Of a stretch of DNA of 58,876 nt, positions 1 through 58,876 are shown one piece after another (the stretch's first letter is position 1; the number at the start of each line of letters is the position of its first letter). The notes below the pieces were generated by a model. That model made no database searches and was not told the DNA's origin. It saw only the letters and a program-made list of their open reading frames with translations. The stretch spans positions 1 through 58,876 of IMG/VR virus record IMGVR_UViG_3300017706_000666, one strand, 5' to 3'. Position numbers and translations under genes: made by a program. Origin of the DNA: a virus (Duplodnaviria > Caudoviricetes).

Positions 1-123
1 CATCAGCTGTTTCCTCAGTAGCCGGAGGCGTTGTAGCTGGCTCTGAAGGTTCGGGTACATCGATGTCGCCCAAGTCAGGCGGAGCTGCTGTAGTGTCCGT
101 TGCTGCTGGGGTAGGCGGAGGAG
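1..123. repeat. Terminal direct repeat (identical to 58754-58876), most likely the overlap of a circular assembly
   Basis: Exact 123-bp identity (catcagctgt...ggcggaggag) at both ends. A minus-strand ORF reads in frame through the junction. Confidence 0.95.
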
Positions 124-1942
124 CTGTAACCGTGCTGTCACTAGCGGCGGGGGGAGCGGGTGGAGGTGTACCCGTGCTATCACTAGCTGCTGGTTCTGGA
201 GGTGGTGCGCCACCAGTAGTCGATGCCGTGGCGGGCCCTGTTGAGCTTGCTGCTGGTGGGTCTGGGTCGGCGGCGAGTTCAGGAATAGTCATACCGCTTT
301 GCTGAAGGAAAGAGGTCAGCCTATTCTCGTCGATTACGCCCACTTGTTCGTTGAACATGGCAATCTTTTGCCTAGCCAACAGTCTTTGGTTCTCAGACTT
401 AGGCTTGTTTCCGGATTCAAACAACCCGTTGTTCAGTCCGGTCTTAATGCGAAGGAACTCTGGGCCTCTAGTCCCAAGGTCAATAAATGTATTGTCGTAC
501 TTCTTGAACCAGTCCTTTACAATCTGTTCTGCCCGAGCTTGGTCCATACCTCCGTTTAGGAGTGCATCAATGCTTTCCTGCCTGCTCTTCGTAGCAGAGA
601 CCTTGTATCCAATTTCTTCACCGTCGTTGTTAAACACGATTTCCTCAATAGAAAGACCTCGTCCCTCCATAGTGACCTGATACCTACTGTCTGCGAGAGT
701 CGGCATCACAAACTGTGCTTCACCATTACTTGCGTCGGTTTGCAACATGGCAGGTGCCTGAGCAAAATACGCAGCTTGGTCTTCTGAGTTTTCCATGGCT
801 TGCTCCGCCAAGGCTTCCGCCAAAGAGTTAGCCTCCTCCTCTAACTGAGCAGCATATAAGCCTGTCTCGTTGTCTTTAGAGATTCTTTCTGCAATAGTCC
901 CGGCAATCCCTTCGTAGTATGTGGCCTTGGCCTCACGAGCAGCGCGAATCTGAGCAAACGACTCTTCGCTAAACTCTGTAGGTCTATCATTAAACTGTTC
1001 GACATCCACATTGAATACGTACTCACCGTCTTCGTTAAACTGACCTTCTAAGAAAGTTGCTCCCGGCATATATGCCTCTGGCGGGTAGATTCTAGAAGCG
1101 TCAAGAACGTCTTGCTGTGTGAGTTCGTTCTTGTTAGGAGCGTCATTTACCTTGTATCCGTAGATAGAGATGGCCTGACCCATTTCGTTTGGGTGGGCTA
1201 CGTTCTTCTTGTCCAGCACCCTAGCAACGTCACCATACAGCTTGTTTAGGTCCAGCTCTCCAGTCTGAAAGTCTGTGCCATCGAATCGAAGTTGATAGAC
1301 ACCTTCTGAGTTAGAGAAGTTCTCCGTGTACATGGTGTCTGCCAACGGTGCAACGAGGTACTCAGACCCCTCAAACTTGATTGGAGGAGCGTAACCCCCA
1401 CGGGGGTCGTTAAGTGTGGACTCTCTCCACGGGGTTTGAACCCCATTAGCATCCTCAAAAGCAAACGAACCGTCGGCCAACTGAACAGGAACGCCACTAT
1501 CGTGAACCCTATACTCTGCTTGAATCTCAGGAACTGTAGCCGCAGCGTTTTGGAAATTACCAATAGCCACATTGTCCATGATGTTCTTCTCCGAAGAGGA
1601 CACGGCGGTACCGATATTGACAAGGTCTACATATTCCTGTTTTGCAGTTTGATAAGACTGAACGTCCTCGGCACGACCCGTCGAATAAGCACGAGCTGCT
1701 TTTTCTTGCATGTCGTTTAACAGGGATTGACCCATTCTACCATATCGCCCTGAAAGACCAGCGGGTAAAGATGCTTGCTGCGCCTTCGTAAAACCCATCC
1801 GTGTATCGAGCTCTACCTGCCGCTGCTTTCGCTTCTCCTGAATCTCGCTCAGGCTGTTAGAGATTTCCGCTCCTGCCTGACGGCCTATCTCGCTAAAGCT
1901 AACGCGGTCAGCTAAATACCCTGTCTTAAATCTTGTGCCCAT
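1..1942 (-). CDS. 5' part of a 718-aa internal virion/ejection protein that spans the circular junction (ends at 58539)
   Basis: ATG at 1942 overlaps the TAA of the upstream gene (TAATG). Translated by hand: MGTRFKTGYLADRVSF..., no stop down to position 1, in frame with 58539-58826. Lies between the 295-aa and 3301-aa internal proteins. Absent from the ORF track because it runs off the edge. Confidence 0.85.
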   Translation of the reverse strand, partial: MGTRFKTGYLADRVSFSEIGRQAGAEISNSLSEIQEKRKQRQVELDTRMGFTKAQQASLPAGLSGRYGRMGQSLLNDMQEKAARAYSTGRAEDVQSYQTAKQEYVDLVNIGTAVSSSEKNIMDNVAIGNFQNAAATVPEIQAEYRVHDSGVPVQLADGSFAFEDANGVQTPWRESTLNDPRGGYAPPIKFEGSEYLVAPLADTMYTENFSNSEGVYQLRFDGTDFQTGELDLNKLYGDVARVLDKKNVAHPNEMGQAISIYGYKVNDAPNKNELTQQDVLDASRIYPPEAYMPGATFLEGQFNEDGEYVFNVDVEQFNDRPTEFSEESFAQIRAAREAKATYYEGIAGTIAERISKDNETGLYAAQLEEEANSLAEALAEQAMENSEDQAAYFAQAPAMLQTDASNGEAQFVMPTLADSRYQVTMEGRGLSIEEIVFNNDGEEIGYKVSATKSRQESIDALLNGGMDQARAEQIVKDWFKKYDNTFIDLGTRGPEFLRIKTGLNNGLFESGNKPKSENQRLLARQKIAMFNEQVGVIDENRLTSFLQQSGMTIPELAADPDPPAASSTGPATASTTGGAPPPEPAASDSTGTPPPAPPAASDSTVTAPPPTPAATDTTAAPPDLGDIDVPEPSEPATTPPATEETAD

Positions 1943-2829
1943 TAGTCTGCTTTTTCAAAGTCATTTACCATGGTCTGAACCTCCTTCCTAAGGACCTTCA
2001 TTCCTTTTATGGAGGAGTCCTTCGCTTTATTTTTTAGTCTGTTGGCACGAGCGGGGTCAATTACATACTCACCTCCCGTCAAAGCAAGGCCCATAGAGTT
2101 GCCCTCTTCGTCAACCACATACATTTCGTTTTTCTCGTGACTAAACTTACCGGGGGTCTTCTGAACCTTAGCGCCATCTTCGGCCATAGCCTTTACAGCA
2201 CCAAGTCCGATACCGAAACTCGCGGCACCACCAAGAGCGGCACCAAATCCCTGTCCAATCTGGGCTCTAGCCTGCCCAAGTTTTGCGTCTGCAAGAGCCT
2301 TAGCGTCGTATGCAAAGTCAATATCTCTATTCGAGCGAGCCTCACGCAACCCAGTCTCTCTTTCTCTTGCACTCGCTAGATTGGTAAGTGCCGATGTCTG
2401 TAATCGCTGTTGAGTCAAAGTCTCTTCTCTCATTTGTCTCTGAGCCTGAGACTGAGCGCCCATGATTGCGCCTAGACCACGAGCCCCGAACTGTTGAGCG
2501 GCCCCCGCTGTGGTGGCTAGAGAACGATTGATGTCATCTGTTCGCATCTGAAGCAGACGTTGGTCGTAGGCGTTCTTTACCGCGTCATAGTATTCACCCG
2601 GTGTAGATAGCGATGGCTGATTACCAAGAACTGATTCTAAATTTTCGTTAGCTTTTGCAAGCTCTTTCTTTGCCTGACCCTTAGCTACAAAGCCTGACAC
2701 AATATCGGCTACTCCACCAAGCCCTGACGCAGCTCCACTAGCCATCATCCCAGTAAGGTCACTAGCCATGCCGTAACCACCCTCACCACCAGCCTTCCCT
2801 AGCTTCCCCAAATCATCAAATAGTCCCAT
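1942..2829 (-). CDS. Internal virion (cargo/ejection) protein, Gly/Ala-rich, crAss-like
   Basis: Gly/Ala-rich hydrophobic segments, coiled-coil core, C-terminal TPGKFSH...LTGGEYVIDP motif. Position after the tail genes. Confidence 0.6.
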   Translation of the reverse strand: MGLFDDLGKLGKAGGEGGYGMASDLTGMMASGAASGLGGVADIVSGFVAKGQAKKELAKANENLESVLGNQPSLSTPGEYYDAVKNAYDQRLLQMRTDDINRSLATTAGAAQQFGARGLGAIMGAQSQAQRQMREETLTQQRLQTSALTNLASARERETGLREARSNRDIDFAYDAKALADAKLGQARAQIGQGFGAALGGAASFGIGLGAVKAMAEDGAKVQKTPGKFSHEKNEMYVVDEEGNSMGLALTGGEYVIDPARANRLKNKAKDSSIKGMKVLRKEVQTMVNDFEKAD

Positions 2830-2833
2830 ATTA

Positions 2834-2841
2834 CAAAGTTA
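2834..2841 (-). promoter_or_regulatory. Bacteroidota -7 promoter element TAACTTTG, 4 nt before ATG
   Basis: Matches the TAnnTTTG consensus and overlaps the stop codon of the upstream gene. Confidence 0.65.
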
Positions 2842-5800
2842 TTCTTTTTGGTCGTTATGCAATGGAGACCTAGAGTAAGCTGCATTTACAGCGAAAAGCT
2901 CAACGGCTCCAGTATTGTCGTTAGTCAACTTAATTTTTGCGTGATAGTCCCTGATTTTGTCTCCGTTTATTTCATCTTGAGACAACGCCATCAAGATATC
3001 GCCCGCAGAAACTCCAGAAGCGTTACTCAGTGTCACCTCAGTCCTGCTGTCAACAGAGTTAATCGTGGCGGACAAGTTGGTTTCACTTGACGAAGCCAAT
3101 AAATATGCAGCATCACCAATGCTAAATGGCAAATTGCTAATCCTTGAGGTAATCTTGACCTTGTTTCCGTCTTTAGACTCAACTCTACCAAGCACAACCT
3201 TGTGCGACATGTTTGCCGTAGAGTTAGACGTGATGTCTTTAGGGATGACAGTGTAATACATACCCTCCCTTTCCTCGTACATGGGCTCGGTAATGTTTGT
3301 TGTTTGCTGGGTGTTAGAAACAACAGCAGACCAAGTGTCATTACCCTCTAAGCTCAGGGCATTGTAAACTTTAACAGACGAAGGGTTCTCTTTTGATACT
3401 ACTTCAACCACAGAATTGTACTGACGCCCATAGAAATTGTTGTATGTACTGTTCACGTTGTGCCTGTGAATCTGACCGTTCTCAAATGAGAAGAACCTGT
3501 TGTGCAGGTGTGCGTACATCTCAGGGTTGAAGGAGTAAAGGGATAGCCAAAAGTTTTTGGTTGCCCCCCATGCAATAGTTTTTCCTGCATCGTCCGTACC
3601 TGCCGCCACGCTAACAGCCACACTTGCGTCGTCCGCAACTGCTGCCCGAATAGAGACACAGTTTGTTGGGAACAACACAGAGCCGTCTCCGGGATTGAAC
3701 TGGCATACACCCCTAAAGGAGCCCTTTGAGTGAACCAAATCCATCTCAATAGTTGCGGACTCCCTTTGTTTTTGAGGCTCTATGAAAACAGAGGCCCTCT
3801 CAGTAAGTCTGTCTACGTACATCACGGCGGTGCCGATAGTGTTCCATTGCGGTAGCCGCGCAACAGGACGTATAACGTCAGATTCCCAAGACAGTGCTTC
3901 CTTATCCCAAGTTGGCAGGTTTTCAAACGAAGCAACAGACTTTAGCTTTCCATTAGCGCCAGCAATCCTAGGATTTGTAGGGGGCAATGGGACGTCTCCT
4001 ACGTTTGTGCTTCCTATCGTGATGTCGTTGACCTGCTGGCCCTCAACAGTCACAATGTATTCGCTGTTTTCTGGGTCGAATCCACATGGTATTCTGGGAA
4101 TCTGTTCACGCACCAAGAGGTCTGCAAACAGGTTCTCAAAGAAGGACTCTAGCTTGACGTCGCTAATGGGTTCAATGCCTTTAGAAGACACCCTAACAAT
4201 CTTGCCCGCCTCCATGTCAGCGAAATACGTAATACCAAACCTGTCTACAACAGACTCAGGGTTTCTACCCGGACCATATATGCCAGCATAGTACGTCTCG
4301 GTGCCCAGAACATTTTTGCTGGTCACGAGCATGCCGTCTTGAGCAGCTTCAATCAGCTGCCTACCCACTGGTGTCGCGCTTATTTTCTTTTCTTGTAACA
4401 CCAATAGCGACTCCCCCTTATCTACGAGGTACGTAATGAAACCATCCGCTGAGTTGTAGTCCTTAAACGGAAACAAGACAGGGTTAAATGAGGAGAGGTT
4501 TAGCCGTGCCGAATCCGAAACAAAAGGTTCGCTATATGTCACAGCAGAGTTCCTAGAAATCTCTCTCTGTTCAGGCGTTTCGATGTGCGGTCTGCCTATG
4601 CTGACGGCCTTGGAGTCAAAGAAATCGCTGACTCTTTCGTCTTCGATAACGTACTTCACGTAAACAGCACTGTCTACATCAATTGGGCTAAACGCTCTGG
4701 TGATATCAGACTGAAGTGTAGGTGTATAGTCTATCTCAGCGTTGCTTAACTGCTCCCTAATCCTCAAGTATACGTCGCCTTGGTTCAAGGTTATAACTCC
4801 GGGGAACAATCCGTTATTGCCTGCTGCTGTTATGGTGTTGTTTCCAACAGAGCTTCCTATGGTATTTTGAGTAAACGGATTTGACGGGTGAATGGTGTAC
4901 GTATTTGTACCGTCTCCGTTGTCAAACAAATTTTCTACAAAAACATACCCGCTCGAAGACGCCGTGGTTAATACTCGGTCTCCTCTATACAGCCTTTCGT
5001 CCGAAGTAAACCTATTAGCGTTTACAACAGAGATGGAGAACGTGGGTGACGTGCTATTACTTCTGTCTCCAGCGTGAGTCCTCGCACCGCCCACCTCAAC
5101 GATGTCGTACTGCTCTCCTACTTCGTGGTACAGCTTAGCCTCGGTTGCTCGCTTAGGTCTATATATCTCAACTAGACACCGCTGAGAAAAGAAATCTGTA
5201 CCTAGCCTTACTGAGTCTCTATCGAATCCCGGCGTTGAGTTGTCTCTAAGTGTCAAGAACCACCCGGTTCTCCTGTAGTTGTCCTCGTCGTCCTGAGATG
5301 TACTGTCCGTGAGTTTGATTGGGTTCTGGTCGTCGTCGTTATAAAACTGATAAGACGTAATCTTGAACTCATTCATAGGGCGAACGATACCCTGTGGTCC
5401 CACATACTCAAGAACCCTTAGTACATCACCCTCCTTGTACTCATAAGAAATCTCAGCGCCCTTAAAATCCCTGTATGAGTTTGACTTGCCCTCAAGGGGC
5501 CGCATAGAGATAAAGATTTGGCCGTTTATTCCTCCCTCAAGGCCCTGTAGTACAGGTCTTGTTTTTGTGCCATCACTAGAGCGAATGTCAGCGAAGTCTG
5601 TTTTCTTTCCAAGGGCGGCCTCAGCAACTGAGACTTGCAATATCTTCTCGTAGGTGTTGTTCTTAGAGTAAACGGGGGCCCACTTCGTAGCCCATGGAGG
5701 TGGCTCGTGAATAAGCCTAAGGTCAACACTTGTTCTACCTTCTCTTCCTTGTCTTTGTGCAGAGCCAAAATGAGGGACGTTTACATCTCCAATCTTTTGA

Positions 5801-8052
5801 ACTCCAGAAGCTCTGTTTCTGTGGTCGTAATAAACAATTCCAAAGTCATGAGCGGCTCCAGCCTTAAAGGAGGTTAGGTCGGCGCCATCAGACTGAATGA
5901 CATCTAAGCTACCACTAGCCACCTCGTAGTCAAAGAAGTAAGACCTGATAGCTCCACTAGAGCCAATACTGAAATCGTTCAGACTGAATCCTGAAGTCGG
6001 GTTGTTGTATTGGCTATTTATGATTAAGCTAATGTCTGACGAATCAAACAGGTATGCTTGAAAGGTATTTAGACTGAGACCACCGTTGTGTGTCCCAGCT
6101 AGCAGAGTTCCGTTTGTAGTGTCTACAAAATCGTTTCCAATTGTCGCGCCAGAGTTGCTAATCTGGAGCGGGGCCACAGCCTGAACAGCCTCTAAGTCTA
6201 CATTGACGCAACGAATCTTGAACTTAACGTTGTTTGTTGCGCCATCAAACTCAGCAGAATATATTTGAAAATCAAGCACACCCTCTAGCCATACAGCCAG
6301 CCTGTCGGCGTCGGCATTGGTCCCGGGAGATTGTGCCCCGCCAGTTTTTTGAAGCATAGCACTCGCACCCGAAAGGGGGTTGGGAGCATTAGGAGGACCA
6401 CTAAGGGGCTCGCTCAAAAAGGTGCACGATACCTGTCCAATAGTGCCAACAATGTTGTCTTGAATCCAAGTGAAAAGCTCAGCTTGTGTAGCCGCTGTGG
6501 GTGCGGGGTGCTGTGACTGAAAGGTTAGGTTGCCCACAGGCTTTAAAGCAATACCGTTAAATATCTCGTCGCTGTCCAAGACAAACATGTCGTCAGCGTT
6601 AATGAGATTGCTACCATTGTTGTAGTAGGTCGCCGTAGTGTATGCCTGCCTAGTGTTCGGACCCGTACCGTCAGCACCTGTTGCCGCAAATCCAATTTTA
6701 CTTGCGGAGATGTTGACGTTAAAATCAACAACCCCTTGATTGTCCTCAATCCCTAATGCAGGGAAGTTCGATAGGTCAAGATTAAAATTGATTCCGTCAG
6801 TAGTGGAGTCCCCAAACCTTGCAAACGGTTCAGTCGGAGGTGCAAAAAACCCAAAGGGTACCGCTCCGCCAATATCAGCAGCCAAAAATTCTTCCTTCTG
6901 GTTATTGCTGCTTGAGTCATCAAGTATTTCGGTGGCACCGTCTAGTACAGGAAGGTTTAGATTCACCGCTGTAGCTGACCTAGGAGAGAAAACGTTATAG
7001 GCGTATACGTCTGTATTCTCTAAATTGTCAAAACCCTCTACGTAGTCTCCGTACATCAGCCTTCCGCCACAAATAGCTTGGCTTGACGCGAGCCTAGGCA
7101 CAGCATCAAACGGCTTGTTTGCTTCCTCATCCGAAAGCGCGGGGTAGACTCCATCGTTTCTAAAGATGAATGATTGAGTTCCTCCGACAACGTTATTGTC
7201 AAGTTCTGCAACCTTGAGAAAAAGCTGGTCGTTGTTCTTTCTAGCAAAGACACGAATCTTTCTTACAGGTCCGTCCGAGTTGGTTACGGTTATCTCAAGC
7301 TCGTTATTATCACCACCCAAGAACTCCATAGCCGGAGCGTTAAAGGCCATGTTTGTAGGGCTTACCGCAAGGTCTGAGTAAATACCAAGGGCGGATACCT
7401 CACCGTCGTCATACACGTATTGATACGTGAACTGAAAGCAACTTTCCTTCAGGTTGTTTGAGCCAATGGTGGGATTTGTGATAAACCGAAACGTAGCAGC
7501 GGTCTGTGGCGGCTGCTTGCATACGGTCAGAAACTTCTGCTTTTGAATAGCAGTTCCACTAGTAAGGTTGGCGTCATAGTTACCCAACAATAGCTTAGTG
7601 GCGTTGAGTTTTCTTGGCTCGTTCCTGTTGTCCGTGAAGTAAAGAAGGTGCTCTTGGTGTTGATTGATGACAACGTCACCCTTCACAAAAGCATCACGCT
7701 GAAAGTTCAGAACAGAATCCTGATACAGCTTCTCATACCTGTCCGTTACAGAATCATATCTGTATATCCCGTGATTGTTAGCTGAATTGTACAAGAAGAA
7801 GTACATGCACTTACCCGCCTCGCAAGGAACAACGCCAATAACCCTGTTGTCTCCAGACGATGGGATAGAGTCCGCTGTGTTCTCCGCTGGCAATACGGCT
7901 GTAGTGCCCTCAACATTCTTTATGATTCCTTGAGTCCCGTCGGTTTCGTGAGATACGCGCACGTTAAGAGCGTCCGTCATCTCAAACGGCTTCACCAACC
8001 TCTCATCTTCATCCTTGTTGAGGTATTGGGGTACGAGCTTTTCAATCGCCAT
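2839..8052 (-). CDS. Large tail 'stabilization'/muzzle protein (P22 gp10-like, crAss-type), 1737 aa
   Basis: N-terminal LNKDEDERLVKPFEMTDALNVRV and LYFTDNRNEPRKLN motifs typical of crAss-like stabilization proteins. Beta-rich; follows the ring genes. Confidence 0.75.
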   Translation of the reverse strand: MAIEKLVPQYLNKDEDERLVKPFEMTDALNVRVSHETDGTQGIIKNVEGTTAVLPAENTADSIPSSGDNRVIGVVPCEAGKCMYFFLYNSANNHGIYRYDSVTDRYEKLYQDSVLNFQRDAFVKGDVVINQHQEHLLYFTDNRNEPRKLNATKLLLGNYDANLTSGTAIQKQKFLTVCKQPPQTAATFRFITNPTIGSNNLKESCFQFTYQYVYDDGEVSALGIYSDLAVSPTNMAFNAPAMEFLGGDNNELEITVTNSDGPVRKIRVFARKNNDQLFLKVAELDNNVVGGTQSFIFRNDGVYPALSDEEANKPFDAVPRLASSQAICGGRLMYGDYVEGFDNLENTDVYAYNVFSPRSATAVNLNLPVLDGATEILDDSSSNNQKEEFLAADIGGAVPFGFFAPPTEPFARFGDSTTDGINFNLDLSNFPALGIEDNQGVVDFNVNISASKIGFAATGADGTGPNTRQAYTTATYYNNGSNLINADDMFVLDSDEIFNGIALKPVGNLTFQSQHPAPTAATQAELFTWIQDNIVGTIGQVSCTFLSEPLSGPPNAPNPLSGASAMLQKTGGAQSPGTNADADRLAVWLEGVLDFQIYSAEFDGATNNVKFKIRCVNVDLEAVQAVAPLQISNSGATIGNDFVDTTNGTLLAGTHNGGLSLNTFQAYLFDSSDISLIINSQYNNPTSGFSLNDFSIGSSGAIRSYFFDYEVASGSLDVIQSDGADLTSFKAGAAHDFGIVYYDHRNRASGVQKIGDVNVPHFGSAQRQGREGRTSVDLRLIHEPPPWATKWAPVYSKNNTYEKILQVSVAEAALGKKTDFADIRSSDGTKTRPVLQGLEGGINGQIFISMRPLEGKSNSYRDFKGAEISYEYKEGDVLRVLEYVGPQGIVRPMNEFKITSYQFYNDDDQNPIKLTDSTSQDDEDNYRRTGWFLTLRDNSTPGFDRDSVRLGTDFFSQRCLVEIYRPKRATEAKLYHEVGEQYDIVEVGGARTHAGDRSNSTSPTFSISVVNANRFTSDERLYRGDRVLTTASSSGYVFVENLFDNGDGTNTYTIHPSNPFTQNTIGSSVGNNTITAAGNNGLFPGVITLNQGDVYLRIREQLSNAEIDYTPTLQSDITRAFSPIDVDSAVYVKYVIEDERVSDFFDSKAVSIGRPHIETPEQREISRNSAVTYSEPFVSDSARLNLSSFNPVLFPFKDYNSADGFITYLVDKGESLLVLQEKKISATPVGRQLIEAAQDGMLVTSKNVLGTETYYAGIYGPGRNPESVVDRFGITYFADMEAGKIVRVSSKGIEPISDVKLESFFENLFADLLVREQIPRIPCGFDPENSEYIVTVEGQQVNDITIGSTNVGDVPLPPTNPRIAGANGKLKSVASFENLPTWDKEALSWESDVIRPVARLPQWNTIGTAVMYVDRLTERASVFIEPQKQRESATIEMDLVHSKGSFRGVCQFNPGDGSVLFPTNCVSIRAAVADDASVAVSVAAGTDDAGKTIAWGATKNFWLSLYSFNPEMYAHLHNRFFSFENGQIHRHNVNSTYNNFYGRQYNSVVEVVSKENPSSVKVYNALSLEGNDTWSAVVSNTQQTTNITEPMYEEREGMYYTVIPKDITSNSTANMSHKVVLGRVESKDGNKVKITSRISNLPFSIGDAAYLLASSSETNLSATINSVDSRTEVTLSNASGVSAGDILMALSQDEINGDKIRDYHAKIKLTNDNTGAVELFAVNAAYSRSPLHNDQKE

Positions 8053-8858
8053 TAGTACTTAGGTGCCTGCTTGGTGTTCTTGCGAATCGTCTTCAGGGCC
8101 TCCTCCATACTAAATGCCTTGAGCCTTGCGTTCGCCTTGCGTCTCTCGTTGTAATACTCAACTCTGGCTCTGTTCTTCTCTACAGCCGGAACGCTGCTTT
8201 TACGCTCTACCAGTTTGTAGTAGATGTAAGACCGAAGAGCCTCCTCTGCCTCCACATGAACCGTGGGATTGACAGAACGAGCCTCGTCTGCGATGTACTC
8301 AATAACAACCTCAGAGAACGTGCCAGCCGATACTTCAATTCTGTTCTGGTCTTCGTTCATCCTGTACTGCCCTTGATATTGTCCACCACCAAGACCGTAA
8401 ATCTGTCCAATATTGTTTTGGTAAACGTAGTTGCTGAACACGATGTAGTCGTCGTCACCGAACACGCCTAAGCCAAGCGTTCCGCCTTTAGCGTCTACCC
8501 TGTCGTTTATGCCGTCACCGTCACTATCAATGATATTACCAGATGCATCGGTGCTGTACTTCTGAGAGTAGTTAATATTCTTGTTCTCTCCCAAAACGTA
8601 GACCAACCCGTCCTCGCCCACCAAGCCAATCTTGACTAACGAGACAAAGTCATCTGGCAAGGTCACCGTGTCGTTGCTGTTCTTCGACAACTTCAGAGAC
8701 CTGACACGCTTAAGCATATCAAATCCCATCTCCCGGATTCCGCGCAAGGCAAAGTTCTTTACGACCATGTCCGATACGTTGCTCACGTAATCGTCCGAGT
8801 CGAGAGTCAGAACAAAGTCATTGACTACTTGGTCTACGGTAACTAGATTTCTTGCCAT
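8052..8858 (-). CDS. Tail ring / tubular structural protein
   Basis: VTLPDDFVSLVKIG and VVIEYIAD motifs; synteny between capsid and muzzle genes. Confidence 0.65.
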   Translation of the reverse strand: MARNLVTVDQVVNDFVLTLDSDDYVSNVSDMVVKNFALRGIREMGFDMLKRVRSLKLSKNSNDTVTLPDDFVSLVKIGLVGEDGLVYVLGENKNINYSQKYSTDASGNIIDSDGDGINDRVDAKGGTLGLGVFGDDDYIVFSNYVYQNNIGQIYGLGGGQYQGQYRMNEDQNRIEVSAGTFSEVVIEYIADEARSVNPTVHVEAEEALRSYIYYKLVERKSSVPAVEKNRARVEYYNERRKANARLKAFSMEEALKTIRKNTKQAPKY

Positions 8859-8861
8859 GCT

Positions 8862-9599
8862 TTATCTCTGTTGGGGTTGTTGCTGACCGTAATTAGAAAC
8901 GGCGGCATCCCTAAGGTTAATACCAATCAATCTAGCCATCTCCTCAACCAGCTTGGGGACATAGTGCTCAGGCATCTCAAAGTCAGTACTGCTGGCTGCG
9001 CTGTAAGCCTCTTTGTTGTTTAGCGTGGTAAAGCCAAACTTGGGAAGAGATGAGGTCCTTGCACCTGTGGCGGCGTTAAGTCCTTCTGGCTGCTTGTAGT
9101 ACCTGACCTTAATCTTATTCAGACTTTGAGGGTACACCTCAATCTGGTCGTCAAGAAAGGCAATAGGAGAGTCCTCGGTGGGTGCGCTAAGATTGCTGTG
9201 AAGCACATACTCTAACTTCTCTTCGTCATATTCAACGGGAATAGTAACAGAAGTATTCTCTCCAAACAGCAAGGAGCCGTCAGTCTTTACATTTATAATG
9301 CGAGAAAGGTCGTCAGGCTTAGCAAAATGAGAACCAGTGGTCCTAGAAATCGTGTTTGATGTTTTGGTGAACAAGGACAAATCCTCCTTGATTTGCTTAA
9401 TCAGAGAGTTGTTTCTGCCGGGGTCTACGCCTCTTTTCCTAAGCGCCTCCGCATTGACCAACTGACTAAAAAGACTGTTGAACACGTTTGTTTGCGCGAT
9501 AGGAGCGAAAGAGTTGAACTCTGTTGGCGTAACAAAGCCTCGCTCATCTTTGTTAGCGATGTCCTTTAGTGCATTATAAACCTCTCTAACACTTGCCAT
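8862..9599 (-). CDS. Head-tail adaptor / tail ring protein
   Basis: GFVTPTEFNSFA..AQ and YYKQP motifs; synteny. Confidence 0.65.
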   Translation of the reverse strand: MASVREVYNALKDIANKDERGFVTPTEFNSFAPIAQTNVFNSLFSQLVNAEALRKRGVDPGRNNSLIKQIKEDLSLFTKTSNTISRTTGSHFAKPDDLSRIINVKTDGSLLFGENTSVTIPVEYDEEKLEYVLHSNLSAPTEDSPIAFLDDQIEVYPQSLNKIKVRYYKQPEGLNAATGARTSSLPKFGFTTLNNKEAYSAASSTDFEMPEHYVPKLVEEMARLIGINLRDAAVSNYGQQQPQQR

Positions 9600-9616
9600 A
9601 GTAAGGGATTATCTCG

Positions 9617-9624
9617 CAAATATA
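9617..9624 (-). promoter_or_regulatory. Bacteroidota -7 promoter TATATTTG
   Basis: Consensus match immediately after a terminator and just upstream of the ATG at 9599. Confidence 0.7.
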
Positions 9625-9626
9625 CA

Positions 9627-9654
9627 GAAAAAGAAAGGGGGCTTGTGCCCCCTC
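9627..9654 (-). terminator. Rho-independent terminator
   Basis: GGGGGC/GCCCCC stem with a U-rich tail on the minus strand. Confidence 0.7.
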
Positions 9655-9678
9655 TCCAGTATCCATGCTGGTTATGCG

Positions 9679-10509
9679 TTATGCAATAGCCTCCAGTTGG
9701 CGCTCAATATCGGACAAAACCAGCGAGCCCTTGTCAGTCATGACAAAGCGAGTCATGACCTCGATTTTATCTTGTCCCACGGGGACGGAGGCAATCATCT
9801 TACCAGAGTCAAACCAGACCACGGCACCCTGCCTGAAGTCCAGAATCTGGAAGTCAAAGCCCTCGACCACTGTTGAACGTGCGTTCACCATGGGGCTGTC
9901 CACCATGGACATGAAATGGTTTGGGTCTCTCTTAGCTATCTGCACCAGAGTTCGCTTGATTGAGAGGTCCTTCTGATTCGTGTTAACGTTCAGTGCAACG
10001 GCAACGGGAAGCAATTCTTCAATGGGTCTTGACTTGATAATTGCAATAGCGTCATTGATTTGGAACTCTTGCTCCAAGACCTTCTCAGCGTCGTCTTCTT
10101 TGTTTACTAGCTTAAACACAGTACCTCCGTTTGACGCATTGTCTGGGTGCGCATCTAGGTACGCAACAAGGTTTGGCTTGTCGTAGTTGACAATCAATAC
10201 CTTGTTCTCAAAGTAAACGTGAGAGCGAACGGCTTGTGAGCTTTGCTCATCGATATAGATACTTGGCTCTGCTGGGCAGTATCGAATACCCCTAACGGTG
10301 TTGGTCTCTTCATCAAACACCTGTACACTGTTGCCTCTAATCTTAAGGAAGATGCCGCCTTGACGGTTTAGCGTCTCGTACAGTTTGGGAAGTTTAGACT
10401 CGTCTCGCTGAGTGCGCTTGACGGTTCTTTTCTTAGCGGGCTCTGATGCCACAACTTTTTTGATTGGGGCTTTTTTAGGGCGACCCGGACCCTTTGTTGT
10501 CTGTTCCAT
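9679..10509 (-). CDS. Conserved capsid-adjacent protein of crAss-like structural modules
   Basis: IRYCPAEPSIYIDEQ motif, basic N-terminus, directly downstream of the major capsid gene. Confidence 0.55.
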   Translation of the reverse strand: MEQTTKGPGRPKKAPIKKVVASEPAKKRTVKRTQRDESKLPKLYETLNRQGGIFLKIRGNSVQVFDEETNTVRGIRYCPAEPSIYIDEQSSQAVRSHVYFENKVLIVNYDKPNLVAYLDAHPDNASNGGTVFKLVNKEDDAEKVLEQEFQINDAIAIIKSRPIEELLPVAVALNVNTNQKDLSIKRTLVQIAKRDPNHFMSMVDSPMVNARSTVVEGFDFQILDFRQGAVVWFDSGKMIASVPVGQDKIEVMTRFVMTDKGSLVLSDIERQLEAIA

Positions 10510-10542
10510 TTTAATCTAATTGAAATCCAAGAAGAGGAATAA

Positions 10543-10565
10543 GGGGGAGAGCGAATCCCTCCCCC
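10543..10565 (-). terminator. Hairpin downstream of major capsid gene (terminator or stabiliser)
   Basis: GGGGGAG...CTCCCCC stem followed by a pyrimidine-rich tract on the minus strand. Confidence 0.5.
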
Positions 10566-10586
10566 CATTCCGGTATTAGTCAGCTA

Positions 10587-12050
10587 TTACGCAGAGGCAC
10601 CTTTGATGAGAACGTGCTGGTTAGCAGCGCGAGTCACGAGGTTGCACTCAGAGCGGTAGTTGAACTTAGCAACGTCCTTGCCGTCGGTCTTGAAACCGAG
10701 GACACCACCACCAGTTACCCAGTGCTCCATCTCGCGGCTGTAACCGCCAGCGGCCTTGCAGTTCATCTCCAAGGCGGGAGCTCTGTTACCCGTTTGTGGG
10801 TCAGCAACAGTAGTGAGAGGAATCATTACACCAGCAACCAAGTTGGTAGCGATGTCGCCGACTCCGCTAGCTCCGAGGAGAGTGGGGTCGTTCAACAGCT
10901 TCCATCCGTGCTTGTGGAATGTGTATCCGCCACGAGTAAAGGAAGAGAAGCCGAGGTTGGCTGCCATGTCCTTGTTGTTTTGGAAAGCTCCGAAGCTACC
11001 CTGCAAACCAGCAGTAGAAGCAGTACCACCCTTGGAAAGCATATTATCCAAAGTCAGCATCTGGTCCGTGTTGGCGTAGATAGCGTACTCAGCAGGACAT
11101 CCGTTCTTGTCCATCATCTTGATGACTTGGTCAATGTCTCCAAAGTCGGTGAGGGTCTCACCAATGACGTCGGAAGTAACCAAACCTCTGTCCTCCAAAG
11201 CAGCGAAGTATCCTTCAGTACCTGAGATTCCAGACAAAGCAGCGTCGGTAGAAGTCACCTTCTGACCGAGGAGCATCATCATCTCTCTCTTGTCGAGGAA
11301 ACGTTGACGTGTATCAGCCTCAGACTTCAAGTACCAGCGGTAGTCGCCACCACCCACATCGATGTAGCCGATGTTGGTAGCTTGAGAACCAGACACCTCG
11401 TAAGACTCCTTAACGATGACGTACGGGTTCTTTCTCATAACAACGTTAGACTGGAGGAAAAAGTCCGGCTGGTCAGTTCCCTGAGCGTACATGTTACCAA
11501 TGATGATAGCGCTAACAGCATCATTGTCAGAAGCAGCAGTAAGTCCGCCAGTAAGGAGAGACTTGATGGTAACCTCACTACCAGCAGCGTTCACGGCAGA
11601 GACATAAGCTCTTTCGTTTCCATTGATAATGAGTACGTCACCCTTGCGAGCAACGTTCTGAGAGGTTGTTCCCTCGGTGTATCCTGATGCAGCATCGGCA
11701 TAAAGAACTCCGTCGATAACACCCGAAACTGCGCCCGAAGCCACTGCACCTTTGAAAGCACCAGTCAACTTCTGGTGGAGGCGAGCCTCTTCCCAGTAAG
11801 TCACTTCGTCGTTTGTTCCGGATGAGTTGACAGCACCAGTGAGCTTCAAGAAGCCAGTGATACCTTGGTCACCGAAGGTCTTGATGAGGTTGGCACGGAT
11901 GTCCGGTGCGTTTACCTCGTCAATAAAGTCATGCAAGGAGGTATACTTTACCGGGTCTTGCAGGTTGTAAAGGGAATTGGAAATCCCTTTGGGGTTGACA
12001 GCAGCAACATTGTTGCCACCGCTTTGTTGGGTTACGTTAATCGCAGCCAT
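10587..12050 (-). CDS. Major capsid protein
   Basis: 487 aa, downstream of an acidic scaffold gene. Motifs WEEARLH, GTEGYFAALEDRG, LGFSSFTRGGYTFHK and YRSEC resemble crAss-like MCPs. Confidence 0.85.
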   Translation of the reverse strand: MAAINVTQQSGGNNVAAVNPKGISNSLYNLQDPVKYTSLHDFIDEVNAPDIRANLIKTFGDQGITGFLKLTGAVNSSGTNDEVTYWEEARLHQKLTGAFKGAVASGAVSGVIDGVLYADAASGYTEGTTSQNVARKGDVLIINGNERAYVSAVNAAGSEVTIKSLLTGGLTAASDNDAVSAIIIGNMYAQGTDQPDFFLQSNVVMRKNPYVIVKESYEVSGSQATNIGYIDVGGGDYRWYLKSEADTRQRFLDKREMMMLLGQKVTSTDAALSGISGTEGYFAALEDRGLVTSDVIGETLTDFGDIDQVIKMMDKNGCPAEYAIYANTDQMLTLDNMLSKGGTASTAGLQGSFGAFQNNKDMAANLGFSSFTRGGYTFHKHGWKLLNDPTLLGASGVGDIATNLVAGVMIPLTTVADPQTGNRAPALEMNCKAAGGYSREMEHWVTGGGVLGFKTDGKDVAKFNYRSECNLVTRAANQHVLIKGASA

Positions 12051-12062
12051 GATTTCTTATTT

Positions 12063-13181
12063 TCAGATTTTGAAAGTTAATGTAGAAGAACCACCGAAGG
12101 CATTGATAATCTGTTCGTCGAGTCCGCTTGGCTGCTGAGAAGTGTCACGTTGATTGGGCTGGTTGCTCACGTTGGCAGCCGTCTCCACCACCTTCCTCTG
12201 TCCGTCACTCATACCTTGTTGGTACACAGAACGAACAATAGAATCGATGTTGTCAATGACCGCACGGTGTGCGTTCAGCTTCTCGTAGTTCCACTCACCA
12301 GAGTCGAAGACGTAGTCGTCGAAGTAGTTTTCAATCTGACTGTTTTTTGATACAAGTTCCTTGCGGTAGTTATCGTTGATTCCAAAGGTGAAGTTCTCAC
12401 CCGTAGGGAGCTCAAAGATGAGTCCGTCAAAGTCCTTGACCTCGGCCTGCATAGCAGACATCCAGTCTTCGGTGATAGGGGATTGCGCTTCAGACTGCTC
12501 GTTCACTGGCAACATATAATCGTCGCGCAGGTTAGAAATAGTCTTCCGTGCGGATTCCGCATCCATCTTCAATTGCAGCTTAGCCATCTTGACATCGCCC
12601 TCATCAAAACGGTCCTCGTCCAGTTTGTATTTGTTTTCGAGCAGCATGCTGACCTCTTCGGTCGTGAGATTGCCGTGCTCTACTACCATCTGGTTTCGTA
12701 CAGCAGTCAGGTCATCCATTTCGGATGGGTTTAGTTGCTGAAACTTGTACCAGTCTTCTGGACTACGACCCGTTTTTTGGACGAAATCATTGATAGCTTG
12801 TACGCGCTCGTCGATTTCAACGGGGTTATTTGAATTAGCCAAAGCAATTGCATCGAAGGAGCTTACATCCGAGCCTAGCTTTTCGCTAAGGTATCGGAGC
12901 ACCTCGGTATCGACGTCAACTTCAGGGCTTGATTCAGGTTCTGTTGTTACTGCCTCTTGAACAGGCTCTTGAACAGGCTCACTAGGTTGAGCTTCAGGCT
13001 CAGCCATAGTCGTCTGAGGTTCAGGAGAAATCTGTTGAACAGGTTCTTCGCTTTGGACAGGCTCCACAGGAGCGTCTGCCACGGTTTGTTCCACAGCATC
13101 TTGTTCTTGATTGAGGTTAGGGGGTGTATCGCTAATTGCAATACCCGCACTCGCAAGTGCGCTTTCGAATTGCTTACTCAT
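12063..13181 (-). CDS. Capsid scaffolding protein
   Basis: Highly acidic, E/P/Q-rich disordered N-terminus, helical core, immediately upstream of MCP. Confidence 0.7.
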   Translation of the reverse strand: MSKQFESALASAGIAISDTPPNLNQEQDAVEQTVADAPVEPVQSEEPVQQISPEPQTTMAEPEAQPSEPVQEPVQEAVTTEPESSPEVDVDTEVLRYLSEKLGSDVSSFDAIALANSNNPVEIDERVQAINDFVQKTGRSPEDWYKFQQLNPSEMDDLTAVRNQMVVEHGNLTTEEVSMLLENKYKLDEDRFDEGDVKMAKLQLKMDAESARKTISNLRDDYMLPVNEQSEAQSPITEDWMSAMQAEVKDFDGLIFELPTGENFTFGINDNYRKELVSKNSQIENYFDDYVFDSGEWNYEKLNAHRAVIDNIDSIVRSVYQQGMSDGQRKVVETAANVSNQPNQRDTSQQPSGLDEQIINAFGGSSTLTFKI

Positions 13182-13183
13182 GA

Positions 13184-13504
13184 TTAATTGTATTTCTTTT
13201 TCTGAGATTTAGGCGGTGTCTTACTGTGACCGCCCTTGCTCCAAAGGAATCTGTTTGCCCAGTATGCGGCACTACCCTTCCTTTTAATATTCTTTGCGTG
13301 TCTACTCTTAAAGGCTTTCCTTGCCTCAGGGCTGTAGTTGTTTCCCATGCTCTGGTCACCAAAGCGTACTAGGGTACCGCCCTCTTGCCCCGGACCAAGT
13401 GTACTGACCACGGCAGCTTTTTTAGTAGCGTGACCGCGCGTCAATTTGGGTTTGTTGACTCCAGCAAAACCCAGTCTCTTAGCCTTTTCTGAAGCACTAG
13501 ACAT
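13184..13504 (-). CDS. Small basic conserved phage protein
   Basis: LVRFGD...RKAFKSRH...SAAYWA motif seen in marine phage/virus proteins; own promoter. Confidence 0.65.
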   Translation of the reverse strand: MSSASEKAKRLGFAGVNKPKLTRGHATKKAAVVSTLGPGQEGGTLVRFGDQSMGNNYSPEARKAFKSRHAKNIKRKGSAAYWANRFLWSKGGHSKTPPKSQKKKYN

Positions 13505-13508
13505 ACTG

Positions 13509-13525
13509 CAAATCTAACAAATATA
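13509..13525 (-). promoter_or_regulatory. Two tandem -7 elements (TAGATTTG 13509-13516, TATATTTG 13518-13525)
   Basis: Both match TAnnTTTG; the proximal one lies 4 nt from the ATG. Confidence 0.65.
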
Positions 13526-13530
13526 AACGT

Positions 13531-13713
13531 TCATGATTTTGGGGTCCTCCAGACCTCTTCCTTCCTGTCAAATTCAACTGGAGACTCAACGTTTAATTCT
13601 TCGTCATCATCTGCAACCAATTCTTCAGCGGAAAACATGAACACCCTGTTTCCTTTGAGGTCCTCAACGACCCATCCGTCTTTTCTTAAAACGTAGATTC
13701 CAGACTCCCACAT
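13531..13713 (-). CDS. Hypothetical protein, 60 aa
   Basis: ORF fills the gap and abuts the upstream stop codon. Confidence 0.55.
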   Translation of the reverse strand: MWESGIYVLRKDGWVVEDLKGNRVFMFSAEELVADDDEELNVESPVEFDRKEEVWRTPKS

Positions 13714-13714
13714 A

Positions 13715-15439
13715 TTAATCGTCGTAAAGATTTACAAAATCAAAAATAATGTGGGCAGTGTCTTGAGCCCCAACGTCGTTCACCTTTTTGATAGTGGTGG
13801 TCTGTGGACTAACACCAATCAACCTTACATCATCTATTGCTAGGTCACCAAAAAATCCTGAGTGACCTGAAAGACTAGTTGTAAATGTCGGTGTGTGATT
13901 CCCCACCTCTGTCTTGGCGCTAGCAACTAACGTAGTGCTGTTTGCTGGTTGGTACACAAAGTAGAAGTGCTGAGTATGATTGTTTACGTCAGACTGAAAC
14001 GAGCTAGACATCATATTTGTGCTAACTGTATCAGAGCCTATCGAGCCACCGTGAAGTGGTATTCTAATCCTTTGCCAGTAAGTATTGAAAGTACTCTGGT
14101 TTGCAGTCATATCAGAATTCTGAATACTTGTTGGCAGGTTTTGATAGTAGCTTTGATATCCGTATGTACTTGATTGAGTAAACCCACTAGTTGCATCGGT
14201 AGGGATGAGAACGTGGGAGTGGGTTACGCCACTCGTGTTGGTTTGGAAATTAAAAGTGCCACCTGTATAGTGCATGCACTTTGCCAACAGGGTAGCGGAG
14301 CCATCTGTTGATGTACTAGAGTTATCGCTATACACATACAAGTTCCCTACAGACGGACCAAAAGAGTATAAGTAAAACTCTAAGTAAACCTGAGTGAAGT
14401 CGCCATTTACAAAGTCGTCATACACCTCGTCTATTTTGACTGACGGGCTCCTAGTAATGTGGTGAATGTTATCACCTCTACCGCTCGTCTCTCCATACAA
14501 AAACTCAGTCTGCCTCGTACTATCGTGAAGACCATTTCCAACATGACCCCCGTAAGGACCAGTATTATTGCTAGTAGTTCCGGTTCTAGCTAGATTCCAG
14601 CTGTGGCAGTGGAGCGAGGTGGAAAGAACAGGGGTCTGAGAGTTAGATAGCGGCTTCCATAAAAGCGCTGTATTGTTTGTTGAGTCGATACATTGACTGC
14701 CCCTCAACCAACCAGTCATGTCCGTTTCGCCCGTAGGATTTGAGGGAGCCCATCCAAGGATACCTGAAGAGTTTTGTGAGGTGTTGTTTGAGGCAGTGGT
14801 AAAACTCGTGTTCTGACCTTCAAAGTCAAAGTCAAACGACAGCTGAACAGTAGTCGATTCGGGAGCGCCTAAAACTATTTGATTGAGTTTTTCGGCGTCG
14901 TCTCCAGCACCACTACTAAATACCGACTCATAAAAAATTTCAATACTGGGAGATAAACCAAAGGTGTCGAACAGTGTGGAGCTTGAATTAATACCCTCTA
15001 CGTTAAACTGAGTCGGGGGACCGTAAGCACGAATCCTAAGCTCAAGGCCCACGAGACCCTGACCAGCACTTATGGTGGTCCCATAACCCAGCAGATTTCT
15101 AACTCCACCAACGGTAACCATGTCGTTCGAACTGTTCGTAAACTGAACTTGCTGCTCCGTTCCTGCTGCTCCTCCATCATTTGTAGAAACAGTAAGCCCC
15201 ATGGAACCAGTATATATAGAAGTTCCTTTCGTTACGGTCGCCCTAATTTGAAACCCCGTTACCCGAAAGGTCCCGTTAGTAGGAAACCCCGTTGGAAGCG
15301 TAATTCCAGAGAGCCTTACACCTTCGCCAATAGCGTTGATGCCCATAGGACCCTCACCCGTGGCGACCATCCTACTGCTGTCCGACGGCGTACCAAAGGT
15401 GGCTTCTACCGTGTTAAATCTAAGTGGGCCCGTAGTCAT
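13715..15439 (-). CDS. Tail/fibre-associated protein with C-terminal MAM-like beta-sandwich
   Basis: Motifs TGPYGGH, FLYGETSG, LEFYLYSFGPSVGNLYVY, WQRIRIPL, GDLAIDDVRL; S/T-rich. Confidence 0.6.
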   Translation of the reverse strand: MTTGPLRFNTVEATFGTPSDSSRMVATGEGPMGINAIGEGVRLSGITLPTGFPTNGTFRVTGFQIRATVTKGTSIYTGSMGLTVSTNDGGAAGTEQQVQFTNSSNDMVTVGGVRNLLGYGTTISAGQGLVGLELRIRAYGPPTQFNVEGINSSSTLFDTFGLSPSIEIFYESVFSSGAGDDAEKLNQIVLGAPESTTVQLSFDFDFEGQNTSFTTASNNTSQNSSGILGWAPSNPTGETDMTGWLRGSQCIDSTNNTALLWKPLSNSQTPVLSTSLHCHSWNLARTGTTSNNTGPYGGHVGNGLHDSTRQTEFLYGETSGRGDNIHHITRSPSVKIDEVYDDFVNGDFTQVYLEFYLYSFGPSVGNLYVYSDNSSTSTDGSATLLAKCMHYTGGTFNFQTNTSGVTHSHVLIPTDATSGFTQSSTYGYQSYYQNLPTSIQNSDMTANQSTFNTYWQRIRIPLHGGSIGSDTVSTNMMSSSFQSDVNNHTQHFYFVYQPANSTTLVASAKTEVGNHTPTFTTSLSGHSGFFGDLAIDDVRLIGVSPQTTTIKKVNDVGAQDTAHIIFDFVNLYDD

Positions 15440-16587
15440 CAGCTCAATTCAACAAAGTCAGAAGAAGGAGCAAACATGATTTGAGTACACGCAACACCAT
15501 CTACCGTACCCTGCTCAACTGCGTACCCCATGTGTCTAACGATATCTCCACTACTAGACGGTCGAAGAAATGTAAACTCGCCAGCAGCTAGGTCTGACAA
15601 GTACAGTATCCCGCCCTTGGCGAAGGTGCCGTTAATCATAGTGTTGGGTACGTTCGCAATGCCGTATGTAAGTCCAGTGAAAAAATCCTGACTGCTTGCA
15701 GCGGCAGCAAGCCTTAAGACCATAAGACCCCTTGATGTACCAACGACATTAGATTGTGCTTCAATCACATCGCCGTTACTGTCAAGACTAATTATTTTAT
15801 CTTGAGGCAGGGTGCTTGAGGTGCATGGAAGATTGACCCATAAACCAACAGCGACCCTATCGCTACCGTTTCCACCCGTGATGTTCAGCTCCGTAGCTAA
15901 GAGACCAGCGTCTATCAGGATGCCGTTAACCTCTCCGTCGTCAGCGTCTGGGTAGAAGTTTAATGACGTTCCAGTTGCTGTAAGTTTTTGAGTGGAGGCG
16001 TCGTAGTTGAGCCTAGACTCTGCATCAAGCTCAGTAGTTGTGCTAGCTACTGTAACCAATCTGTTGACGGAGGCGTTGTTTATAGTAGTTCCTCCACCTA
16101 AACTGCTCTCCGCCACCCAAGTAGTTACAACATCCGCACCCGCCGCAGCACCTCTGAGGTAGTGGTTACCAGATGCTGGTTTGGCAGTCGGAAGATAAAC
16201 TGTGTAGCTGGCACTCATTGCACCGTTTTTCGGTGCTGCAATACCAACGGAGTTTTGGACTAACGAACCATCACCAACCTCTTCAAATAATTTTATAAGC
16301 CCTATTGACTGAGTGGAATTAGAACCGCCTCTAAAACTGACATTACCAAAAAATTCAGTAGAGGTTGCTCCAGCACTACTATTCGCTAATGTTGACCCTA
16401 TAAACTGCGCAATTGTTTGCGTGGTACCTTGAACGTCATCGAACTTTATGAGGAACTTATCTGACGTGAATTGCGTAGAGCCATCACTAGAAATCTTGAG
16501 GGTTCTGTCATCACCACCCGGAACAGACTGGTCCGTAGACCCTATGTTACCATCGTCGCTAGTAAGTACTTTTTTCCAAGTCGCCAT
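15439..16587 (-). CDS. Tail fibre-like protein
   Basis: N-terminal MATWKKVL shared with 16971-18230; beta-rich; C-terminal GGILYLS...PSSSGDIVRHMGYAV. Confidence 0.6.
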   Translation of the reverse strand: MATWKKVLTSDDGNIGSTDQSVPGGDDRTLKISSDGSTQFTSDKFLIKFDDVQGTTQTIAQFIGSTLANSSAGATSTEFFGNVSFRGGSNSTQSIGLIKLFEEVGDGSLVQNSVGIAAPKNGAMSASYTVYLPTAKPASGNHYLRGAAAGADVVTTWVAESSLGGGTTINNASVNRLVTVASTTTELDAESRLNYDASTQKLTATGTSLNFYPDADDGEVNGILIDAGLLATELNITGGNGSDRVAVGLWVNLPCTSSTLPQDKIISLDSNGDVIEAQSNVVGTSRGLMVLRLAAAASSQDFFTGLTYGIANVPNTMINGTFAKGGILYLSDLAAGEFTFLRPSSSGDIVRHMGYAVEQGTVDGVACTQIMFAPSSDFVELS

Positions 16588-16596
16588 GGTGCCGCA

Positions 16597-16779
16597 TTAC
16601 TTTGCCGCCTCCATCACGCCTTTGGATGGCTGCTTTTTCTCTTCTAGTTTCTGCAAACGGACAAATTCTTTATCCAGCTTTTCTATAACCCTTGTCACAA
16701 AGGGAGCGTCTGAAGCCTTAACGGACACCTGTTCAATCGCCTGCTTCACAAAGTAAACCTCTTGAATTTCAAATTTCAT
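16597..16779 (-). CDS. Small helical protein, possible fibre chaperone
   Basis: 60 aa between fibre genes; resembles the neighbouring 57-aa ORF. Confidence 0.55.
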   Translation of the reverse strand: MKFEIQEVYFVKQAIEQVSVKASDAPFVTRVIEKLDKEFVRLQKLEEKKQPSKGVMEAAK

Positions 16780-16797
16780 TTTAATTGATTTTGGTTT

Positions 16798-16971
16798 TTA
16801 CTTGGCCTTTAATTGATTTTGTAGCTTGTTTACTACATCTGCCAGTAAAAGTACATCCTTTCCTTCGAAGCTGCAATCATGCAGCACTTTTAATAGGAAG
16901 GTGAGCTCTTGCTGGGTCAGGGTGTCGGTACTTATTGCACTAGCATCCCTGCTCTTCGAGAGCATACCCAT
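16798..16971 (-). CDS. 57-aa helical protein (not in ORF track), possible fibre chaperone
   Basis: MGMLSKSRDASAISTDTLTQQELTFLLKVLHDCSFEGKDVLLLADVVNKLQNQLKAK; ATG overlaps the upstream TAA. Confidence 0.65.
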   Translation of the reverse strand: MGMLSKSRDASAISTDTLTQQELTFLLKVLHDCSFEGKDVLLLADVVNKLQNQLKAK

Positions 16972-18230
16972 TAGTCAACTCTGATGTAGAGGTCTTTAGC
17001 GTCAGTCTCGAACCAGAATGAACCAACACCTGCACCCGAATCCGAGCCGCCCGGCGTGGCGGTGGTGAAGTCCATAATTGCGATGGGGTGCTTGGTTCCG
17101 GCGGTCTCTGCAACAGAGTTGGCATCAAGAAGTTCCCAACCAGTGAGTTGGGTGTTGTTCCACAAGATGGACGCATAATCACCTTCAGAGCTACTAGCGT
17201 CAGAGACAATGTGGAGACCACCTCCAGTAGCACCAGCGACAGCAAGTGCGTCAGTGCCGTAGGCACTCGTAGGGTCACCGAGACGAATGTTCTTGTCTTC
17301 AACAACAAGGGTTGCTGCATCGAGGGTTGTGGTGGTTCCGTTGACGGTCAAGTTACCGCGAACGACAACCGTAGTGTCGTCACCAGCATCACCAATGTTC
17401 AATGTTTGGGTGCCATTGATTTGCCCCATCCGAGTGATGAGGTTGGCTACAGTAACATCAACGTCCGTACCCGTGGCTGTCATGTCATCAACTACAAGGT
17501 CAATGGTACCGTCGGCATCATCGTATGTGGCTGCAATGCGCGTCTCTGTATTGGACGAAAACATCGCCCCTACGATGTCTTGAACTGCCTCTGTCGTTAA
17601 CTGAGTATCGGCAGTCATATCATCGACAACAAGGTCGATTGTGCCGTCGCCATCCTCGTATGTAGCGGAGATGCGTGTCTCAGTGTTAGACGAGAACATA
17701 GCACCAACAATATCTTGGACCTCTTCCGTGGTAAGCGGCGGAGTATTAGCGGTCATGTCATCTACCACCAAGTTGATATTACCGTTGGTGTCATCGTATG
17801 TAGCAGCGATGCGTGTCTCTGTATTGCTACTAAACATGGCACCAACGATATCCTGAACCGCCTCAGTTGTGAGCTGAGTATCAGCAGTCATATCGTCTAC
17901 AACAAGGTCGATAGTTCCATCACCGTCCTCATAGGTGGCTGAAATTCTCGTCTCAGTGTTAGAGCTGAACATAGCACCAACAATGTCCTGCACCTGCTCG
18001 GTTGTCAGGGGTCCGTCTGTAGCTGCCGAGAACGCACCAGAATTAAAGTCAGCTGTGATGGTTTTCAGCTCACCACTATCAAGAACAATCAGCTCAACCG
18101 AAGGGTGGTTAGTACTCGTTAGTGAGCCAGTGATGTCAGAGAGGCCAGATGCACTTACAGTACCGTCTGTGGTAATGTTAGTAACCGAAATGTTTTGGTC
18201 CTGAAGCAGGACTTTTTTCCATGTTGCCAT
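16971..18230 (-). CDS. Tail fibre-like protein with four ~45-aa tandem repeats
   Basis: Repeat LTTExVQDIVGAMFSSNTETRIxATY...LVVDDMTA occurs four times; GNLTVNGTTTT...VEDKNI fibre motif. Confidence 0.7.
   Translation of the reverse strand: MATWKKVLLQDQNISVTNITTDGTVSASGLSDITGSLTSTNHPSVELIVLDSGELKTITADFNSGAFSAATDGPLTTEQVQDIVGAMFSSNTETRISATYEDGDGTIDLVVDDMTADTQLTTEAVQDIVGAMFSSNTETRIAATYDDTNGNINLVVDDMTANTPPLTTEEVQDIVGAMFSSNTETRISATYEDGDGTIDLVVDDMTADTQLTTEAVQDIVGAMFSSNTETRIAATYDDADGTIDLVVDDMTATGTDVDVTVANLITRMGQINGTQTLNIGDAGDDTTVVVRGNLTVNGTTTTLDAATLVVEDKNIRLGDPTSAYGTDALAVAGATGGGLHIVSDASSSEGDYASILWNNTQLTGWELLDANSVAETAGTKHPIAIMDFTTATPGGSDSGAGVGSFWFETDAKDLYIRVD
17475..18010 (-). repeat. Intragenic tandem repeat, 4 x ~135 bp
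   Basis: Near-identical peptide repeats with synonymous nucleotide divergence. Confidence 0.85.
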
Positions 18231-18256
18231 TACAGGGAGTGTTTAATTTTGTGATT

Positions 18257-18264
18257 CAAAGATA
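18257..18264 (-). promoter_or_regulatory. -7 promoter TATCTTTG
   Basis: TAnnTTTG in the intergenic gap upstream of 18230. Confidence 0.65.
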
Positions 18265-18271
18265 AGGAGTT

Positions 18272-18760
18272 TTAAGTTACTCCGAAGTATAGATTGTCGT
18301 TGGTGTCTGCGTACATACCGCCCTCAAAAGCATCAGGCGGTGACGAAGGGTCAAACTGCTTGAACTCCACCACACCGTCTAGCTTTACCCTACCCGTCCC
18401 GTTTGGGGTAAACTGGATATGACCGTTGGTTTTAGTAGTGGTAATCTTAAACTCTGTACTACCGCTAAATAAATTGAGGTCACCGCCCAGTTGAGGGGAC
18501 GTGTCCTCAACGACATTGTTTAACCCACTTCCAGTACCAATCTCCGTCCAGTTGCTGGCGCTCGTCCAGTCACCACTTCCGTAAATAAAAGGCGTAGTAC
18601 CAACGATTGCCAAGAACCCACTCACCCTAAGGTTTGCATTTAATGCATCTCTCTCACCTGTGTTCGCAAAGAAGCCAAAGCCCTTTACCTGATTTCCAGT
18701 GGCATCAAGAATAGGAGCATTGGGATTGTTGTGCGATACTGGTCCGGGAAAAATTGGCAT
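18272..18760 (-). CDS. Structural/fibre-like protein
   Basis: VVEDTSPQLGGDL and TPNGTGRVKL fibre-type motifs. Confidence 0.6.
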   Translation of the reverse strand: MPIFPGPVSHNNPNAPILDATGNQVKGFGFFANTGERDALNANLRVSGFLAIVGTTPFIYGSGDWTSASNWTEIGTGSGLNNVVEDTSPQLGGDLNLFSGSTEFKITTTKTNGHIQFTPNGTGRVKLDGVVEFKQFDPSSPPDAFEGGMYADTNDNLYFGVT

Positions 18761-19848
18761 TAGAAATCAATCGTTAGAACCTGACCGGATGCAAAAGCCT
18801 TGTCGAAGTCGCTTCTGTAAAACCGATAGGATGTAGTTACACCATAAGAGTTGGTTAAATTGTAATCTACTGGCGATTGGAAATCAGATAGCACGTCTGT
18901 GCCAGCCAAATCAATCTTATTCAAGTTGCCGAAAGAGGCAGGATAAGCAATCCAAGTATAATTTCCAGCGGTGTCCATAGCGGCGTTAGCCGTGACGTTG
19001 AAGTCAGTTTCGCCTCGCAATTGATTAAACGCAGCCGTCATACCTGAATCAAACAAAGTTTGCGCCGTGGCGTTTGAGTTGATTGAAATAGTAGCAGCAC
19101 CCCCAACCTTTATCCTGTGCTTCCAAGAGATAGAAACAGTACCACTGTTCAATGTCAAGTCGCCTAAACCAGAGCCACCGTCGTCAACCACGGTAGCCTT
19201 GTAGCTAATGCTAGTTACAGTACCGGGGTCTTGAGTGTCTACAGAGGAAAGCGTCTTCGTTCCATTCGCGTCAGAGATTCCTGTCTCAACCTCAGTGCTT
19301 CCCCTCAAGAACTTAACAGAATTGTCTGTAGTCTGAGAGTTGTCTCCAATAGAAATGGTAAAGGCGGAAACCTTTACTCCCTGCCCGACCTCCAGAGTTT
19401 CACTTGAGCTAAGCGTACTGGCTGAGCCGTAGCTGCCTCCAGACTGTTGCTTTGCCCTAGTGATTGAAGACATCGTAATTGTTGTCCTGTTATACACCTC
19501 AAGCATATCCCTTAAGATGGCCTCAACAGATGTGCCCGCGCTGATGGGACTAGTCATGTGAGAGAACGCAGCGTCATTGTTTGACACTGTGATTTGAGCG
19601 GCAATGTCTGGTGAACCGCCTGCTCCCGCAGGGCCTTGTGGACCCTGTGGTCCAGCAGGTCCCTGTGCGCCTGTAGCCCCGGCTGGGCCAGCACCAATAG
19701 CGCCAGCAATACTGACGTTCTTATTCGCTACCTGATTAAGGGTAACGACTTTAGTCTCCGAGCCACCCTTAACAATAGACACCTTAATGATGTCACCGTG
19801 TTGGCTAGATACCTTTACATTCTTAGGCTGGGTTACACTTACAGGCAT
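18760..19848 (-). CDS. Collagen-repeat structural protein
   Basis: Short G-X-Y run GPAGATGAQGPAGPQGPQGPAG followed by Ig-like beta domains. Confidence 0.7.
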   Translation of the reverse strand: MPVSVTQPKNVKVSSQHGDIIKVSIVKGGSETKVVTLNQVANKNVSIAGAIGAGPAGATGAQGPAGPQGPQGPAGAGGSPDIAAQITVSNNDAAFSHMTSPISAGTSVEAILRDMLEVYNRTTITMSSITRAKQQSGGSYGSASTLSSSETLEVGQGVKVSAFTISIGDNSQTTDNSVKFLRGSTEVETGISDANGTKTLSSVDTQDPGTVTSISYKATVVDDGGSGLGDLTLNSGTVSISWKHRIKVGGAATISINSNATAQTLFDSGMTAAFNQLRGETDFNVTANAAMDTAGNYTWIAYPASFGNLNKIDLAGTDVLSDFQSPVDYNLTNSYGVTTSYRFYRSDFDKAFASGQVLTIDF

Positions 19849-19857
19849 TGTCTTTCA

Positions 19858-20256
19858 TTACGCTGTTTCAGAAATGTCCTCGTTCACCTTAAGTGTACCA
19901 TAAATCAAAGTAGCTACAGAACTGTCGGAAGCTGCTTTCTGCTCAATATCATAAACGTAAAGTCCAGCTGGCATAGTCTTCATAACGGTCGCAGCTACAG
20001 TGAAGTCAATATATTGTGCAGTGACGTCCGTGCCAGAAGCAGTAACGGTTGCAGTAAAGTTGGCACTACCGTTGCTCACCAGAGAACCGACATCGGAATT
20101 CCTTACCTCAAAAAGAAAAACATCATTCGCCGCGAAGCCAGCAGCATCACCCGCCGCGTTGGTAATAGTCAAGCGAAGAGAGAACGTGTCTCCCTTTCTA
20201 CAAGTAACATCCACTCTGGACGAAGTATCTAGATTGATTTTTGTTGCGTTACTCAT
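19858..20256 (-). CDS. Fibre adaptor/baseplate-like small beta protein
   Basis: KGDTF...AGLYVYDIEQ...LIYGTLKV pattern of BppU-like Ig domains. Confidence 0.55.
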   Translation of the reverse strand: MSNATKINLDTSSRVDVTCRKGDTFSLRLTITNAAGDAAGFAANDVFLFEVRNSDVGSLVSNGSANFTATVTASGTDVTAQYIDFTVAATVMKTMPAGLYVYDIEQKAASDSSVATLIYGTLKVNEDISETA

Positions 20257-22699
20257 CTCCTAGGATTTGATTCATGATATCATCGTTGGCTTCTGGCTCT
20301 CCTTGAATCTCACCCCTTTGACCCTTTCGTTGGGAGATGAGCTTGCTTTGTTCAACGGCTTGCTTCTGTACCCTTTGGTCCTTGCGGTCCTCCTTTAGTA
20401 CCTCAATCTTCTGTCTGAACTCTTTATCGTCAGCCTTAAATCCAAGGCTTGACTGAGCTCTAATCATTTCAATCTCTTTACGCATCTCGTGCATGGCTGC
20501 GGCAACTTGAACATCAACCTGCCCCTTGAGCTGCATCTTCTGTGCGTCAGCCTGAGCCTCCAATTGGATGCGCTGCATTTCCATCTGCGCTTTCTGCTGA
20601 GCCGCTTGAGTGTTCATCTGCGCCTGCATCTGAATATTCTGCTGCTGCTGCTGCTGCAACTTAGACATGCGCTTAGAGCGTCGAACAACTAGCAACCTTT
20701 GAGCTTGGTCAATGTCTTTTACCTGACGTACCGCCATGGCGTCCTCTAAGTCAATCTCTTTCTGTGCTAGACTAGCCTGAAGGTTTTGCTCCAAGAATAT
20801 TCTGTCGTCGTCTGACATTTCTTGAACCACTCGGATTCCGAAGTTGTACATGGGCAGCTCGTTAAAGCTGTTCAACACTTCCATGCTTTTTTCCCCGATA
20901 GCTTTTTCGTAAACCCGAAATAGAATTGACTCTTTAGGGATAACCTGCAAACACTTGACTATGTCTTCACAGACTCTCTTGTAGAGAACCATGCTCGCAT
21001 TTGTAATGTCGTATAGTGCGTTGTTGCCAGCGGCTAAGGCTTGCTGCCTCACCCCAACAAGTGCGTCACCTTTAGGAGTACTTGCATCCATCACCTCATT
21101 AATGCCAGTGGCATCTCGAATCATTCGTAGGTAGTGGTTGTACAGATTGATGTACTCGTTGATGTTTCTGATGCTGTTCTCGATTGAACGAATCGGAGGG
21201 TTTTGGAATCCACCTTCCGCGTTTTTACTCCTGTAATAAAAAACACCAGTCTGCTCGTAGATGTCTTGAATCTGTAATGGTTGCAGTTCTCCGCCCCTAC
21301 CTAATTGAACGTTCTCCAATCCTTCGATGTCCACCAACACACCGTCTGGCTTTGCCTTGGCAACGGCTTGCTGAATCTTCAGGTGAGTGAGTTGCAATTG
21401 GTCGGCGAATCCTATGATACCATTAACCATAGACTTCGGCATCATACGCCGGAGGTTTGTGCTAGCAACGCTGTAGGAAAGCCTTGCCTTGCTTAGGTCG
21501 TGTACATTCTTCGGGATATTCTTTTTCATCCCGTAGTTGTAAATCAACTCTGTGCCCATGATGTGGCATCCGCCATACACAGTCTGGTACTCCATCTTGT
21601 GAGCCTCCCTGTCGTATACAGAGCTCGTGGGCATCTTGTACTCGGAGCCCTTGAAGTAAAAACCAGTGTTTCCGTGCTTGCTCTCTTTGCTTTCGTAGTA
21701 AACGCAATCAACAGAAACAAACTCAAACTCCATGATATCAACCAAGTAATCATCGTAACCGAATGCATACTTCTGTCGAGTCTGGTCGTAAGTCTTGTAG
21801 TTGAACGCGCTGGCATTATTGTAGCTTTTGCTCTTGACAGAATTAGCTAGCTTCTCATACTCCGATTCAGGAATCTGGTCTCCAGCCTGACGCTTCAGCT
21901 CTTGAATACTGATGCGCTGGACGTGGGCACCGTAAACAATGTCAGACATGTTTGGGTCCTCCGTATAGCTATGGAGGAACATGGCTGGGTCAATATACTT
22001 TGTAGTGATTCCGTAGTTGGGGTCGTTGTCGCGCTTGGCTACAGCCATGCCACACACAACCAAATCTTCTACACATCTACGGTAGGTGTTCTGGTCAAAA
22101 TCATTCCAGTCCAGTGTCAACGCAGTGCCGAGCTGAGCAGCAATCTCTGCGTTTGTCTTCATGTTTTGCTCCATGAAGATTTCAGCCTCTTCCGTAGTGT
22201 CTGGTAAATCGTCGGGGTCAATCTTAGGTTGTAGGCCAAGCTGCTTTGCTTGTTGCAGTAGTTCCTTGTCCTTAATTGAAGCCTCTACTGTAGCGCGAGC
22301 CATGTCTTTCTCGTTTTTACTGACAGGGTCAAGTGCCTCCACAGAGGGGTAGGGCTTACGAGAAAGGATGCGATTGACTACGACCTTCACAAACTTGGGC
22401 ACGATAGGTACCGGGCTCCAGTCTAAGTTGAGTAGTGTCCCGTCCCCATTGTTTGGGTCGAGAGAGTTTAGGATTTGTTTGTAGATAGACGTGTCCTGAG
22501 TACCATTGGCATAGTCTCGGCTTTTGTCGAAATCGTACATACGGCGACGAAACAAGGATGTCTGGTCCGCGCCGTACCCCCACTGTGAGTTAATCGCCTT
22601 TGCAAAGAGGAGCCCGTATTTACTGGACACCTTTACTTCAGGAGACACAAACGGGTCGGGGAAACTTCCATACTTGTTATTTTTGTTCCCGTCGGTCAT
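20249..22699 (-). CDS. Portal protein (816 aa; start at ATG 22699)
   Basis: LNLDWSPVPIVPKFVKVVVN, IRDATGINE motifs, Q-rich C-terminal coiled coil; follows terminase. The promoter at 22723-22730 excludes the longer start. Confidence 0.85.
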   Translation of the reverse strand: MTDGNKNNKYGSFPDPFVSPEVKVSSKYGLLFAKAINSQWGYGADQTSLFRRRMYDFDKSRDYANGTQDTSIYKQILNSLDPNNGDGTLLNLDWSPVPIVPKFVKVVVNRILSRKPYPSVEALDPVSKNEKDMARATVEASIKDKELLQQAKQLGLQPKIDPDDLPDTTEEAEIFMEQNMKTNAEIAAQLGTALTLDWNDFDQNTYRRCVEDLVVCGMAVAKRDNDPNYGITTKYIDPAMFLHSYTEDPNMSDIVYGAHVQRISIQELKRQAGDQIPESEYEKLANSVKSKSYNNASAFNYKTYDQTRQKYAFGYDDYLVDIMEFEFVSVDCVYYESKESKHGNTGFYFKGSEYKMPTSSVYDREAHKMEYQTVYGGCHIMGTELIYNYGMKKNIPKNVHDLSKARLSYSVASTNLRRMMPKSMVNGIIGFADQLQLTHLKIQQAVAKAKPDGVLVDIEGLENVQLGRGGELQPLQIQDIYEQTGVFYYRSKNAEGGFQNPPIRSIENSIRNINEYINLYNHYLRMIRDATGINEVMDASTPKGDALVGVRQQALAAGNNALYDITNASMVLYKRVCEDIVKCLQVIPKESILFRVYEKAIGEKSMEVLNSFNELPMYNFGIRVVQEMSDDDRIFLEQNLQASLAQKEIDLEDAMAVRQVKDIDQAQRLLVVRRSKRMSKLQQQQQQNIQMQAQMNTQAAQQKAQMEMQRIQLEAQADAQKMQLKGQVDVQVAAAMHEMRKEIEMIRAQSSLGFKADDKEFRQKIEVLKEDRKDQRVQKQAVEQSKLISQRKGQRGEIQGEPEANDDIMNQILGDE

Positions 22700-22722
22700 A
22701 GAATAAAGTTTGGGCTCATTTG

Positions 22723-22730
22723 CAAATATA
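22723..22730 (-). promoter_or_regulatory. -7 promoter TATATTTG
   Basis: Consensus match upstream of portal. Confidence 0.65.
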
Positions 22731-22749
22731 GCAATAGTCCACAAGGCTT

Positions 22750-24855
22750 TTATACCTTATACCTCCTGAAGAATACTGTGTCTTCAAACGTCTTTTTCTT
22801 CTCCTTCGGCTTTACTTTTTGTGAGGCCAGCAGCGCTAATCCGGAGCTAATCGATAAGTCAAACTTGGTACGGTTGTCTATCTTGAACCCTATCCAGTCT
22901 TCTAACGTCCTGTTAAAATACATGGCTCCGGGGTGGCCGTCTTCATCTAGTCCGACGTAATTGTGTATGTAATCTTCTATGGCAGAAGCGTGAGCCTGAA
23001 TTACATCTTGTGAATTAGAGGGGATACCTTTTGTTCTTGAAGCGGACGAACCAGCCTTAAGGTGTTCCGGCCTGTCCATTACATACCCGTCGTAACCTCT
23101 TGATTCAAAGTACCTCACAATCCCATACTTGTTGTTCTCAATAAGAAGTGGGTATCCGTAAAACACAGCAGCCATTAAAACATCTTCATAGAATATGCTT
23201 GCCATAGGAGGGCGGCTAGCATACTCCGCGACAAACATATTTGAAGCCCCGTTGAGGTTGAACTTGTTGTAGATGTGACATGCCCCTTTAGATGACCTAC
23301 TATCAACCGTAGCGTCAAGGTCGTATGAGTCAACCCCACCACACCCCATTGAAGGATTCGGTGGAGTTCTCTTGCCCCGCTCCTCATGCATTACGCTGCG
23401 GCTTTTTTCGTCTGGCATCCAAGAGATATACCACCTGCCCTTAGGGTCTGGGTTAAAAAACACCTTCGTGTCCTTTACACCGCCTTGCCACTGAAAGTTT
23501 CCCCTGACAACAGGGTTTGGGTACATATACTCATTGTGCTCAATCTGCTCGTAAATCTTTCCTATGTTGAACAGACTGCCTTCAACGCTATCTCTAAAGG
23601 CTTCGTCAGGGGTGAAGGGGAACTGACGAATGATTTCATTCATCTCCCTCGCGTCGTGCTTTACCGCGTCTCTTTCGTTCTTGAGAAAAGACCTAGAGCC
23701 GATAGACATAGTGTCACCATCTAGAGTCTCTACAGCAGATTTAGGGTTCTCTACGATTGGATGTCCGTGCTTGTCAAAAAACCCTTCAAGGGAATCGTAT
23801 GCGGGTATGAATAGTCGGTACAGTCCAGATACGGTTCGACCGTTAGCATTTCTTTTTGTAGGGTTGGAATCTTTCCAGAGCTGCTTGTACTCCTTTCCCC
23901 CTTTGTCCATTGGGTTTACGGTACTACCTACCAGAGCCTTGCCAACAATCCTACGACCAACAATAAGACAAGTCCTTTCAATACGCCACGCCTCACGTAT
24001 GTCTGATGGTCGCTCCCACTTTCCCGCCTCGTCCATGTAGAGCATGTGGAGCTTCTCTCCGTCATACGCATTGTTCGTCGTGTTCTTCCAGTTGAGTACT
24101 GTGTTGAGCGCGTCACCTGCATTGGACGTCTTGTTATTCTTCGTGATTCTTTTGGATGGTTCGCGGAAAGCCAGCTCCATGCGCGGGTTAGTTGTACCAT
24201 CCTGAATTGGTTTGAAGAAGAACGGATAGTGCCTGAACATAGGCACCACCTTTTTCATGAAGATGTTTTCCTGTGCGTCCTTTCCCGTCTTTGATTGAAT
24301 GCCGAGAAGTTTGTCTTTGACCTGCGTAGCCTCGTCCAACAATACAGAAGCGCAGATATTAGTGTAACCAGAGCGGCGACACTTAGTATAAAGCTGCCCA
24401 ATACAGCGTGGGTCAACTTCACACGCAGCCATGTGAATAAAGATATCTCTTTGAAACGATAGAAATGACGGGTGCCCAATATCAATCTTAGTCCACTGGA
24501 GTAGCATGTAGTGCCTTCCGGTAACATACGTAGGCTTACCCGCGTTGTAAAACCAATAACCGTCACGACGCCTTCGAAACTCCTCCTCGATATATGGACG
24601 AAATCTCTCTCGAAACTCCTTCGGGGATTCGGCCCATTCGTCCATGCTTCGAATACGGGACAACTCTTCTGGCATAGGTACCCTGCCCCACACCTGCAAA
24701 TCTGTCGCCAGCCCTTCTCCTTGAACAGGTTCTTTGGGTTGTTCGGGAAGGCCAATGAAAAGCCCCCCAAGTTCGACGATGTCGCCAAGCGTACCGTTGG
24801 GACAAATCTTGACAACCTCTTCATCATAACCATCAATTTTTTCTAAGACACTCAT
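22750..24855 (-). CDS. terL: Terminase large subunit
   Basis: Walker A-like KCRRSGYT, Walker B LYMDEAGKW, GST coupling motif, nuclease GGVDSYD, LIENN. Confidence 0.92.
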   Translation of the reverse strand: MSVLEKIDGYDEEVVKICPNGTLGDIVELGGLFIGLPEQPKEPVQGEGLATDLQVWGRVPMPEELSRIRSMDEWAESPKEFRERFRPYIEEEFRRRRDGYWFYNAGKPTYVTGRHYMLLQWTKIDIGHPSFLSFQRDIFIHMAACEVDPRCIGQLYTKCRRSGYTNICASVLLDEATQVKDKLLGIQSKTGKDAQENIFMKKVVPMFRHYPFFFKPIQDGTTNPRMELAFREPSKRITKNNKTSNAGDALNTVLNWKNTTNNAYDGEKLHMLYMDEAGKWERPSDIREAWRIERTCLIVGRRIVGKALVGSTVNPMDKGGKEYKQLWKDSNPTKRNANGRTVSGLYRLFIPAYDSLEGFFDKHGHPIVENPKSAVETLDGDTMSIGSRSFLKNERDAVKHDAREMNEIIRQFPFTPDEAFRDSVEGSLFNIGKIYEQIEHNEYMYPNPVVRGNFQWQGGVKDTKVFFNPDPKGRWYISWMPDEKSRSVMHEERGKRTPPNPSMGCGGVDSYDLDATVDSRSSKGACHIYNKFNLNGASNMFVAEYASRPPMASIFYEDVLMAAVFYGYPLLIENNKYGIVRYFESRGYDGYVMDRPEHLKAGSSASRTKGIPSNSQDVIQAHASAIEDYIHNYVGLDEDGHPGAMYFNRTLEDWIGFKIDNRTKFDLSISSGLALLASQKVKPKEKKKTFEDTVFFRRYKV

Positions 24856-25145
24856 TTACTGAACTTCTCTGCGAAGCCCCCTGAATAATCCTTTGCGTCT
24901 TCGATGGAGCCTGTATCCTTTAATGCCTTAACCATTTGTTCTAGTCTCTGCCTTTCTACAAGCAGTTCCTTACAATCTATCGCAGTCTGTTTAATTGACT
25001 GAAGCTCCGCCTTCCTCGCGCTGCCACCAGCCTCTGGGTCAACAGGCCGCTTCACCTCGTCAATCATATTGTTTATAGCAATCTCCATAGACCTCATCAA
25101 TCTTTGGGCTGCCACAATAGTGGTGAACTTAGTTTTTGATGACAT
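24852..25145 (-). CDS. Putative terminase small subunit
   Basis: Helical 97-aa ORF overlapping the terL start; C-terminal GGFAEKFSK. Confidence 0.55.
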   Translation of the reverse strand: MSSKTKFTTIVAAQRLMRSMEIAINNMIDEVKRPVDPEAGGSARKAELQSIKQTAIDCKELLVERQRLEQMVKALKDTGSIEDAKDYSGGFAEKFSK

Positions 25146-25713
25146 ACGACAAGTCCTCTAGTCGCATCCTGTAGACGATTGAGTCGTCGTCTAACTTCAT
25201 TTTGTAGTCTGAGCCAAGGTCAAAACCAACGACGTCACCTATCTCAACACCCTGATTGATGAGCTCAGGATGTGGCATAAAAACAATCGCTGTCTTATCG
25301 TCTTGCTCTTTTGCTTTGAGGTCAACAATGATACCGGATTTGGTTACCTCCTCTTCCTCCTTTTCTGGAGGCTGAACGAACACCCACTCTGATAGCATTC
25401 CTAGCTCGCCGTCTGAGCTTCGGTAAGCGATAGCGTGAGAAGCCCTAGGGTTCTCTTGGTCATAAACGACAATGTATTTGTCGTCTCCCAGAGATAGAGA
25501 TGTGTTCTGGGTTACGTGGTGGTGAAAGAAAAGAGTGTCGCCTTTCTTTACTCCCGTCTCAAGTAGATAAGGAGAAGAAACAACAACGCCATGACAAACG
25601 CGATGCTCAAACTCGTTGAATCGTGTGTCAATGTAGATTTCTTGTTCTCCCACCTTTAATGTGTCGTTGTGCTTCTTGGGCACTTCGACGACAAAGTGGC
25701 GTAGTACTTTCAT
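25129..25713 (-). CDS. GroES/Cpn10-like co-chaperonin (two tandem GroES-like units)
   Basis: Two units: MKVLRHFVVE...GVKKGDTLFF and WVFVQP..EEEVTKSGIIV...GVEIGDVVGF. Confidence 0.7.
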   Translation of the reverse strand: MKVLRHFVVEVPKKHNDTLKVGEQEIYIDTRFNEFEHRVCHGVVVSSPYLLETGVKKGDTLFFHHHVTQNTSLSLGDDKYIVVYDQENPRASHAIAYRSSDGELGMLSEWVFVQPPEKEEEEVTKSGIIVDLKAKEQDDKTAIVFMPHPELINQGVEIGDVVGFDLGSDYKMKLDDDSIVYRMRLEDLSYVIKN

Positions 25714-25946
25714 GTAAAGTTGCAGTCATATTCAATTAGGACAGGTTGATTCTCAACCGTTTTCCAAATGTAAGTAGATTCTTCGTCCTCTAGGTACACG
25801 TGGTACCTTCGAACGTTGTACTTGTATAAGGCTGCGTCATCTTCTTTGATGGCTGACACCTTTGCGCGGCCAGCCTTCATACCTACATAGTAGGCCATTG
25901 CGTCCTTGGGGTTTGGCCCAATGACAATCTTTCTAATTAGGTTCAT
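25710..25946 (-). CDS. Conserved small protein of crAss-like packaging modules
   Basis: IRKIVIG..PKDAMAYYVG...WK...PVLIEYD. Confidence 0.6.
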   Translation of the reverse strand: MNLIRKIVIGPNPKDAMAYYVGMKAGRAKVSAIKEDDAALYKYNVRRYHVYLEDEESTYIWKTVENQPVLIEYDCNFT

Positions 25947-25950
25947 AGTT

Positions 25951-26232
25951 TTAGTTTAGTGAGAGTCCACTAAACCAGTCGTCGGCCTCACCCTCTTGGT
26001 TGTAGGCTTCTACCTGTAGGGTCATGAACTCTGCAAATTCATTATCATCTTCCGCGTTCCATCCGTAAGCTAGGTTCCACTTTCTAGCCTCCTCGGTTTC
26101 GTCCTCTACAAAACCAACGGCCATAGTGTATACCACGGTGTCGCTACCGTATTTCTTTACAACAGACTCAAGCTCCTCAAAGATGCCTTGAACTTCTTTT
26201 CGAAAAGCCTTTTTTAATATGTTGTCCATCAT
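25951..26232 (-). CDS. Hypothetical acidic protein
   Basis: ORF coupled to the upstream gene. Confidence 0.6.
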   Translation of the reverse strand: MMDNILKKAFRKEVQGIFEELESVVKKYGSDTVVYTMAVGFVEDETEEARKWNLAYGWNAEDDNEFAEFMTLQVEAYNQEGEADDWFSGLSLN

Positions 26233-27065
26233 GGTTCACTAATTGTGTTTACCGAACCAATAGTAGCTGAGGTTGTTGTCAGCTGAGCCGTCATCATCCA
26301 CAAGCTAGAACTTACACCAATAAGCTGGATTCGGTCTCCTGTGTTACCACCTGTCGTGGTGCTATTCTTATCTACGGAAAAAGAAGTTGCGCTTCCAGCT
26401 TCAGCAATACCAGTAAGGGTTTTATCTGCCGTAGTTGAATTAACAGTAACCCTTCCCTTGATTTTTGTTGAGTTGACCTTCGTGTTAAACGTGATGCTAT
26501 TGGCGCTTCCGCTAGTGAACACAATTGTCATCTGAGCGCCCACAACACAGTCAGGCAAGGTTATTGTGCCGGACGATTTGTTTGCCGCGTCAAATAAGTA
26601 AACGCCGTTGGACGAGGTCATCGCTGTAGCGCCCGTACCCAACGTGATAACATTGGAATCACCCGTAGCAATAGTAATCGTATCTCCCGACCTGCTTAGG
26701 GCTACACCGCTGCCGCCTGCGAACGTAACTGTTTTACTAGTTCCCGCTGCGTCGGCAATTGTAAGAGTGGGTGCGGTGGTTCCCCCTGTAGTCGTGGTGA
26801 CGCTTTCAAAAACGGGGAGCGTTCTCGTCTCAACAGCCTTGGTTGAACTGTTCCAAACCAATACGTTTGTGCTGGTGCTGCCAGAGCTGACGGTGTTCAA
26901 CTGAAGAGAAGCCGCCTTTACTGTGGTAGAAGACAAAGACAGGGCTGAGTCATTACCAGAACCATCTTGAATAACCTTAAGGGTGCCGGAAAGGGCAGCT
27001 GCATCACTAGTCTTGAGTAGACCTTGGTAAGTGTTTTTGATTCGAGTCCCGCTAAGAGTCGCCAT
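26229..27065 (-). CDS. S/T/G-rich structural (capsid fibre/decoration-like) protein
   Basis: MATLSGTRIKNTYQGLLKT N-terminus; beta-rich; C-terminal ITLP...GG..GDRIQL...W. Confidence 0.6.
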   Translation of the reverse strand: MATLSGTRIKNTYQGLLKTSDAAALSGTLKVIQDGSGNDSALSLSSTTVKAASLQLNTVSSGSTSTNVLVWNSSTKAVETRTLPVFESVTTTTGGTTAPTLTIADAAGTSKTVTFAGGSGVALSRSGDTITIATGDSNVITLGTGATAMTSSNGVYLFDAANKSSGTITLPDCVVGAQMTIVFTSGSANSITFNTKVNSTKIKGRVTVNSTTADKTLTGIAEAGSATSFSVDKNSTTTGGNTGDRIQLIGVSSSLWMMTAQLTTTSATIGSVNTISEP

Positions 27066-27070
27066 AGAAT

Positions 27071-27089
27071 TAACTTTGGTACAAATATA
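27071..27089. promoter_or_regulatory. Opposed -7 promoters: TAACTTTG (+, 27071-27078) and TATATTTG (-, 27082-27089)
   Basis: Both consensus matches lie in the 28-bp gap between divergent genes. Confidence 0.65.
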
Positions 27090-27093
27090 CTAG

Positions 27094-27519
27094 ATGAGCA
27101 GACACCATAACGGTAGGCGCAGAAGGGACTTCAATAAACTAAACAAGCGGTATGTAGCCAATAACTACATGAAGAAGTGGTCCCTTGTAGTAAGAGACAT
27201 AAAAGTCAACTACGGCATACAACAAGCTGAGCTTGAGTTTATGCTATACGTATATGACTTTGAATTTTTCACTGTGTCTCACGTAGCCAAGACCATGAAA
27301 AGGAGCAGAGAAAAACTTTACGAAAGAACCATACTTCCGCTAAAGAAGAAGGATTGGATAGAAAATATCTATCACGGAAAAGAAGTTGACCAGTATGTCA
27401 ACGCGCTATTCCAAGAAAGGCAAAACCATGAGCACCGACTTGGTCTATCCCAGAAAGGGAGAATGATGGTGCAGAGAGTGTATAGAAAGTTGGACGGAAG
27501 CGAACCCATTACCTTTTAG
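27094..27519 (+). CDS. Winged-helix (MarR-like) DNA-binding protein
   Basis: IQQAELEFMLYVY...TVSHVAK...LPLKKKDWI...LGLSQKGR; isolated plus-strand gene in the late region. Confidence 0.65.
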   Translation: MSRHHNGRRRRDFNKLNKRYVANNYMKKWSLVVRDIKVNYGIQQAELEFMLYVYDFEFFTVSHVAKTMKRSREKLYERTILPLKKKDWIENIYHGKEVDQYVNALFQERQNHEHRLGLSQKGRMMVQRVYRKLDGSEPITF

Positions 27520-28327
27520 AAATCATAGCACCCTTATAGGTGTCTCTAATTTCGTCAGGGTAGATTCTCTTTAACATGTACTCATTTTCAACGTTGCCTC
27601 CAGCGATGTCGTAGTACGTTTTCCCTTGAGCGTCTACACCAGTGCCTACAATAATATCCGTGTGACTGTTGTATTTCTCGCCCTTTTCTCCTGACTTTTT
27701 GAACTTATTAAACTTCCAATCTTTAGTGTTCTTGAAGTCGCGCTTGTCTCCATGTACATCGTCGTAGCCCTTGAACAAGAGGTCGCCCGCCCTGAGTTCA
27801 CTTACTTGTTTGCCGATGAGTCTTTTTGCTTCGTAAGCATCGTACTCATACGTCTCGTCTTTCTTTAGAGCCTTTGTCTTGAATGCATCGTTCATGTACA
27901 TTCTGTGGGCACCATAGGGTCGGAAGCCCATTTCCTTAGCTTCTTTGTTTGAGTTTGCTCCTAAGAATCCTCTTACGTGAGCTGATGTAGTAGACGCACT
28001 CCAAGGAGTTCCCGTGGCGCTTGCCTTTTCACCACCAGCCCCATACGTGTCTGTCAAAAGCACGTCTTCGATGAACTCCCCGGAACGTGGGTCCTTCTCA
28101 TCAAGGAACCGCATGGGTTGACCGGATACTTGTACTGGGTCAACAAAATTATTTTGGATGTTAGCAGCTGTCATAGCAAGCCGCATCTCTGCTGCTTCCC
28201 TGTCCTCAAATCCGGGGGTGTCTCCAGTGTACTCTGCCTTACCCTTCTGTCCGGCCTTCCTTTTTTTGCGACCACCAAACAGGGCGCGAACGCCCCTACT
28301 TGGTCCTTTTCCTTTAGCTACTTCCAT
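27509..28327 (-). CDS. DUF2272-like (CHAP/NlpC-P60-related) putative cell-wall hydrolase
   Basis: PWSA, AH..Y, GDLL, SHTDIIVG, IAGGNV motifs in the expected order; start uncertain (28327 or 28348). Confidence 0.6.
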   Translation of the reverse strand: MEVAKGKGPSRGVRALFGGRKKRKAGQKGKAEYTGDTPGFEDREAAEMRLAMTAANIQNNFVDPVQVSGQPMRFLDEKDPRSGEFIEDVLLTDTYGAGGEKASATGTPWSASTTSAHVRGFLGANSNKEAKEMGFRPYGAHRMYMNDAFKTKALKKDETYEYDAYEAKRLIGKQVSELRAGDLLFKGYDDVHGDKRDFKNTKDWKFNKFKKSGEKGEKYNSHTDIIVGTGVDAQGKTYYDIAGGNVENEYMLKRIYPDEIRDTYKGAMISKR

Positions 28328-28345
28328 GACGAAATGTAATTGCTG

Positions 28346-28383
28346 CACAATATACGGAATCTTGCAGCGTTAAGGATGTAGAC
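28346..28383 (+). promoter_or_regulatory. Early-type bipartite promoter CACAAT-N16-CGTTA
   Basis: Same motif as in the 33.8-39 kb early region. Confidence 0.6.
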
Positions 28384-28398
28384 AAACCCATCAAACGC

Positions 28399-28614
28399 AT
28401 GACGTACAAGAAAGCAAGAACATACGCAGACATGGAAAGCGACCCTCGCGTAGACTGGATTTCCAATGAGAGAGGAACAGGAGAAGGAATCTGGGTCTAC
28501 CTAAAACAAGGGTACATCAACGAACACCTTGAATGCGGAACCATTCACGAACACACGGTAGCAGAGTGCTGCCTTCAGCTCAATACACAAGTAACTCAAA
28601 CCCCTTCATCATGA
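28399..28614 (+). CDS. Hypothetical protein, 71 aa
   Basis: Directly downstream of the repeated promoter; C/H-containing (HLECGTIHEH..EC). Confidence 0.65.
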   Translation: MTYKKARTYADMESDPRVDWISNERGTGEGIWVYLKQGYINEHLECGTIHEHTVAECCLQLNTQVTQTPSS

Positions 28615-29042
28615 AGAACATCATCATCATCCTCACCGCCCTTCCGGGCTTCCTCTTCGCTCAAAGCGAAATCGACTTCAACATCATCGTGGCTCCTCAA
28701 GGAAACTTGTTCGCATCTACGGTAAACAAGGACGCTGTATGGTCGCACTTCTTAGAGCCGCTATACTACAGCATCGACAACCCTGCCTTCGTTCCATTTG
28801 AATATGGCTCAACAGTGCTAGACTTTACTACAGGTCAAAAAGGAATCCACCACCTGCTGCTTACGGCTGATAGCGATACGATTGCATACCTAATACTTCG
28901 CGTTGACAACACGGTACTGGCAACCACTAGCTACCGCGAGATTCTGGTCAACGAAGCCGAAGACTCGAATGCAACTTACGCGCCATCACGTAACAATCAA
29001 GTGAACAGCATCTTTGGGCTTACACCCGGACTGCAAGATTAA
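28611..29042 (+). CDS. Secreted protein with signal peptide, 143 aa
   Basis: ATGA overlap with the upstream ORF; N-terminal MKNIIIILTALPGFLFAQ resembles a Bacteroidota Sec signal. Confidence 0.65.
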   Translation: MKNIIIILTALPGFLFAQSEIDFNIIVAPQGNLFASTVNKDAVWSHFLEPLYYSIDNPAFVPFEYGSTVLDFTTGQKGIHHLLLTADSDTIAYLILRVDNTVLATTSYREILVNEAEDSNATYAPSRNNQVNSIFGLTPGLQD

Positions 29043-30283
29043 AACTTTGCCTTAAGGTCTTTTCGGGTAAACAGCTTAGCAAGTCTAGTCGGATACTTTA
29101 CAGTACCCCTGTTACCGAAGTTTTCGGTTCGATTAAACAAACCTCTGCTGACAGAAGTGACTCCGCGTTCCCTCTCTTCTTTTGTAGGGGGGACCTCGGC
29201 ACCTCTGTTGGCACGTTTGTAAATCATTCCCCCACCATACATCTCACCCTTTTGTCTGGCGATTTGCTCGGCGGCTCTTCTGCGCCTTTCAGCAGCTTGC
29301 TCCTCTCGACTCTTCATTACCGATTCAAAAGAATGATTGGCTTGGTCCATGAAGTATTCGTTGTCTGCGCCCTCATAGATTTCATCTCTTTCTTGAAAGC
29401 CAAACTCATCCATGAAATACTCGACGAACTGAATCGATTTTTCGTTCTCTTGAGATAGGTCGATACCAGCTTCTTCCGCACGTGCAGCGAGGACAGATAT
29501 ATCACCGGGCTTGACCACCTTGTCTCCAACGCCATTTAGTACCTTGGGGAAGTTAGCGCCGGGGAATCCAGCCTGAGCAACTTCACGGTTCGGGTCATAG
29601 AACCTTGCGGTAGGAACCTTGATTTCGTCAAACTTGATGGCTCCGTGAAAGTCTCCAACCTTCTTGTCCGTCATATAAGAACGCATCAGGCTCAACTTCT
29701 CTTCGTCACTCTTGCCGTCCAGTGCTCTAGAGAAGTTACTATTGCCAGAAGCAATCATATCGTCAGCAGCAGCCAGAGCTTTGTCTGGGTTTTCATCAAT
29801 GAATCTGTTAACCTTTGCCGCGTATCGCTGATACTGAGCATCGAGTGAGCCCTCTCCCTTGAGATATCTTTTTCCGAAGGCGGTGTCCTTTAGTCGTTGT
29901 TGCTCTTCTGGAGACATAGCATCGAGACCGCCATCTGGAACATCAAAGTTGTAGGCGTCAATCTTGCCTTCGCCTTGAGCAGACCGCATGCCTTCGTTGC
30001 TGGTGTATGTTACTCTAGCCTCATCCTCTGTTCTGAAGTAAGGGCTACGGGTAGTTGACTGCTTCTTTGGGTCTCCGTCTCCGTTTGGGACATCGTTACC
30101 GTTTTCGGCATACTCCATCTTGCCGCCGTAACGCATGTACTTGTAAGGTTTCTCATCAACCTCACCGCCCATGGCATACCTTTTCACCATAGCCCCGGCA
30201 AGAGCCTTCTTTAGGTCCCCGCTTCCTTTGCCATCAGCAGCATAGAACGGAACCATCTTACCATTTACCTTAACCATCTTCAT
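29039..30283 (-). CDS. Probable internal head protein with repeated xxGG/GA motifs (414 aa)
   Basis: Start ATG 30283 is 5 nt after TATATTTG; motifs YAMGGEV, MRYGGKM, MYGGGM, ANRGAEV. Confidence 0.65.
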   Translation of the reverse strand: MKMVKVNGKMVPFYAADGKGSGDLKKALAGAMVKRYAMGGEVDEKPYKYMRYGGKMEYAENGNDVPNGDGDPKKQSTTRSPYFRTEDEARVTYTSNEGMRSAQGEGKIDAYNFDVPDGGLDAMSPEEQQRLKDTAFGKRYLKGEGSLDAQYQRYAAKVNRFIDENPDKALAAADDMIASGNSNFSRALDGKSDEEKLSLMRSYMTDKKVGDFHGAIKFDEIKVPTARFYDPNREVAQAGFPGANFPKVLNGVGDKVVKPGDISVLAARAEEAGIDLSQENEKSIQFVEYFMDEFGFQERDEIYEGADNEYFMDQANHSFESVMKSREEQAAERRRRAAEQIARQKGEMYGGGMIYKRANRGAEVPPTKEERERGVTSVSRGLFNRTENFGNRGTVKYPTRLAKLFTRKDLKAKF

Positions 30284-30288
30284 GGTTA

Positions 30289-30296
30289 CAAATATA
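30289..30296 (-). promoter_or_regulatory. -7 promoter TATATTTG
   Basis: Consensus match 5 nt before ATG. Confidence 0.65.
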
Positions 30297-30302
30297 AAGG
30301 TA

Positions 30303-30956
30303 TTACCTAAGGTCTGTATCGTGCTTTCTTGAACCTCTGATGTAGCTGTTAACCCTGCCCATAGCCCAAGCAGCCATTGACGCGCCACGTCTAGAGCCCG
30401 ACGAAAGCCAAGCACCCTGACCACGTCGGTACACCTTTGCTAGGGTTCCGTAAGAAATTCCGGAACTCTTGGCTTTCTTCTGGAGAGTGGCCTTTGTTGA
30501 AGCGTTCATTGGCTTAGCCTTAACCTTCGCCCCTTTCTTTGCCTCGGTTCTTTTCTTAAACCTAAGGAAGGAAATCTTCTTTCCTTTCCTATAATCGTCT
30601 GCCATCTCCTTCTTGTTGGCAGCATCCTCCTTTACAGTGGCTTTGATTTCCTTACCCTGTTCCGGGTCGGTGTATCTAGTTGGGAGTCCTAGTCTATACG
30701 GCTGCTTGCGTTTGCCAACTTTAGCTCCAGCGTTAGCCTTAGACATCAACTTAGTTCTCCTGATGTAGTTCCCATCAGCGTCTTGAAACAACTCCGACCC
30801 CAGCTTTCTCTCTTCTGGGGTTACTTTATCATTGTAGATTCTGTCTGCAACTTGCCTGCTTACACTCTTCCCTGTCGTGCCTTTATACGGCATGGAGAAA
30901 TCAATGTTCGAAGCAAGAGCTTTCGCTGGCTTTTTCTTTTTCCTCTTACTTGCCAT
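30303..30956 (-). CDS. Basic protein with C-terminal DUF5824-like domain
   Basis: LAKVYRRGQGAWLSSGSR...WAMGRVNS. Confidence 0.6.
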   Translation of the reverse strand: MASKRKKKKPAKALASNIDFSMPYKGTTGKSVSRQVADRIYNDKVTPEERKLGSELFQDADGNYIRRTKLMSKANAGAKVGKRKQPYRLGLPTRYTDPEQGKEIKATVKEDAANKKEMADDYRKGKKISFLRFKKRTEAKKGAKVKAKPMNASTKATLQKKAKSSGISYGTLAKVYRRGQGAWLSSGSRRGASMAAWAMGRVNSYIRGSRKHDTDLR

Positions 30957-31134
30957 GGCTAGCGACTTTGAACGACGCCTCCTTTACAGCACCGGGGTGC
31001 GGCTGGTAGTCGCCCTTCATGAGATAATACCTACCCTGCTCCTCCATCCAGTGATACCCGGACGGTGATGGAACAGACACCTTCTTAGAAGATACAGTGA
31101 GCTTTGGACGTTCTGATTTACGAGCGGCTTTCAT
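30946..31134 (-). CDS. Small conserved phage protein
   Basis: PSGYHWM...YLMKG.Y.PH.GA motif. Confidence 0.6.
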   Translation of the reverse strand: MKAARKSERPKLTVSSKKVSVPSPSGYHWMEEQGRYYLMKGDYQPHPGAVKEASFKVASHGK

Positions 31135-31378
31135 TTTTCTGACGTTTACGCTCCTTGTCCATCATTTTCTTCATAGCGTCTTCGCGCCTACCAGACAGAA
31201 GATACACCATGGCATAATTCTGCAACACTGAGTCGGGAATTTTGGTGTCTGGAAATTCTTTTGCAAACCTCTCCTTAGTGTCCGCTAGGTTGGACTCTTT
31301 AGTCAAAGGCTTTTTATCGGTTCCCTTTACAGCGGCACCCATGTTGGCCTTCTTCTTCTTTTTGTACTTGTAGTTCAC
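31118..31378 (-). CDS. Lys-rich hypothetical protein (GTG start)
   Basis: GTG is 4 nt after TATATTTG (31383-31390). Confidence 0.6.
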   Translation of the reverse strand: MNYKYKKKKKANMGAAVKGTDKKPLTKESNLADTKERFAKEFPDTKIPDSVLQNYAMVYLLSGRREDAMKKMMDKERKRQKNESRS

Positions 31379-31392
31379 CTAGCAAATATAGG

Positions 31393-31659
31393 TCACTTAG
31401 AAAGACCCCATTTGTAATTGCTGAACCCGCACTGGACCTTGAAGTCTATAGATTTAATCTTGAGACTCAAGTTGTTTTTTTGTTTTTTAATCTTGGCTGG
31501 AGTCTTGAATGCGTATGCAATGAGTCTGTCCCTATGATGGTCTGACCCCCATATCAAGTCTTTATCGTTTCCAGCTAGGACTACGTCCCCTACTCGGTAA
31601 TCTGTTTTTGATTTACCGTCATGAAGAACCACATCGCAGAGATGTATTGGGTCTCTCAC
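31393..31659 (-). CDS. Hypothetical protein
   Basis: Start overlaps the upstream stop. Confidence 0.6.
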   Translation of the reverse strand: MRDPIHLCDVVLHDGKSKTDYRVGDVVLAGNDKDLIWGSDHHRDRLIAYAFKTPAKIKKQKNNLSLKIKSIDFKVQCGFSNYKWGLSK

Positions 31660-31862
31660 TGCATCTGGTTTTTAGCCAGAAGAATCTTGACCTCTTGCAC
31701 TTCTTTCAGTAACTGCTTGATGTCCTCTTTCATCTCGGAGTTGTCGGTCTCCAAGGCAATCACCCTCCCTTTAAGTGAGCTGTAATCTGACTGGTGCTTA
31801 ATCCAAATCCCAATCAGTGAGCCCGCTATAAGCAATAGCTCAAACTGTGTCAGTGCGTCCAT
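31656..31862 (-). CDS. Small membrane + coiled-coil protein (holin/antiholin-like), 68 aa
   Basis: One hydrophobic helix then a heptad pattern; ATG 31862 is 4 nt after TATTTTTG (31867-31874). Confidence 0.55.
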   Translation of the reverse strand: MDALTQFELLLIAGSLIGIWIKHQSDYSSLKGRVIALETDNSEMKEDIKQLLKEVQEVKILLAKNQMQ

Positions 31863-31891
31863 GTCACAAAAATAGTAATCAATACCCACAC

Positions 31892-33094
31892 TCATTTCAA
31901 AACTAAAACATGTCCAGTAAGATTCACCGCTTGTGATGACCCAACCTTCGACGCCCTAAGAGAATACACGTAGGTTCCGCTCGCGGTGCCCGTCATATAC
32001 CACTGGTCTCCGGGCTGCTCACCCGACCACACGACCTGTCCCCATCTATTGTAAACGCGCATATCCCACTCTCTCCAACACTGTGGGTCTGTAACAGCAT
32101 AAAAAGAATCGTTTATCCCGTCACCGTTTGGCGTAGCAGCATTAGGAATAAAAACATCTACGTCCTCGCACACCATACCGCCCACGTCTTCGCACGGCAA
32201 CCCGCTATCACAATCAATGTATTCAGTTACCACCGAGTACTCTGTTAAGGTCACGGTGTCTGTTAGGTAGATATACTCCGTCAGGACTACATCAACGTAG
32301 GTCGTGTCGTAAACAAGGGTCTCGGTGAATACAGTATCCGTCACGTATATGTAGTTGTCTATATATGTCGTGTCGTACATGTATACCTCTATGTAGTTGT
32401 CTACTATCAGTGTGTCGATTAGCGTGATAGTATCAGCTGGCAGCTCCACGAATACTGTATCGGTTTCGTACACGTATACGGTGTCCGTGATGGTGGGGTC
32501 TGGGCAGAAGGTGATTCTGTTGTCGCTCAGGTTGATGTCTGGATAGGTCTGAGTTTGGTTGAAGCTGGTTCCGTTGCTCCACCCTTCAGGGAATGGGAAG
32601 TCCTCGTAGTCCGCCGTTTGAGAAACGTTTATCTGCCAGATTACAACCTCCCAGCAATACCCCTCTACCTCATTTTCAATTATGCAATCCCAGCTGAAAG
32701 GTGGGTTTAAGATGAAGTTTGAAAACCCATTTGTCCATCCAGTATTGTTTGAGGTCATGACATACGACCATCCCGGATGAAATGTATTTGAAGTGCAATC
32801 TGTGTTCTCCCCATAGTCTTCCCCAGTGACTTCATCAACGTAGTGAAGCCCGAACACGAGGTGGCTAACAGACTCATTATTGCCCACGTGAAATCCGCCG
32901 GACTCCTCGCATGTGTTACCATCGAATTGTGTGAACTCATTGCACCCACAGTTCTCCGTATTCAGCCATTGAACTTGGAATGAGTGCAGGCCGTCCGAAA
33001 CAGCCGGAGGTGTGTAGCCTAGAAGTGCTAGGTCACAGGTCTGAGAGAGCCCAATGAAAGGCATCAGAAAGAGGAGAAGGAGAGGTGGTTTCAT
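31892..33094 (-). CDS. Secreted protein with T9SS type-B (gliding motility-associated, CHU_C) C-terminal domain
   Basis: Signal peptide MKPPLLLLFLMPFIGLSQ; Cys-rich domain; DT-repeat stalk; CTD IPNAATPNGDGINDSF...VYNRWGQVV...GTYVYSL...GHVLVLK. Confidence 0.85.
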   Translation of the reverse strand: MKPPLLLLFLMPFIGLSQTCDLALLGYTPPAVSDGLHSFQVQWLNTENCGCNEFTQFDGNTCEESGGFHVGNNESVSHLVFGLHYVDEVTGEDYGENTDCTSNTFHPGWSYVMTSNNTGWTNGFSNFILNPPFSWDCIIENEVEGYCWEVVIWQINVSQTADYEDFPFPEGWSNGTSFNQTQTYPDINLSDNRITFCPDPTITDTVYVYETDTVFVELPADTITLIDTLIVDNYIEVYMYDTTYIDNYIYVTDTVFTETLVYDTTYVDVVLTEYIYLTDTVTLTEYSVVTEYIDCDSGLPCEDVGGMVCEDVDVFIPNAATPNGDGINDSFYAVTDPQCWREWDMRVYNRWGQVVWSGEQPGDQWYMTGTASGTYVYSLRASKVGSSQAVNLTGHVLVLK

Positions 33095-33098
33095 GGCA

Positions 33099-33106
33099 CA
33101 AAGCTA
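33099..33106 (-). promoter_or_regulatory. -7 promoter TAGCTTTG
   Basis: Consensus match 4 nt before the ATG of the T9SS cargo. Confidence 0.65.
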
Positions 33107-33139
33107 CCACCTTTTTAGGCACAGCTTTCCCATATTCAC

Positions 33140-33255
33140 TCTCTAGTTATCGTGACGTTAGGGGCTCACGATTACCCCATGTGTCTAAGCCCCGTAGGTG
33201 TCAAACTGGTCCGCCCCAGCGGGCCAAGTGCGATACCGTTTCCGTGACTAGGCAA
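33140..33255 (-). ncRNA. Candidate structured non-coding RNA
   Basis: Own promoter TACCTTTG (33258-33265), no ORF, nested hairpins with G-U pairs favouring the minus strand. Confidence 0.4.
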
Positions 33256-33295
33256 AGCAAAGGTACACGAAAAAAACTACAAAGTCAAGTACTTA

Positions 33296-33385
33296 TTACG
33301 CTTCCTTAATGGCTGAGCGAATTGCTCGTATCACCATCAAGAACCAGATTGTTATAACAGAGTATGCTACGTATGAAGAGACCAT
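33296..33385 (-). CDS. 29-aa hydrophobic peptide MVSSYVAYSVITIWFLMVIRAIRSAIKEA
   Basis: Downstream of TACTTTTG (33412-33419); single TM helix with a basic tail. Confidence 0.45.
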   Translation of the reverse strand: MVSSYVAYSVITIWFLMVIRAIRSAIKEA

Positions 33386-33770
33386 GCCTAATGTCAATTT
33401 TGTTTCGGGCGCAAAAGTACATTTCGATTCGCCATTTGCCTAATCAACCTTGTGAAAAAAGGTGTGAGTCATATATAGCTAGGGGATTATGCATGCATGC
33501 AAGCGGTCGCCGCACCTGACCGAAACGCATCCGGGCAACCCACCCCCTGCAATTTGTGTCGGGTCCGCGCAAACATTCCAGCGTTTTTCCCAGCGCACTC
33601 CGGCATCGAGGTATCGTGACGTACACCACCACCTGATACGTGAGGTGAACAGACCTGCTCCGCATCGCGGTCCACGGACAAACCATGCAGGTACAATCCC
33701 ACCCCCACCTAGACGGCAAGACATATACACCCCAGACATGGGTGACCACATCAAATTTATTTGGGGCTCG

Positions 33771-33808
33771 CATACTATAATCAAAGTGTGGTGCGTTATA
33801 GGACTGAA
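33771..33808 (+). promoter_or_regulatory. Early bipartite promoter variant CATACT-N17-CGTTA
   Basis: Degenerate copy of the repeated motif ahead of the first early gene. Confidence 0.5.
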
Positions 33809-33852
33809 CGCGATAGCTAAAAACAATGTCAAATCCACATAACCCCCACACC

Positions 33853-34314
33853 ATGAGCAAGTTGCCCATCGTTTCCATCAAAGTCCAGCACGGCACGTCC
33901 GTCGTCACGCTCTCCACCATGGGAGACACCACCCACGTCCAGACCGACACCGGAGTCTGTTTCCACGTCCGCCAGCTGGCTGAGGACAGCGTGTACTTCA
34001 AGCCCGCTCGAACCATCCTCAATCAGGCCCGTGAACTTGTGCGCACCGAGACCGCAATGGCTCAATCCTTTCATCACGTTCTCATGGCCCGCTTGGACAT
34101 CAAAAGCGCCATCAAAGGAGGCGTGGATGCAACAAACCCTGCCGACGAGAGCCGCATCTTGAACGACGCTTTCGATGCCCTTGCCAAGCTGGAGATTCGC
34201 CGCATCGAAATCATGCGAGAGCGGGAAGAACTCCGGGACGACATCAAACGTCAGAACTACAGCCGCCGGATTGACAACGGAGACGGCACGTCCACAGAAA
34301 TTTTAGAGGGCTGA
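33853..34314 (+). CDS. First early hypothetical protein
   Basis: ORF with the C-ending codon bias of the early region; start at 33826 or 33853. Confidence 0.7.
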   Translation: MSKLPIVSIKVQHGTSVVTLSTMGDTTHVQTDTGVCFHVRQLAEDSVYFKPARTILNQARELVRTETAMAQSFHHVLMARLDIKSAIKGGVDATNPADESRILNDAFDALAKLEIRRIEIMREREELRDDIKRQNYSRRIDNGDGTSTEILEG

Positions 34315-34352
34315 CACAATAACCTGAAACCGACAGCCGTTATACTATTGAA
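34315..34352 (+). promoter_or_regulatory. Early promoter CACAAT-N17-CGTTA
   Basis: Repeated motif upstream of ardC. Confidence 0.7.
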
Positions 34353-34390
34353 CCGAGGGGGTAACAGGGCCCCCTCACAATTGAATTCAG

Positions 34391-35317
34391 ATGAGCAAAG
34401 AGAAGCAAGACATCTACCAGAAAGTGACCGACCGCATCGTGGCTGGTCTCAACCAGAAGGGCCTCACATGGTTCCGTCCATGGACCTCCAACGGAATGAC
34501 GGGCCCCATCAACAACTCCACCGGGCGGTCCTACAAAGGCATCAACGTCCTCCTGTTGTGCGCCGAGGTTGTGGAGCATGGCTACGAACACAACGAGTGG
34601 GTCACGTACAAGCAGGCCGCTGCCAAAGGGGGCAACGTCAAGAAGGGTTCCCAGTCCACCTTCATTGTGTTCTGGAACATCATTTACAAGTGCGTTGACA
34701 GCGGCAAGACGTACCGCAAGTTGCAGGACGTGCCCGTGGGGATGCGCTACACAAAGCTGTTCTTCCCCCGCGCCTTCAACGTCTTCAACATCGACCAGTG
34801 CGAAGGGTTGGAGCCACGCCGGGAGAAGGTAGAGGTCACCGGAGAGTTCAACCCGATTGAGCAGGCCGAGAGCATCTACAAGGAGCAGTACCCCAAGGAG
34901 ATGCGCCCTACGTTGGCTCATGGCGGCGACAGCGCGTTCTACGTGCCCAGCAAGCACCACGTGCAAATGCCGAAGCAGGAGACCTTCGTGAGCAGTGACG
35001 ACTACTACAAGGTGCTGTTCCACGAGTTGGTCCACAGCACAGGCCACGAGACCATCCTCAAGCGCTTGGACAAGGTTGCCGCCTTCGGAGGCGATGCCTA
35101 CAGCAAGGAGGAGTTGGTTGCTGAGATTGGAGCCCAGTTCCTTGTGGGTCTGACAGGCATCCAGCCCAAAGACGACGAGACCAACAGCCAAGCCTACATC
35201 AACGGCTGGGTCAAGAAGCTACAGGACCAACCTAAGATGGCTCTGAGCGCCGCAAACAAGGCCATGAAAGCCGTGGACTTCATCACCGGGGAGGGAGCAG
35301 ACGCTCCTTCCTCATAA
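34391..35317 (+). CDS. ardC: ArdC-like antirestriction protein (ssDNA-binding ArdC-N + zincin metallopeptidase domain)
   Basis: IYQKVTDRIV..L....W.RPW, GRSYKGIN, WVTYKQA..KGGNVKKG, FNVFNIDQ, HELVHSTGH, YSKEELVAEIGA. Confidence 0.92.
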   Translation: MSKEKQDIYQKVTDRIVAGLNQKGLTWFRPWTSNGMTGPINNSTGRSYKGINVLLLCAEVVEHGYEHNEWVTYKQAAAKGGNVKKGSQSTFIVFWNIIYKCVDSGKTYRKLQDVPVGMRYTKLFFPRAFNVFNIDQCEGLEPRREKVEVTGEFNPIEQAESIYKEQYPKEMRPTLAHGGDSAFYVPSKHHVQMPKQETFVSSDDYYKVLFHELVHSTGHETILKRLDKVAAFGGDAYSKEELVAEIGAQFLVGLTGIQPKDDETNSQAYINGWVKKLQDQPKMALSAANKAMKAVDFITGEGADAPSS

Positions 35318-35330
35318 CCCCCCAAGAGAG

Positions 35331-35516
35331 ATGCTCAAGTACCTCCCCTCCCACATCGTTTACACCATGCATATGCTCGCGGTCATGAATATCGCGGGTG
35401 GATTCTTCGCACTCGGACTCCTTCTGGGTGAGCTGTTCCTGCTGTCAGTGTTCCCAGCTATCGCCGTGTTCTGCTGGACCACAAACGAACTGGCAAGGCG
35501 TGAACAGGGCCTTTAA
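35331..35516 (+). CDS. Small two-TM membrane protein
   Basis: Hydrophobic 61-aa ORF after ardC. Confidence 0.6.
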   Translation: MLKYLPSHIVYTMHMLAVMNIAGGFFALGLLLGELFLLSVFPAIAVFCWTTNELARREQGL

Positions 35517-35520
35517 TCTG

Positions 35521-35583
35521 TTAACATTCATTCACAAACCCCTGCACAATATGGAGAGACTTTACCCCGTTACTACTATAGAA
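35521..35583 (+). promoter_or_regulatory. Early promoter with upstream TTAACA/TTCACA boxes
   Basis: TTAACA(35521), TTCACA(35531), CACAAT(35545)-N17-CGTTA(35568). Confidence 0.75.
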
Positions 35584-35595
35584 GCCACAGAGACA

Positions 35596-35802
35596 ATGAG
35601 CAAGAGAGAGAACCCGCAGTACGTAGTCATCGACAAGGATGAACTCAGAGACCTTCGCAGAGACCGCGACTGGGCAGACTTCTTCTGCAAGATGTTTCTC
35701 AAGGCTGAGCACAGAGGAGATTTAGACATGATGGTCAGACACGTGCACCCCCTTTGTAGATACGCAGAAATCAGAGGAATCGAAATACCATGGAAGAAAT
35801 GA
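35596..35802 (+). CDS. Early hypothetical protein, 68 aa
   Basis: First ATG after the promoter. Confidence 0.6.
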   Translation: MSKRENPQYVVIDKDELRDLRRDRDWADFFCKMFLKAEHRGDLDMMVRHVHPLCRYAEIRGIEIPWKK

Positions 35803-36098
35803 ACACATACCCATCCACCCCAATCGCATACGCCAGCTACCCCTACACCGGGGTGGTCCGCACCGACCGCAAGTTCCGAGCTACCATCCAGTTCTACACT
35901 GGGAGCGCATGGGGCCGAGGTACATGGGCCTGCGCCAAGACCTTCAACAGCGAGGGCCACGTGGACAACTTCATCAACTACATGAAGCGCAAAAAGGGCT
36001 GGAACGTTGACGAGGTTTGGTACACAGCAAACGTCACCCCGCTCAAGGATTCTTGGGCCTACGAGGGCAAGCCAGTGAACCACTCACAGCTCACATAG
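35799..36098 (+). CDS. Early hypothetical protein
   Basis: ATGA coupling with the upstream ORF. Confidence 0.65.
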   Translation: MNTYPSTPIAYASYPYTGVVRTDRKFRATIQFYTGSAWGRGTWACAKTFNSEGHVDNFINYMKRKKGWNVDEVWYTANVTPLKDSWAYEGKPVNHSQLT

Positions 36099-36100
36099 TG

Positions 36101-36161
36101 TTAACATCCATTAACAACCAGCGCACAATAACAGGGAGACCCCGGCGTTATTACTATAGAA
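36101..36161 (+). promoter_or_regulatory. Early promoter with two TTAACA boxes
   Basis: TTAACA(36101, 36111), CACAAT(36124)-N16-CGTTATTACTATAGAA. Confidence 0.8.
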
Positions 36162-36183
36162 CCCCCCCTAAAAAACACATCAC

Positions 36184-36471
36184 ATGGGACAGAAAGCAAA
36201 GCAAATTGACACCATCACCCTTGGCACCCACTTCCTTGGGGCCATCTTCAACGGAGACCTGACTGGTCTCACCGCGAACGAAGAGCACCTCATCAACTCA
36301 GAGTTGGACTTCCAGCGTGGAGAGGCAGAGGAGCAGTTCGGTGAGGACCTCTCCGCCGTGACGTTCGAATGCACCAGCAGTGAACGCTACATCTGCGGAT
36401 GCGACCTCACGAAGCAATGGAGCGAATGCGTGGAGGTCAAGGTTGTTGCACTTGTAAATGAGCAGTCATGA
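36184..36471 (+). CDS. Early hypothetical protein (Cys-containing C-terminus)
   Basis: ORF after the promoter. Confidence 0.65.
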   Translation: MGQKAKQIDTITLGTHFLGAIFNGDLTGLTANEEHLINSELDFQRGEAEEQFGEDLSAVTFECTSSERYICGCDLTKQWSECVEVKVVALVNEQS

Positions 36472-36617
36472 AGAGGTACACCATCCACCTATACCACGGA
36501 GGCGAAAGGCCAGACGAGAAGGTTCAGACCAACGTCCTGACCACAGCCCAGACCATCGCCGTGGGAGCAGAACACGCCGTCATCATTGATAACCTCAAAG
36601 GAGAAGTGATATCATGA
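36468..36617 (+). CDS. 49-aa hypothetical protein (not in ORF track)
   Basis: MKRYTIHLYHGGERPDEKV...; ATGA overlaps on both sides. Confidence 0.6.
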   Translation: MKRYTIHLYHGGERPDEKVQTNVLTTAQTIAVGAEHAVIIDNLKGEVIS

Positions 36618-36847
36618 GCGCCTTCGACAACTCCCCCAACCCATTCATTGAGCTGGACCTGTGCAAGCAGGAGCTAGCCGAGGCATACGAGTTCTTCGCA
36701 GGGGCTGACCCCGAAGCACAGGCGTTAGTCATCGAGGCCCTAGACAAGAAGTACAGATTGTCTTTGCACGTCGCCTACGACAAAAGGTACAGAGAAGACC
36801 GCCGCCTGCCGCCAACCTGCTTGGCACTGGCACTGAGAAAGCGTTAA
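36614..36847 (+). CDS. Early hypothetical protein
   Basis: Coupled ORF. Confidence 0.6.
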   Translation: MSAFDNSPNPFIELDLCKQELAEAYEFFAGADPEAQALVIEALDKKYRLSLHVAYDKRYREDRRLPPTCLALALRKR

Positions 36848-36904
36848 CGTCCATTAACAACCTGAGCACAATAACAGCAAACCTGCCGCGTTATTACTAT
36901 AGAA
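36844..36904 (+). promoter_or_regulatory. Early promoter with TTAAC boxes
   Basis: TTAACG(36844), TTAACA(36854), CACAAT(36867)-N16-CGTTATTACTATAGAA. Confidence 0.8.
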
Positions 36905-36929
36905 GAAGTTCAATTCAAATCTTAATAAA

Positions 36930-38195
36930 ATGACCGAAGTAAAATTCAACATCGACATCGAGACAGACATGATGTCCATCGCTCAAAGCATAGTAGCCAA
37001 CAACTGCTTGGACCTCGTGAAGTGTAAGTACACCTTCAAGAAAGCCCTGTCCGTGGCTTTCTACAACAAGCACAAGGACTCCATGGGCCACTGCAACTTG
37101 CGCATCTGGAACGTAAGCACTGAAGAGGTGGCTGAGCTCAAGGCAGAGCTTTTACCAGAGGGGCTCACGGAACTTGGGCGGTCAGTTCGCCAGCGTATGG
37201 AGAAGCAAATCATAGAGGAGTCAGGTAAGCGATACGCTCACATTGGAGGCTCTGAGATGAAGCAGTTCCAAGATGCCATCGACGTGGCCTTCGGAGTGGA
37301 TACATCGCCGCAGAGCGGACGCAAGTTCGACTACAGCTACGAGTTCAACAGAGTCATTGAATGCTTGGACGACATCGAGTCCCACGGACTCTACACACGA
37401 CTCGACCAAGACATAGTTGAAGATTGCAACACCCGTGCACGTCGCAAGTTCAAGCGTGGTCGCTTACTCAAGAAGGACACCCTGAAGGGCCTCGATGCCA
37501 GCGCGTACACCATCAACGTGGACGCAGTTGTGCAGGACCACCCAGACATCATGGATGGCATCAAGGTCGTCCCTCCTGTTCTCCGTCTCTCTAAAGAGCA
37601 AGGTGACACTGAGTTCCAGATGAACCGCGTCTTGCCTGATGGCACCGAGAAGTACATGACGTACCCGAACAATCTGTTCGCCGCCGTCAACGAGCTGGGC
37701 AGTATGCTCAAGCGCCGAGAGGCTGGGGCTATCAAGAAGGCCACCGAGAACGCCGCTCAGGGCCGTGACCTCAGAGAGGACAACGGATTCTACACCAACG
37801 AGGAACTCGCTATCCTGTTGCAGGGTGTTGAGGTCCCTGAGGAGCAGACCTACGCCGTCATCGACACAGGCAAGCTCAACGAGTACAGCTGTAGTCGTCT
37901 GGTGACTGACGCAGAACGCCACGCTGTTGTGGAGGAGCTGTTCGCCGCTGGTCGCAACCCCATCATCGTCAAGAGTGGTATGACCCACGCCAAGGCGAAG
38001 AAGGTAGAGGCCAAGCTCCAGCGTTCCGCCGCCCTTGCCTCGAAGCAGAAGAATGTCTGCGAGCGTATCACCTCTCTGCGTGAGAAGCTAGAGGATTTGG
38101 TCAAGGAGAACAGGAACTTGTCGGAGTCCAAGTCTGCCAACGACGAAGAGATGATGGAGCTAATTAACAATGCTTCACAAGTCAGCGCACAATAA
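36930..38195 (+). CDS. Early protein of unknown function, 421 aa, C-terminal coiled coil
   Basis: Long ORF with strong codon bias; no recognised motif. Confidence 0.8.
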   Translation: MTEVKFNIDIETDMMSIAQSIVANNCLDLVKCKYTFKKALSVAFYNKHKDSMGHCNLRIWNVSTEEVAELKAELLPEGLTELGRSVRQRMEKQIIEESGKRYAHIGGSEMKQFQDAIDVAFGVDTSPQSGRKFDYSYEFNRVIECLDDIESHGLYTRLDQDIVEDCNTRARRKFKRGRLLKKDTLKGLDASAYTINVDAVVQDHPDIMDGIKVVPPVLRLSKEQGDTEFQMNRVLPDGTEKYMTYPNNLFAAVNELGSMLKRREAGAIKKATENAAQGRDLREDNGFYTNEELAILLQGVEVPEEQTYAVIDTGKLNEYSCSRLVTDAERHAVVEELFAAGRNPIIVKSGMTHAKAKKVEAKLQRSAALASKQKNVCERITSLREKLEDLVKENRNLSESKSANDEEMMELINNASQVSAQ

Positions 38196-38225
38196 CAAGG
38201 AAAGTCCTGCGTTATTACTGTAGAA
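38164..38225 (+). promoter_or_regulatory. Early promoter overlapping the end of the 421-aa gene
   Basis: TTAACA(38164), TTCACA(38174), CACAAT(38188)-N16-CGTTATTACTGTAGAA. Confidence 0.75.
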
Positions 38226-38247
38226 ACCACATGAAAAACACATCATC

Positions 38248-38505
38248 ATGAGCAACATTGTGAAGACAACCAAGGATGGATGGGGCGTGAGCCCCGCCAT
38301 CGAACAAACCGCCCGCACCTACGACACCTTCGGGCACCTGTTCTACGAAATCAGGAACTGCGTCCGCAAAATGACCCCGGACGAGATGATTACCGAACTC
38401 CGGTACTTCGTCCAGTGTCTGGTTGAAGAAATCGACAACGCAGAGAGCGAGGTCGGTGGCCTTGAATACGAAACCATAGAAGAGTGTGACGATGATGAAG
38501 GTTAA
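38248..38505 (+). CDS. Early hypothetical acidic protein
   Basis: ORF after the promoter. Confidence 0.65.
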   Translation: MSNIVKTTKDGWGVSPAIEQTARTYDTFGHLFYEIRNCVRKMTPDEMITELRYFVQCLVEEIDNAESEVGGLEYETIEECDDDEG

Positions 38506-38725
38506 GGCATTCATGACTCCACACCGAGAGCTAGCTCAACAGATTCTCTTCTTTGAGGAAGGCAAGCTAGACGTGGACCAAACCCTTGACCTGTTCTCCG
38601 TCCTGATTCAGAACGGCATGGCATGGACACTTCAAGGTAGCTACGGTCGAATGGCACGCCATCTCATCGACCAAAAAAGTTTATCCGAGGATGGCACAAT
38701 AACCCACGAGTTCCTGCCGTTCTAA
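38492..38725 (+). CDS. Conserved phage early protein (GxAWxLQGxYGR family)
   Basis: LFSVLIQNGMAWTLQGSYGRMARHLI motif, common in phage early regions. Confidence 0.7.
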   Translation: MMKVKAFMTPHRELAQQILFFEEGKLDVDQTLDLFSVLIQNGMAWTLQGSYGRMARHLIDQKSLSEDGTITHEFLPF

Positions 38726-38745
38726 TTACAGAAACCCCAATCAAA

Positions 38746-38985
38746 ATGAGTGTATTCGATAAGACCCCACGACCCTTCGAGGTCCAGATGAACAAGGCCA
38801 CCGAGTCCGGTGTGCTCAAGATTCAAATCGGTGAGCTGGAGCTCAGCATCACCACCCTCAACGGCGTGAACGAAGCCGTCGTCTTCTCCAAGAGCGGAGA
38901 CCAAGTCACACAGCGCACGTTTGCCGACTTCAATGATGTCATCTCCTTCTTCTGGAAGTTGGAGCACATTGATATAGACGGATGA
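38746..38985 (+). CDS. Early hypothetical protein
   Basis: A-rich leader, codon bias. Confidence 0.65.
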   Translation: MSVFDKTPRPFEVQMNKATESGVLKIQIGELELSITTLNGVNEAVVFSKSGDQVTQRTFADFNDVISFFWKLEHIDIDG

Positions 38986-39016
38986 CATGAGAGATAAAAA
39001 TTTTTCTGATGCCATG

Positions 39017-39053
39017 TGCAATATTGGTTGGCTTGGCATCGTTATAACATTGA
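39017..39053 (+). promoter_or_regulatory. Early promoter variant TGCAAT-N17-CGTTA
   Basis: Degenerate copy of the repeated motif. Confidence 0.55.
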
Positions 39054-39075
39054 TAGTCATTTTAATCCAATCAAC

Positions 39076-39282
39076 ATGCTAACAGCAGACACCCCTCCAA
39101 GAGAACGCAACACGTTCAAGCAACAGGACACTGAGACAATCTGTTCCTCCTTTCTTCAAGCCTGTCGCCAGTACGACATGGGAAAGCTAACGCCAGACCA
39201 ATTCACACAGCGTTGTATGCGTATCAACGACGACGCAGAGAACTACGGACTGACAGACTCATTAAAGGACTGGGAAACATGA
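39076..39282 (+). CDS. Hypothetical protein
   Basis: ATG after the promoter and an A/T-rich leader. Confidence 0.55.
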   Translation: MLTADTPPRERNTFKQQDTETICSSFLQACRQYDMGKLTPDQFTQRCMRINDDAENYGLTDSLKDWET

Positions 39283-39491
39283 GTTTGAGAAAAAAGTTCA
39301 CAAGTAAAGTGTTAAAACTGTTGAAAGTTTCACACATGTTCCCGAACTTCGCAAAACAAGCGAACGAGGAGCGCAAACAATTCGTCAAGCTGTTGCAACA
39401 CCAGAGCCTAATGCTCGACGAGTACGAAAACTTAGTTGCTGAGTACGACGAGCAACTCAATAAAGAAACCCAAATTCAATCCAATGAGTGA
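39279..39491 (+). CDS. Coiled-coil hypothetical protein
   Basis: ATGA coupling. Confidence 0.5.
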   Translation: MSLRKKFTSKVLKLLKVSHMFPNFAKQANEERKQFVKLLQHQSLMLDEYENLVAEYDEQLNKETQIQSNE

Positions 39492-40017
39492 TTACAAATT
39501 CAAGACCACGAACATACGTGGCAAGGCATACGTCGATGTAAGCGAGCGTGTCAAATTCTTCCGTCAAGAAGAGCAATACAAGAACTGGACCATCTCCACA
39601 GAGGTAACGATGTTGGATGACAAGGACGAGTGCATCTGCAAGACCATCATCGCCGACCCCGAACAACGTGTCATCGCAACAGGACTTGCTCACGAGGTCA
39701 AGTCTGCCAGCAACATCAACAAGACGAGCTACGTAGAGAACTGCGAGACGTCAGCTGTAGGACGCGCACTCGCCATGCTTGGAATCGGAATCGATGTAAG
39801 CATTGCATCAGCAAACGAGGTCAAGGAAGCTATCGCTAAGCAAAACGTCAGCGAGGACACGACTGAAGCAGACTACCAAAAAGCAGTGACCTACCTGAAG
39901 AACTCAGAGGACGTGGTCGAGGCGTGGAAGAAAATTAGCAAGCAATCGAAGACGATGTTCTCAAAGGAGAAGTTTGACAGACTTCAAGCGTTTGCAGTAG
40001 AAAAATCCAAGTCCTGA
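39484..40017 (+). CDS. Rad52/Sak-like single-strand annealing protein
   Basis: IRGKAYVDVSER, ATGLAHE, ENCETSAVGRALAMLGIG; adjacent exonuclease. Confidence 0.7.
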   Translation: MSDYKFKTTNIRGKAYVDVSERVKFFRQEEQYKNWTISTEVTMLDDKDECICKTIIADPEQRVIATGLAHEVKSASNINKTSYVENCETSAVGRALAMLGIGIDVSIASANEVKEAIAKQNVSEDTTEADYQKAVTYLKNSEDVVEAWKKISKQSKTMFSKEKFDRLQAFAVEKSKS

Positions 40018-40781
40018 TGCTGAGTATTAAGCTAGCAGAATCAGTAGGCAAGGGCCACCTGTCCTACAGCTCCATTAAGTATGCGCTTCAAGACATGAAG
40101 CTATGGGAGATGTACATGAGGGGTCAGCTCTTCAAGGAAAGCGATGCACTGACCTTCGGTAGCATGTACGACTGCCTACTCTTCACTCCAGAGGATTTCG
40201 ATAAGCAATTCATGGTGCTCAATGACAGCTCCAAGTGTGAGGAGATAGGTGGTCGTGCGCCACGCATGACCAACAAGTACAAGGCTTGGGCTAAGGACTT
40301 TCAAGAAGAGGCAGACCAGAAAGGTCTCAAGCTCATTGGCGAGGACGACTTTCAGAAAGCCAAGGAGATGATTGAAAGGCTGAAGGTCAGTGGGGTCTTA
40401 GAAACATACCTCATCGGCAACTACCAGCACGAGTTCAATGAGCAAATCAACGGCGTTCCGGTAAGAGGATTCCTTGATTGCCTGAACGAGAATTACATCA
40501 GTGACCACAAGACCACTCGTGGACTGAAACAGTTTAGGTACGCTGTTAGAGATTACGGATACGACATCCAAGCGTACATCTACTGTACAGTGCTCGGACT
40601 TGACACCTTCTACTGGGTGGCTCAGGAAAAGAGCTATCCGTATGCCATCGGAGTTTACCAAGCAAGTGAAGAGACGTTGGTCTCAGGTCAGGAGAAGTTC
40701 AATAAAGCGGTCGATAGAATTAATCGCTATCTGGACAATAACCTGAAGACTGACACGTTCTTCATAAAAGGAATGATTTAA
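40017..40781 (+). CDS. PD-(D/E)XK exonuclease (RecE/ExoVIII, DUF3799-like)
   Basis: LSYSSIK, FGS, RGFLDCL, DHKTT, YGYDIQAYIY, EKSYPY. Confidence 0.8.
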   Translation: MLSIKLAESVGKGHLSYSSIKYALQDMKLWEMYMRGQLFKESDALTFGSMYDCLLFTPEDFDKQFMVLNDSSKCEEIGGRAPRMTNKYKAWAKDFQEEADQKGLKLIGEDDFQKAKEMIERLKVSGVLETYLIGNYQHEFNEQINGVPVRGFLDCLNENYISDHKTTRGLKQFRYAVRDYGYDIQAYIYCTVLGLDTFYWVAQEKSYPYAIGVYQASEETLVSGQEKFNKAVDRINRYLDNNLKTDTFFIKGMI

Positions 40782-40782
40782 A

Positions 40783-41049
40783 ATGACACTACAACAACTC
40801 ATCAACAAGGCCAACCTCCACTTTGGAGTGGATGTGTCCTCACCAGCTAGCTTCAGTCAAGATTCATTCGAGGCGCGTTGCCTGACCACGTACTACGCAA
40901 TCACACAAATGAAGGCTACGTACAATGACTTGTCAAAGGCGATGCAGTCTGATAGAAACGAGCTCCGCTTGATGTGGTTGTATGCAGAAGGAAATCTCGG
41001 CGTCGTGAACAAGCGCCGTGAATACAAAGCGTTCACAAACACCCTTTAA
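40783..41049 (+). CDS. Degenerate DnaA-domain-IV-like HTH protein
   Basis: LINKANLHFGVD...EARCLTTYY...YNDLSKAM..DR pattern. Confidence 0.45.
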   Translation: MTLQQLINKANLHFGVDVSSPASFSQDSFEARCLTTYYAITQMKATYNDLSKAMQSDRNELRLMWLYAEGNLGVVNKRREYKAFTNTL

Positions 41050-41061
41050 TTTTTTCATACC

Positions 41062-41322
41062 ATGGCTGATAACAGCAACGTGTATGCGGGATACACAGAA
41101 TCCCCGCGAGTCCAACAGCGTATCTCTTTCACAACGGAAGAGCTTGACAACCTCAAGCAGTACGCTACTGAGAAAGGACGTGTCTATTTGACCGTCGTGT
41201 CAGTCCCACATAAGGACGACAACAGAAAGATGAAAGCCTTTTGTGAGGTCTATGACCCCAATGCTCCCAAAGAGCAAGACAGAAAGGCAAACGCAATGAC
41301 TACCACCGAGGTTCCGTTCTAA
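41062..41322 (+). CDS. Putative single-stranded DNA-binding protein
   Basis: Short beta-rich protein ending in EVPF, in the recombination module. Confidence 0.6.
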   Translation: MADNSNVYAGYTESPRVQQRISFTTEELDNLKQYATEKGRVYLTVVSVPHKDDNRKMKAFCEVYDPNAPKEQDRKANAMTTTEVPF

Positions 41323-41386
41323 GGTTTCACGGAGATTACTAGTCGAGGGTCACCGACACCCTTACTTTGTTGACTAGTCATTGTCT

Positions 41387-41426
41387 GGGGGGAGGTTCGA
41401 TGTGTGTATCCTCCCCCCTTTCTTTT
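41387..41426 (+). terminator. Rho-independent terminator-like hairpin
   Basis: GGGGGGAGG/CCTCCCCCC stem followed by TTTCTTTT. Confidence 0.6.
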
Positions 41427-41500
41427 GCCTCCGTAGCTCAGTCGGATAGAGCATCTGCCTTCTAAGCAGACGGTCACAGGTTCGATTCCTGTCGGAGGTA
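41427..41500 (+). tRNA. trnR-UCU: tRNA-Arg (anticodon UCU)
   Basis: Acceptor GCCTCCG/CGGAGGT, D arm TAGCTCAGTCGGATAGAGC, anticodon arm TCTGC-CTTCTAA-GCAGA, T arm GGTTCGATTCC; no encoded CCA. Confidence 0.95.
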
Positions 41501-41501
41501 C

Positions 41502-41702
41502 TTGCCGCCCCCATCTAGTCCTCACGGATTAAGAACTCTACCTTGTCGGGTGAGGTGGGGCAACCAGTCAAAGAGTTTATGGTCCGCGTTGTGGGCGGGT
41601 AATGAGTAAACGCCAGAACTCTATAGATTAAATCGGGCCGTGAGGCCGAAGGACATTATCCCGTTATGGTTGCCAAAGACTGACGGCTCGGAAAGACGAG
41701 CA
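41502..41702 (+). ncRNA. Candidate structured RNA downstream of the tRNA, ending in a GCTCG-GAAAGA-CGAGC hairpin
   Basis: No ORF; several stems (see findings). Confidence 0.45.
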
Positions 41703-41732
41703 CTTCTTCGAACTTAAATAAACCTACTATAA

Positions 41733-42347
41733 ATGAACATCTTTCAAGAGACATGGGATGAATACCTGAAGGTCATCAAGCATCCACATGAAGACAACAG
41801 GAAGAGACACAACGTTGAGTGCAGAGCCGCCTTCACAAATGCATGCACTCATTTCTTTCACAACGATGACATATCGGCACTATGGAAAAAAGACAGGACC
41901 ACAGTGTATCACTACATTAGCAGTCATGAAACATACTATCGTTACAGCAAGGACTACAGGGAGTGGTTCAATGCCGCAACGGATGTCGTTTCAAGGAAGG
42001 TAGAGGATGTTGACTTGAATTACTTAAACGAGCAAGCCAAGAATAAATTAGGAGCCCATGAGCAAATTGATAGCATCCAAGGAACAATCAAAGTCCTCCA
42101 AAACGTCCTCAGTAAAATCCAAAACTCCGTACGAAGAGGTAAATCATCCAAGCCACTACCGAACCGGGGGCAAGGAGGTGTACCAAATGATGAAGGACAT
42201 TTGGGGAGTAGACTTATACATCGCCTTCTGCGAGATGAACAGCTTCAAGTATCGGATGAGGGCGGGCAAGAAGCAAGGCCAGACGATGGAGAAGGACATG
42301 CAGAAAGCACGGTGGTACGAGGACCAAGTAATGGCGTTGAGGAATGA
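41733..42347 (+). CDS. DnaA-domain-IV-like HTH protein
   Basis: NRKRHNVECRAAF...DISALWKKDRTTVYHY. Confidence 0.6.
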   Translation: MNIFQETWDEYLKVIKHPHEDNRKRHNVECRAAFTNACTHFFHNDDISALWKKDRTTVYHYISSHETYYRYSKDYREWFNAATDVVSRKVEDVDLNYLNEQAKNKLGAHEQIDSIQGTIKVLQNVLSKIQNSVRRGKSSKPLPNRGQGGVPNDEGHLGSRLIHRLLRDEQLQVSDEGGQEARPDDGEGHAESTVVRGPSNGVEE

Positions 42348-42435
42348 AGGACAAGAAGGTAACCATCTACCCAACCATCTATCGCACACAGGAGGCAGTA
42401 GTAACAACGTTAGATACGGTTCTAACGAGGATTAA
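42058..42435 (+). CDS. DUF3310 / T7 gp1.7-like nucleotide kinase domain protein
   Basis: VNHPSHY, FCEMNSFKYRMRAGKK, DMQKARWY; overlaps both neighbours. Confidence 0.75.
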   Translation: MSKLIASKEQSKSSKTSSVKSKTPYEEVNHPSHYRTGGKEVYQMMKDIWGVDLYIAFCEMNSFKYRMRAGKKQGQTMEKDMQKARWYEDQVMALRNEGQEGNHLPNHLSHTGGSSNNVRYGSNED

Positions 42436-44140
42436 ACAGGGCAGGAGTAAAGAGCAGGTCACCAACGTTAGAGACGGTGACAAAACCGCCAAGCAAAAAC
42501 TACCAGCGGTATGTTTTAGTGGCATATTCAGGGACGGCAAACGAAACGATGATGCGTTGATGTATCACAGTGGTCTTGTTGTCCTAGATTTTGACCATGT
42601 TGATGTTGACCGGACCAAGAAGGCACTTACCGCAAACAAATACATTGCCGCTTGCTGGGTGTCGCCAAGTGGTGATGGAGTAAAGGCTCTAGTTGAGGTC
42701 ACGAACACGGAGAAACACCGTGAGCATTACCGCTCTCTTAAGAAGTACTTCGACGAGCAGTATGGGCTTGAGCTAGATAGCACTGGCGAGAATGAGTCGA
42801 GGGCTTGCTTTGAGAGCTTCGACCCTGAGCTTGTATTCAAAACAGACTACGAGAGATACGGAGGCATGCTTTCGGAACGGTCTGAACAACAGGAGATAAA
42901 GGATATCGGTGAGAAGACGGACTACATGAAGGTAAACATTGCCTCCATGATGATTCGTAAAGCAGAGGAGGGGGAGAAGCACAACGTGCTAGTCAAAGCG
43001 GCAACCCTGCTCGGAGGATTTGTAGCGTCCGGTATCGTCGAGGAGTCTGTTGCCTTCTGGGTTCTGGAAAGAGAGATTGCGAAGAGAGATGTGCGTGACT
43101 TGGATGCCGCAAAGAAGAGCATTAGGGAAGGCATTGAGAACGGGAAGAAGCTACCCATATCAGAGGTCCTCAACAACGAAGACCGCATCCGGAGGGAGAT
43201 GAAGTTGACCGATGGAGACATGAGCTTTGTCTCTAGCGACAACGTTGACTACGATTGGATAGAGCGGTACGTGGCAGGGGATATACCTGTCGGCCTATCG
43301 ACTGGCAACGAGTATCTCGACAACAACTTTGTTTTCAAGAAGGAGTTTGTCATGATAAATGGGCACAGCAACATTGGCAAGACGACCTTCGCTTTGTGGA
43401 TGATGGTCGCCAGCTCAATCAATCACAACTGGAGGTGGGTCATCTATTCAAGTGAGAACCGCACCGCCGCCATCAAAATGAAGCTGATGACGTTTGCGTT
43501 GAACAAGCAGATTGGCATTACCACATATCAAGAAAGAAAGAAGGCGCGTGAATGGGTGGAGAAGCACTTCGTTGTGATTGACAACAGTCAGGTGTATAGC
43601 TACACAGACATCATACTTTTTTGTGAGAAGATTCACAGGCAAAATCCTATCGACGGTCTCTTCATTGACCCGTACAATAGCCTGAAGATTGAGATGTCCG
43701 CTGGCCGTGGCGTTGGTGTTCACGAATACCACTACGAGGCCGCCAGTGAGTTCTTGACCTTCAGTAACAATCTTGACATTGCCGTGTGGGTCAACGCTCA
43801 CAGTGTAACTGAGTCTCAACGACGCAAGGGGGACGACGGCCTACCCATCGCGCCCTTCGCAGAGGACACGGAGCACGGAGGCAAGTGGGTCAACAGAAGT
43901 GATTGCTTCATAACCCTTCACCGAAAAATCCAAAGCCCCGACCCGCTACAGAGAAGGAGTATTGAGATGCATGTAAGGAAAGTAAGGGAGACTGATACTG
44001 GTGGGAAGCCAACGCCTTACGGGGAGCCTTTGATGTTTGAATTCAATAGCACACAGAGCGGATATATGATGATGAAACCAAATACAAAACTGTTCACAAG
44101 CCTTGGTGAACAACTTGTTGGCAAACAAACCTCCCTTTGA
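42344..44140 (+). CDS. Primase-helicase (BT4734/VirE-N-type primase + DnaB-like helicase)
   Basis: KQKLPAV.FSG.F, SGLVVLDFD, SPSGDGVK, RACFESFDP; Walker A GHSNIGKT, FIDPYN, WVNAH. Confidence 0.85.
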   Translation: MKDKKVTIYPTIYRTQEAVVTTLDTVLTRIKQGRSKEQVTNVRDGDKTAKQKLPAVCFSGIFRDGKRNDDALMYHSGLVVLDFDHVDVDRTKKALTANKYIAACWVSPSGDGVKALVEVTNTEKHREHYRSLKKYFDEQYGLELDSTGENESRACFESFDPELVFKTDYERYGGMLSERSEQQEIKDIGEKTDYMKVNIASMMIRKAEEGEKHNVLVKAATLLGGFVASGIVEESVAFWVLEREIAKRDVRDLDAAKKSIREGIENGKKLPISEVLNNEDRIRREMKLTDGDMSFVSSDNVDYDWIERYVAGDIPVGLSTGNEYLDNNFVFKKEFVMINGHSNIGKTTFALWMMVASSINHNWRWVIYSSENRTAAIKMKLMTFALNKQIGITTYQERKKAREWVEKHFVVIDNSQVYSYTDIILFCEKIHRQNPIDGLFIDPYNSLKIEMSAGRGVGVHEYHYEAASEFLTFSNNLDIAVWVNAHSVTESQRRKGDDGLPIAPFAEDTEHGGKWVNRSDCFITLHRKIQSPDPLQRRSIEMHVRKVRETDTGGKPTPYGEPLMFEFNSTQSGYMMMKPNTKLFTSLGEQLVGKQTSL

Positions 44141-44154
44141 ATGTAAATTGTAAA

Positions 44155-44637
44155 ATGACAAAGCGATACAAAAAGAATCTAACTCGACCACACAAGTCGA
44201 AGAAGAGAAACCTGAGTAGGGGTCGCATTCAAATGAAGTCTACTCTTGAAACGTATTGCTTTGACCAGTTGAAGGCGGCCAAGTTGGACTTCCGATATGA
44301 GCCAGAGACGTTTGAATTGGTCGAGTCATTTAGGTATGAGGGCACATACCACAAGTCTTCAAAGGGTAAGGACGTGATGACAGATGCCACCAATCGGGTG
44401 GTACTGCCAATCAAATACACCCCGGACTTTGTCAGTCATGAGCACAAGTTCATCATTGAAACAAAGGGTTACGTGCCATCACAACACACGTTTCCGTTGA
44501 GATGGAAGCTGTTCCTCCACTACCTGAGAGATAATAACATGGACGACTACATGTTGTTCATTCCAAAAAATAAGAAGCAAGTCGATGAAACGATTCGCAT
44601 AATCAAAAAACACCTCGATGGACAAGGAGAAACTTAG
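44155..44637 (+). CDS. T7 endonuclease I-like Holliday junction resolvase
   Basis: KSTLE, YEP, YTPDF, IIETKG. Confidence 0.75.
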   Translation: MTKRYKKNLTRPHKSKKRNLSRGRIQMKSTLETYCFDQLKAAKLDFRYEPETFELVESFRYEGTYHKSSKGKDVMTDATNRVVLPIKYTPDFVSHEHKFIIETKGYVPSQHTFPLRWKLFLHYLRDNNMDDYMLFIPKNKKQVDETIRIIKKHLDGQGET

Positions 44638-44839
44638 TAGGTTGTACAGCTTCTCCACAACAGAAATACAGAAGCTGACCACCTTGCTCTATGAAGAGCT
44701 ACATGACGACAAGGGCAGCCCCAAGAACGAATGGGAGCCGATGTTGAACGACGTAAGGAAGTACAAGCGCCTTATTATTCTTGAATTGGAAGCAATGAAG
44801 AACGCTTTAAAAGAGTACATAGAAACCACTGATGCCTAG
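44618..44839 (+). CDS. Hypothetical helical protein
   Basis: Overlapping coupled ORF. Confidence 0.6.
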   Translation: MDKEKLSRLYSFSTTEIQKLTTLLYEELHDDKGSPKNEWEPMLNDVRKYKRLIILELEAMKNALKEYIETTDA

Positions 44840-45416
44840 TAGTTTCGTAAAAGACCGTGAGTTTGGCAAGCGTGTAGAGGTTGCGTGGCTTAGGTTTATG
44901 CAAGGCATTACTGGCAGAGACTATGAGCAGTCCGAAGGCTTGGTTGCTGGGTGGGATATTCATGACCTCACGCAGGACCATTACTACGAAGTTAAGTGGG
45001 ACACAAAATCCTGTGCAGTATGGTCGTCGTATGGCTCGGAAAGAAAACCAACCGGGAACCTGTTCATTGAGTACGTAAACCCAAGCAACGAAAAGGAAAC
45101 GGGAATCTGTGTCTCTACATCTAAGTACTGGGTGTACGTTGTAAAGTATTCTCCAGACGTTTTGGTGGAGGAGTCTAGATTCGGTGAGTACAAAGCCATT
45201 GCTCATCTGTTTAACAGGGAGAAGCTGTTGGAGTTCTGTCAATCGCAGAATCTAAACACTCGTGACACGAAGAGAGATGTTGAGAAAGGCAAATCAGCAA
45301 ACGCTCGCGGTTGGATTCTGCCATGGAGTACTATAAACAATGCCAAAAAACAGAGCGGGTGGCTGTCTGATTACGACATCTCTGATTACCTTTCTGTTCC
45401 GATTTTAACTAAATGA
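44832..45416 (+). CDS. PD-(D/E)XK nuclease-fold protein
   Basis: FGKRVE, WDI, YEVKWD, TGNLFIEY, GI..STS.YW. Confidence 0.65.
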   Translation: MPSSFVKDREFGKRVEVAWLRFMQGITGRDYEQSEGLVAGWDIHDLTQDHYYEVKWDTKSCAVWSSYGSERKPTGNLFIEYVNPSNEKETGICVSTSKYWVYVVKYSPDVLVEESRFGEYKAIAHLFNREKLLEFCQSQNLNTRDTKRDVEKGKSANARGWILPWSTINNAKKQSGWLSDYDISDYLSVPILTK

Positions 45417-45928
45417 GCAATACAATAAACAAGGAGTTTCAAATGCTCCAGCTGGCCGTTGAGAGCATCATGGACTCAACCCTGATTACCACGTGCAGGA
45501 AGCGTCCACACATAAACGCACGTATGATTTTCTCCAAGATTCTTTTGGACAAGGGGCACACCACCACGTCAATAGGAAAGTATCTAGGTAAGAGTCATTG
45601 CACTGTCGTCCATTACAAGCAAAGATTCGACGGGTACATCATGAATGACAAGCGCCTCAAAGAATCTTACGAGCATGCTAAGGCTGTTTATTACGGCAGC
45701 TTTGACCCCGTCTACGACATGGATAAGGCTCAGCTCAAGCATGAGATTTTTAATCTGAGAAACAAGGTCCAGAAAACAGAGGAGAAGATGGAGCAGATTA
45801 AGAAGCAGTACGCTTGGAAGGCTGAGTTCATGGGCATACAGGAGTTGCTTTACCAGAAGGTTCCAAAGGGGCACGAAAAAGGCGTTCAACAAGCACTAAA
45901 TAGATACTTAAATGGCATACACTATTGA
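45413..45928 (+). CDS. DnaA-domain-IV-like HTH protein with coiled coil
   Basis: RKRPHINARMIF...SIGKYLGKSHCTVVHY. Confidence 0.7.
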   Translation: MSNTINKEFQMLQLAVESIMDSTLITTCRKRPHINARMIFSKILLDKGHTTTSIGKYLGKSHCTVVHYKQRFDGYIMNDKRLKESYEHAKAVYYGSFDPVYDMDKAQLKHEIFNLRNKVQKTEEKMEQIKKQYAWKAEFMGIQELLYQKVPKGHEKGVQQALNRYLNGIHY

Positions 45929-46148
45929 TGACGTAGATAAGATTGCAGCGTTTACTACGTGGACTAACAAGCAAAAGATGGACCAGCTCCTAAAAATGGA
46001 CTGCACACTTTACTGCACACTTGGAACAGATTCAACCAAGGCGGACAGGGATTCCGTAAGGAAGGACTCCAGAAGGATTTACAAAGCAATCAAAACCTTT
46101 GACCCCCAGCAGGGACAGATGTTTTTAAACGTAATGGATTTGAAATGA
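45912..46148 (+). CDS. Conserved hypothetical protein
   Basis: DQLLKMDC.LYC.LG.DS...SRRIYKAIK. Confidence 0.65.
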   Translation: MAYTIDDVDKIAAFTTWTNKQKMDQLLKMDCTLYCTLGTDSTKADRDSVRKDSRRIYKAIKTFDPQQGQMFLNVMDLK

Positions 46149-46438
46149 ACGTTCAACCAACCAAAGAATTTATAGCTGGTCTCAATAAGTTTAAAAGAGA
46201 CTACCTTGTTGAAGTGCTGGCTGACAACGACGCTTTACTAGCTGATGGATTTGAAGAAGCCCTGATTGGTCATACCCAAGGGGGTAATGTCGTTGCAGTG
46301 TACGACTACGACACTTGTGTTTCTATCTTGATACACAGGGACGGCATGACGATTGAGGATGCGGTTGAGTTCATGGAGTATAACGTGGTGGGCTCATACG
46401 TCGGGGACAAGACCCCCGTCTTCATCTCTTATGGTTGA
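46145..46438 (+). CDS. Conserved marine-phage hypothetical protein
   Basis: ADGFEEALIG...VYDYD...EDAVEFMEYNVVGSYVGDKTP. Confidence 0.7.
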   Translation: MNVQPTKEFIAGLNKFKRDYLVEVLADNDALLADGFEEALIGHTQGGNVVAVYDYDTCVSILIHRDGMTIEDAVEFMEYNVVGSYVGDKTPVFISYG

Positions 46439-46916
46439 GATATCGGTGACACCGCGCATGATTATTCGTGCCGAGAAACGTGCCGAGAAAATGGGTGCGT
46501 TAAACAATAGTATCACTGAGGGTGAAGCAAACCTAGAGGCTTTCATTGCAGAGCAGGCGTTGTCAAAGCACCTGAAGCAGAAACTTGAAGACACCTACAA
46601 CTATGACTTGTTCTGGGCACCGAAGGGTCGTGTCCTTACAGCTGACATCAAAACCAAGCGTAGAACCAAGCCGCCGTCGCCTTACTTTGATTGCCACATC
46701 GCAGACACCAGCCTGCATCAGGACTGTGAGACGTACATCTTTGCGTCGATTGTCAGGACAAAAGAAACCTTCAGGGTTTGGGCGCTAGGGTGGATAACCA
46801 AAGATGCATTCCTGAAGAAGGCGAAGCGTGTATTCAAAGGAGACAGAGATGGTGACTTTGTTGAGCACGTTGATGCATACAAGTGCAAGGTGTCAGACCT
46901 TTCGAGGATGCCATAA
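46431..46916 (+). CDS. Restriction-endonuclease-fold protein
   Basis: AE, YNYDL, ADIKTK, YIFAS, LGW motifs. Confidence 0.6.
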   Translation: MVEISVTPRMIIRAEKRAEKMGALNNSITEGEANLEAFIAEQALSKHLKQKLEDTYNYDLFWAPKGRVLTADIKTKRRTKPPSPYFDCHIADTSLHQDCETYIFASIVRTKETFRVWALGWITKDAFLKKAKRVFKGDRDGDFVEHVDAYKCKVSDLSRMP

Positions 46917-46927
46917 TTTTGCTTTCG

Positions 46928-46977
46928 TTAACATGTCTGGCACAATATCCCAGACCTCGTGGCGTTTTAGATGTGAA
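46928..46977 (+). promoter_or_regulatory. Early-type promoter TTAACA..CACAAT-N16-CGTTT
   Basis: Copy of the repeated motif. Confidence 0.6.
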
Positions 46978-47048
46978 GCCCGGCAACGGGAAGTTCTTTG
47001 ACTTACTGGATACGCATAATCAGCAGACACTCAAAAACACACATCATT

Positions 47049-47510
47049 ATGAGTAATTCTAAATCCCAACCCAAGTCACGGTTCTGTGACGTCACTAGCT
47101 CTATCAACATCCGGCAGGCTCCTACCCATGGAGAGATGCTTGAGAAAGTGGAGGAAATCAAGAACTACATTAAGGCCGGTGATGACGTTCCGTTGTACCG
47201 CCGCCTTTTGGACCTTGAGTTCCGTAAGCAAGAGCTGGAGCAGTTCGCCGTGGTCCACCTGCATGCTGTGAAAATGCTGGAGGACCTGTACGGCTTGCTC
47301 ATGGAGAGAGAGCTAATTTGTGACAACGACGACCTGAAGAGGGGCAAGATGTCTGAGCAACAGCTCGAAAAGGCAGAGCATCTGTCGTCTCTCCTTGGCG
47401 ACTTCCCCGACGAGGTCGGGTTGCAACGAATCAAGGAGATTCATGACCGGTGGTGCAAGGAGGAGATTGAGGAGACGGTAAAGCGCCATGAGAAAAAGGC
47501 TTGGCTCTAA
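47049..47510 (+). CDS. Hypothetical helical protein, 153 aa
   Basis: ATG after an A/C-rich leader downstream of the repeated promoter. Confidence 0.65.
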   Translation: MSNSKSQPKSRFCDVTSSINIRQAPTHGEMLEKVEEIKNYIKAGDDVPLYRRLLDLEFRKQELEQFAVVHLHAVKMLEDLYGLLMERELICDNDDLKRGKMSEQQLEKAEHLSSLLGDFPDEVGLQRIKEIHDRWCKEEIEETVKRHEKKAWL

Positions 47511-47543
47511 TCTCTAAGCCCTCCCCGGCTAACACCTATTCAG

Positions 47544-47573
47544 AAACCCTCACCCTAACCGGTGGGGGTTTTT
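47544..47573. terminator. Terminator at the convergence of the two transcription arms
   Basis: AAACCCTCACC/GGTGGGGGTTT stem with a T tract. Confidence 0.65.
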
Positions 47574-47595
47574 ACTTTCTGGTCTTCTCGATTGT

Positions 47596-47730
47596 TTAGC
47601 CACTACAAGACTCGCAGTCCTCTGGCTTCTCAATGTTGCAGGTGATTTCACCAGATTCAATTTTTGCTTCTGACTCCTTGAGTTTCTTAGGGTCGAGAAA
47701 GCTGATGTCAAAATCTTCTTCGGGTCTCAT
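47596..47730 (-). CDS. 44-aa peptide ending in C-x6-DCESCSG (not in ORF track)
   Basis: MRPEEDFDISFLDPKKLKESEAKIESGEITCNIEKPEDCESCSG; ATGA overlap with the holin stop. Confidence 0.65.
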   Translation of the reverse strand: MRPEEDFDISFLDPKKLKESEAKIESGEITCNIEKPEDCESCSG

Positions 47731-48167
47731 CTCTTCTTGGATTTTTCAATAGTTCGCCCTGCAAAGTAAGCACCAAATGAGGTAAGCATAAGTATCTCAA
47801 GCAGAGAAACATAGCTGTCCTTTACATTGAACGGTAGGTTGTCCATTGAGTCCAGCACCATTGTCACAACGAACATTCCCATGAGCGCAATGAGAGTCAC
47901 CGGACGGATGTACTTAGCCAGCTTCACGTCGCTACCCATGTCAGCCTTCCAACGCTCAGTCACGTTGTTCTGGTAGGCAATCTCTGCATCGACACGTGCC
48001 TTAGCCTCCTCAGGGGAGACGTTCGGTTCCTTGTCAAGCAGGTTCTTTACCATGCCGAGTGCCCCGCTATCTGGAAGCAAGTCACCCACCGTATCCAGCA
48101 CGTTGGGCGCGGCTTTAGCAAGCCAACGACCTAGCCCGGTGTCTTTGATTTTCTTTTTCTCAGCCAT
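47727..48167 (-). CDS. Holin (3TM-type, GTA holin-like)
   Basis: VTERWKADM.SD..LAKYIRP, hydrophobic helices, AYFAGRTIEK. Confidence 0.75.
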   Translation of the reverse strand: MAEKKKIKDTGLGRWLAKAAPNVLDTVGDLLPDSGALGMVKNLLDKEPNVSPEEAKARVDAEIAYQNNVTERWKADMGSDVKLAKYIRPVTLIALMGMFVVTMVLDSMDNLPFNVKDSYVSLLEILMLTSFGAYFAGRTIEKSKKR

Positions 48168-48630
48168 CGTAATCTGTGTATGTGATTGTACAGTCCTCAC
48201 ATTGTAACGCCTCAGCAATGAGAGGGTAAACCCTTTTGTATGCATCTGTAGAACCGCTTACGTATCCTGTTGACGTAACGTTCTGCGTCTGACTGTTGCC
48301 GAGCAAGAGGCATCCGCTCGTGTCGCCTTCATCGTTTCCGCAATGAATAAGGATGTGCTTGAAGTTGGGTACATCCAGAACCTCAATCATTCCCTTGTGC
48401 ATCTCACCGAATCTCTTGGTGTATCTGTCGTGATACCCACCCCAAGTCTTTAGCCTTAGGTTGTAGGTACCCGCCGGGATTCTTGTCTCGTGCATCACCT
48501 TCTCTTCCCTGTCTTCGTCCTCAAGCGTGAAGCACAAGAACTCACGGAACTCTGTACCGTTGCTCGCGTCGAACAACAGGCCCAACGTATCCCGCTCCTG
48601 ACTACTGAATCTTATTACCTCTAGCTTCAT
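48160..48630 (-). CDS. DUF5675-family putative endolysin
   Basis: CFTLED, RIPAGTY, VPNFKHILIHCGN, DTSGCLLLG; adjacent holin. Confidence 0.8.
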   Translation of the reverse strand: MKLEVIRFSSQERDTLGLLFDASNGTEFREFLCFTLEDEDREEKVMHETRIPAGTYNLRLKTWGGYHDRYTKRFGEMHKGMIEVLDVPNFKHILIHCGNDEGDTSGCLLLGNSQTQNVTSTGYVSGSTDAYKRVYPLIAEALQCEDCTITYTDYDG

Positions 48631-51600
48631 TCTTCTAGTGCTTCTAAGTAGATGTCGGTCTCAATCTTTGCTGGCTCAAGCATCCCGAAGTATACCCGTG
48701 ACATATCCTCCAGCTCCTTGTAGTCTTGGGGGCTCATGGTCTTGGCCTTGGCTCTCATCAAGACGTAGTAGTCTCTGCTGTTCTTGACACGCTTCTGAAT
48801 CTCTCTAAGCTCAGCGATGTGTTTCTTGTAGGTGTCTGGAAAACGCTTACGCATTGCCGTCTCAGCGATGGGTTGGTTGAATCCCTTGGAGAAGGCATTG
48901 GCAACTTGCTCAGCCTTGAGTGGGTCCGCACCCGCGTCCTCCATTAGCTTCAGGAACCTAGCGCGTCCACCCTTTTCATCAATGCTCTTGACGGCCTCAA
49001 AGAACTGAGAGTCACCGTCAGCGAGGGCTTGAGCTACCACCTCGTATGCCGCCAAGTCCTCTTCCCCTCCGAGGGCCCTAGCCCTACCAACGTTGTCAAG
49101 AGTCTTGATGAACTGCTCAGCCTCCTTGTTTCCGAATCCAATTAGGTTGCCACCAGTCATGGCTAGCCTGAGGTAGTAGTACATCGCCATGTTTGCCTTG
49201 TCCTCAGGACGGACGAAGTATTCTCTACCTGTAGATGTAATCACTTTGTTGCTACCACTGGCAAGGCTGATGACGTTAATCATCGTGTTGTGGCTTTCGC
49301 TAAGGAACTGACCGTATGGACCGATGTATGAGAGCATAGTCATTGGGTCACCGGGTTCCGTTCTGGTTCCGTAGATAGGCACACCACCCTTGACTGAAGC
49401 CCATCTCTCGTAGCGTTCGTCGTAGGTCTCGTCTCCGATTCCGAAGTTGTCCTCTTCAAGCATCGGGAAGATGAGGAACTTGTTGACCGCAAATCTCATG
49501 CTGTTGTCGATGGCCGCAAGCGGGAGCTGAGGAAGCATGTCAACCAGAGTTGATGTACCCACATCCCACCATGCTTTCGTCTTATCTTCTTCTGTCAGTT
49601 GGTCTTCGTCGTCTCCGAAGATGGCAGAGACAACAGCAGGCAATAGAATCTTACCCACCGCGTGGAACGTAGCAAGCTCAGCCACACTACCAACAAGAGC
49701 CTTGCCGCCTTCACCTTTAGCTCTGGCGTTTCCGTATAGGACTTTCTTTGCGTCAGAGACAATACTCCTCTTCTTGTTTACTGCGAACCTAGAGAACGGC
49801 AACAGGAAATTCTGCAACAGGTATGCCAACTGCGGAGCGAACTCCGTACCACCAGCGTACAGGTCAGCCGCCTGTCTTGGGGTAGAAGCAGCTTGGTCTT
49901 TGGTGACCAGAGAGTCTGCATAGCTCAGTGCTTCCTTGTTTGGTCTCACTGCCTGCTCCTCCCAGTCGATGTCACTTACGCTGTCCACAACACCCTGCTC
50001 GATAAGAGAGTCTGCGTAGAATCCAAACCACGAAGCAATCGCAACTACCTTGTCCGTGCCCTTGAGGTTTTTGAGCGCGAGCTTGTTTAGGTAATCTGTC
50101 ATCTTCTGAAACTGCGTAGCGTCAAAGTCCATAGACCCAGTGAACGGGTCGATGTTACCTGCTTCGTAGTCTCTGCTGAACACGGGCGAGTTCTGCAACA
50201 ATCTGTACCTGCCGTTATTATCCAGTGCAATCTTAGAGTCAGCCATAAAGAGACCCTTCCCGCTGTGGTAAACCATCTCGGCTACAGTCTGCAAGACGTA
50301 AGGGAATGTCTTCAGTGGATTCTTCGCTTGGAAGAACGTGTTCAAGATTACTGGAGACTGCTTAGCCGTCTGAATCAAGAAGCCGCCAAACGCTCTGGTA
50401 ATCGTAGCCAGTCTGACAACGTACCCCGGATTCTCGAAACGTTTACCAAACAAGACAAAGTCTTTCTGGAACATAGCGGGAACCTTACCCGTGTCTTGGT
50501 GTACGTACTTGGCAATCTTCCGCTCCAAGGTTTGCTTCACCGTGGTATTTGGAATCAGGTCGTTTGCCTCTTGTGAGTTCATCACAAATCTGTGTGCCAG
50601 CGTAGAGCCGACAGTCTCCATCAGTGTGATGTTCTCTCGCAACGTAGACTCGTTAACCTTGAGGAAGTCAAGACCAATAATTGCCTTGTCTCCAGACAAC
50701 GACCTTGGGTTACGCTCAAAGCTACTGCCTGCCGCCTTCTTGGTCTGTGATAGTGACGACTCCTGAAGAGCCTTGTGAAAGCCCTCGTACATACGCATCG
50801 TCTCATTGGTAGACTCATTCTTGGTCTGGATACGCACGTCAAACGGAGTGTAGTTTTCCTCCATGACAAGCTCCTTACCGAGGTAACGCTCTACGTAGTT
50901 AGAGAACTGCGGCATCAGACCCACGTGCATGTCAACCAAGAAGTCTACCATCTGAACCAGCTCAGGATTAGTTGACCTAACCTTGGCCTGCAACTCCTCC
51001 AAGCTGTTGGTGCCCGCAAAGAGAAAGTCGTATGCGCTTTCCATCTGAGCAATCTCTTCCTTTGAGAACGCACCACCCGCTGCTACTTTCTGCTGGTTGT
51101 GGTACTCGATAGTACGCTGCATCACGCCCTTGAGGTTGACGAACCACTCGGCAGCATTTTGTCCGGCCTGTGTCTCGTTGTCAATCTCAGGAACCTGACG
51201 GCTCATTGAGAAGATTTGCATGATGGCCTTCTCCCGGACACCAGTAATCTTTTTCTTGCTCCGTCTCTCTAGCTCAAGCACTTTTGCCTCAAGCCTCTCC
51301 ATCAGCATGGAGTGTCTGAAGTCAGCACGTCCAAACGCACCCTCGATAGAACCAAAGCCTAGCGAACGACGAAGTCTCGCAAGCGTAATGTCTGTGGTTG
51401 GAAACGCATTTCGGATGTACGAATCCACAGTATCCAAGAAGCCCATGTAAACTCTGGGTCTTGCCTTGAGGCCACCTCTCTTCAGGTCAGCCAAGTCACT
51501 GGCGTAATCGATAGAGCCACGGACAAGAGAGTGTACGTACCCAAGCCCGAATACAGAGCCGTTGACGATGAAGTCGTCGAGCTTGTAGTCTAGGTGAGCT

Positions 51601-54600
51601 AGCTGTCTTCTGTTGAGCTTCAGGAGTCTGTTCCTCAGGTCTGCGAAGTTGAGCTTCGATGGGTCTGCGATACCGAGGATGTCGGCAATCATTGGTTCCT
51701 CAAGCAGTGTGTCAAGGTTCGCTGCAATACGGGGCAGCATCACGTCGTCTACGATGAGCTCAGCGGCAGCCTCGTTCTTGTTGACCTTCTCGTCATACAA
51801 CGCTTCGAGCACACGCTCAAGGTGAGCTGGGTTGCTGCTGTCGAGCTGGTCGTTTGCATTGTTCTTATTCCACTCGTCGATGTAGCGAAGGATGTTCTTT
51901 CTGTTCTGCGACAGCTTGCTTCTCTCGTACTTCTCCTTGAGCTTGTTGTACTCCTCGTCAACACTGGTCTTGTTCTTGAGTGCAAGTCTCTCCGCTCTGG
52001 CGGCAAGCACTGCGTTTCTTCCAAGCGTTTCTTTTGACTGGAACTGGGCAACCAATACAGCGAGGTCCTCAGCTGGTAGCTTGGGGAACGACACTGCCTC
52101 CTTACCGTCCTCACCCTTTTTGATTTGAGGAGCTTTCATTGAGCTCAGGGTGGCAAGCACAGTCTGTTCGAAGTTGCTGATGTCGTCCGCATCCAACAGC
52201 GCGGGGTTAATCTTAGACAGGGACTCCGCGTACTTGTTGTAAGTAGCTGTAGACTTGAGGGCCTCGCCTGCCTTCCTTGGCTTGGCAGCACGAGCTAGTC
52301 TCTTTTGCAATCCACGCACTCGATTCACTTGGTCGAGATACTCCTGCATAGCCTTCTTGGTATCTCTCGCATCAAAGACAGCAGACAGCTTGTCGATGAA
52401 CGTCTGCATAACCTCGAAGCCTTCCTCCTTCAGTCTCTTACCAGAGACACGGTGAGCCTCCCTAGCAATCTTAAATAGCTGTTGCACCTGAGCACTGCTG
52501 AAGGGTGTCTTTGCGTTGTCCTTCATACGCTCTTTGACAATCTCGATTGCCTGCTTCAGGAACTCCCTGTAGTTGCTCGACTTATCTCTCAGCTGTTCGA
52601 GGTCTGCTCTCAGATTCTTAGCTTCGGTGCTGAGCTTGCGAACCTTCTTGTTGACCTCCTTCTTTCCGATAAGTCTGCCGCGCTTGAACTCGTATGCTCT
52701 TCGGTACGCCGCCAATGCAGCCTCCTTTGTCATACCCATGTCCTGCAACAGCTTCAGGATTTCGGGCTTGGCATACGCCATCGTAGCCATCTGACCGATA
52801 GATGCCTCCAGCCTTACTGGAATCTTTCTACGCTTGTCACGCTTAATAGTTGGGTTGCTGTATTCCTTATCTAAGAAGTCAGCAATCTGACGAGTCAGGT
52901 CACCTTGAAACTTTACTTCCCCGGATACATCCCCTGCACTACGGCTAGTTCCTCCCCCTCTAGTTCCTTCCCGTCCAGAAGCTCCACCGCTTCTATCCAC
53001 GTCTCTAGATTCGGGCTGCTCTCTGCCAATCTTGGATACGGCGTCCCGAATAGCGGGAGCCCAATCCGGCGTTCCAATTCCGCCTGCTTCTTTGAGAAGC
53101 CCTTGTCTAAGTTGCTCTCTTGTAATTTCTGCATTTCTATACTTGGTATGAAGTGATTGAATCCTTGACTTATTTGCCTCGCTGTTCTTAAATCCAGCGG
53201 TATAGAGAAGCCTGACAGCCTCCCACGTAATGCTTTGCATCTCTCTTGGAAGCAAGCCTCGTTCATCAGCGGCAATCCTGTATGCTTCAAGATAAGCATA
53301 ATAGTTACCGGAAATAGCGTGAACTGACGAATTAGAAACTTTTAACTCAGCGAATCCTTTCTTCAGGGCCCAAGGTTTCCAGTCTGCAACGCCCTTTACT
53401 TTTATACCAGCTGCTTTGGCTAGATTGGCGACCTCTTTTCCCCCGTAAACAACACCGTTCTTGTCTATGAAGGTGCCCCCAGTTGCTCCGAAGTTAGCTC
53501 CGACCTCCCCAGAAGAGGAAGACATGGGCTTGAGGAGGGCTGCTCCTACAGCGTGAGTATCAATGGTGGTGTCTGAGCCAAATCCGGGGTTGTGGATGTT
53601 GTTGAAGAAGTGTCGAATCTTGTGCTGCTCACCAAGCACCCTAGAAATCTCAGCTACATCTTCGGTAAGCAGGGCCGAAACAGCCTTGTCAATCATAGTC
53701 AAGGAAGACCAAGCGGCCCTAGACTCCTTGCCTTGTGCGTTTGTCTTCTTACCTCCCCGCTCCCCGCTCGGTGTAATGATATCGTAAGACCTAGACATGT
53801 TCAGGTCAACAAAGGCCCACACAGCCATGGCTCTGACATTTCCCGGAGGGAGCTCAACAATAGAAGTACCGACGTACTTAGACAGCTCTCTAGCCCACGC
53901 AACTTTTGCACCCCCTTCATTCATGAAGAAGTCTACCATCTCTTGCGTGACTGGCTTATTGCCATTGTTAACCACAGCTTCGATGACCACCTCTCCAAGT
54001 CTGACGTTTTGATACCAGTCCTTTTGAGGGGACAGGGCAGCAATGGCTGCCGCAACCTGAATCGGGTCAATGTCGTACTCCTCCGCCAGTTGCTGGGCAA
54101 TAATGTTGGCACCATCGTACCAAAGTGTAGCGACCTCCCTTAGGTCTGCCTCGAACGCATCGTGAAGGAAGAGCAGGTTGTTCTTTGCTTCCTCAATAAA
54201 GATATCGTACACCTCATCAGCGTACTTCATTGCGTTTTTACCCTCGAAAACAGACTTCCTAAACTTTCTTACGCCTGCAACGATGTCAAGTTGAGACAAA
54301 AAGAGCGCGTTCTTGACGTAGATTTTAGGCTCGTTTTCTTTTACGTGAGCCAGACTAAGTATGTAACTGTCATCTAGCTTAGATGATTTTGCAGTACCAT
54401 ACCCTTGACCAATTCTAGTCCCTTTAATCGTTTGCTTTTTGATTGACCGAGCAAACTCGCCCATCAACTTGGGCCCGAACTTAGGGTCGTTCTCTGGACT
54501 AGGCTCAGCGAGGGCGTCTTGGAACTTGATAGGCACCCCTTCTGGGGTGGTCTTGCCAGTGTCAAACATTGGGTCTGAAGGCAGGACCTTCTTCGTGTCC

Positions 54601-57600
54601 TTAGCAAGAACTAGCGCACCAATTTGAATCAGCTCGCTAGCCTCAGTAACAGGCATTCCATCACGCTTGTCGTAAAACCAGCTGTGCCTATAGGGATTCA
54701 TACCAACCTGAACCCAACCCTCCTGAACACCCTCAGACTTGTGGTCTTTGTGGTACTCTTTAGAGGCCATGATTTCCTCTGCTTTTGCCTTGATGGTTGC
54801 GGGGTTGTGGTTAACCCAGTCGCCAAACATCCTAGCTATCGTGGTTTTGTTTGTCTTGGTTGCAATACTTAGTGACCCGACAGGACTACCTCCGAACGTA
54901 ACGCCTTTGATTACCCCAGTCTGTGAATAGGCTACAGGCTTTCCGCTGTTGTCACCAATTCTTTTTGCAAAAGATGAGGCGGTCTTGTTACCCTCGTGAA
55001 CAGAGGCAACCCAGACGTCGTAAACATTGTATGCAGGAATATCCAATCTCAATCCGACAAAGTACCCGTCTGGCAACTCCTTGTTAAGGTCATAGATACC
55101 TGTTTCTAACTGCTTGCTCTTTAGAGCCGCTCCAATTTCTGACAACGAAGGCATATCAGGAACCACGTCGAAGGGAGTAATAGGCATGACATCTCTCACC
55201 ACTTCGATGTATTGTTCCTGTGTGAGGGTGCCTTCTTTCATAGCTTCAATAGCAGCTACATTTTCAGGAACTCTGTCAAGTCGTTGATTCCTTTCGAGTT
55301 TTAACTCTTCCTTGAGTTTGATGAGCTGTTCTTCTGTTAGGTTGGCTGTGCTCAAGAAGCTCTCTAAACCAGCACCTACTCTTAGGCCCTCGTCAAGTTG
55401 ACCTTGGAACTTCACGTCCTCGTCGTCAGCAACCTGACGCTCCTCAGGCTTGAGTCCAAGTCTTTCACTCGACTGGGTGAGCTGGGATACAGCTTCCGTC
55501 ACGTCCTCACCAGAGGCCATCTTACCTGTGAGGTTTTCGATAGCACGTCCAACGTCTGAAATACCGGGGTTTGGAATTTTGCCTACAAACGGAACGGCAC
55601 TGAGGCCACGGTTGATGAGACCTGAGAACCGTTCAATCAGTCCACGCTTTACTTCAAGACTCAAGTTGCCTGCCGTGATGTCAGCCAAGAGCTCCGTCAA
55701 GAACTCGTCTGCAAAAGCAGTAGACTGCATGAGCTTGAGGATGTCCGTCTCCTTTGTGCCGTCGATACCCAACGCAGTTAGTTGCTCCTGTACCTTCTGG
55801 CTTTGGAGGACCTTGCTCAGGTACTTGCCGAACTTGTTGGCTACACCCTCGCCCTGAAGCGACTTAGCCAACTCTGTAGCCAGACCAACGAGAGCGTCGT
55901 CACCCAGCAAGGTGTCGATACCTAGCTCGTGGTAACCTTCGTGGTAAGCAGTGTTCTCAAGGATGGCGGGAACGAGGAGGTGAATCTTGTATCCACCGTC
56001 CTGTTGCTTGGCAACAAACACACCACGTCCGACCTTACCACCGGGCACAGCGTTAGCCATGGACGCGACGGTCTTATGAATCATGATACCTTTGAAACCC
56101 TTCTTCGTTTTGCTCAGGGCTTTGACGGCAGTAATAGTGTTTCTCAGTCCATCCATGACGGCTTGAGGCGACGAGATTCTACCCAACCCAAGTGGGAGGT
56201 TCAACGCCATCTTGTCCAACAACAGATTGTTGATTCTGTCGAGAACGCTGTCTGCGTTTGCTCCGTCTACAACGACACTGTCCTGCCCTTCAAAGAGACT
56301 ATCAAGACTGTACTCCTCCAGAACTCTGGAGACGTTGTCCATGATTTGGTTTGTGCTAGTACGAGACCCCAAGTCGTGAGTGATGTCGAGGTCTCCCTCT
56401 AGTTTCGCTCGCTGCTTTACCAAACTGTTGACCTCATTGCGAAGTCTTCTGCGCTGGCTCTTGTTTTCGGTACGGTCGTAGTCAATTGCCTTCTTGGTAA
56501 TCTGTGTCTGAACATCAATCAAAGCGGAGTAAGCCTCCGGGTCTGACTGTCTAAGCTGCTCGTAGAAATCCCTACGCTTCTTGCCCTCTGATTCGTCACG
56601 CTGGATAGCACCAACAAGACGAGCCATAACCTCTCGGCGACCAGACACAGTCTCCTGAGAGTCAAGTTCTTTTTTAAGCTGTTGAATTACCAGCTTGGAT
56701 TGGATGGATGGGATTGAGCTCGCTGCTAGGCCAAGCGCACCAATACTACTACCAGCCCCTGCGATACCACCACCCATTACGGCACCTGCATAGAAGCCAT
56801 TCTTGATGGCCTTATCCATTTGGACAACATCAATGTCCTGACCCTTTGCGTTTTGCTCAATGACGTACTGCATACCGCCTGTAACGGCTTCAGTCAATGC
56901 CTCTTCCCCCATAGCTAAGGGGGTGTTCATGAGCGCACCATAGATGAAGTCAGCAGCACCCTTTGAGTTTGCTCTTAGAGCCTTAAATCGGTCAAAGATT
57001 TTAGCCCCAACGAATGCGGGTGCGCCTTCAGCAACGCCGTAGCCGAGGATAAATCCACCCTGCTGGACCACGTTCATCTTATCAAACCATTCCTCGTCAC
57101 GGGCGATGTCATACGCAGTAAGCGAGCCCATCCCAGACACCACACCAGCCGTCAACTTGCTGTTACCCGTCAGGCGCTGCGTAACAATAGCAGCAGCCAT
57201 CATTGGTACACTGTGACCGAAGTCAGCAACAACGTCCGACATACCCCCTGACCAGTCGCCGTTCTCGAACTTACTGGCTGGGTCTGTCTGAGGCACAGCT
57301 CTGTATCTCTCGATGGACTGCTCAAGATTCTTTGCAGCCATACGATGCATGTTAGTGACAGTCCTGCCATAGGCCCACTCTCCAAACACCGCCTCTACCG
57401 CATTTACACCAAGGTCCATGCTAGCAGACTGCAATGTGCCCACCAGTTTTACAACCTCTGAACCTAGACCACGAAAGAAATCAGCACTAACATTACGACC
57501 TTCGGATGTATCACCGATGTAGCCTGTGTTATTGAGGTCAGCCATGATGTCGTACTCCTCAAGGAGGTGACGCTCAAGATTCTTAACCTTCTCCTCGTCA

Positions 57601-58532
57601 GACAAGAACTCTGCATCAAGAGTTCCCTTGACGGCGTCGTTCGTACTGTCGTTAACCTCTGTCATTAGACGCGCCTTGGCAGCAGCCAGTCGTCTTTGAT
57701 AGTACTGCTCCTTCGCCGACTCCTTAAAGGTTTGATTCTTTTCTTGAATCTGTTCCTCACTAAGGCCAGCCAGTGACTCTGCACCCTCAAGTATCTCTTG
57801 ACCAAACGCAGTGTAGACGGGGTTTCCTGTAGCACCCATGGCAGCAAAGCCTCTACCTCGACCGTCTTGAGAGACGTTGTCTGCAATTGCATCTGGCCTT
57901 CCCATTTGGAGGTCACTGGCAAACGCATTGTCAGAGCCCTTCAAGAGTTCCTCTAAAACCGCGTCGTCGTTGTACGGATTACGTTGGTTGCCCTCTTCGT
58001 CTTCTCCAGTACGAGACTTGATAGAAGCCATGAGAGACGCATTCATCATGCGTTGCTCCTCCGAGCTGGCGTTTCTCCACCGTTGTGCCGCAGCAGGTCT
58101 ACCAGTTGCTTCGTAGTACCTGTCGGCATTGAAATTGATGTCGAAGTAGTTCTCTAACGAACTCTGGTACGCACCCGTGTAAGCAGTAATTGCATTTGCG
58201 TCCTCCTTTGTAATCTCCTTGCCGTCGTAGAGGTAGGAGGTAAGTATCTCACCTTGGTTACGCTCGTTGTATCTGTCGATACTCTCCTGAGAGTACGGGT
58301 CAACTATGTCTATGCTCGGAACTGTACCCGAACCTCCAGACGCTTCTGTCGAAGAGACACCGATATTCGAGGTAGATTCCGTAGAAACCTCTTGAACCAA
58401 AGGAGAATCCGAGACGGAAGTCTTTTCTTTTTTTTTTTGACCGTAGTAATCGTTTATGATTTTACGGACCTCTGCTCTGCTTGCACCTCCTTGGATTGCC
58501 GCATCAACAAGTGCTTTCAGTTCTGGCTCCAT
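48627..58532 (-). CDS. Giant (3301 aa) internal virion / polyvalent protein: hydrophobic N-region, zincin HEGYH domain, two KFQ-bounded cassettes (one HhH-glycosylase-like), helical C-region
   Basis: HEGYH at 55929-55943 with downstream DEFLTE; KFQ at 55404-55412, 54519-54527 and 52905-52913; WY..AALSPQ..W..N, KIRHFFNNI, TIDTHA, MQSITW. Confidence 0.8.
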   Translation of the reverse strand: MEPELKALVDAAIQGGASRAEVRKIINDYYGQKKKEKTSVSDSPLVQEVSTESTSNIGVSSTEASGGSGTVPSIDIVDPYSQESIDRYNERNQGEILTSYLYDGKEITKEDANAITAYTGAYQSSLENYFDINFNADRYYEATGRPAAAQRWRNASSEEQRMMNASLMASIKSRTGEDEEGNQRNPYNDDAVLEELLKGSDNAFASDLQMGRPDAIADNVSQDGRGRGFAAMGATGNPVYTAFGQEILEGAESLAGLSEEQIQEKNQTFKESAKEQYYQRRLAAAKARLMTEVNDSTNDAVKGTLDAEFLSDEEKVKNLERHLLEEYDIMADLNNTGYIGDTSEGRNVSADFFRGLGSEVVKLVGTLQSASMDLGVNAVEAVFGEWAYGRTVTNMHRMAAKNLEQSIERYRAVPQTDPASKFENGDWSGGMSDVVADFGHSVPMMAAAIVTQRLTGNSKLTAGVVSGMGSLTAYDIARDEEWFDKMNVVQQGGFILGYGVAEGAPAFVGAKIFDRFKALRANSKGAADFIYGALMNTPLAMGEEALTEAVTGGMQYVIEQNAKGQDIDVVQMDKAIKNGFYAGAVMGGGIAGAGSSIGALGLAASSIPSIQSKLVIQQLKKELDSQETVSGRREVMARLVGAIQRDESEGKKRRDFYEQLRQSDPEAYSALIDVQTQITKKAIDYDRTENKSQRRRLRNEVNSLVKQRAKLEGDLDITHDLGSRTSTNQIMDNVSRVLEEYSLDSLFEGQDSVVVDGANADSVLDRINNLLLDKMALNLPLGLGRISSPQAVMDGLRNTITAVKALSKTKKGFKGIMIHKTVASMANAVPGGKVGRGVFVAKQQDGGYKIHLLVPAILENTAYHEGYHELGIDTLLGDDALVGLATELAKSLQGEGVANKFGKYLSKVLQSQKVQEQLTALGIDGTKETDILKLMQSTAFADEFLTELLADITAGNLSLEVKRGLIERFSGLINRGLSAVPFVGKIPNPGISDVGRAIENLTGKMASGEDVTEAVSQLTQSSERLGLKPEERQVADDEDVKFQGQLDEGLRVGAGLESFLSTANLTEEQLIKLKEELKLERNQRLDRVPENVAAIEAMKEGTLTQEQYIEVVRDVMPITPFDVVPDMPSLSEIGAALKSKQLETGIYDLNKELPDGYFVGLRLDIPAYNVYDVWVASVHEGNKTASSFAKRIGDNSGKPVAYSQTGVIKGVTFGGSPVGSLSIATKTNKTTIARMFGDWVNHNPATIKAKAEEIMASKEYHKDHKSEGVQEGWVQVGMNPYRHSWFYDKRDGMPVTEASELIQIGALVLAKDTKKVLPSDPMFDTGKTTPEGVPIKFQDALAEPSPENDPKFGPKLMGEFARSIKKQTIKGTRIGQGYGTAKSSKLDDSYILSLAHVKENEPKIYVKNALFLSQLDIVAGVRKFRKSVFEGKNAMKYADEVYDIFIEEAKNNLLFLHDAFEADLREVATLWYDGANIIAQQLAEEYDIDPIQVAAAIAALSPQKDWYQNVRLGEVVIEAVVNNGNKPVTQEMVDFFMNEGGAKVAWARELSKYVGTSIVELPPGNVRAMAVWAFVDLNMSRSYDIITPSGERGGKKTNAQGKESRAAWSSLTMIDKAVSALLTEDVAEISRVLGEQHKIRHFFNNIHNPGFGSDTTIDTHAVGAALLKPMSSSSGEVGANFGATGGTFIDKNGVVYGGKEVANLAKAAGIKVKGVADWKPWALKKGFAELKVSNSSVHAISGNYYAYLEAYRIAADERGLLPREMQSITWEAVRLLYTAGFKNSEANKSRIQSLHTKYRNAEITREQLRQGLLKEAGGIGTPDWAPAIRDAVSKIGREQPESRDVDRSGGASGREGTRGGGTSRSAGDVSGEVKFQGDLTRQIADFLDKEYSNPTIKRDKRRKIPVRLEASIGQMATMAYAKPEILKLLQDMGMTKEAALAAYRRAYEFKRGRLIGKKEVNKKVRKLSTEAKNLRADLEQLRDKSSNYREFLKQAIEIVKERMKDNAKTPFSSAQVQQLFKIAREAHRVSGKRLKEEGFEVMQTFIDKLSAVFDARDTKKAMQEYLDQVNRVRGLQKRLARAAKPRKAGEALKSTATYNKYAESLSKINPALLDADDISNFEQTVLATLSSMKAPQIKKGEDGKEAVSFPKLPAEDLAVLVAQFQSKETLGRNAVLAARAERLALKNKTSVDEEYNKLKEKYERSKLSQNRKNILRYIDEWNKNNANDQLDSSNPAHLERVLEALYDEKVNKNEAAAELIVDDVMLPRIAANLDTLLEEPMIADILGIADPSKLNFADLRNRLLKLNRRQLAHLDYKLDDFIVNGSVFGLGYVHSLVRGSIDYASDLADLKRGGLKARPRVYMGFLDTVDSYIRNAFPTTDITLARLRRSLGFGSIEGAFGRADFRHSMLMERLEAKVLELERRSKKKITGVREKAIMQIFSMSRQVPEIDNETQAGQNAAEWFVNLKGVMQRTIEYHNQQKVAAGGAFSKEEIAQMESAYDFLFAGTNSLEELQAKVRSTNPELVQMVDFLVDMHVGLMPQFSNYVERYLGKELVMEENYTPFDVRIQTKNESTNETMRMYEGFHKALQESSLSQTKKAAGSSFERNPRSLSGDKAIIGLDFLKVNESTLRENITLMETVGSTLAHRFVMNSQEANDLIPNTTVKQTLERKIAKYVHQDTGKVPAMFQKDFVLFGKRFENPGYVVRLATITRAFGGFLIQTAKQSPVILNTFFQAKNPLKTFPYVLQTVAEMVYHSGKGLFMADSKIALDNNGRYRLLQNSPVFSRDYEAGNIDPFTGSMDFDATQFQKMTDYLNKLALKNLKGTDKVVAIASWFGFYADSLIEQGVVDSVSDIDWEEQAVRPNKEALSYADSLVTKDQAASTPRQAADLYAGGTEFAPQLAYLLQNFLLPFSRFAVNKKRSIVSDAKKVLYGNARAKGEGGKALVGSVAELATFHAVGKILLPAVVSAIFGDDEDQLTEEDKTKAWWDVGTSTLVDMLPQLPLAAIDNSMRFAVNKFLIFPMLEEDNFGIGDETYDERYERWASVKGGVPIYGTRTEPGDPMTMLSYIGPYGQFLSESHNTMINVISLASGSNKVITSTGREYFVRPEDKANMAMYYYLRLAMTGGNLIGFGNKEAEQFIKTLDNVGRARALGGEEDLAAYEVVAQALADGDSQFFEAVKSIDEKGGRARFLKLMEDAGADPLKAEQVANAFSKGFNQPIAETAMRKRFPDTYKKHIAELREIQKRVKNSRDYYVLMRAKAKTMSPQDYKELEDMSRVYFGMLEPAKIETDIYLEALEE

Positions 58533-58538
58533 GCTTTA

Positions 58539-58876
58539 TTAGTTTTCAGATGGCAAGTTTTCGGGTACCACAAAGATAAGCCTCCCTTCACTTATCGCGG
58601 GGAACATTCCGTCCCTAGTAAAGCGAGCAACTTGAACCTCCATTTCGGCTTGAGCCTCTTCATCAAGGCCATCATAGTAATCCTGAACAGCATCCAACAT
58701 GCTTTCGTTTATCTCGCCAAGTTCATCCATTCGGTTGAAGAATGTGTTGTACGCATCAGCTGTTTCCTCAGTAGCCGGAGGCGTTGTAGCTGGCTCTGAA
58801 GGTTCGGGTACATCGATGTCGCCCAAGTCAGGCGGAGCTGCTGTAGTGTCCGTTGCTGCTGGGGTAGGCGGAGGAG
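58539..58876 (-). CDS. 3' end of the junction-spanning 718-aa protein
   Basis: In frame with 1-1942 across the repeat. Confidence 0.85.
   Translation of the reverse strand, partial: PPPTPAATDTTAAPPDLGDIDVPEPSEPATTPPATEETADAYNTFFNRMDELGEINESMLDAVQDYYDGLDEEAQAEMEVQVARFTRDGMFPAISEGRLIFVVPENLPSEN
58754..58876. repeat. Terminal direct repeat copy of 1-123
   Basis: Exact identity. Confidence 0.95.

Follow-up and report, generated by a model that had tools for sequence, protein, structure and literature searches.

A giant polyvalent-type protein of an uncultured podophage with K-x-Q motifs at its module seams as candidate processing sites

The window analysed here, the whole stretch of 58,876 nucleotides, holds the complete 58.9-kb genome of an uncultured podophage related to the Flavobacterium Elemovirus. 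Its late structural operon ends in an ORF encoding a protein of 3301 aa, P0001 (Table 1). A 718-aa wrapped ORF ending at 58539 lies upstream of this gene, and a holin gene lies downstream. P0001 has 207 giant homologues at E ≤ 0.001, among which ART-PolyVal, LPD23, LPD38, LPD3, Helicase_C, glucosaminidase and DUF3293 domains are found. The initial annotation assigned the protein to the polyvalent type, and the ART-PolyVal, LPD3/23/38 and helicase domains of the homologues bear this out. P0001 itself gives no match to any PolyVal or LPD model of Pfam, its only matches being to DUF7178 and, weakly, to L5 gp82. No prohead protease family was found among the ORFs scanned.

Table 1. Features of P0001 and other genes of the window mentioned in the text
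Feature	Residues (aa)	Coordinates	Strand	Remark
P0001, polyvalent-type giant	1-3301	48627..58532	-	final large gene of late structural operon
N module	1-1039	55416..58532	-	conservation with group-A homologues extends to q1041-1044
HEGYH (HExxH)	864-868	55929..55943	-	H, E, H invariant in 30-row alignment A2
DEFLTE	942-947	55692..55709	-	E943 or E947 is candidate third metal ligand
J1/J1b, VKFQG	1040-1044	55401..55415	-	N-module end and empty slot 1
Constant module	1045-1334	54531..55400	-	helical N-part and L5-gp82-like alpha/beta domain
J2, IKFQD	1335-1339	54516..54530	-	gp82-like module tail
Slot-2 cassette	1340-1872	52917..54515	-	DUF7178 domain, Pfam PF23802, 79.1 bits (cut-off 27)
J3, VKFQG	1873-1877	52902..52916	-	C-module start
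C module	1878-3301 (1,424 aa)	48630..52901	-	conserved, mostly helical by eye
Holin		47727..48245		downstream of P0001 gene
ArdC-type MPTase (MPTase-PolyVal gene)		34391..35317	+	replication block, strand opposite to P0001

The N module begins with low-complexity sequence and contains hydrophobic segments rich in Gly/Ala around aa 440-620, with a hydrophobic window at aa 584-607. The AF2 model of the constant module reaches a mean pLDDT of 85.8 and a pTM of 0.86. This module scores 14.9 bits against Pfam PF25735, below the cut-off of 27, and no PDB fold match was found for it or for its gp82-like domain; its 15 BFVD matches at E ≤ 0.001 are mostly multi-domain proteins of uncultured phages. 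In the gp82-like domain, R121, D123, Y127 and K188 (numbering of alignment A1) are invariant, and H138, R241 and S243 are conserved to at least 90%. A profile search found no relative of the DUF7178 cassette in the PDB, and K-K-Q at aa 1365-1367 of this cassette may be an extra site. The C module, which contains a hydrophobic segment at aa 2945-2974, has no match in cultured phages, the PDB or NCBIfam. In 27 of 29 homologues, the part that follows J3 measures 1412-1452 aa.

A zincin domain is probable at about aa 790-980, judging from conservation and modelling. Alignment A2 comprises 29 homologues of full length; over its leading segment, 301 aa from the zincin region, they share 25-99% identity with the window. 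In A2, E943, L945 and E947 are invariant, and they fall in model helix 199-215. The predicted order of elements (helix, three strands, HExxH helix, Glu helix) is that of the zincin core as given in the main text of Iyer et al. (2017, PMC5512222), in a model with a mean pLDDT of only 71.9. An HMM of the domain, built from A2, matches 94 of 373 collected proteins. The region has no Pfam match at E ≤ 1 and no PDB profile match, Foldseek on its model gave a best E of 0.44, and hhalign gave a probability of 0.8% when the region was compared with the ArdC-type MPTase-PolyVal family of this phage. The only segment that hhalign paired with the EELVAE helix of the ArdC-type MPTase is DEFLTE, in a match that is not significant. 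What speaks for the earlier zincin call is the invariant HExxH, E943/E947 and the predicted topology, with no Pfam, PDB or profile match to support it.

HEGYH, DEFLTE and the three [V/I]KFQ motifs (K1041, K1336 and K1874) lie where the initial annotation had located them, and the two segments bounded by KFQ measure 290 and 533 aa (about 295 and 540 had been claimed). The pattern Phi-[KR]-x-Q-[GD] occurs three times in P0001 vs. not once in the 13,130 aa of the 37 other listed ORFs, which include the portal and a putative capsid protein. The composition of P0001 predicts 0.045 occurrences of [VI]KFQ. When the search over all 4-mers is allowed for, 174 of 1000 shuffles of P0001 hold some equally rare 4-mer at least three times, therefore the recurrence of [VI]KFQ inside P0001 alone is not significant; 4-mers seen three times average 5.2 per shuffle vs. 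4 observed. To judge from sequence comparison, the recurrence becomes real only via homologues.

Among the 29 homologues of A2, K-x-Q occupies the same columns, amid variable flanks, in 24 at J1, 29 at J1b, 26 at J2 and 28 at J3, with secondary sites at J2b (18/29) and J3a (10/29). The Q of J2 taken alone is kept in all 29. J3 keeps its K and Q in 28 homologues and the following G in 24, while the preceding linker columns are conserved in only 5-17. In 135 junction instances the middle residue is most often A (70), followed by F (28), S (10) and P (8), and Q is followed by G 43 times, by A 28 times and by K 16 times. Ala is commonest at x, and Phe there is a lineage variant. Of the [V/I]KFQ motif originally described, K and Q are therefore conserved, and the conserved element is K-x-Q, with x mostly Ala. 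A disordered linker had been described before each KFQ. It is found at two sites, since aa 1026-1040 before J1 have a pLDDT <50 and the stretch before K1874 is of Gly/Ser/Arg low complexity, but not at K1336, where the domain before the motif ends in a tail modelled with moderate confidence (pLDDT 86, then about 64, with P-I-K as a strand).

Module swaps do break at the motifs: among the 346 internal HSP endpoints of P0001 at q900-2000, 141 fall no more than 6 aa from the Q of a motif, vs. 3.5% expected if they were uniform, and HSP ends pile up at q1338 (33) and q1341 (36), near J2. An all-vs-all BLAST of 121 proteins, whose pairs are not independent, places 8928 of 35264 endpoints (25.3%) within 6 aa of K.Q vs. 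4.5% of random positions. Control motifs reveal no such excess (Q.K 4.4 vs. 3.9%, K.E 8.4 vs. 7.1%, A.A 10.2 vs. 10.2%). Slot 1, before the gp82-like module, spans 16-360 aa among the A2 homologues, with relatives inserting 186-360 aa. Slot 2, after that module, comes in a shorter type of about 391-442 aa and a longer one of about 526-543 aa; the one outlier, of 185 aa, is in P0064, a 2475-aa homologue with a short C-terminal module too. In 20 of the 29 homologues, slot 2 holds not the DUF7178 cassette but an unrelated one of about 391-442 aa. The first segment, previously taken for a variable cassette, turned out to be the constant one: the L5-gp82-like module measures 281-309 aa in every one of the 29 homologues aligned.

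Iyer, Burroughs, Anand, de Souza and Aravind (2017, PMC5512222) described the polyvalent proteins and, in the main text, proposed their delivery with DNA and autoprocessing by the MPTase. P0001 is likewise a giant, multi-domain, HExxH-bearing phage protein, and its relatives similarly combine ART-PolyVal, LPD, helicase, methylase and lysozyme-type domains, but no match links its HExxH domain to MPTase-PolyVal. That main text mentions no junction or cleavage motif, the words "cleavage site" occurring in a reference title only. It also describes P1 DdrB as processed before packaging and the N4 virion RNA polymerase (vRNAP) as packaged whole, with no cleavage sites defined there for either; both are head-internal, MPTase-bearing proteins delivered at infection, comparable in this to what is proposed here for P0001. 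P0001 lacks the D-x-D-x-D polymerase motif, unlike N4 vRNAP.

Flavobacterium phage vB_FspP_elemoE_6-9C (Elemovirus, NC_055854.1), a cultured and syntenic podophage of ~60 kb whose TerL is 42% identical to that of the window, encodes in the same place, at the end of the structural operon, gp18 of 3694 aa, annotated "structural protein; DUF3293". This protein belongs to the HExxH clade of P0001 (HMM 3e-15 for the whole protein, 3.4e-15 for the best domain; HEIFH at aa 1543) and carries S-R-F-Q-A about 85 aa past the HExxH domain as well as two K-[TA]-Q-E-D-A-V-Q repeats. It has no BLAST-level similarity to the N or C modules of P0001 at E ≤ 1e-5 and, unlike P0001, no gp82-like domain. A further large polyvalent protein, likened to P0001 by description although the domain families differ, is gp47 of Stx phage phi24B (bioRxiv 10.64898/2026.04.10.717836), with 2811 aa, LPD5, LPD1, LPD38 and a MuF-C metallopeptidase. 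According to the parts of the preprint drawn on here, gp47 is abundant in podophage particles, invisible in the reconstruction and a proposed ejected internal protein; they report no processing of it.

The reading we favour, at somewhat under an even chance, is that P0001 is a modular polyprotein processed at its K-x-Q triplets, probably by the HExxH domain in cis. P0001 is made late and would then be packaged inside the capsid and reach the cell together with the DNA. Its parts follow in the order N module with hydrophobic segments and HExxH, empty slot 1, gp82-like module, slot 2 with DUF7178 and C module. Every seam bears K-x-Q, usually followed by Gly, Ala or Asp; proteolysis at a bond there would free the modules as separate proteins. 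The conservation of K-x-Q at the seams, the pile-up of breakpoints there and the fixed lengths between motifs combined with variable slot contents argue for processing, as do selection on the protein, the invariant HExxH, E943 and E947, and the syntenic Elemovirus gp18 with its HExxH of the same clade. So does the Gln that follows the Phi-K-F tail in the gp82-like domain, kept in 75 of 78 giants with a zincin-HMM match vs. 2 of 72 short stand-alone gp82-like proteins without HExxH, a comparison confounded by phylogeny. Since the motif is private to P0001 among the listed ORFs and no prohead protease was found in those scanned, cis processing fits better than a general head protease.

Several data count against processing. 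P0001 contains 11 K.Q in total, about the number predicted by composition. A K-D-Q at aa 2878-2880 (49893..49901, minus strand), kept in 28 of 29 homologues, sits inside a conserved block of the C module and not in a seam. N4 vRNAP, ArdC and TraC1 are delivered unprocessed despite their MPTase domains, according to the main text of Iyer et al. (2017, PMC5512222). It is possible, if rather unlikely, that no cleavage occurs and that P0001 acts as one chain in which K-x-Q, at the module edges, serves for structure or docking, either as a strand or cap packing on the neighbour domain or as a short linear motif binding the portal, capsid or a chaperone; swaps would then break at K-x-Q only because seams tolerate recombination. 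The Phi-K-F of J2, modelled as a strand, is indeed a conserved domain tail in the stand-alone proteins without HExxH, where it reads Phi-[KR]-F-x-x-G-G. The K-x-Q-G of J3 is contiguous with the conserved start of the C module and could therefore be a mere domain edge. Against this explanation, four to six seams adjoining unrelated domains carry the same triplet, the sequence preceding J1 and that following J1 and J2 is disordered or modelled with low confidence, and Gln distinguishes the giants from the stand-alone proteins.

Cutting of K-x-Q by a protease other than the cis HExxH domain seems more improbable still. The failed homology tests of the zincin domain count against cis-HExxH processing. 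So do six gp82-bearing giants without HExxH (P0075, P0082, P0093, P0066, P0067 and P0070), in which the gp82-like domain is still followed by Phi-[KR]-F-[QS] and which also speak for another protease; the last three, whose alignment to P0001 begins only at the gp82-like module, may be N-terminally truncated. The candidates would be an unrecognised head-maturation protease encoded by one of the unannotated structural ORFs, the ArdC-type MPTase, a host protease or the gp82-like domain in cis. Several structural ORFs have no family assignment, the genome does carry a bona fide MPTase-PolyVal gene, and the motif always follows the gp82-like domain, with its invariant polar residues, at a fixed distance. 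However, the motif is absent from all other listed ORFs, the usual head-protease targets included, the gp82-like fold resembles no solved protease or other PDB entry, and the ArdC-like gene belongs to the opposite-strand replication block.

The initial annotation also considered a recombination joint, that is, a short shared nucleotide sequence guiding cassette exchange, which now appears very improbable. The cassette boundaries do coincide with the motif, and the cassettes (GC3 of 0.490 and 0.495) are, as claimed, richer in A/T-ending codons than the flanks taken together (N module 0.543, C module 0.627), but the first ~600 codons are equally low. The three sites share ≤10 nt, just the codons of K-F-Q, and the middle residue varies freely family-wide. 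The close relatives L002 and L003 alternate AAG/AAA, TTT/TTC and CAA/CAG at the motifs, and such synonymous changes point to selection on the protein. Equally hard to credit are Lys-Gln isopeptide cross-links tethering copies to one another or to the capsid interior: Lys and Gln are the two substrates of transglutaminase chemistry and the two invariant residues lie in flexible segments, but none of the scans turned up a transglutaminase-like domain, and we know of no precedent for such cross-linking in phage internal proteins.

To return to the processing reading, the polyproteins of positive-strand RNA viruses are cut after Gln by 3C-type proteases, which are chymotrypsin-fold cysteine enzymes, e.g., at LEVLFQ/GP and ENLYFQ/G. 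E-V-K-F-Q-G resembles such sites, with Gln and then a small residue at module seams in both cases. The likeness is at most a functional analogy. Structure comparison of the gp82-like and zincin-region models found no chymotrypsin-fold protease. In P0001, the most likely cutter would be the HExxH domain of the same polypeptide. As the sites sit in the seams, the cassettes would be exchangeable between phages without loss of processing.

The giant protein P0001 of this phage had been described in the initial annotation as carrying an HExxH motif followed by three copies of [V/I]KFQ. All positions turned out to be as claimed: HEGYH is at aa 864 and DEFLTE at aa 942, and VKFQG, IKFQD, and VKFQG have their lysines at 1041, 1336, and 1874. 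The motif is private to P0001, being found in none of the other 37 ORFs. Composition predicts 0.045 copies of [VI]KFQ in the protein. Since any 4-mer could have been picked, and 174 of 1000 shuffles contain three or more copies of a 4-mer that is just as rare, this recurrence in a single sequence is not significant by itself; three other 4-mers are seen three times in the real P0001. A disordered linker had been described before each motif, and this applies to the stretch before K1041, predicted to be disordered, and to the Gly/Ser/Arg-rich stretch before K1874, but not to K1336, which is preceded by an ordered tail. Both cassettes have a GC3 of 0.49, compared with 0.54 for the N module and 0.63 for the C module. 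KFQ as a general motif of polyvalent proteins was rejected, there being no enrichment among 140 DUF7178-bearing representatives (22 copies in 19 of them, tripeptide rank 4285).

A homologue search with aa 780–1400 as the query returned, at E ≤ 0.001, 207 proteins with lengths of 1,815–5,777 aa; 120 of them are listed. Among the matches listed, five are >79% identical over the whole length, about sixty others have the N, middle, and C modules in common with P0001 at 25–68% identity, and the rest have only the middle module in common with it. KFQ is present in 85 of the 120 listed homologues, in quite different local contexts, and aligned positions without it read VKYQG, IRYQG, VKSQG, AKAQG, AKSQG, etc. 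The alignment of 29 full-length homologues shows that lysine and glutamine are kept at the seams between modules (see the table). At J3, where the C module starts, both residues are found in 28 homologues vs. 5–17 for the columns of the preceding linker, and a like contrast is seen at the other seams. Among the 135 instances at seams, K and Q are most often separated by A (70), followed by F (28), S (10), and P (8), and Q is most often followed by G (43), A (28), and K (16). Because the middle residue varies and K and Q are kept, [V/I]KFQ is to be regarded as one local form of a K-x-Q signature at the seams. The observation is real in its K-x-Q form, and the interpretation initially attached to it is partly supported. 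The only strongly conserved K-x-Q away from the module seams is a K-D-Q within the C-module block V-T-K-D-Q-A-A-S-T-P, which may be an additional site or have no relation to the others.

Features of the giant protein P0001 and of its genome (nucleotide positions refer to the record; K-x-Q counts are from the alignment of 29 full-length homologues)
Feature	Position	Strand	Remark
Giant ORF (P0001)	48627..58532	-	3301 aa
J1, end of N module	aa 1040-1044		K-x-Q in 24/29
J1b, seam preceding middle module	aa 1040-1044		K-x-Q in 29/29
J2, seam following middle module	aa 1335-1339		K-x-Q in 26/29
J2b, second site	about 20 aa beyond J2		K-x-Q in 18/29
J3a	about 10 aa ahead of C module		K-x-Q in 10/29
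J3, start of C module	aa 1873-1877		K-x-Q in 28/29
Internal K-D-Q of C module	aa 2878-2880 (49893-49901)	-	28/29 homologues
Terminase large subunit	22750..24855
Portal	20249..22744
Second very large gene	2839-8052	-	1737 aa
Wrapped ORF	1-1942 joined to 58539-58876 (start 1942, stop 58539)	-	718 aa
Protein with GroES/Cpn10 domain	25129-25713	-	194 aa
Protein with CHU_C domain	31892-33094	-	400 aa
ArdC-like gene	34391-35317	+

Cassette swaps were predicted to break at the motif, and they do so. Against P0001, 141 of 346 internal HSP endpoints (q900–q2000) lie ≤6 aa from the motif Gln, 3.5% being expected, with peaks at q1044, q1055, q1338, q1341, q1869, and q1874. In an all-vs-all comparison of 121 proteins, 25.3% of 35,264 internal endpoints are ≤6 aa from K.Q vs. 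4.5% of random positions, and 14.8% vs. 0.43% are near [VIM][KR][FY]Q, counts that are not independent since the proteins are related; control patterns reveal no such excess. Across the 29 homologues, slot 1, located before the middle module, varies from 16 to 360 aa and has three kinds of content that are unrelated to one another. Slot 2, located after it, holds DUF7178 in 9 of 29 (526–543 aa, plus a 185-aa outlier in P0064) and an unrelated cassette of 391–442 aa in the other 20. In the phage under study, slot 1 is empty and DUF7178 occupies slot 2. Taken from motif column to motif column, the middle module is 281–309 aa long, and the C module 1412–1452 aa in 27 of 29. The first of the two supposed variable cassettes is this middle module, i.e., actually a constant one. 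The idea of a recombination joint at the DNA level found no support: the sites share at most 10 nt, and two close relatives use other synonymous codons. Judging from these comparisons, selection at the motif acts on the peptide.

The model of the middle module is confident (pLDDT 85.8, pTM 0.86), and Foldseek finds no PDB counterpart for it at E ≤ 0.001. The Pfam family Phage_L5_gp82 (PF25735) scores 14.9 bits on P0001 with a cut-off of 27; it matches 4 of the 13 homologues scanned, and many database relatives are already annotated with it. In BFVD, the module recurs in multi-domain proteins of uncultured phages together with ART-PolyVal-like, zeta-toxin, lysozyme-type (LT_GEWL, phage tail lysozyme), or PcfJ-like domains, and also as small proteins of Bacillus, Mycobacterium, and Streptomyces phages. 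The gp82-like domain was considered as a known protease and rejected, as PDB gives no structural support and the BFVD matches are all uncharacterised phage proteins. Among the stand-alone gp82-like proteins (P0263–P0373), many terminate in Phi-[KR]-F-x-x-G-G and some continue into Gly-Gly-rich tails with D-P-V-S-G-N-[DE]-V-P. This conserved C-terminal end looks like a separate signal. DUF7178 (PF23802) is matched by P0001 with 79.1 bits, above its cut-off of 27, and has invariant W, Y, D, H, R, and Q-S-x-T-W-E positions in 30 rows. A profile search of PDB with the DUF7178 alignment finds no solved relative, and the family is not mentioned in the literature searched. The whole-family alignment profile yields nothing meaningful in PDB, and NCBIfam gives no match. 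The C module was also considered as a crAss-type virion RNA polymerase and rejected, since it has no D-x-D-x-D motif.

The assignment to the polyvalent type is borne out by the size of P0001, its at least four modules, and relatives that vary two slots and bear Pfam domains of that type. The homologues contain ART-PolyVal, LPD23, LPD38, LPD3, Helicase_C, ResIII, glucosaminidase, and DUF3293; on P0001 itself, Pfam detects only DUF7178 and the sub-threshold L5 gp82. Language-model neighbours of aa 780–1000 fall in clusters with LPD23 in 18–20% of members (scores 0.95–0.96), which is a lead only. P0001 resembles the polyvalent proteins (Iyer et al. 2017, PMC5512222) in its way of working and is best classed with them. 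The main text of that paper describes no seam or cleavage motif; its supplementary alignments are relevant to any earlier record of the HExxH clade or its seams. No description of the motif was found in the literature searched in full text.

In cultured phages, the N and C modules have no match at the BLAST level (tblastn), matches being limited to the two cassettes, in 6 records. The phage has no near match among 50,697 phage records, nor does megablast of the giant gene find any in cultured phages. Elemovirus elemoE gp18, a 3694-aa 'structural protein', is syntenic with P0001, and its HExxH region matches the profile of the P0001 clade at 3e-15; titles and abstracts of the Elemovirus literature contain nothing on gp18. 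This protein (record L005, 2852–13936) has K-[TA]-Q-E-D-A-V-Q-K-Q twice, at aa 1085–1094 and 1217–1226, 132 aa apart and upstream of its HExxH domain, and S-R-F-Q-A about 85 aa downstream of that domain.

The identity of the HExxH region as a zincin of the gluzincin type is a separate question. H, E, and H of HEGYH (aa 864–868) are invariant in 30 rows and lie on predicted helix 122–131 of the model. E943 and E947, the candidate third metal ligands, are likewise invariant and on a predicted helix. The predicted order of elements (H50–70, E74–80, E99–103, E109–114, H122–131, H199–215) fits a zincin core, with a mean pLDDT of only 71.9. All homology tests of this identity failed or gave no clear match. 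Foldseek of the model vs. PDB finds nothing at E ≤ 0.001, the metallopeptidases 7z6s and 4l7a appearing only at E of 0.55–1.2. Pfam MPTase-PolyVal (PF18818) has no match at E ≤ 1 in P0001 and none in the 13 homologues scanned. The hhalign comparison of the region's profile with the same phage's ArdC-type MPTase family gives a probability of 0.8%, with only the Glu helix aligned. By these sequence tests, P0001 is not a member of Pfam MPTase-PolyVal. The ArdC-like gene is separate from the giant ORF and carries ArdcN (1.3e-29) and MPTase-PolyVal (2.1e-30). It sits in a stretch of higher G+C (0.54–0.55 at 34–38 kb vs. about 0.47 elsewhere) and has 3938 similar proteins at E ≤ 0.001, several of them on ~55–60 kb contigs.

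The record is a complete virus, 58,876 bp long, bearing a 123-bp direct repeat at its termini. The giant gene is contiguous on the minus strand with the terminase, portal, and structural genes, through the terminal repeat. Several 'virion structural protein' families were identified, including a 487-aa putative capsid protein and the 1737-aa protein; primase/helicase and holin genes were also found. The 718-aa ORF runs across the record ends through the repeat and stops seven bases upstream of the giant ORF, which is followed by a 156-aa ORF and then the holin; this arrangement indicates that the giant gene closes the late structural operon. This location makes P0001 of this uncultured phage a candidate internal virion protein, its packaging and ejection being putative. 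A cultured parallel is phi24B gp47, a 2811-aa polyvalent protein which, as the preprint presents it, is abundant in particles and is proposed to be ejected (bioRxiv 10.64898/2026.04.10.717836). The 718-aa product has no family match; its C-terminal part is a Pro/Thr/Ala-rich low-complexity region followed by an acidic tail. The 1737-aa protein matches phrog_14478, a 'virion structural protein' family, over its first 350 aa (2.5e-106) and the unnamed family phrog_18548 over its last 240 aa.

The terminase has relatives in Flavobacterium Elemovirus (42% identity), Cellulophaga phages, and crAss-like phages. The C-terminal end of the 400-aa protein is a CHU_C type IX secretion sorting domain (7.6e-13), which suggests that this protein may be exported by the T9SS of a Bacteroidota host; the sorting domain and the terminase relatives together point to such a host. 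A GroES/Cpn10 domain (9.7e-08) lies in the C-terminal half of the 194-aa protein, and the related Elemovirus likewise has GroES-like and GroEL genes beside its terminase.

The most economical reading, which we put forward tentatively and at somewhat less than even chances, is that the giant polypeptide is a polyprotein with processing sites at its seams. Each seam K-x-Q would be such a site, and the HExxH domain of the same polypeptide would be the first candidate protease. The sequence E-V-K-F-Q-G resembles, by analogy only, the sites of 3C-type proteases. The cis domain comes first because the sites occur only in P0001, no head protease family was detected in the ORFs scanned, and MPTase autoprocessing has been proposed for polyvalent proteins (2017, main text of PMC5512222). 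We regard as unlikely, without dismissing it, that K-x-Q stays uncleaved and serves as a structural or docking motif. In its favour, J3 is continuous with the C module, the conserved KDQ is internal to that module, and J2 is the tail of the gp82-like domain: the stand-alone proteins terminate in Phi-[KR]-F-x-x-G-G, so that the Phi-K-F of J2 belongs to this domain. Against it, the Gln that follows Phi-K-F is found in 75 of 78 giants of the HExxH clade vs. 2 of 72 short proteins, a comparison confounded by phylogeny. Cleavage of K-x-Q by another enzyme is improbable. The fuller version of the processing reading, a ~360-kDa capsid-delivered polyprotein with a standardised 'socket' in which each module is bounded by a K-x-Q site that the polyprotein's own metalloprotease cuts before packaging or after ejection, might apply, and we consider it less likely than not.

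Polyvalent proteins count among the largest and commonest proteins of phages and plasmids that still await an explanation. Autoprocessing by their embedded metallopeptidase was proposed in 2017, with no cleavage site defined in the texts consulted. A seam motif that is family-wide makes the autoprocessing proposal simply testable by experiment. If uncut, K-x-Q would still be a useful marker of module boundaries in this group of marine flavobacterial-type podophages. If the processing reading is true, a single gene would supply at least four separate proteins, and inserting a new effector cassette between a pair of K-x-Q sites would require nothing else to change. This would be a phage analogue of the polyprotein processing of RNA viruses, with a defined, predictable cleavage code by which thousands of polyvalent proteins could be parsed. 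The motif would then tell where to divide giant metagenomic ORFs into functional units and help to recognise cassettes acquired recently.
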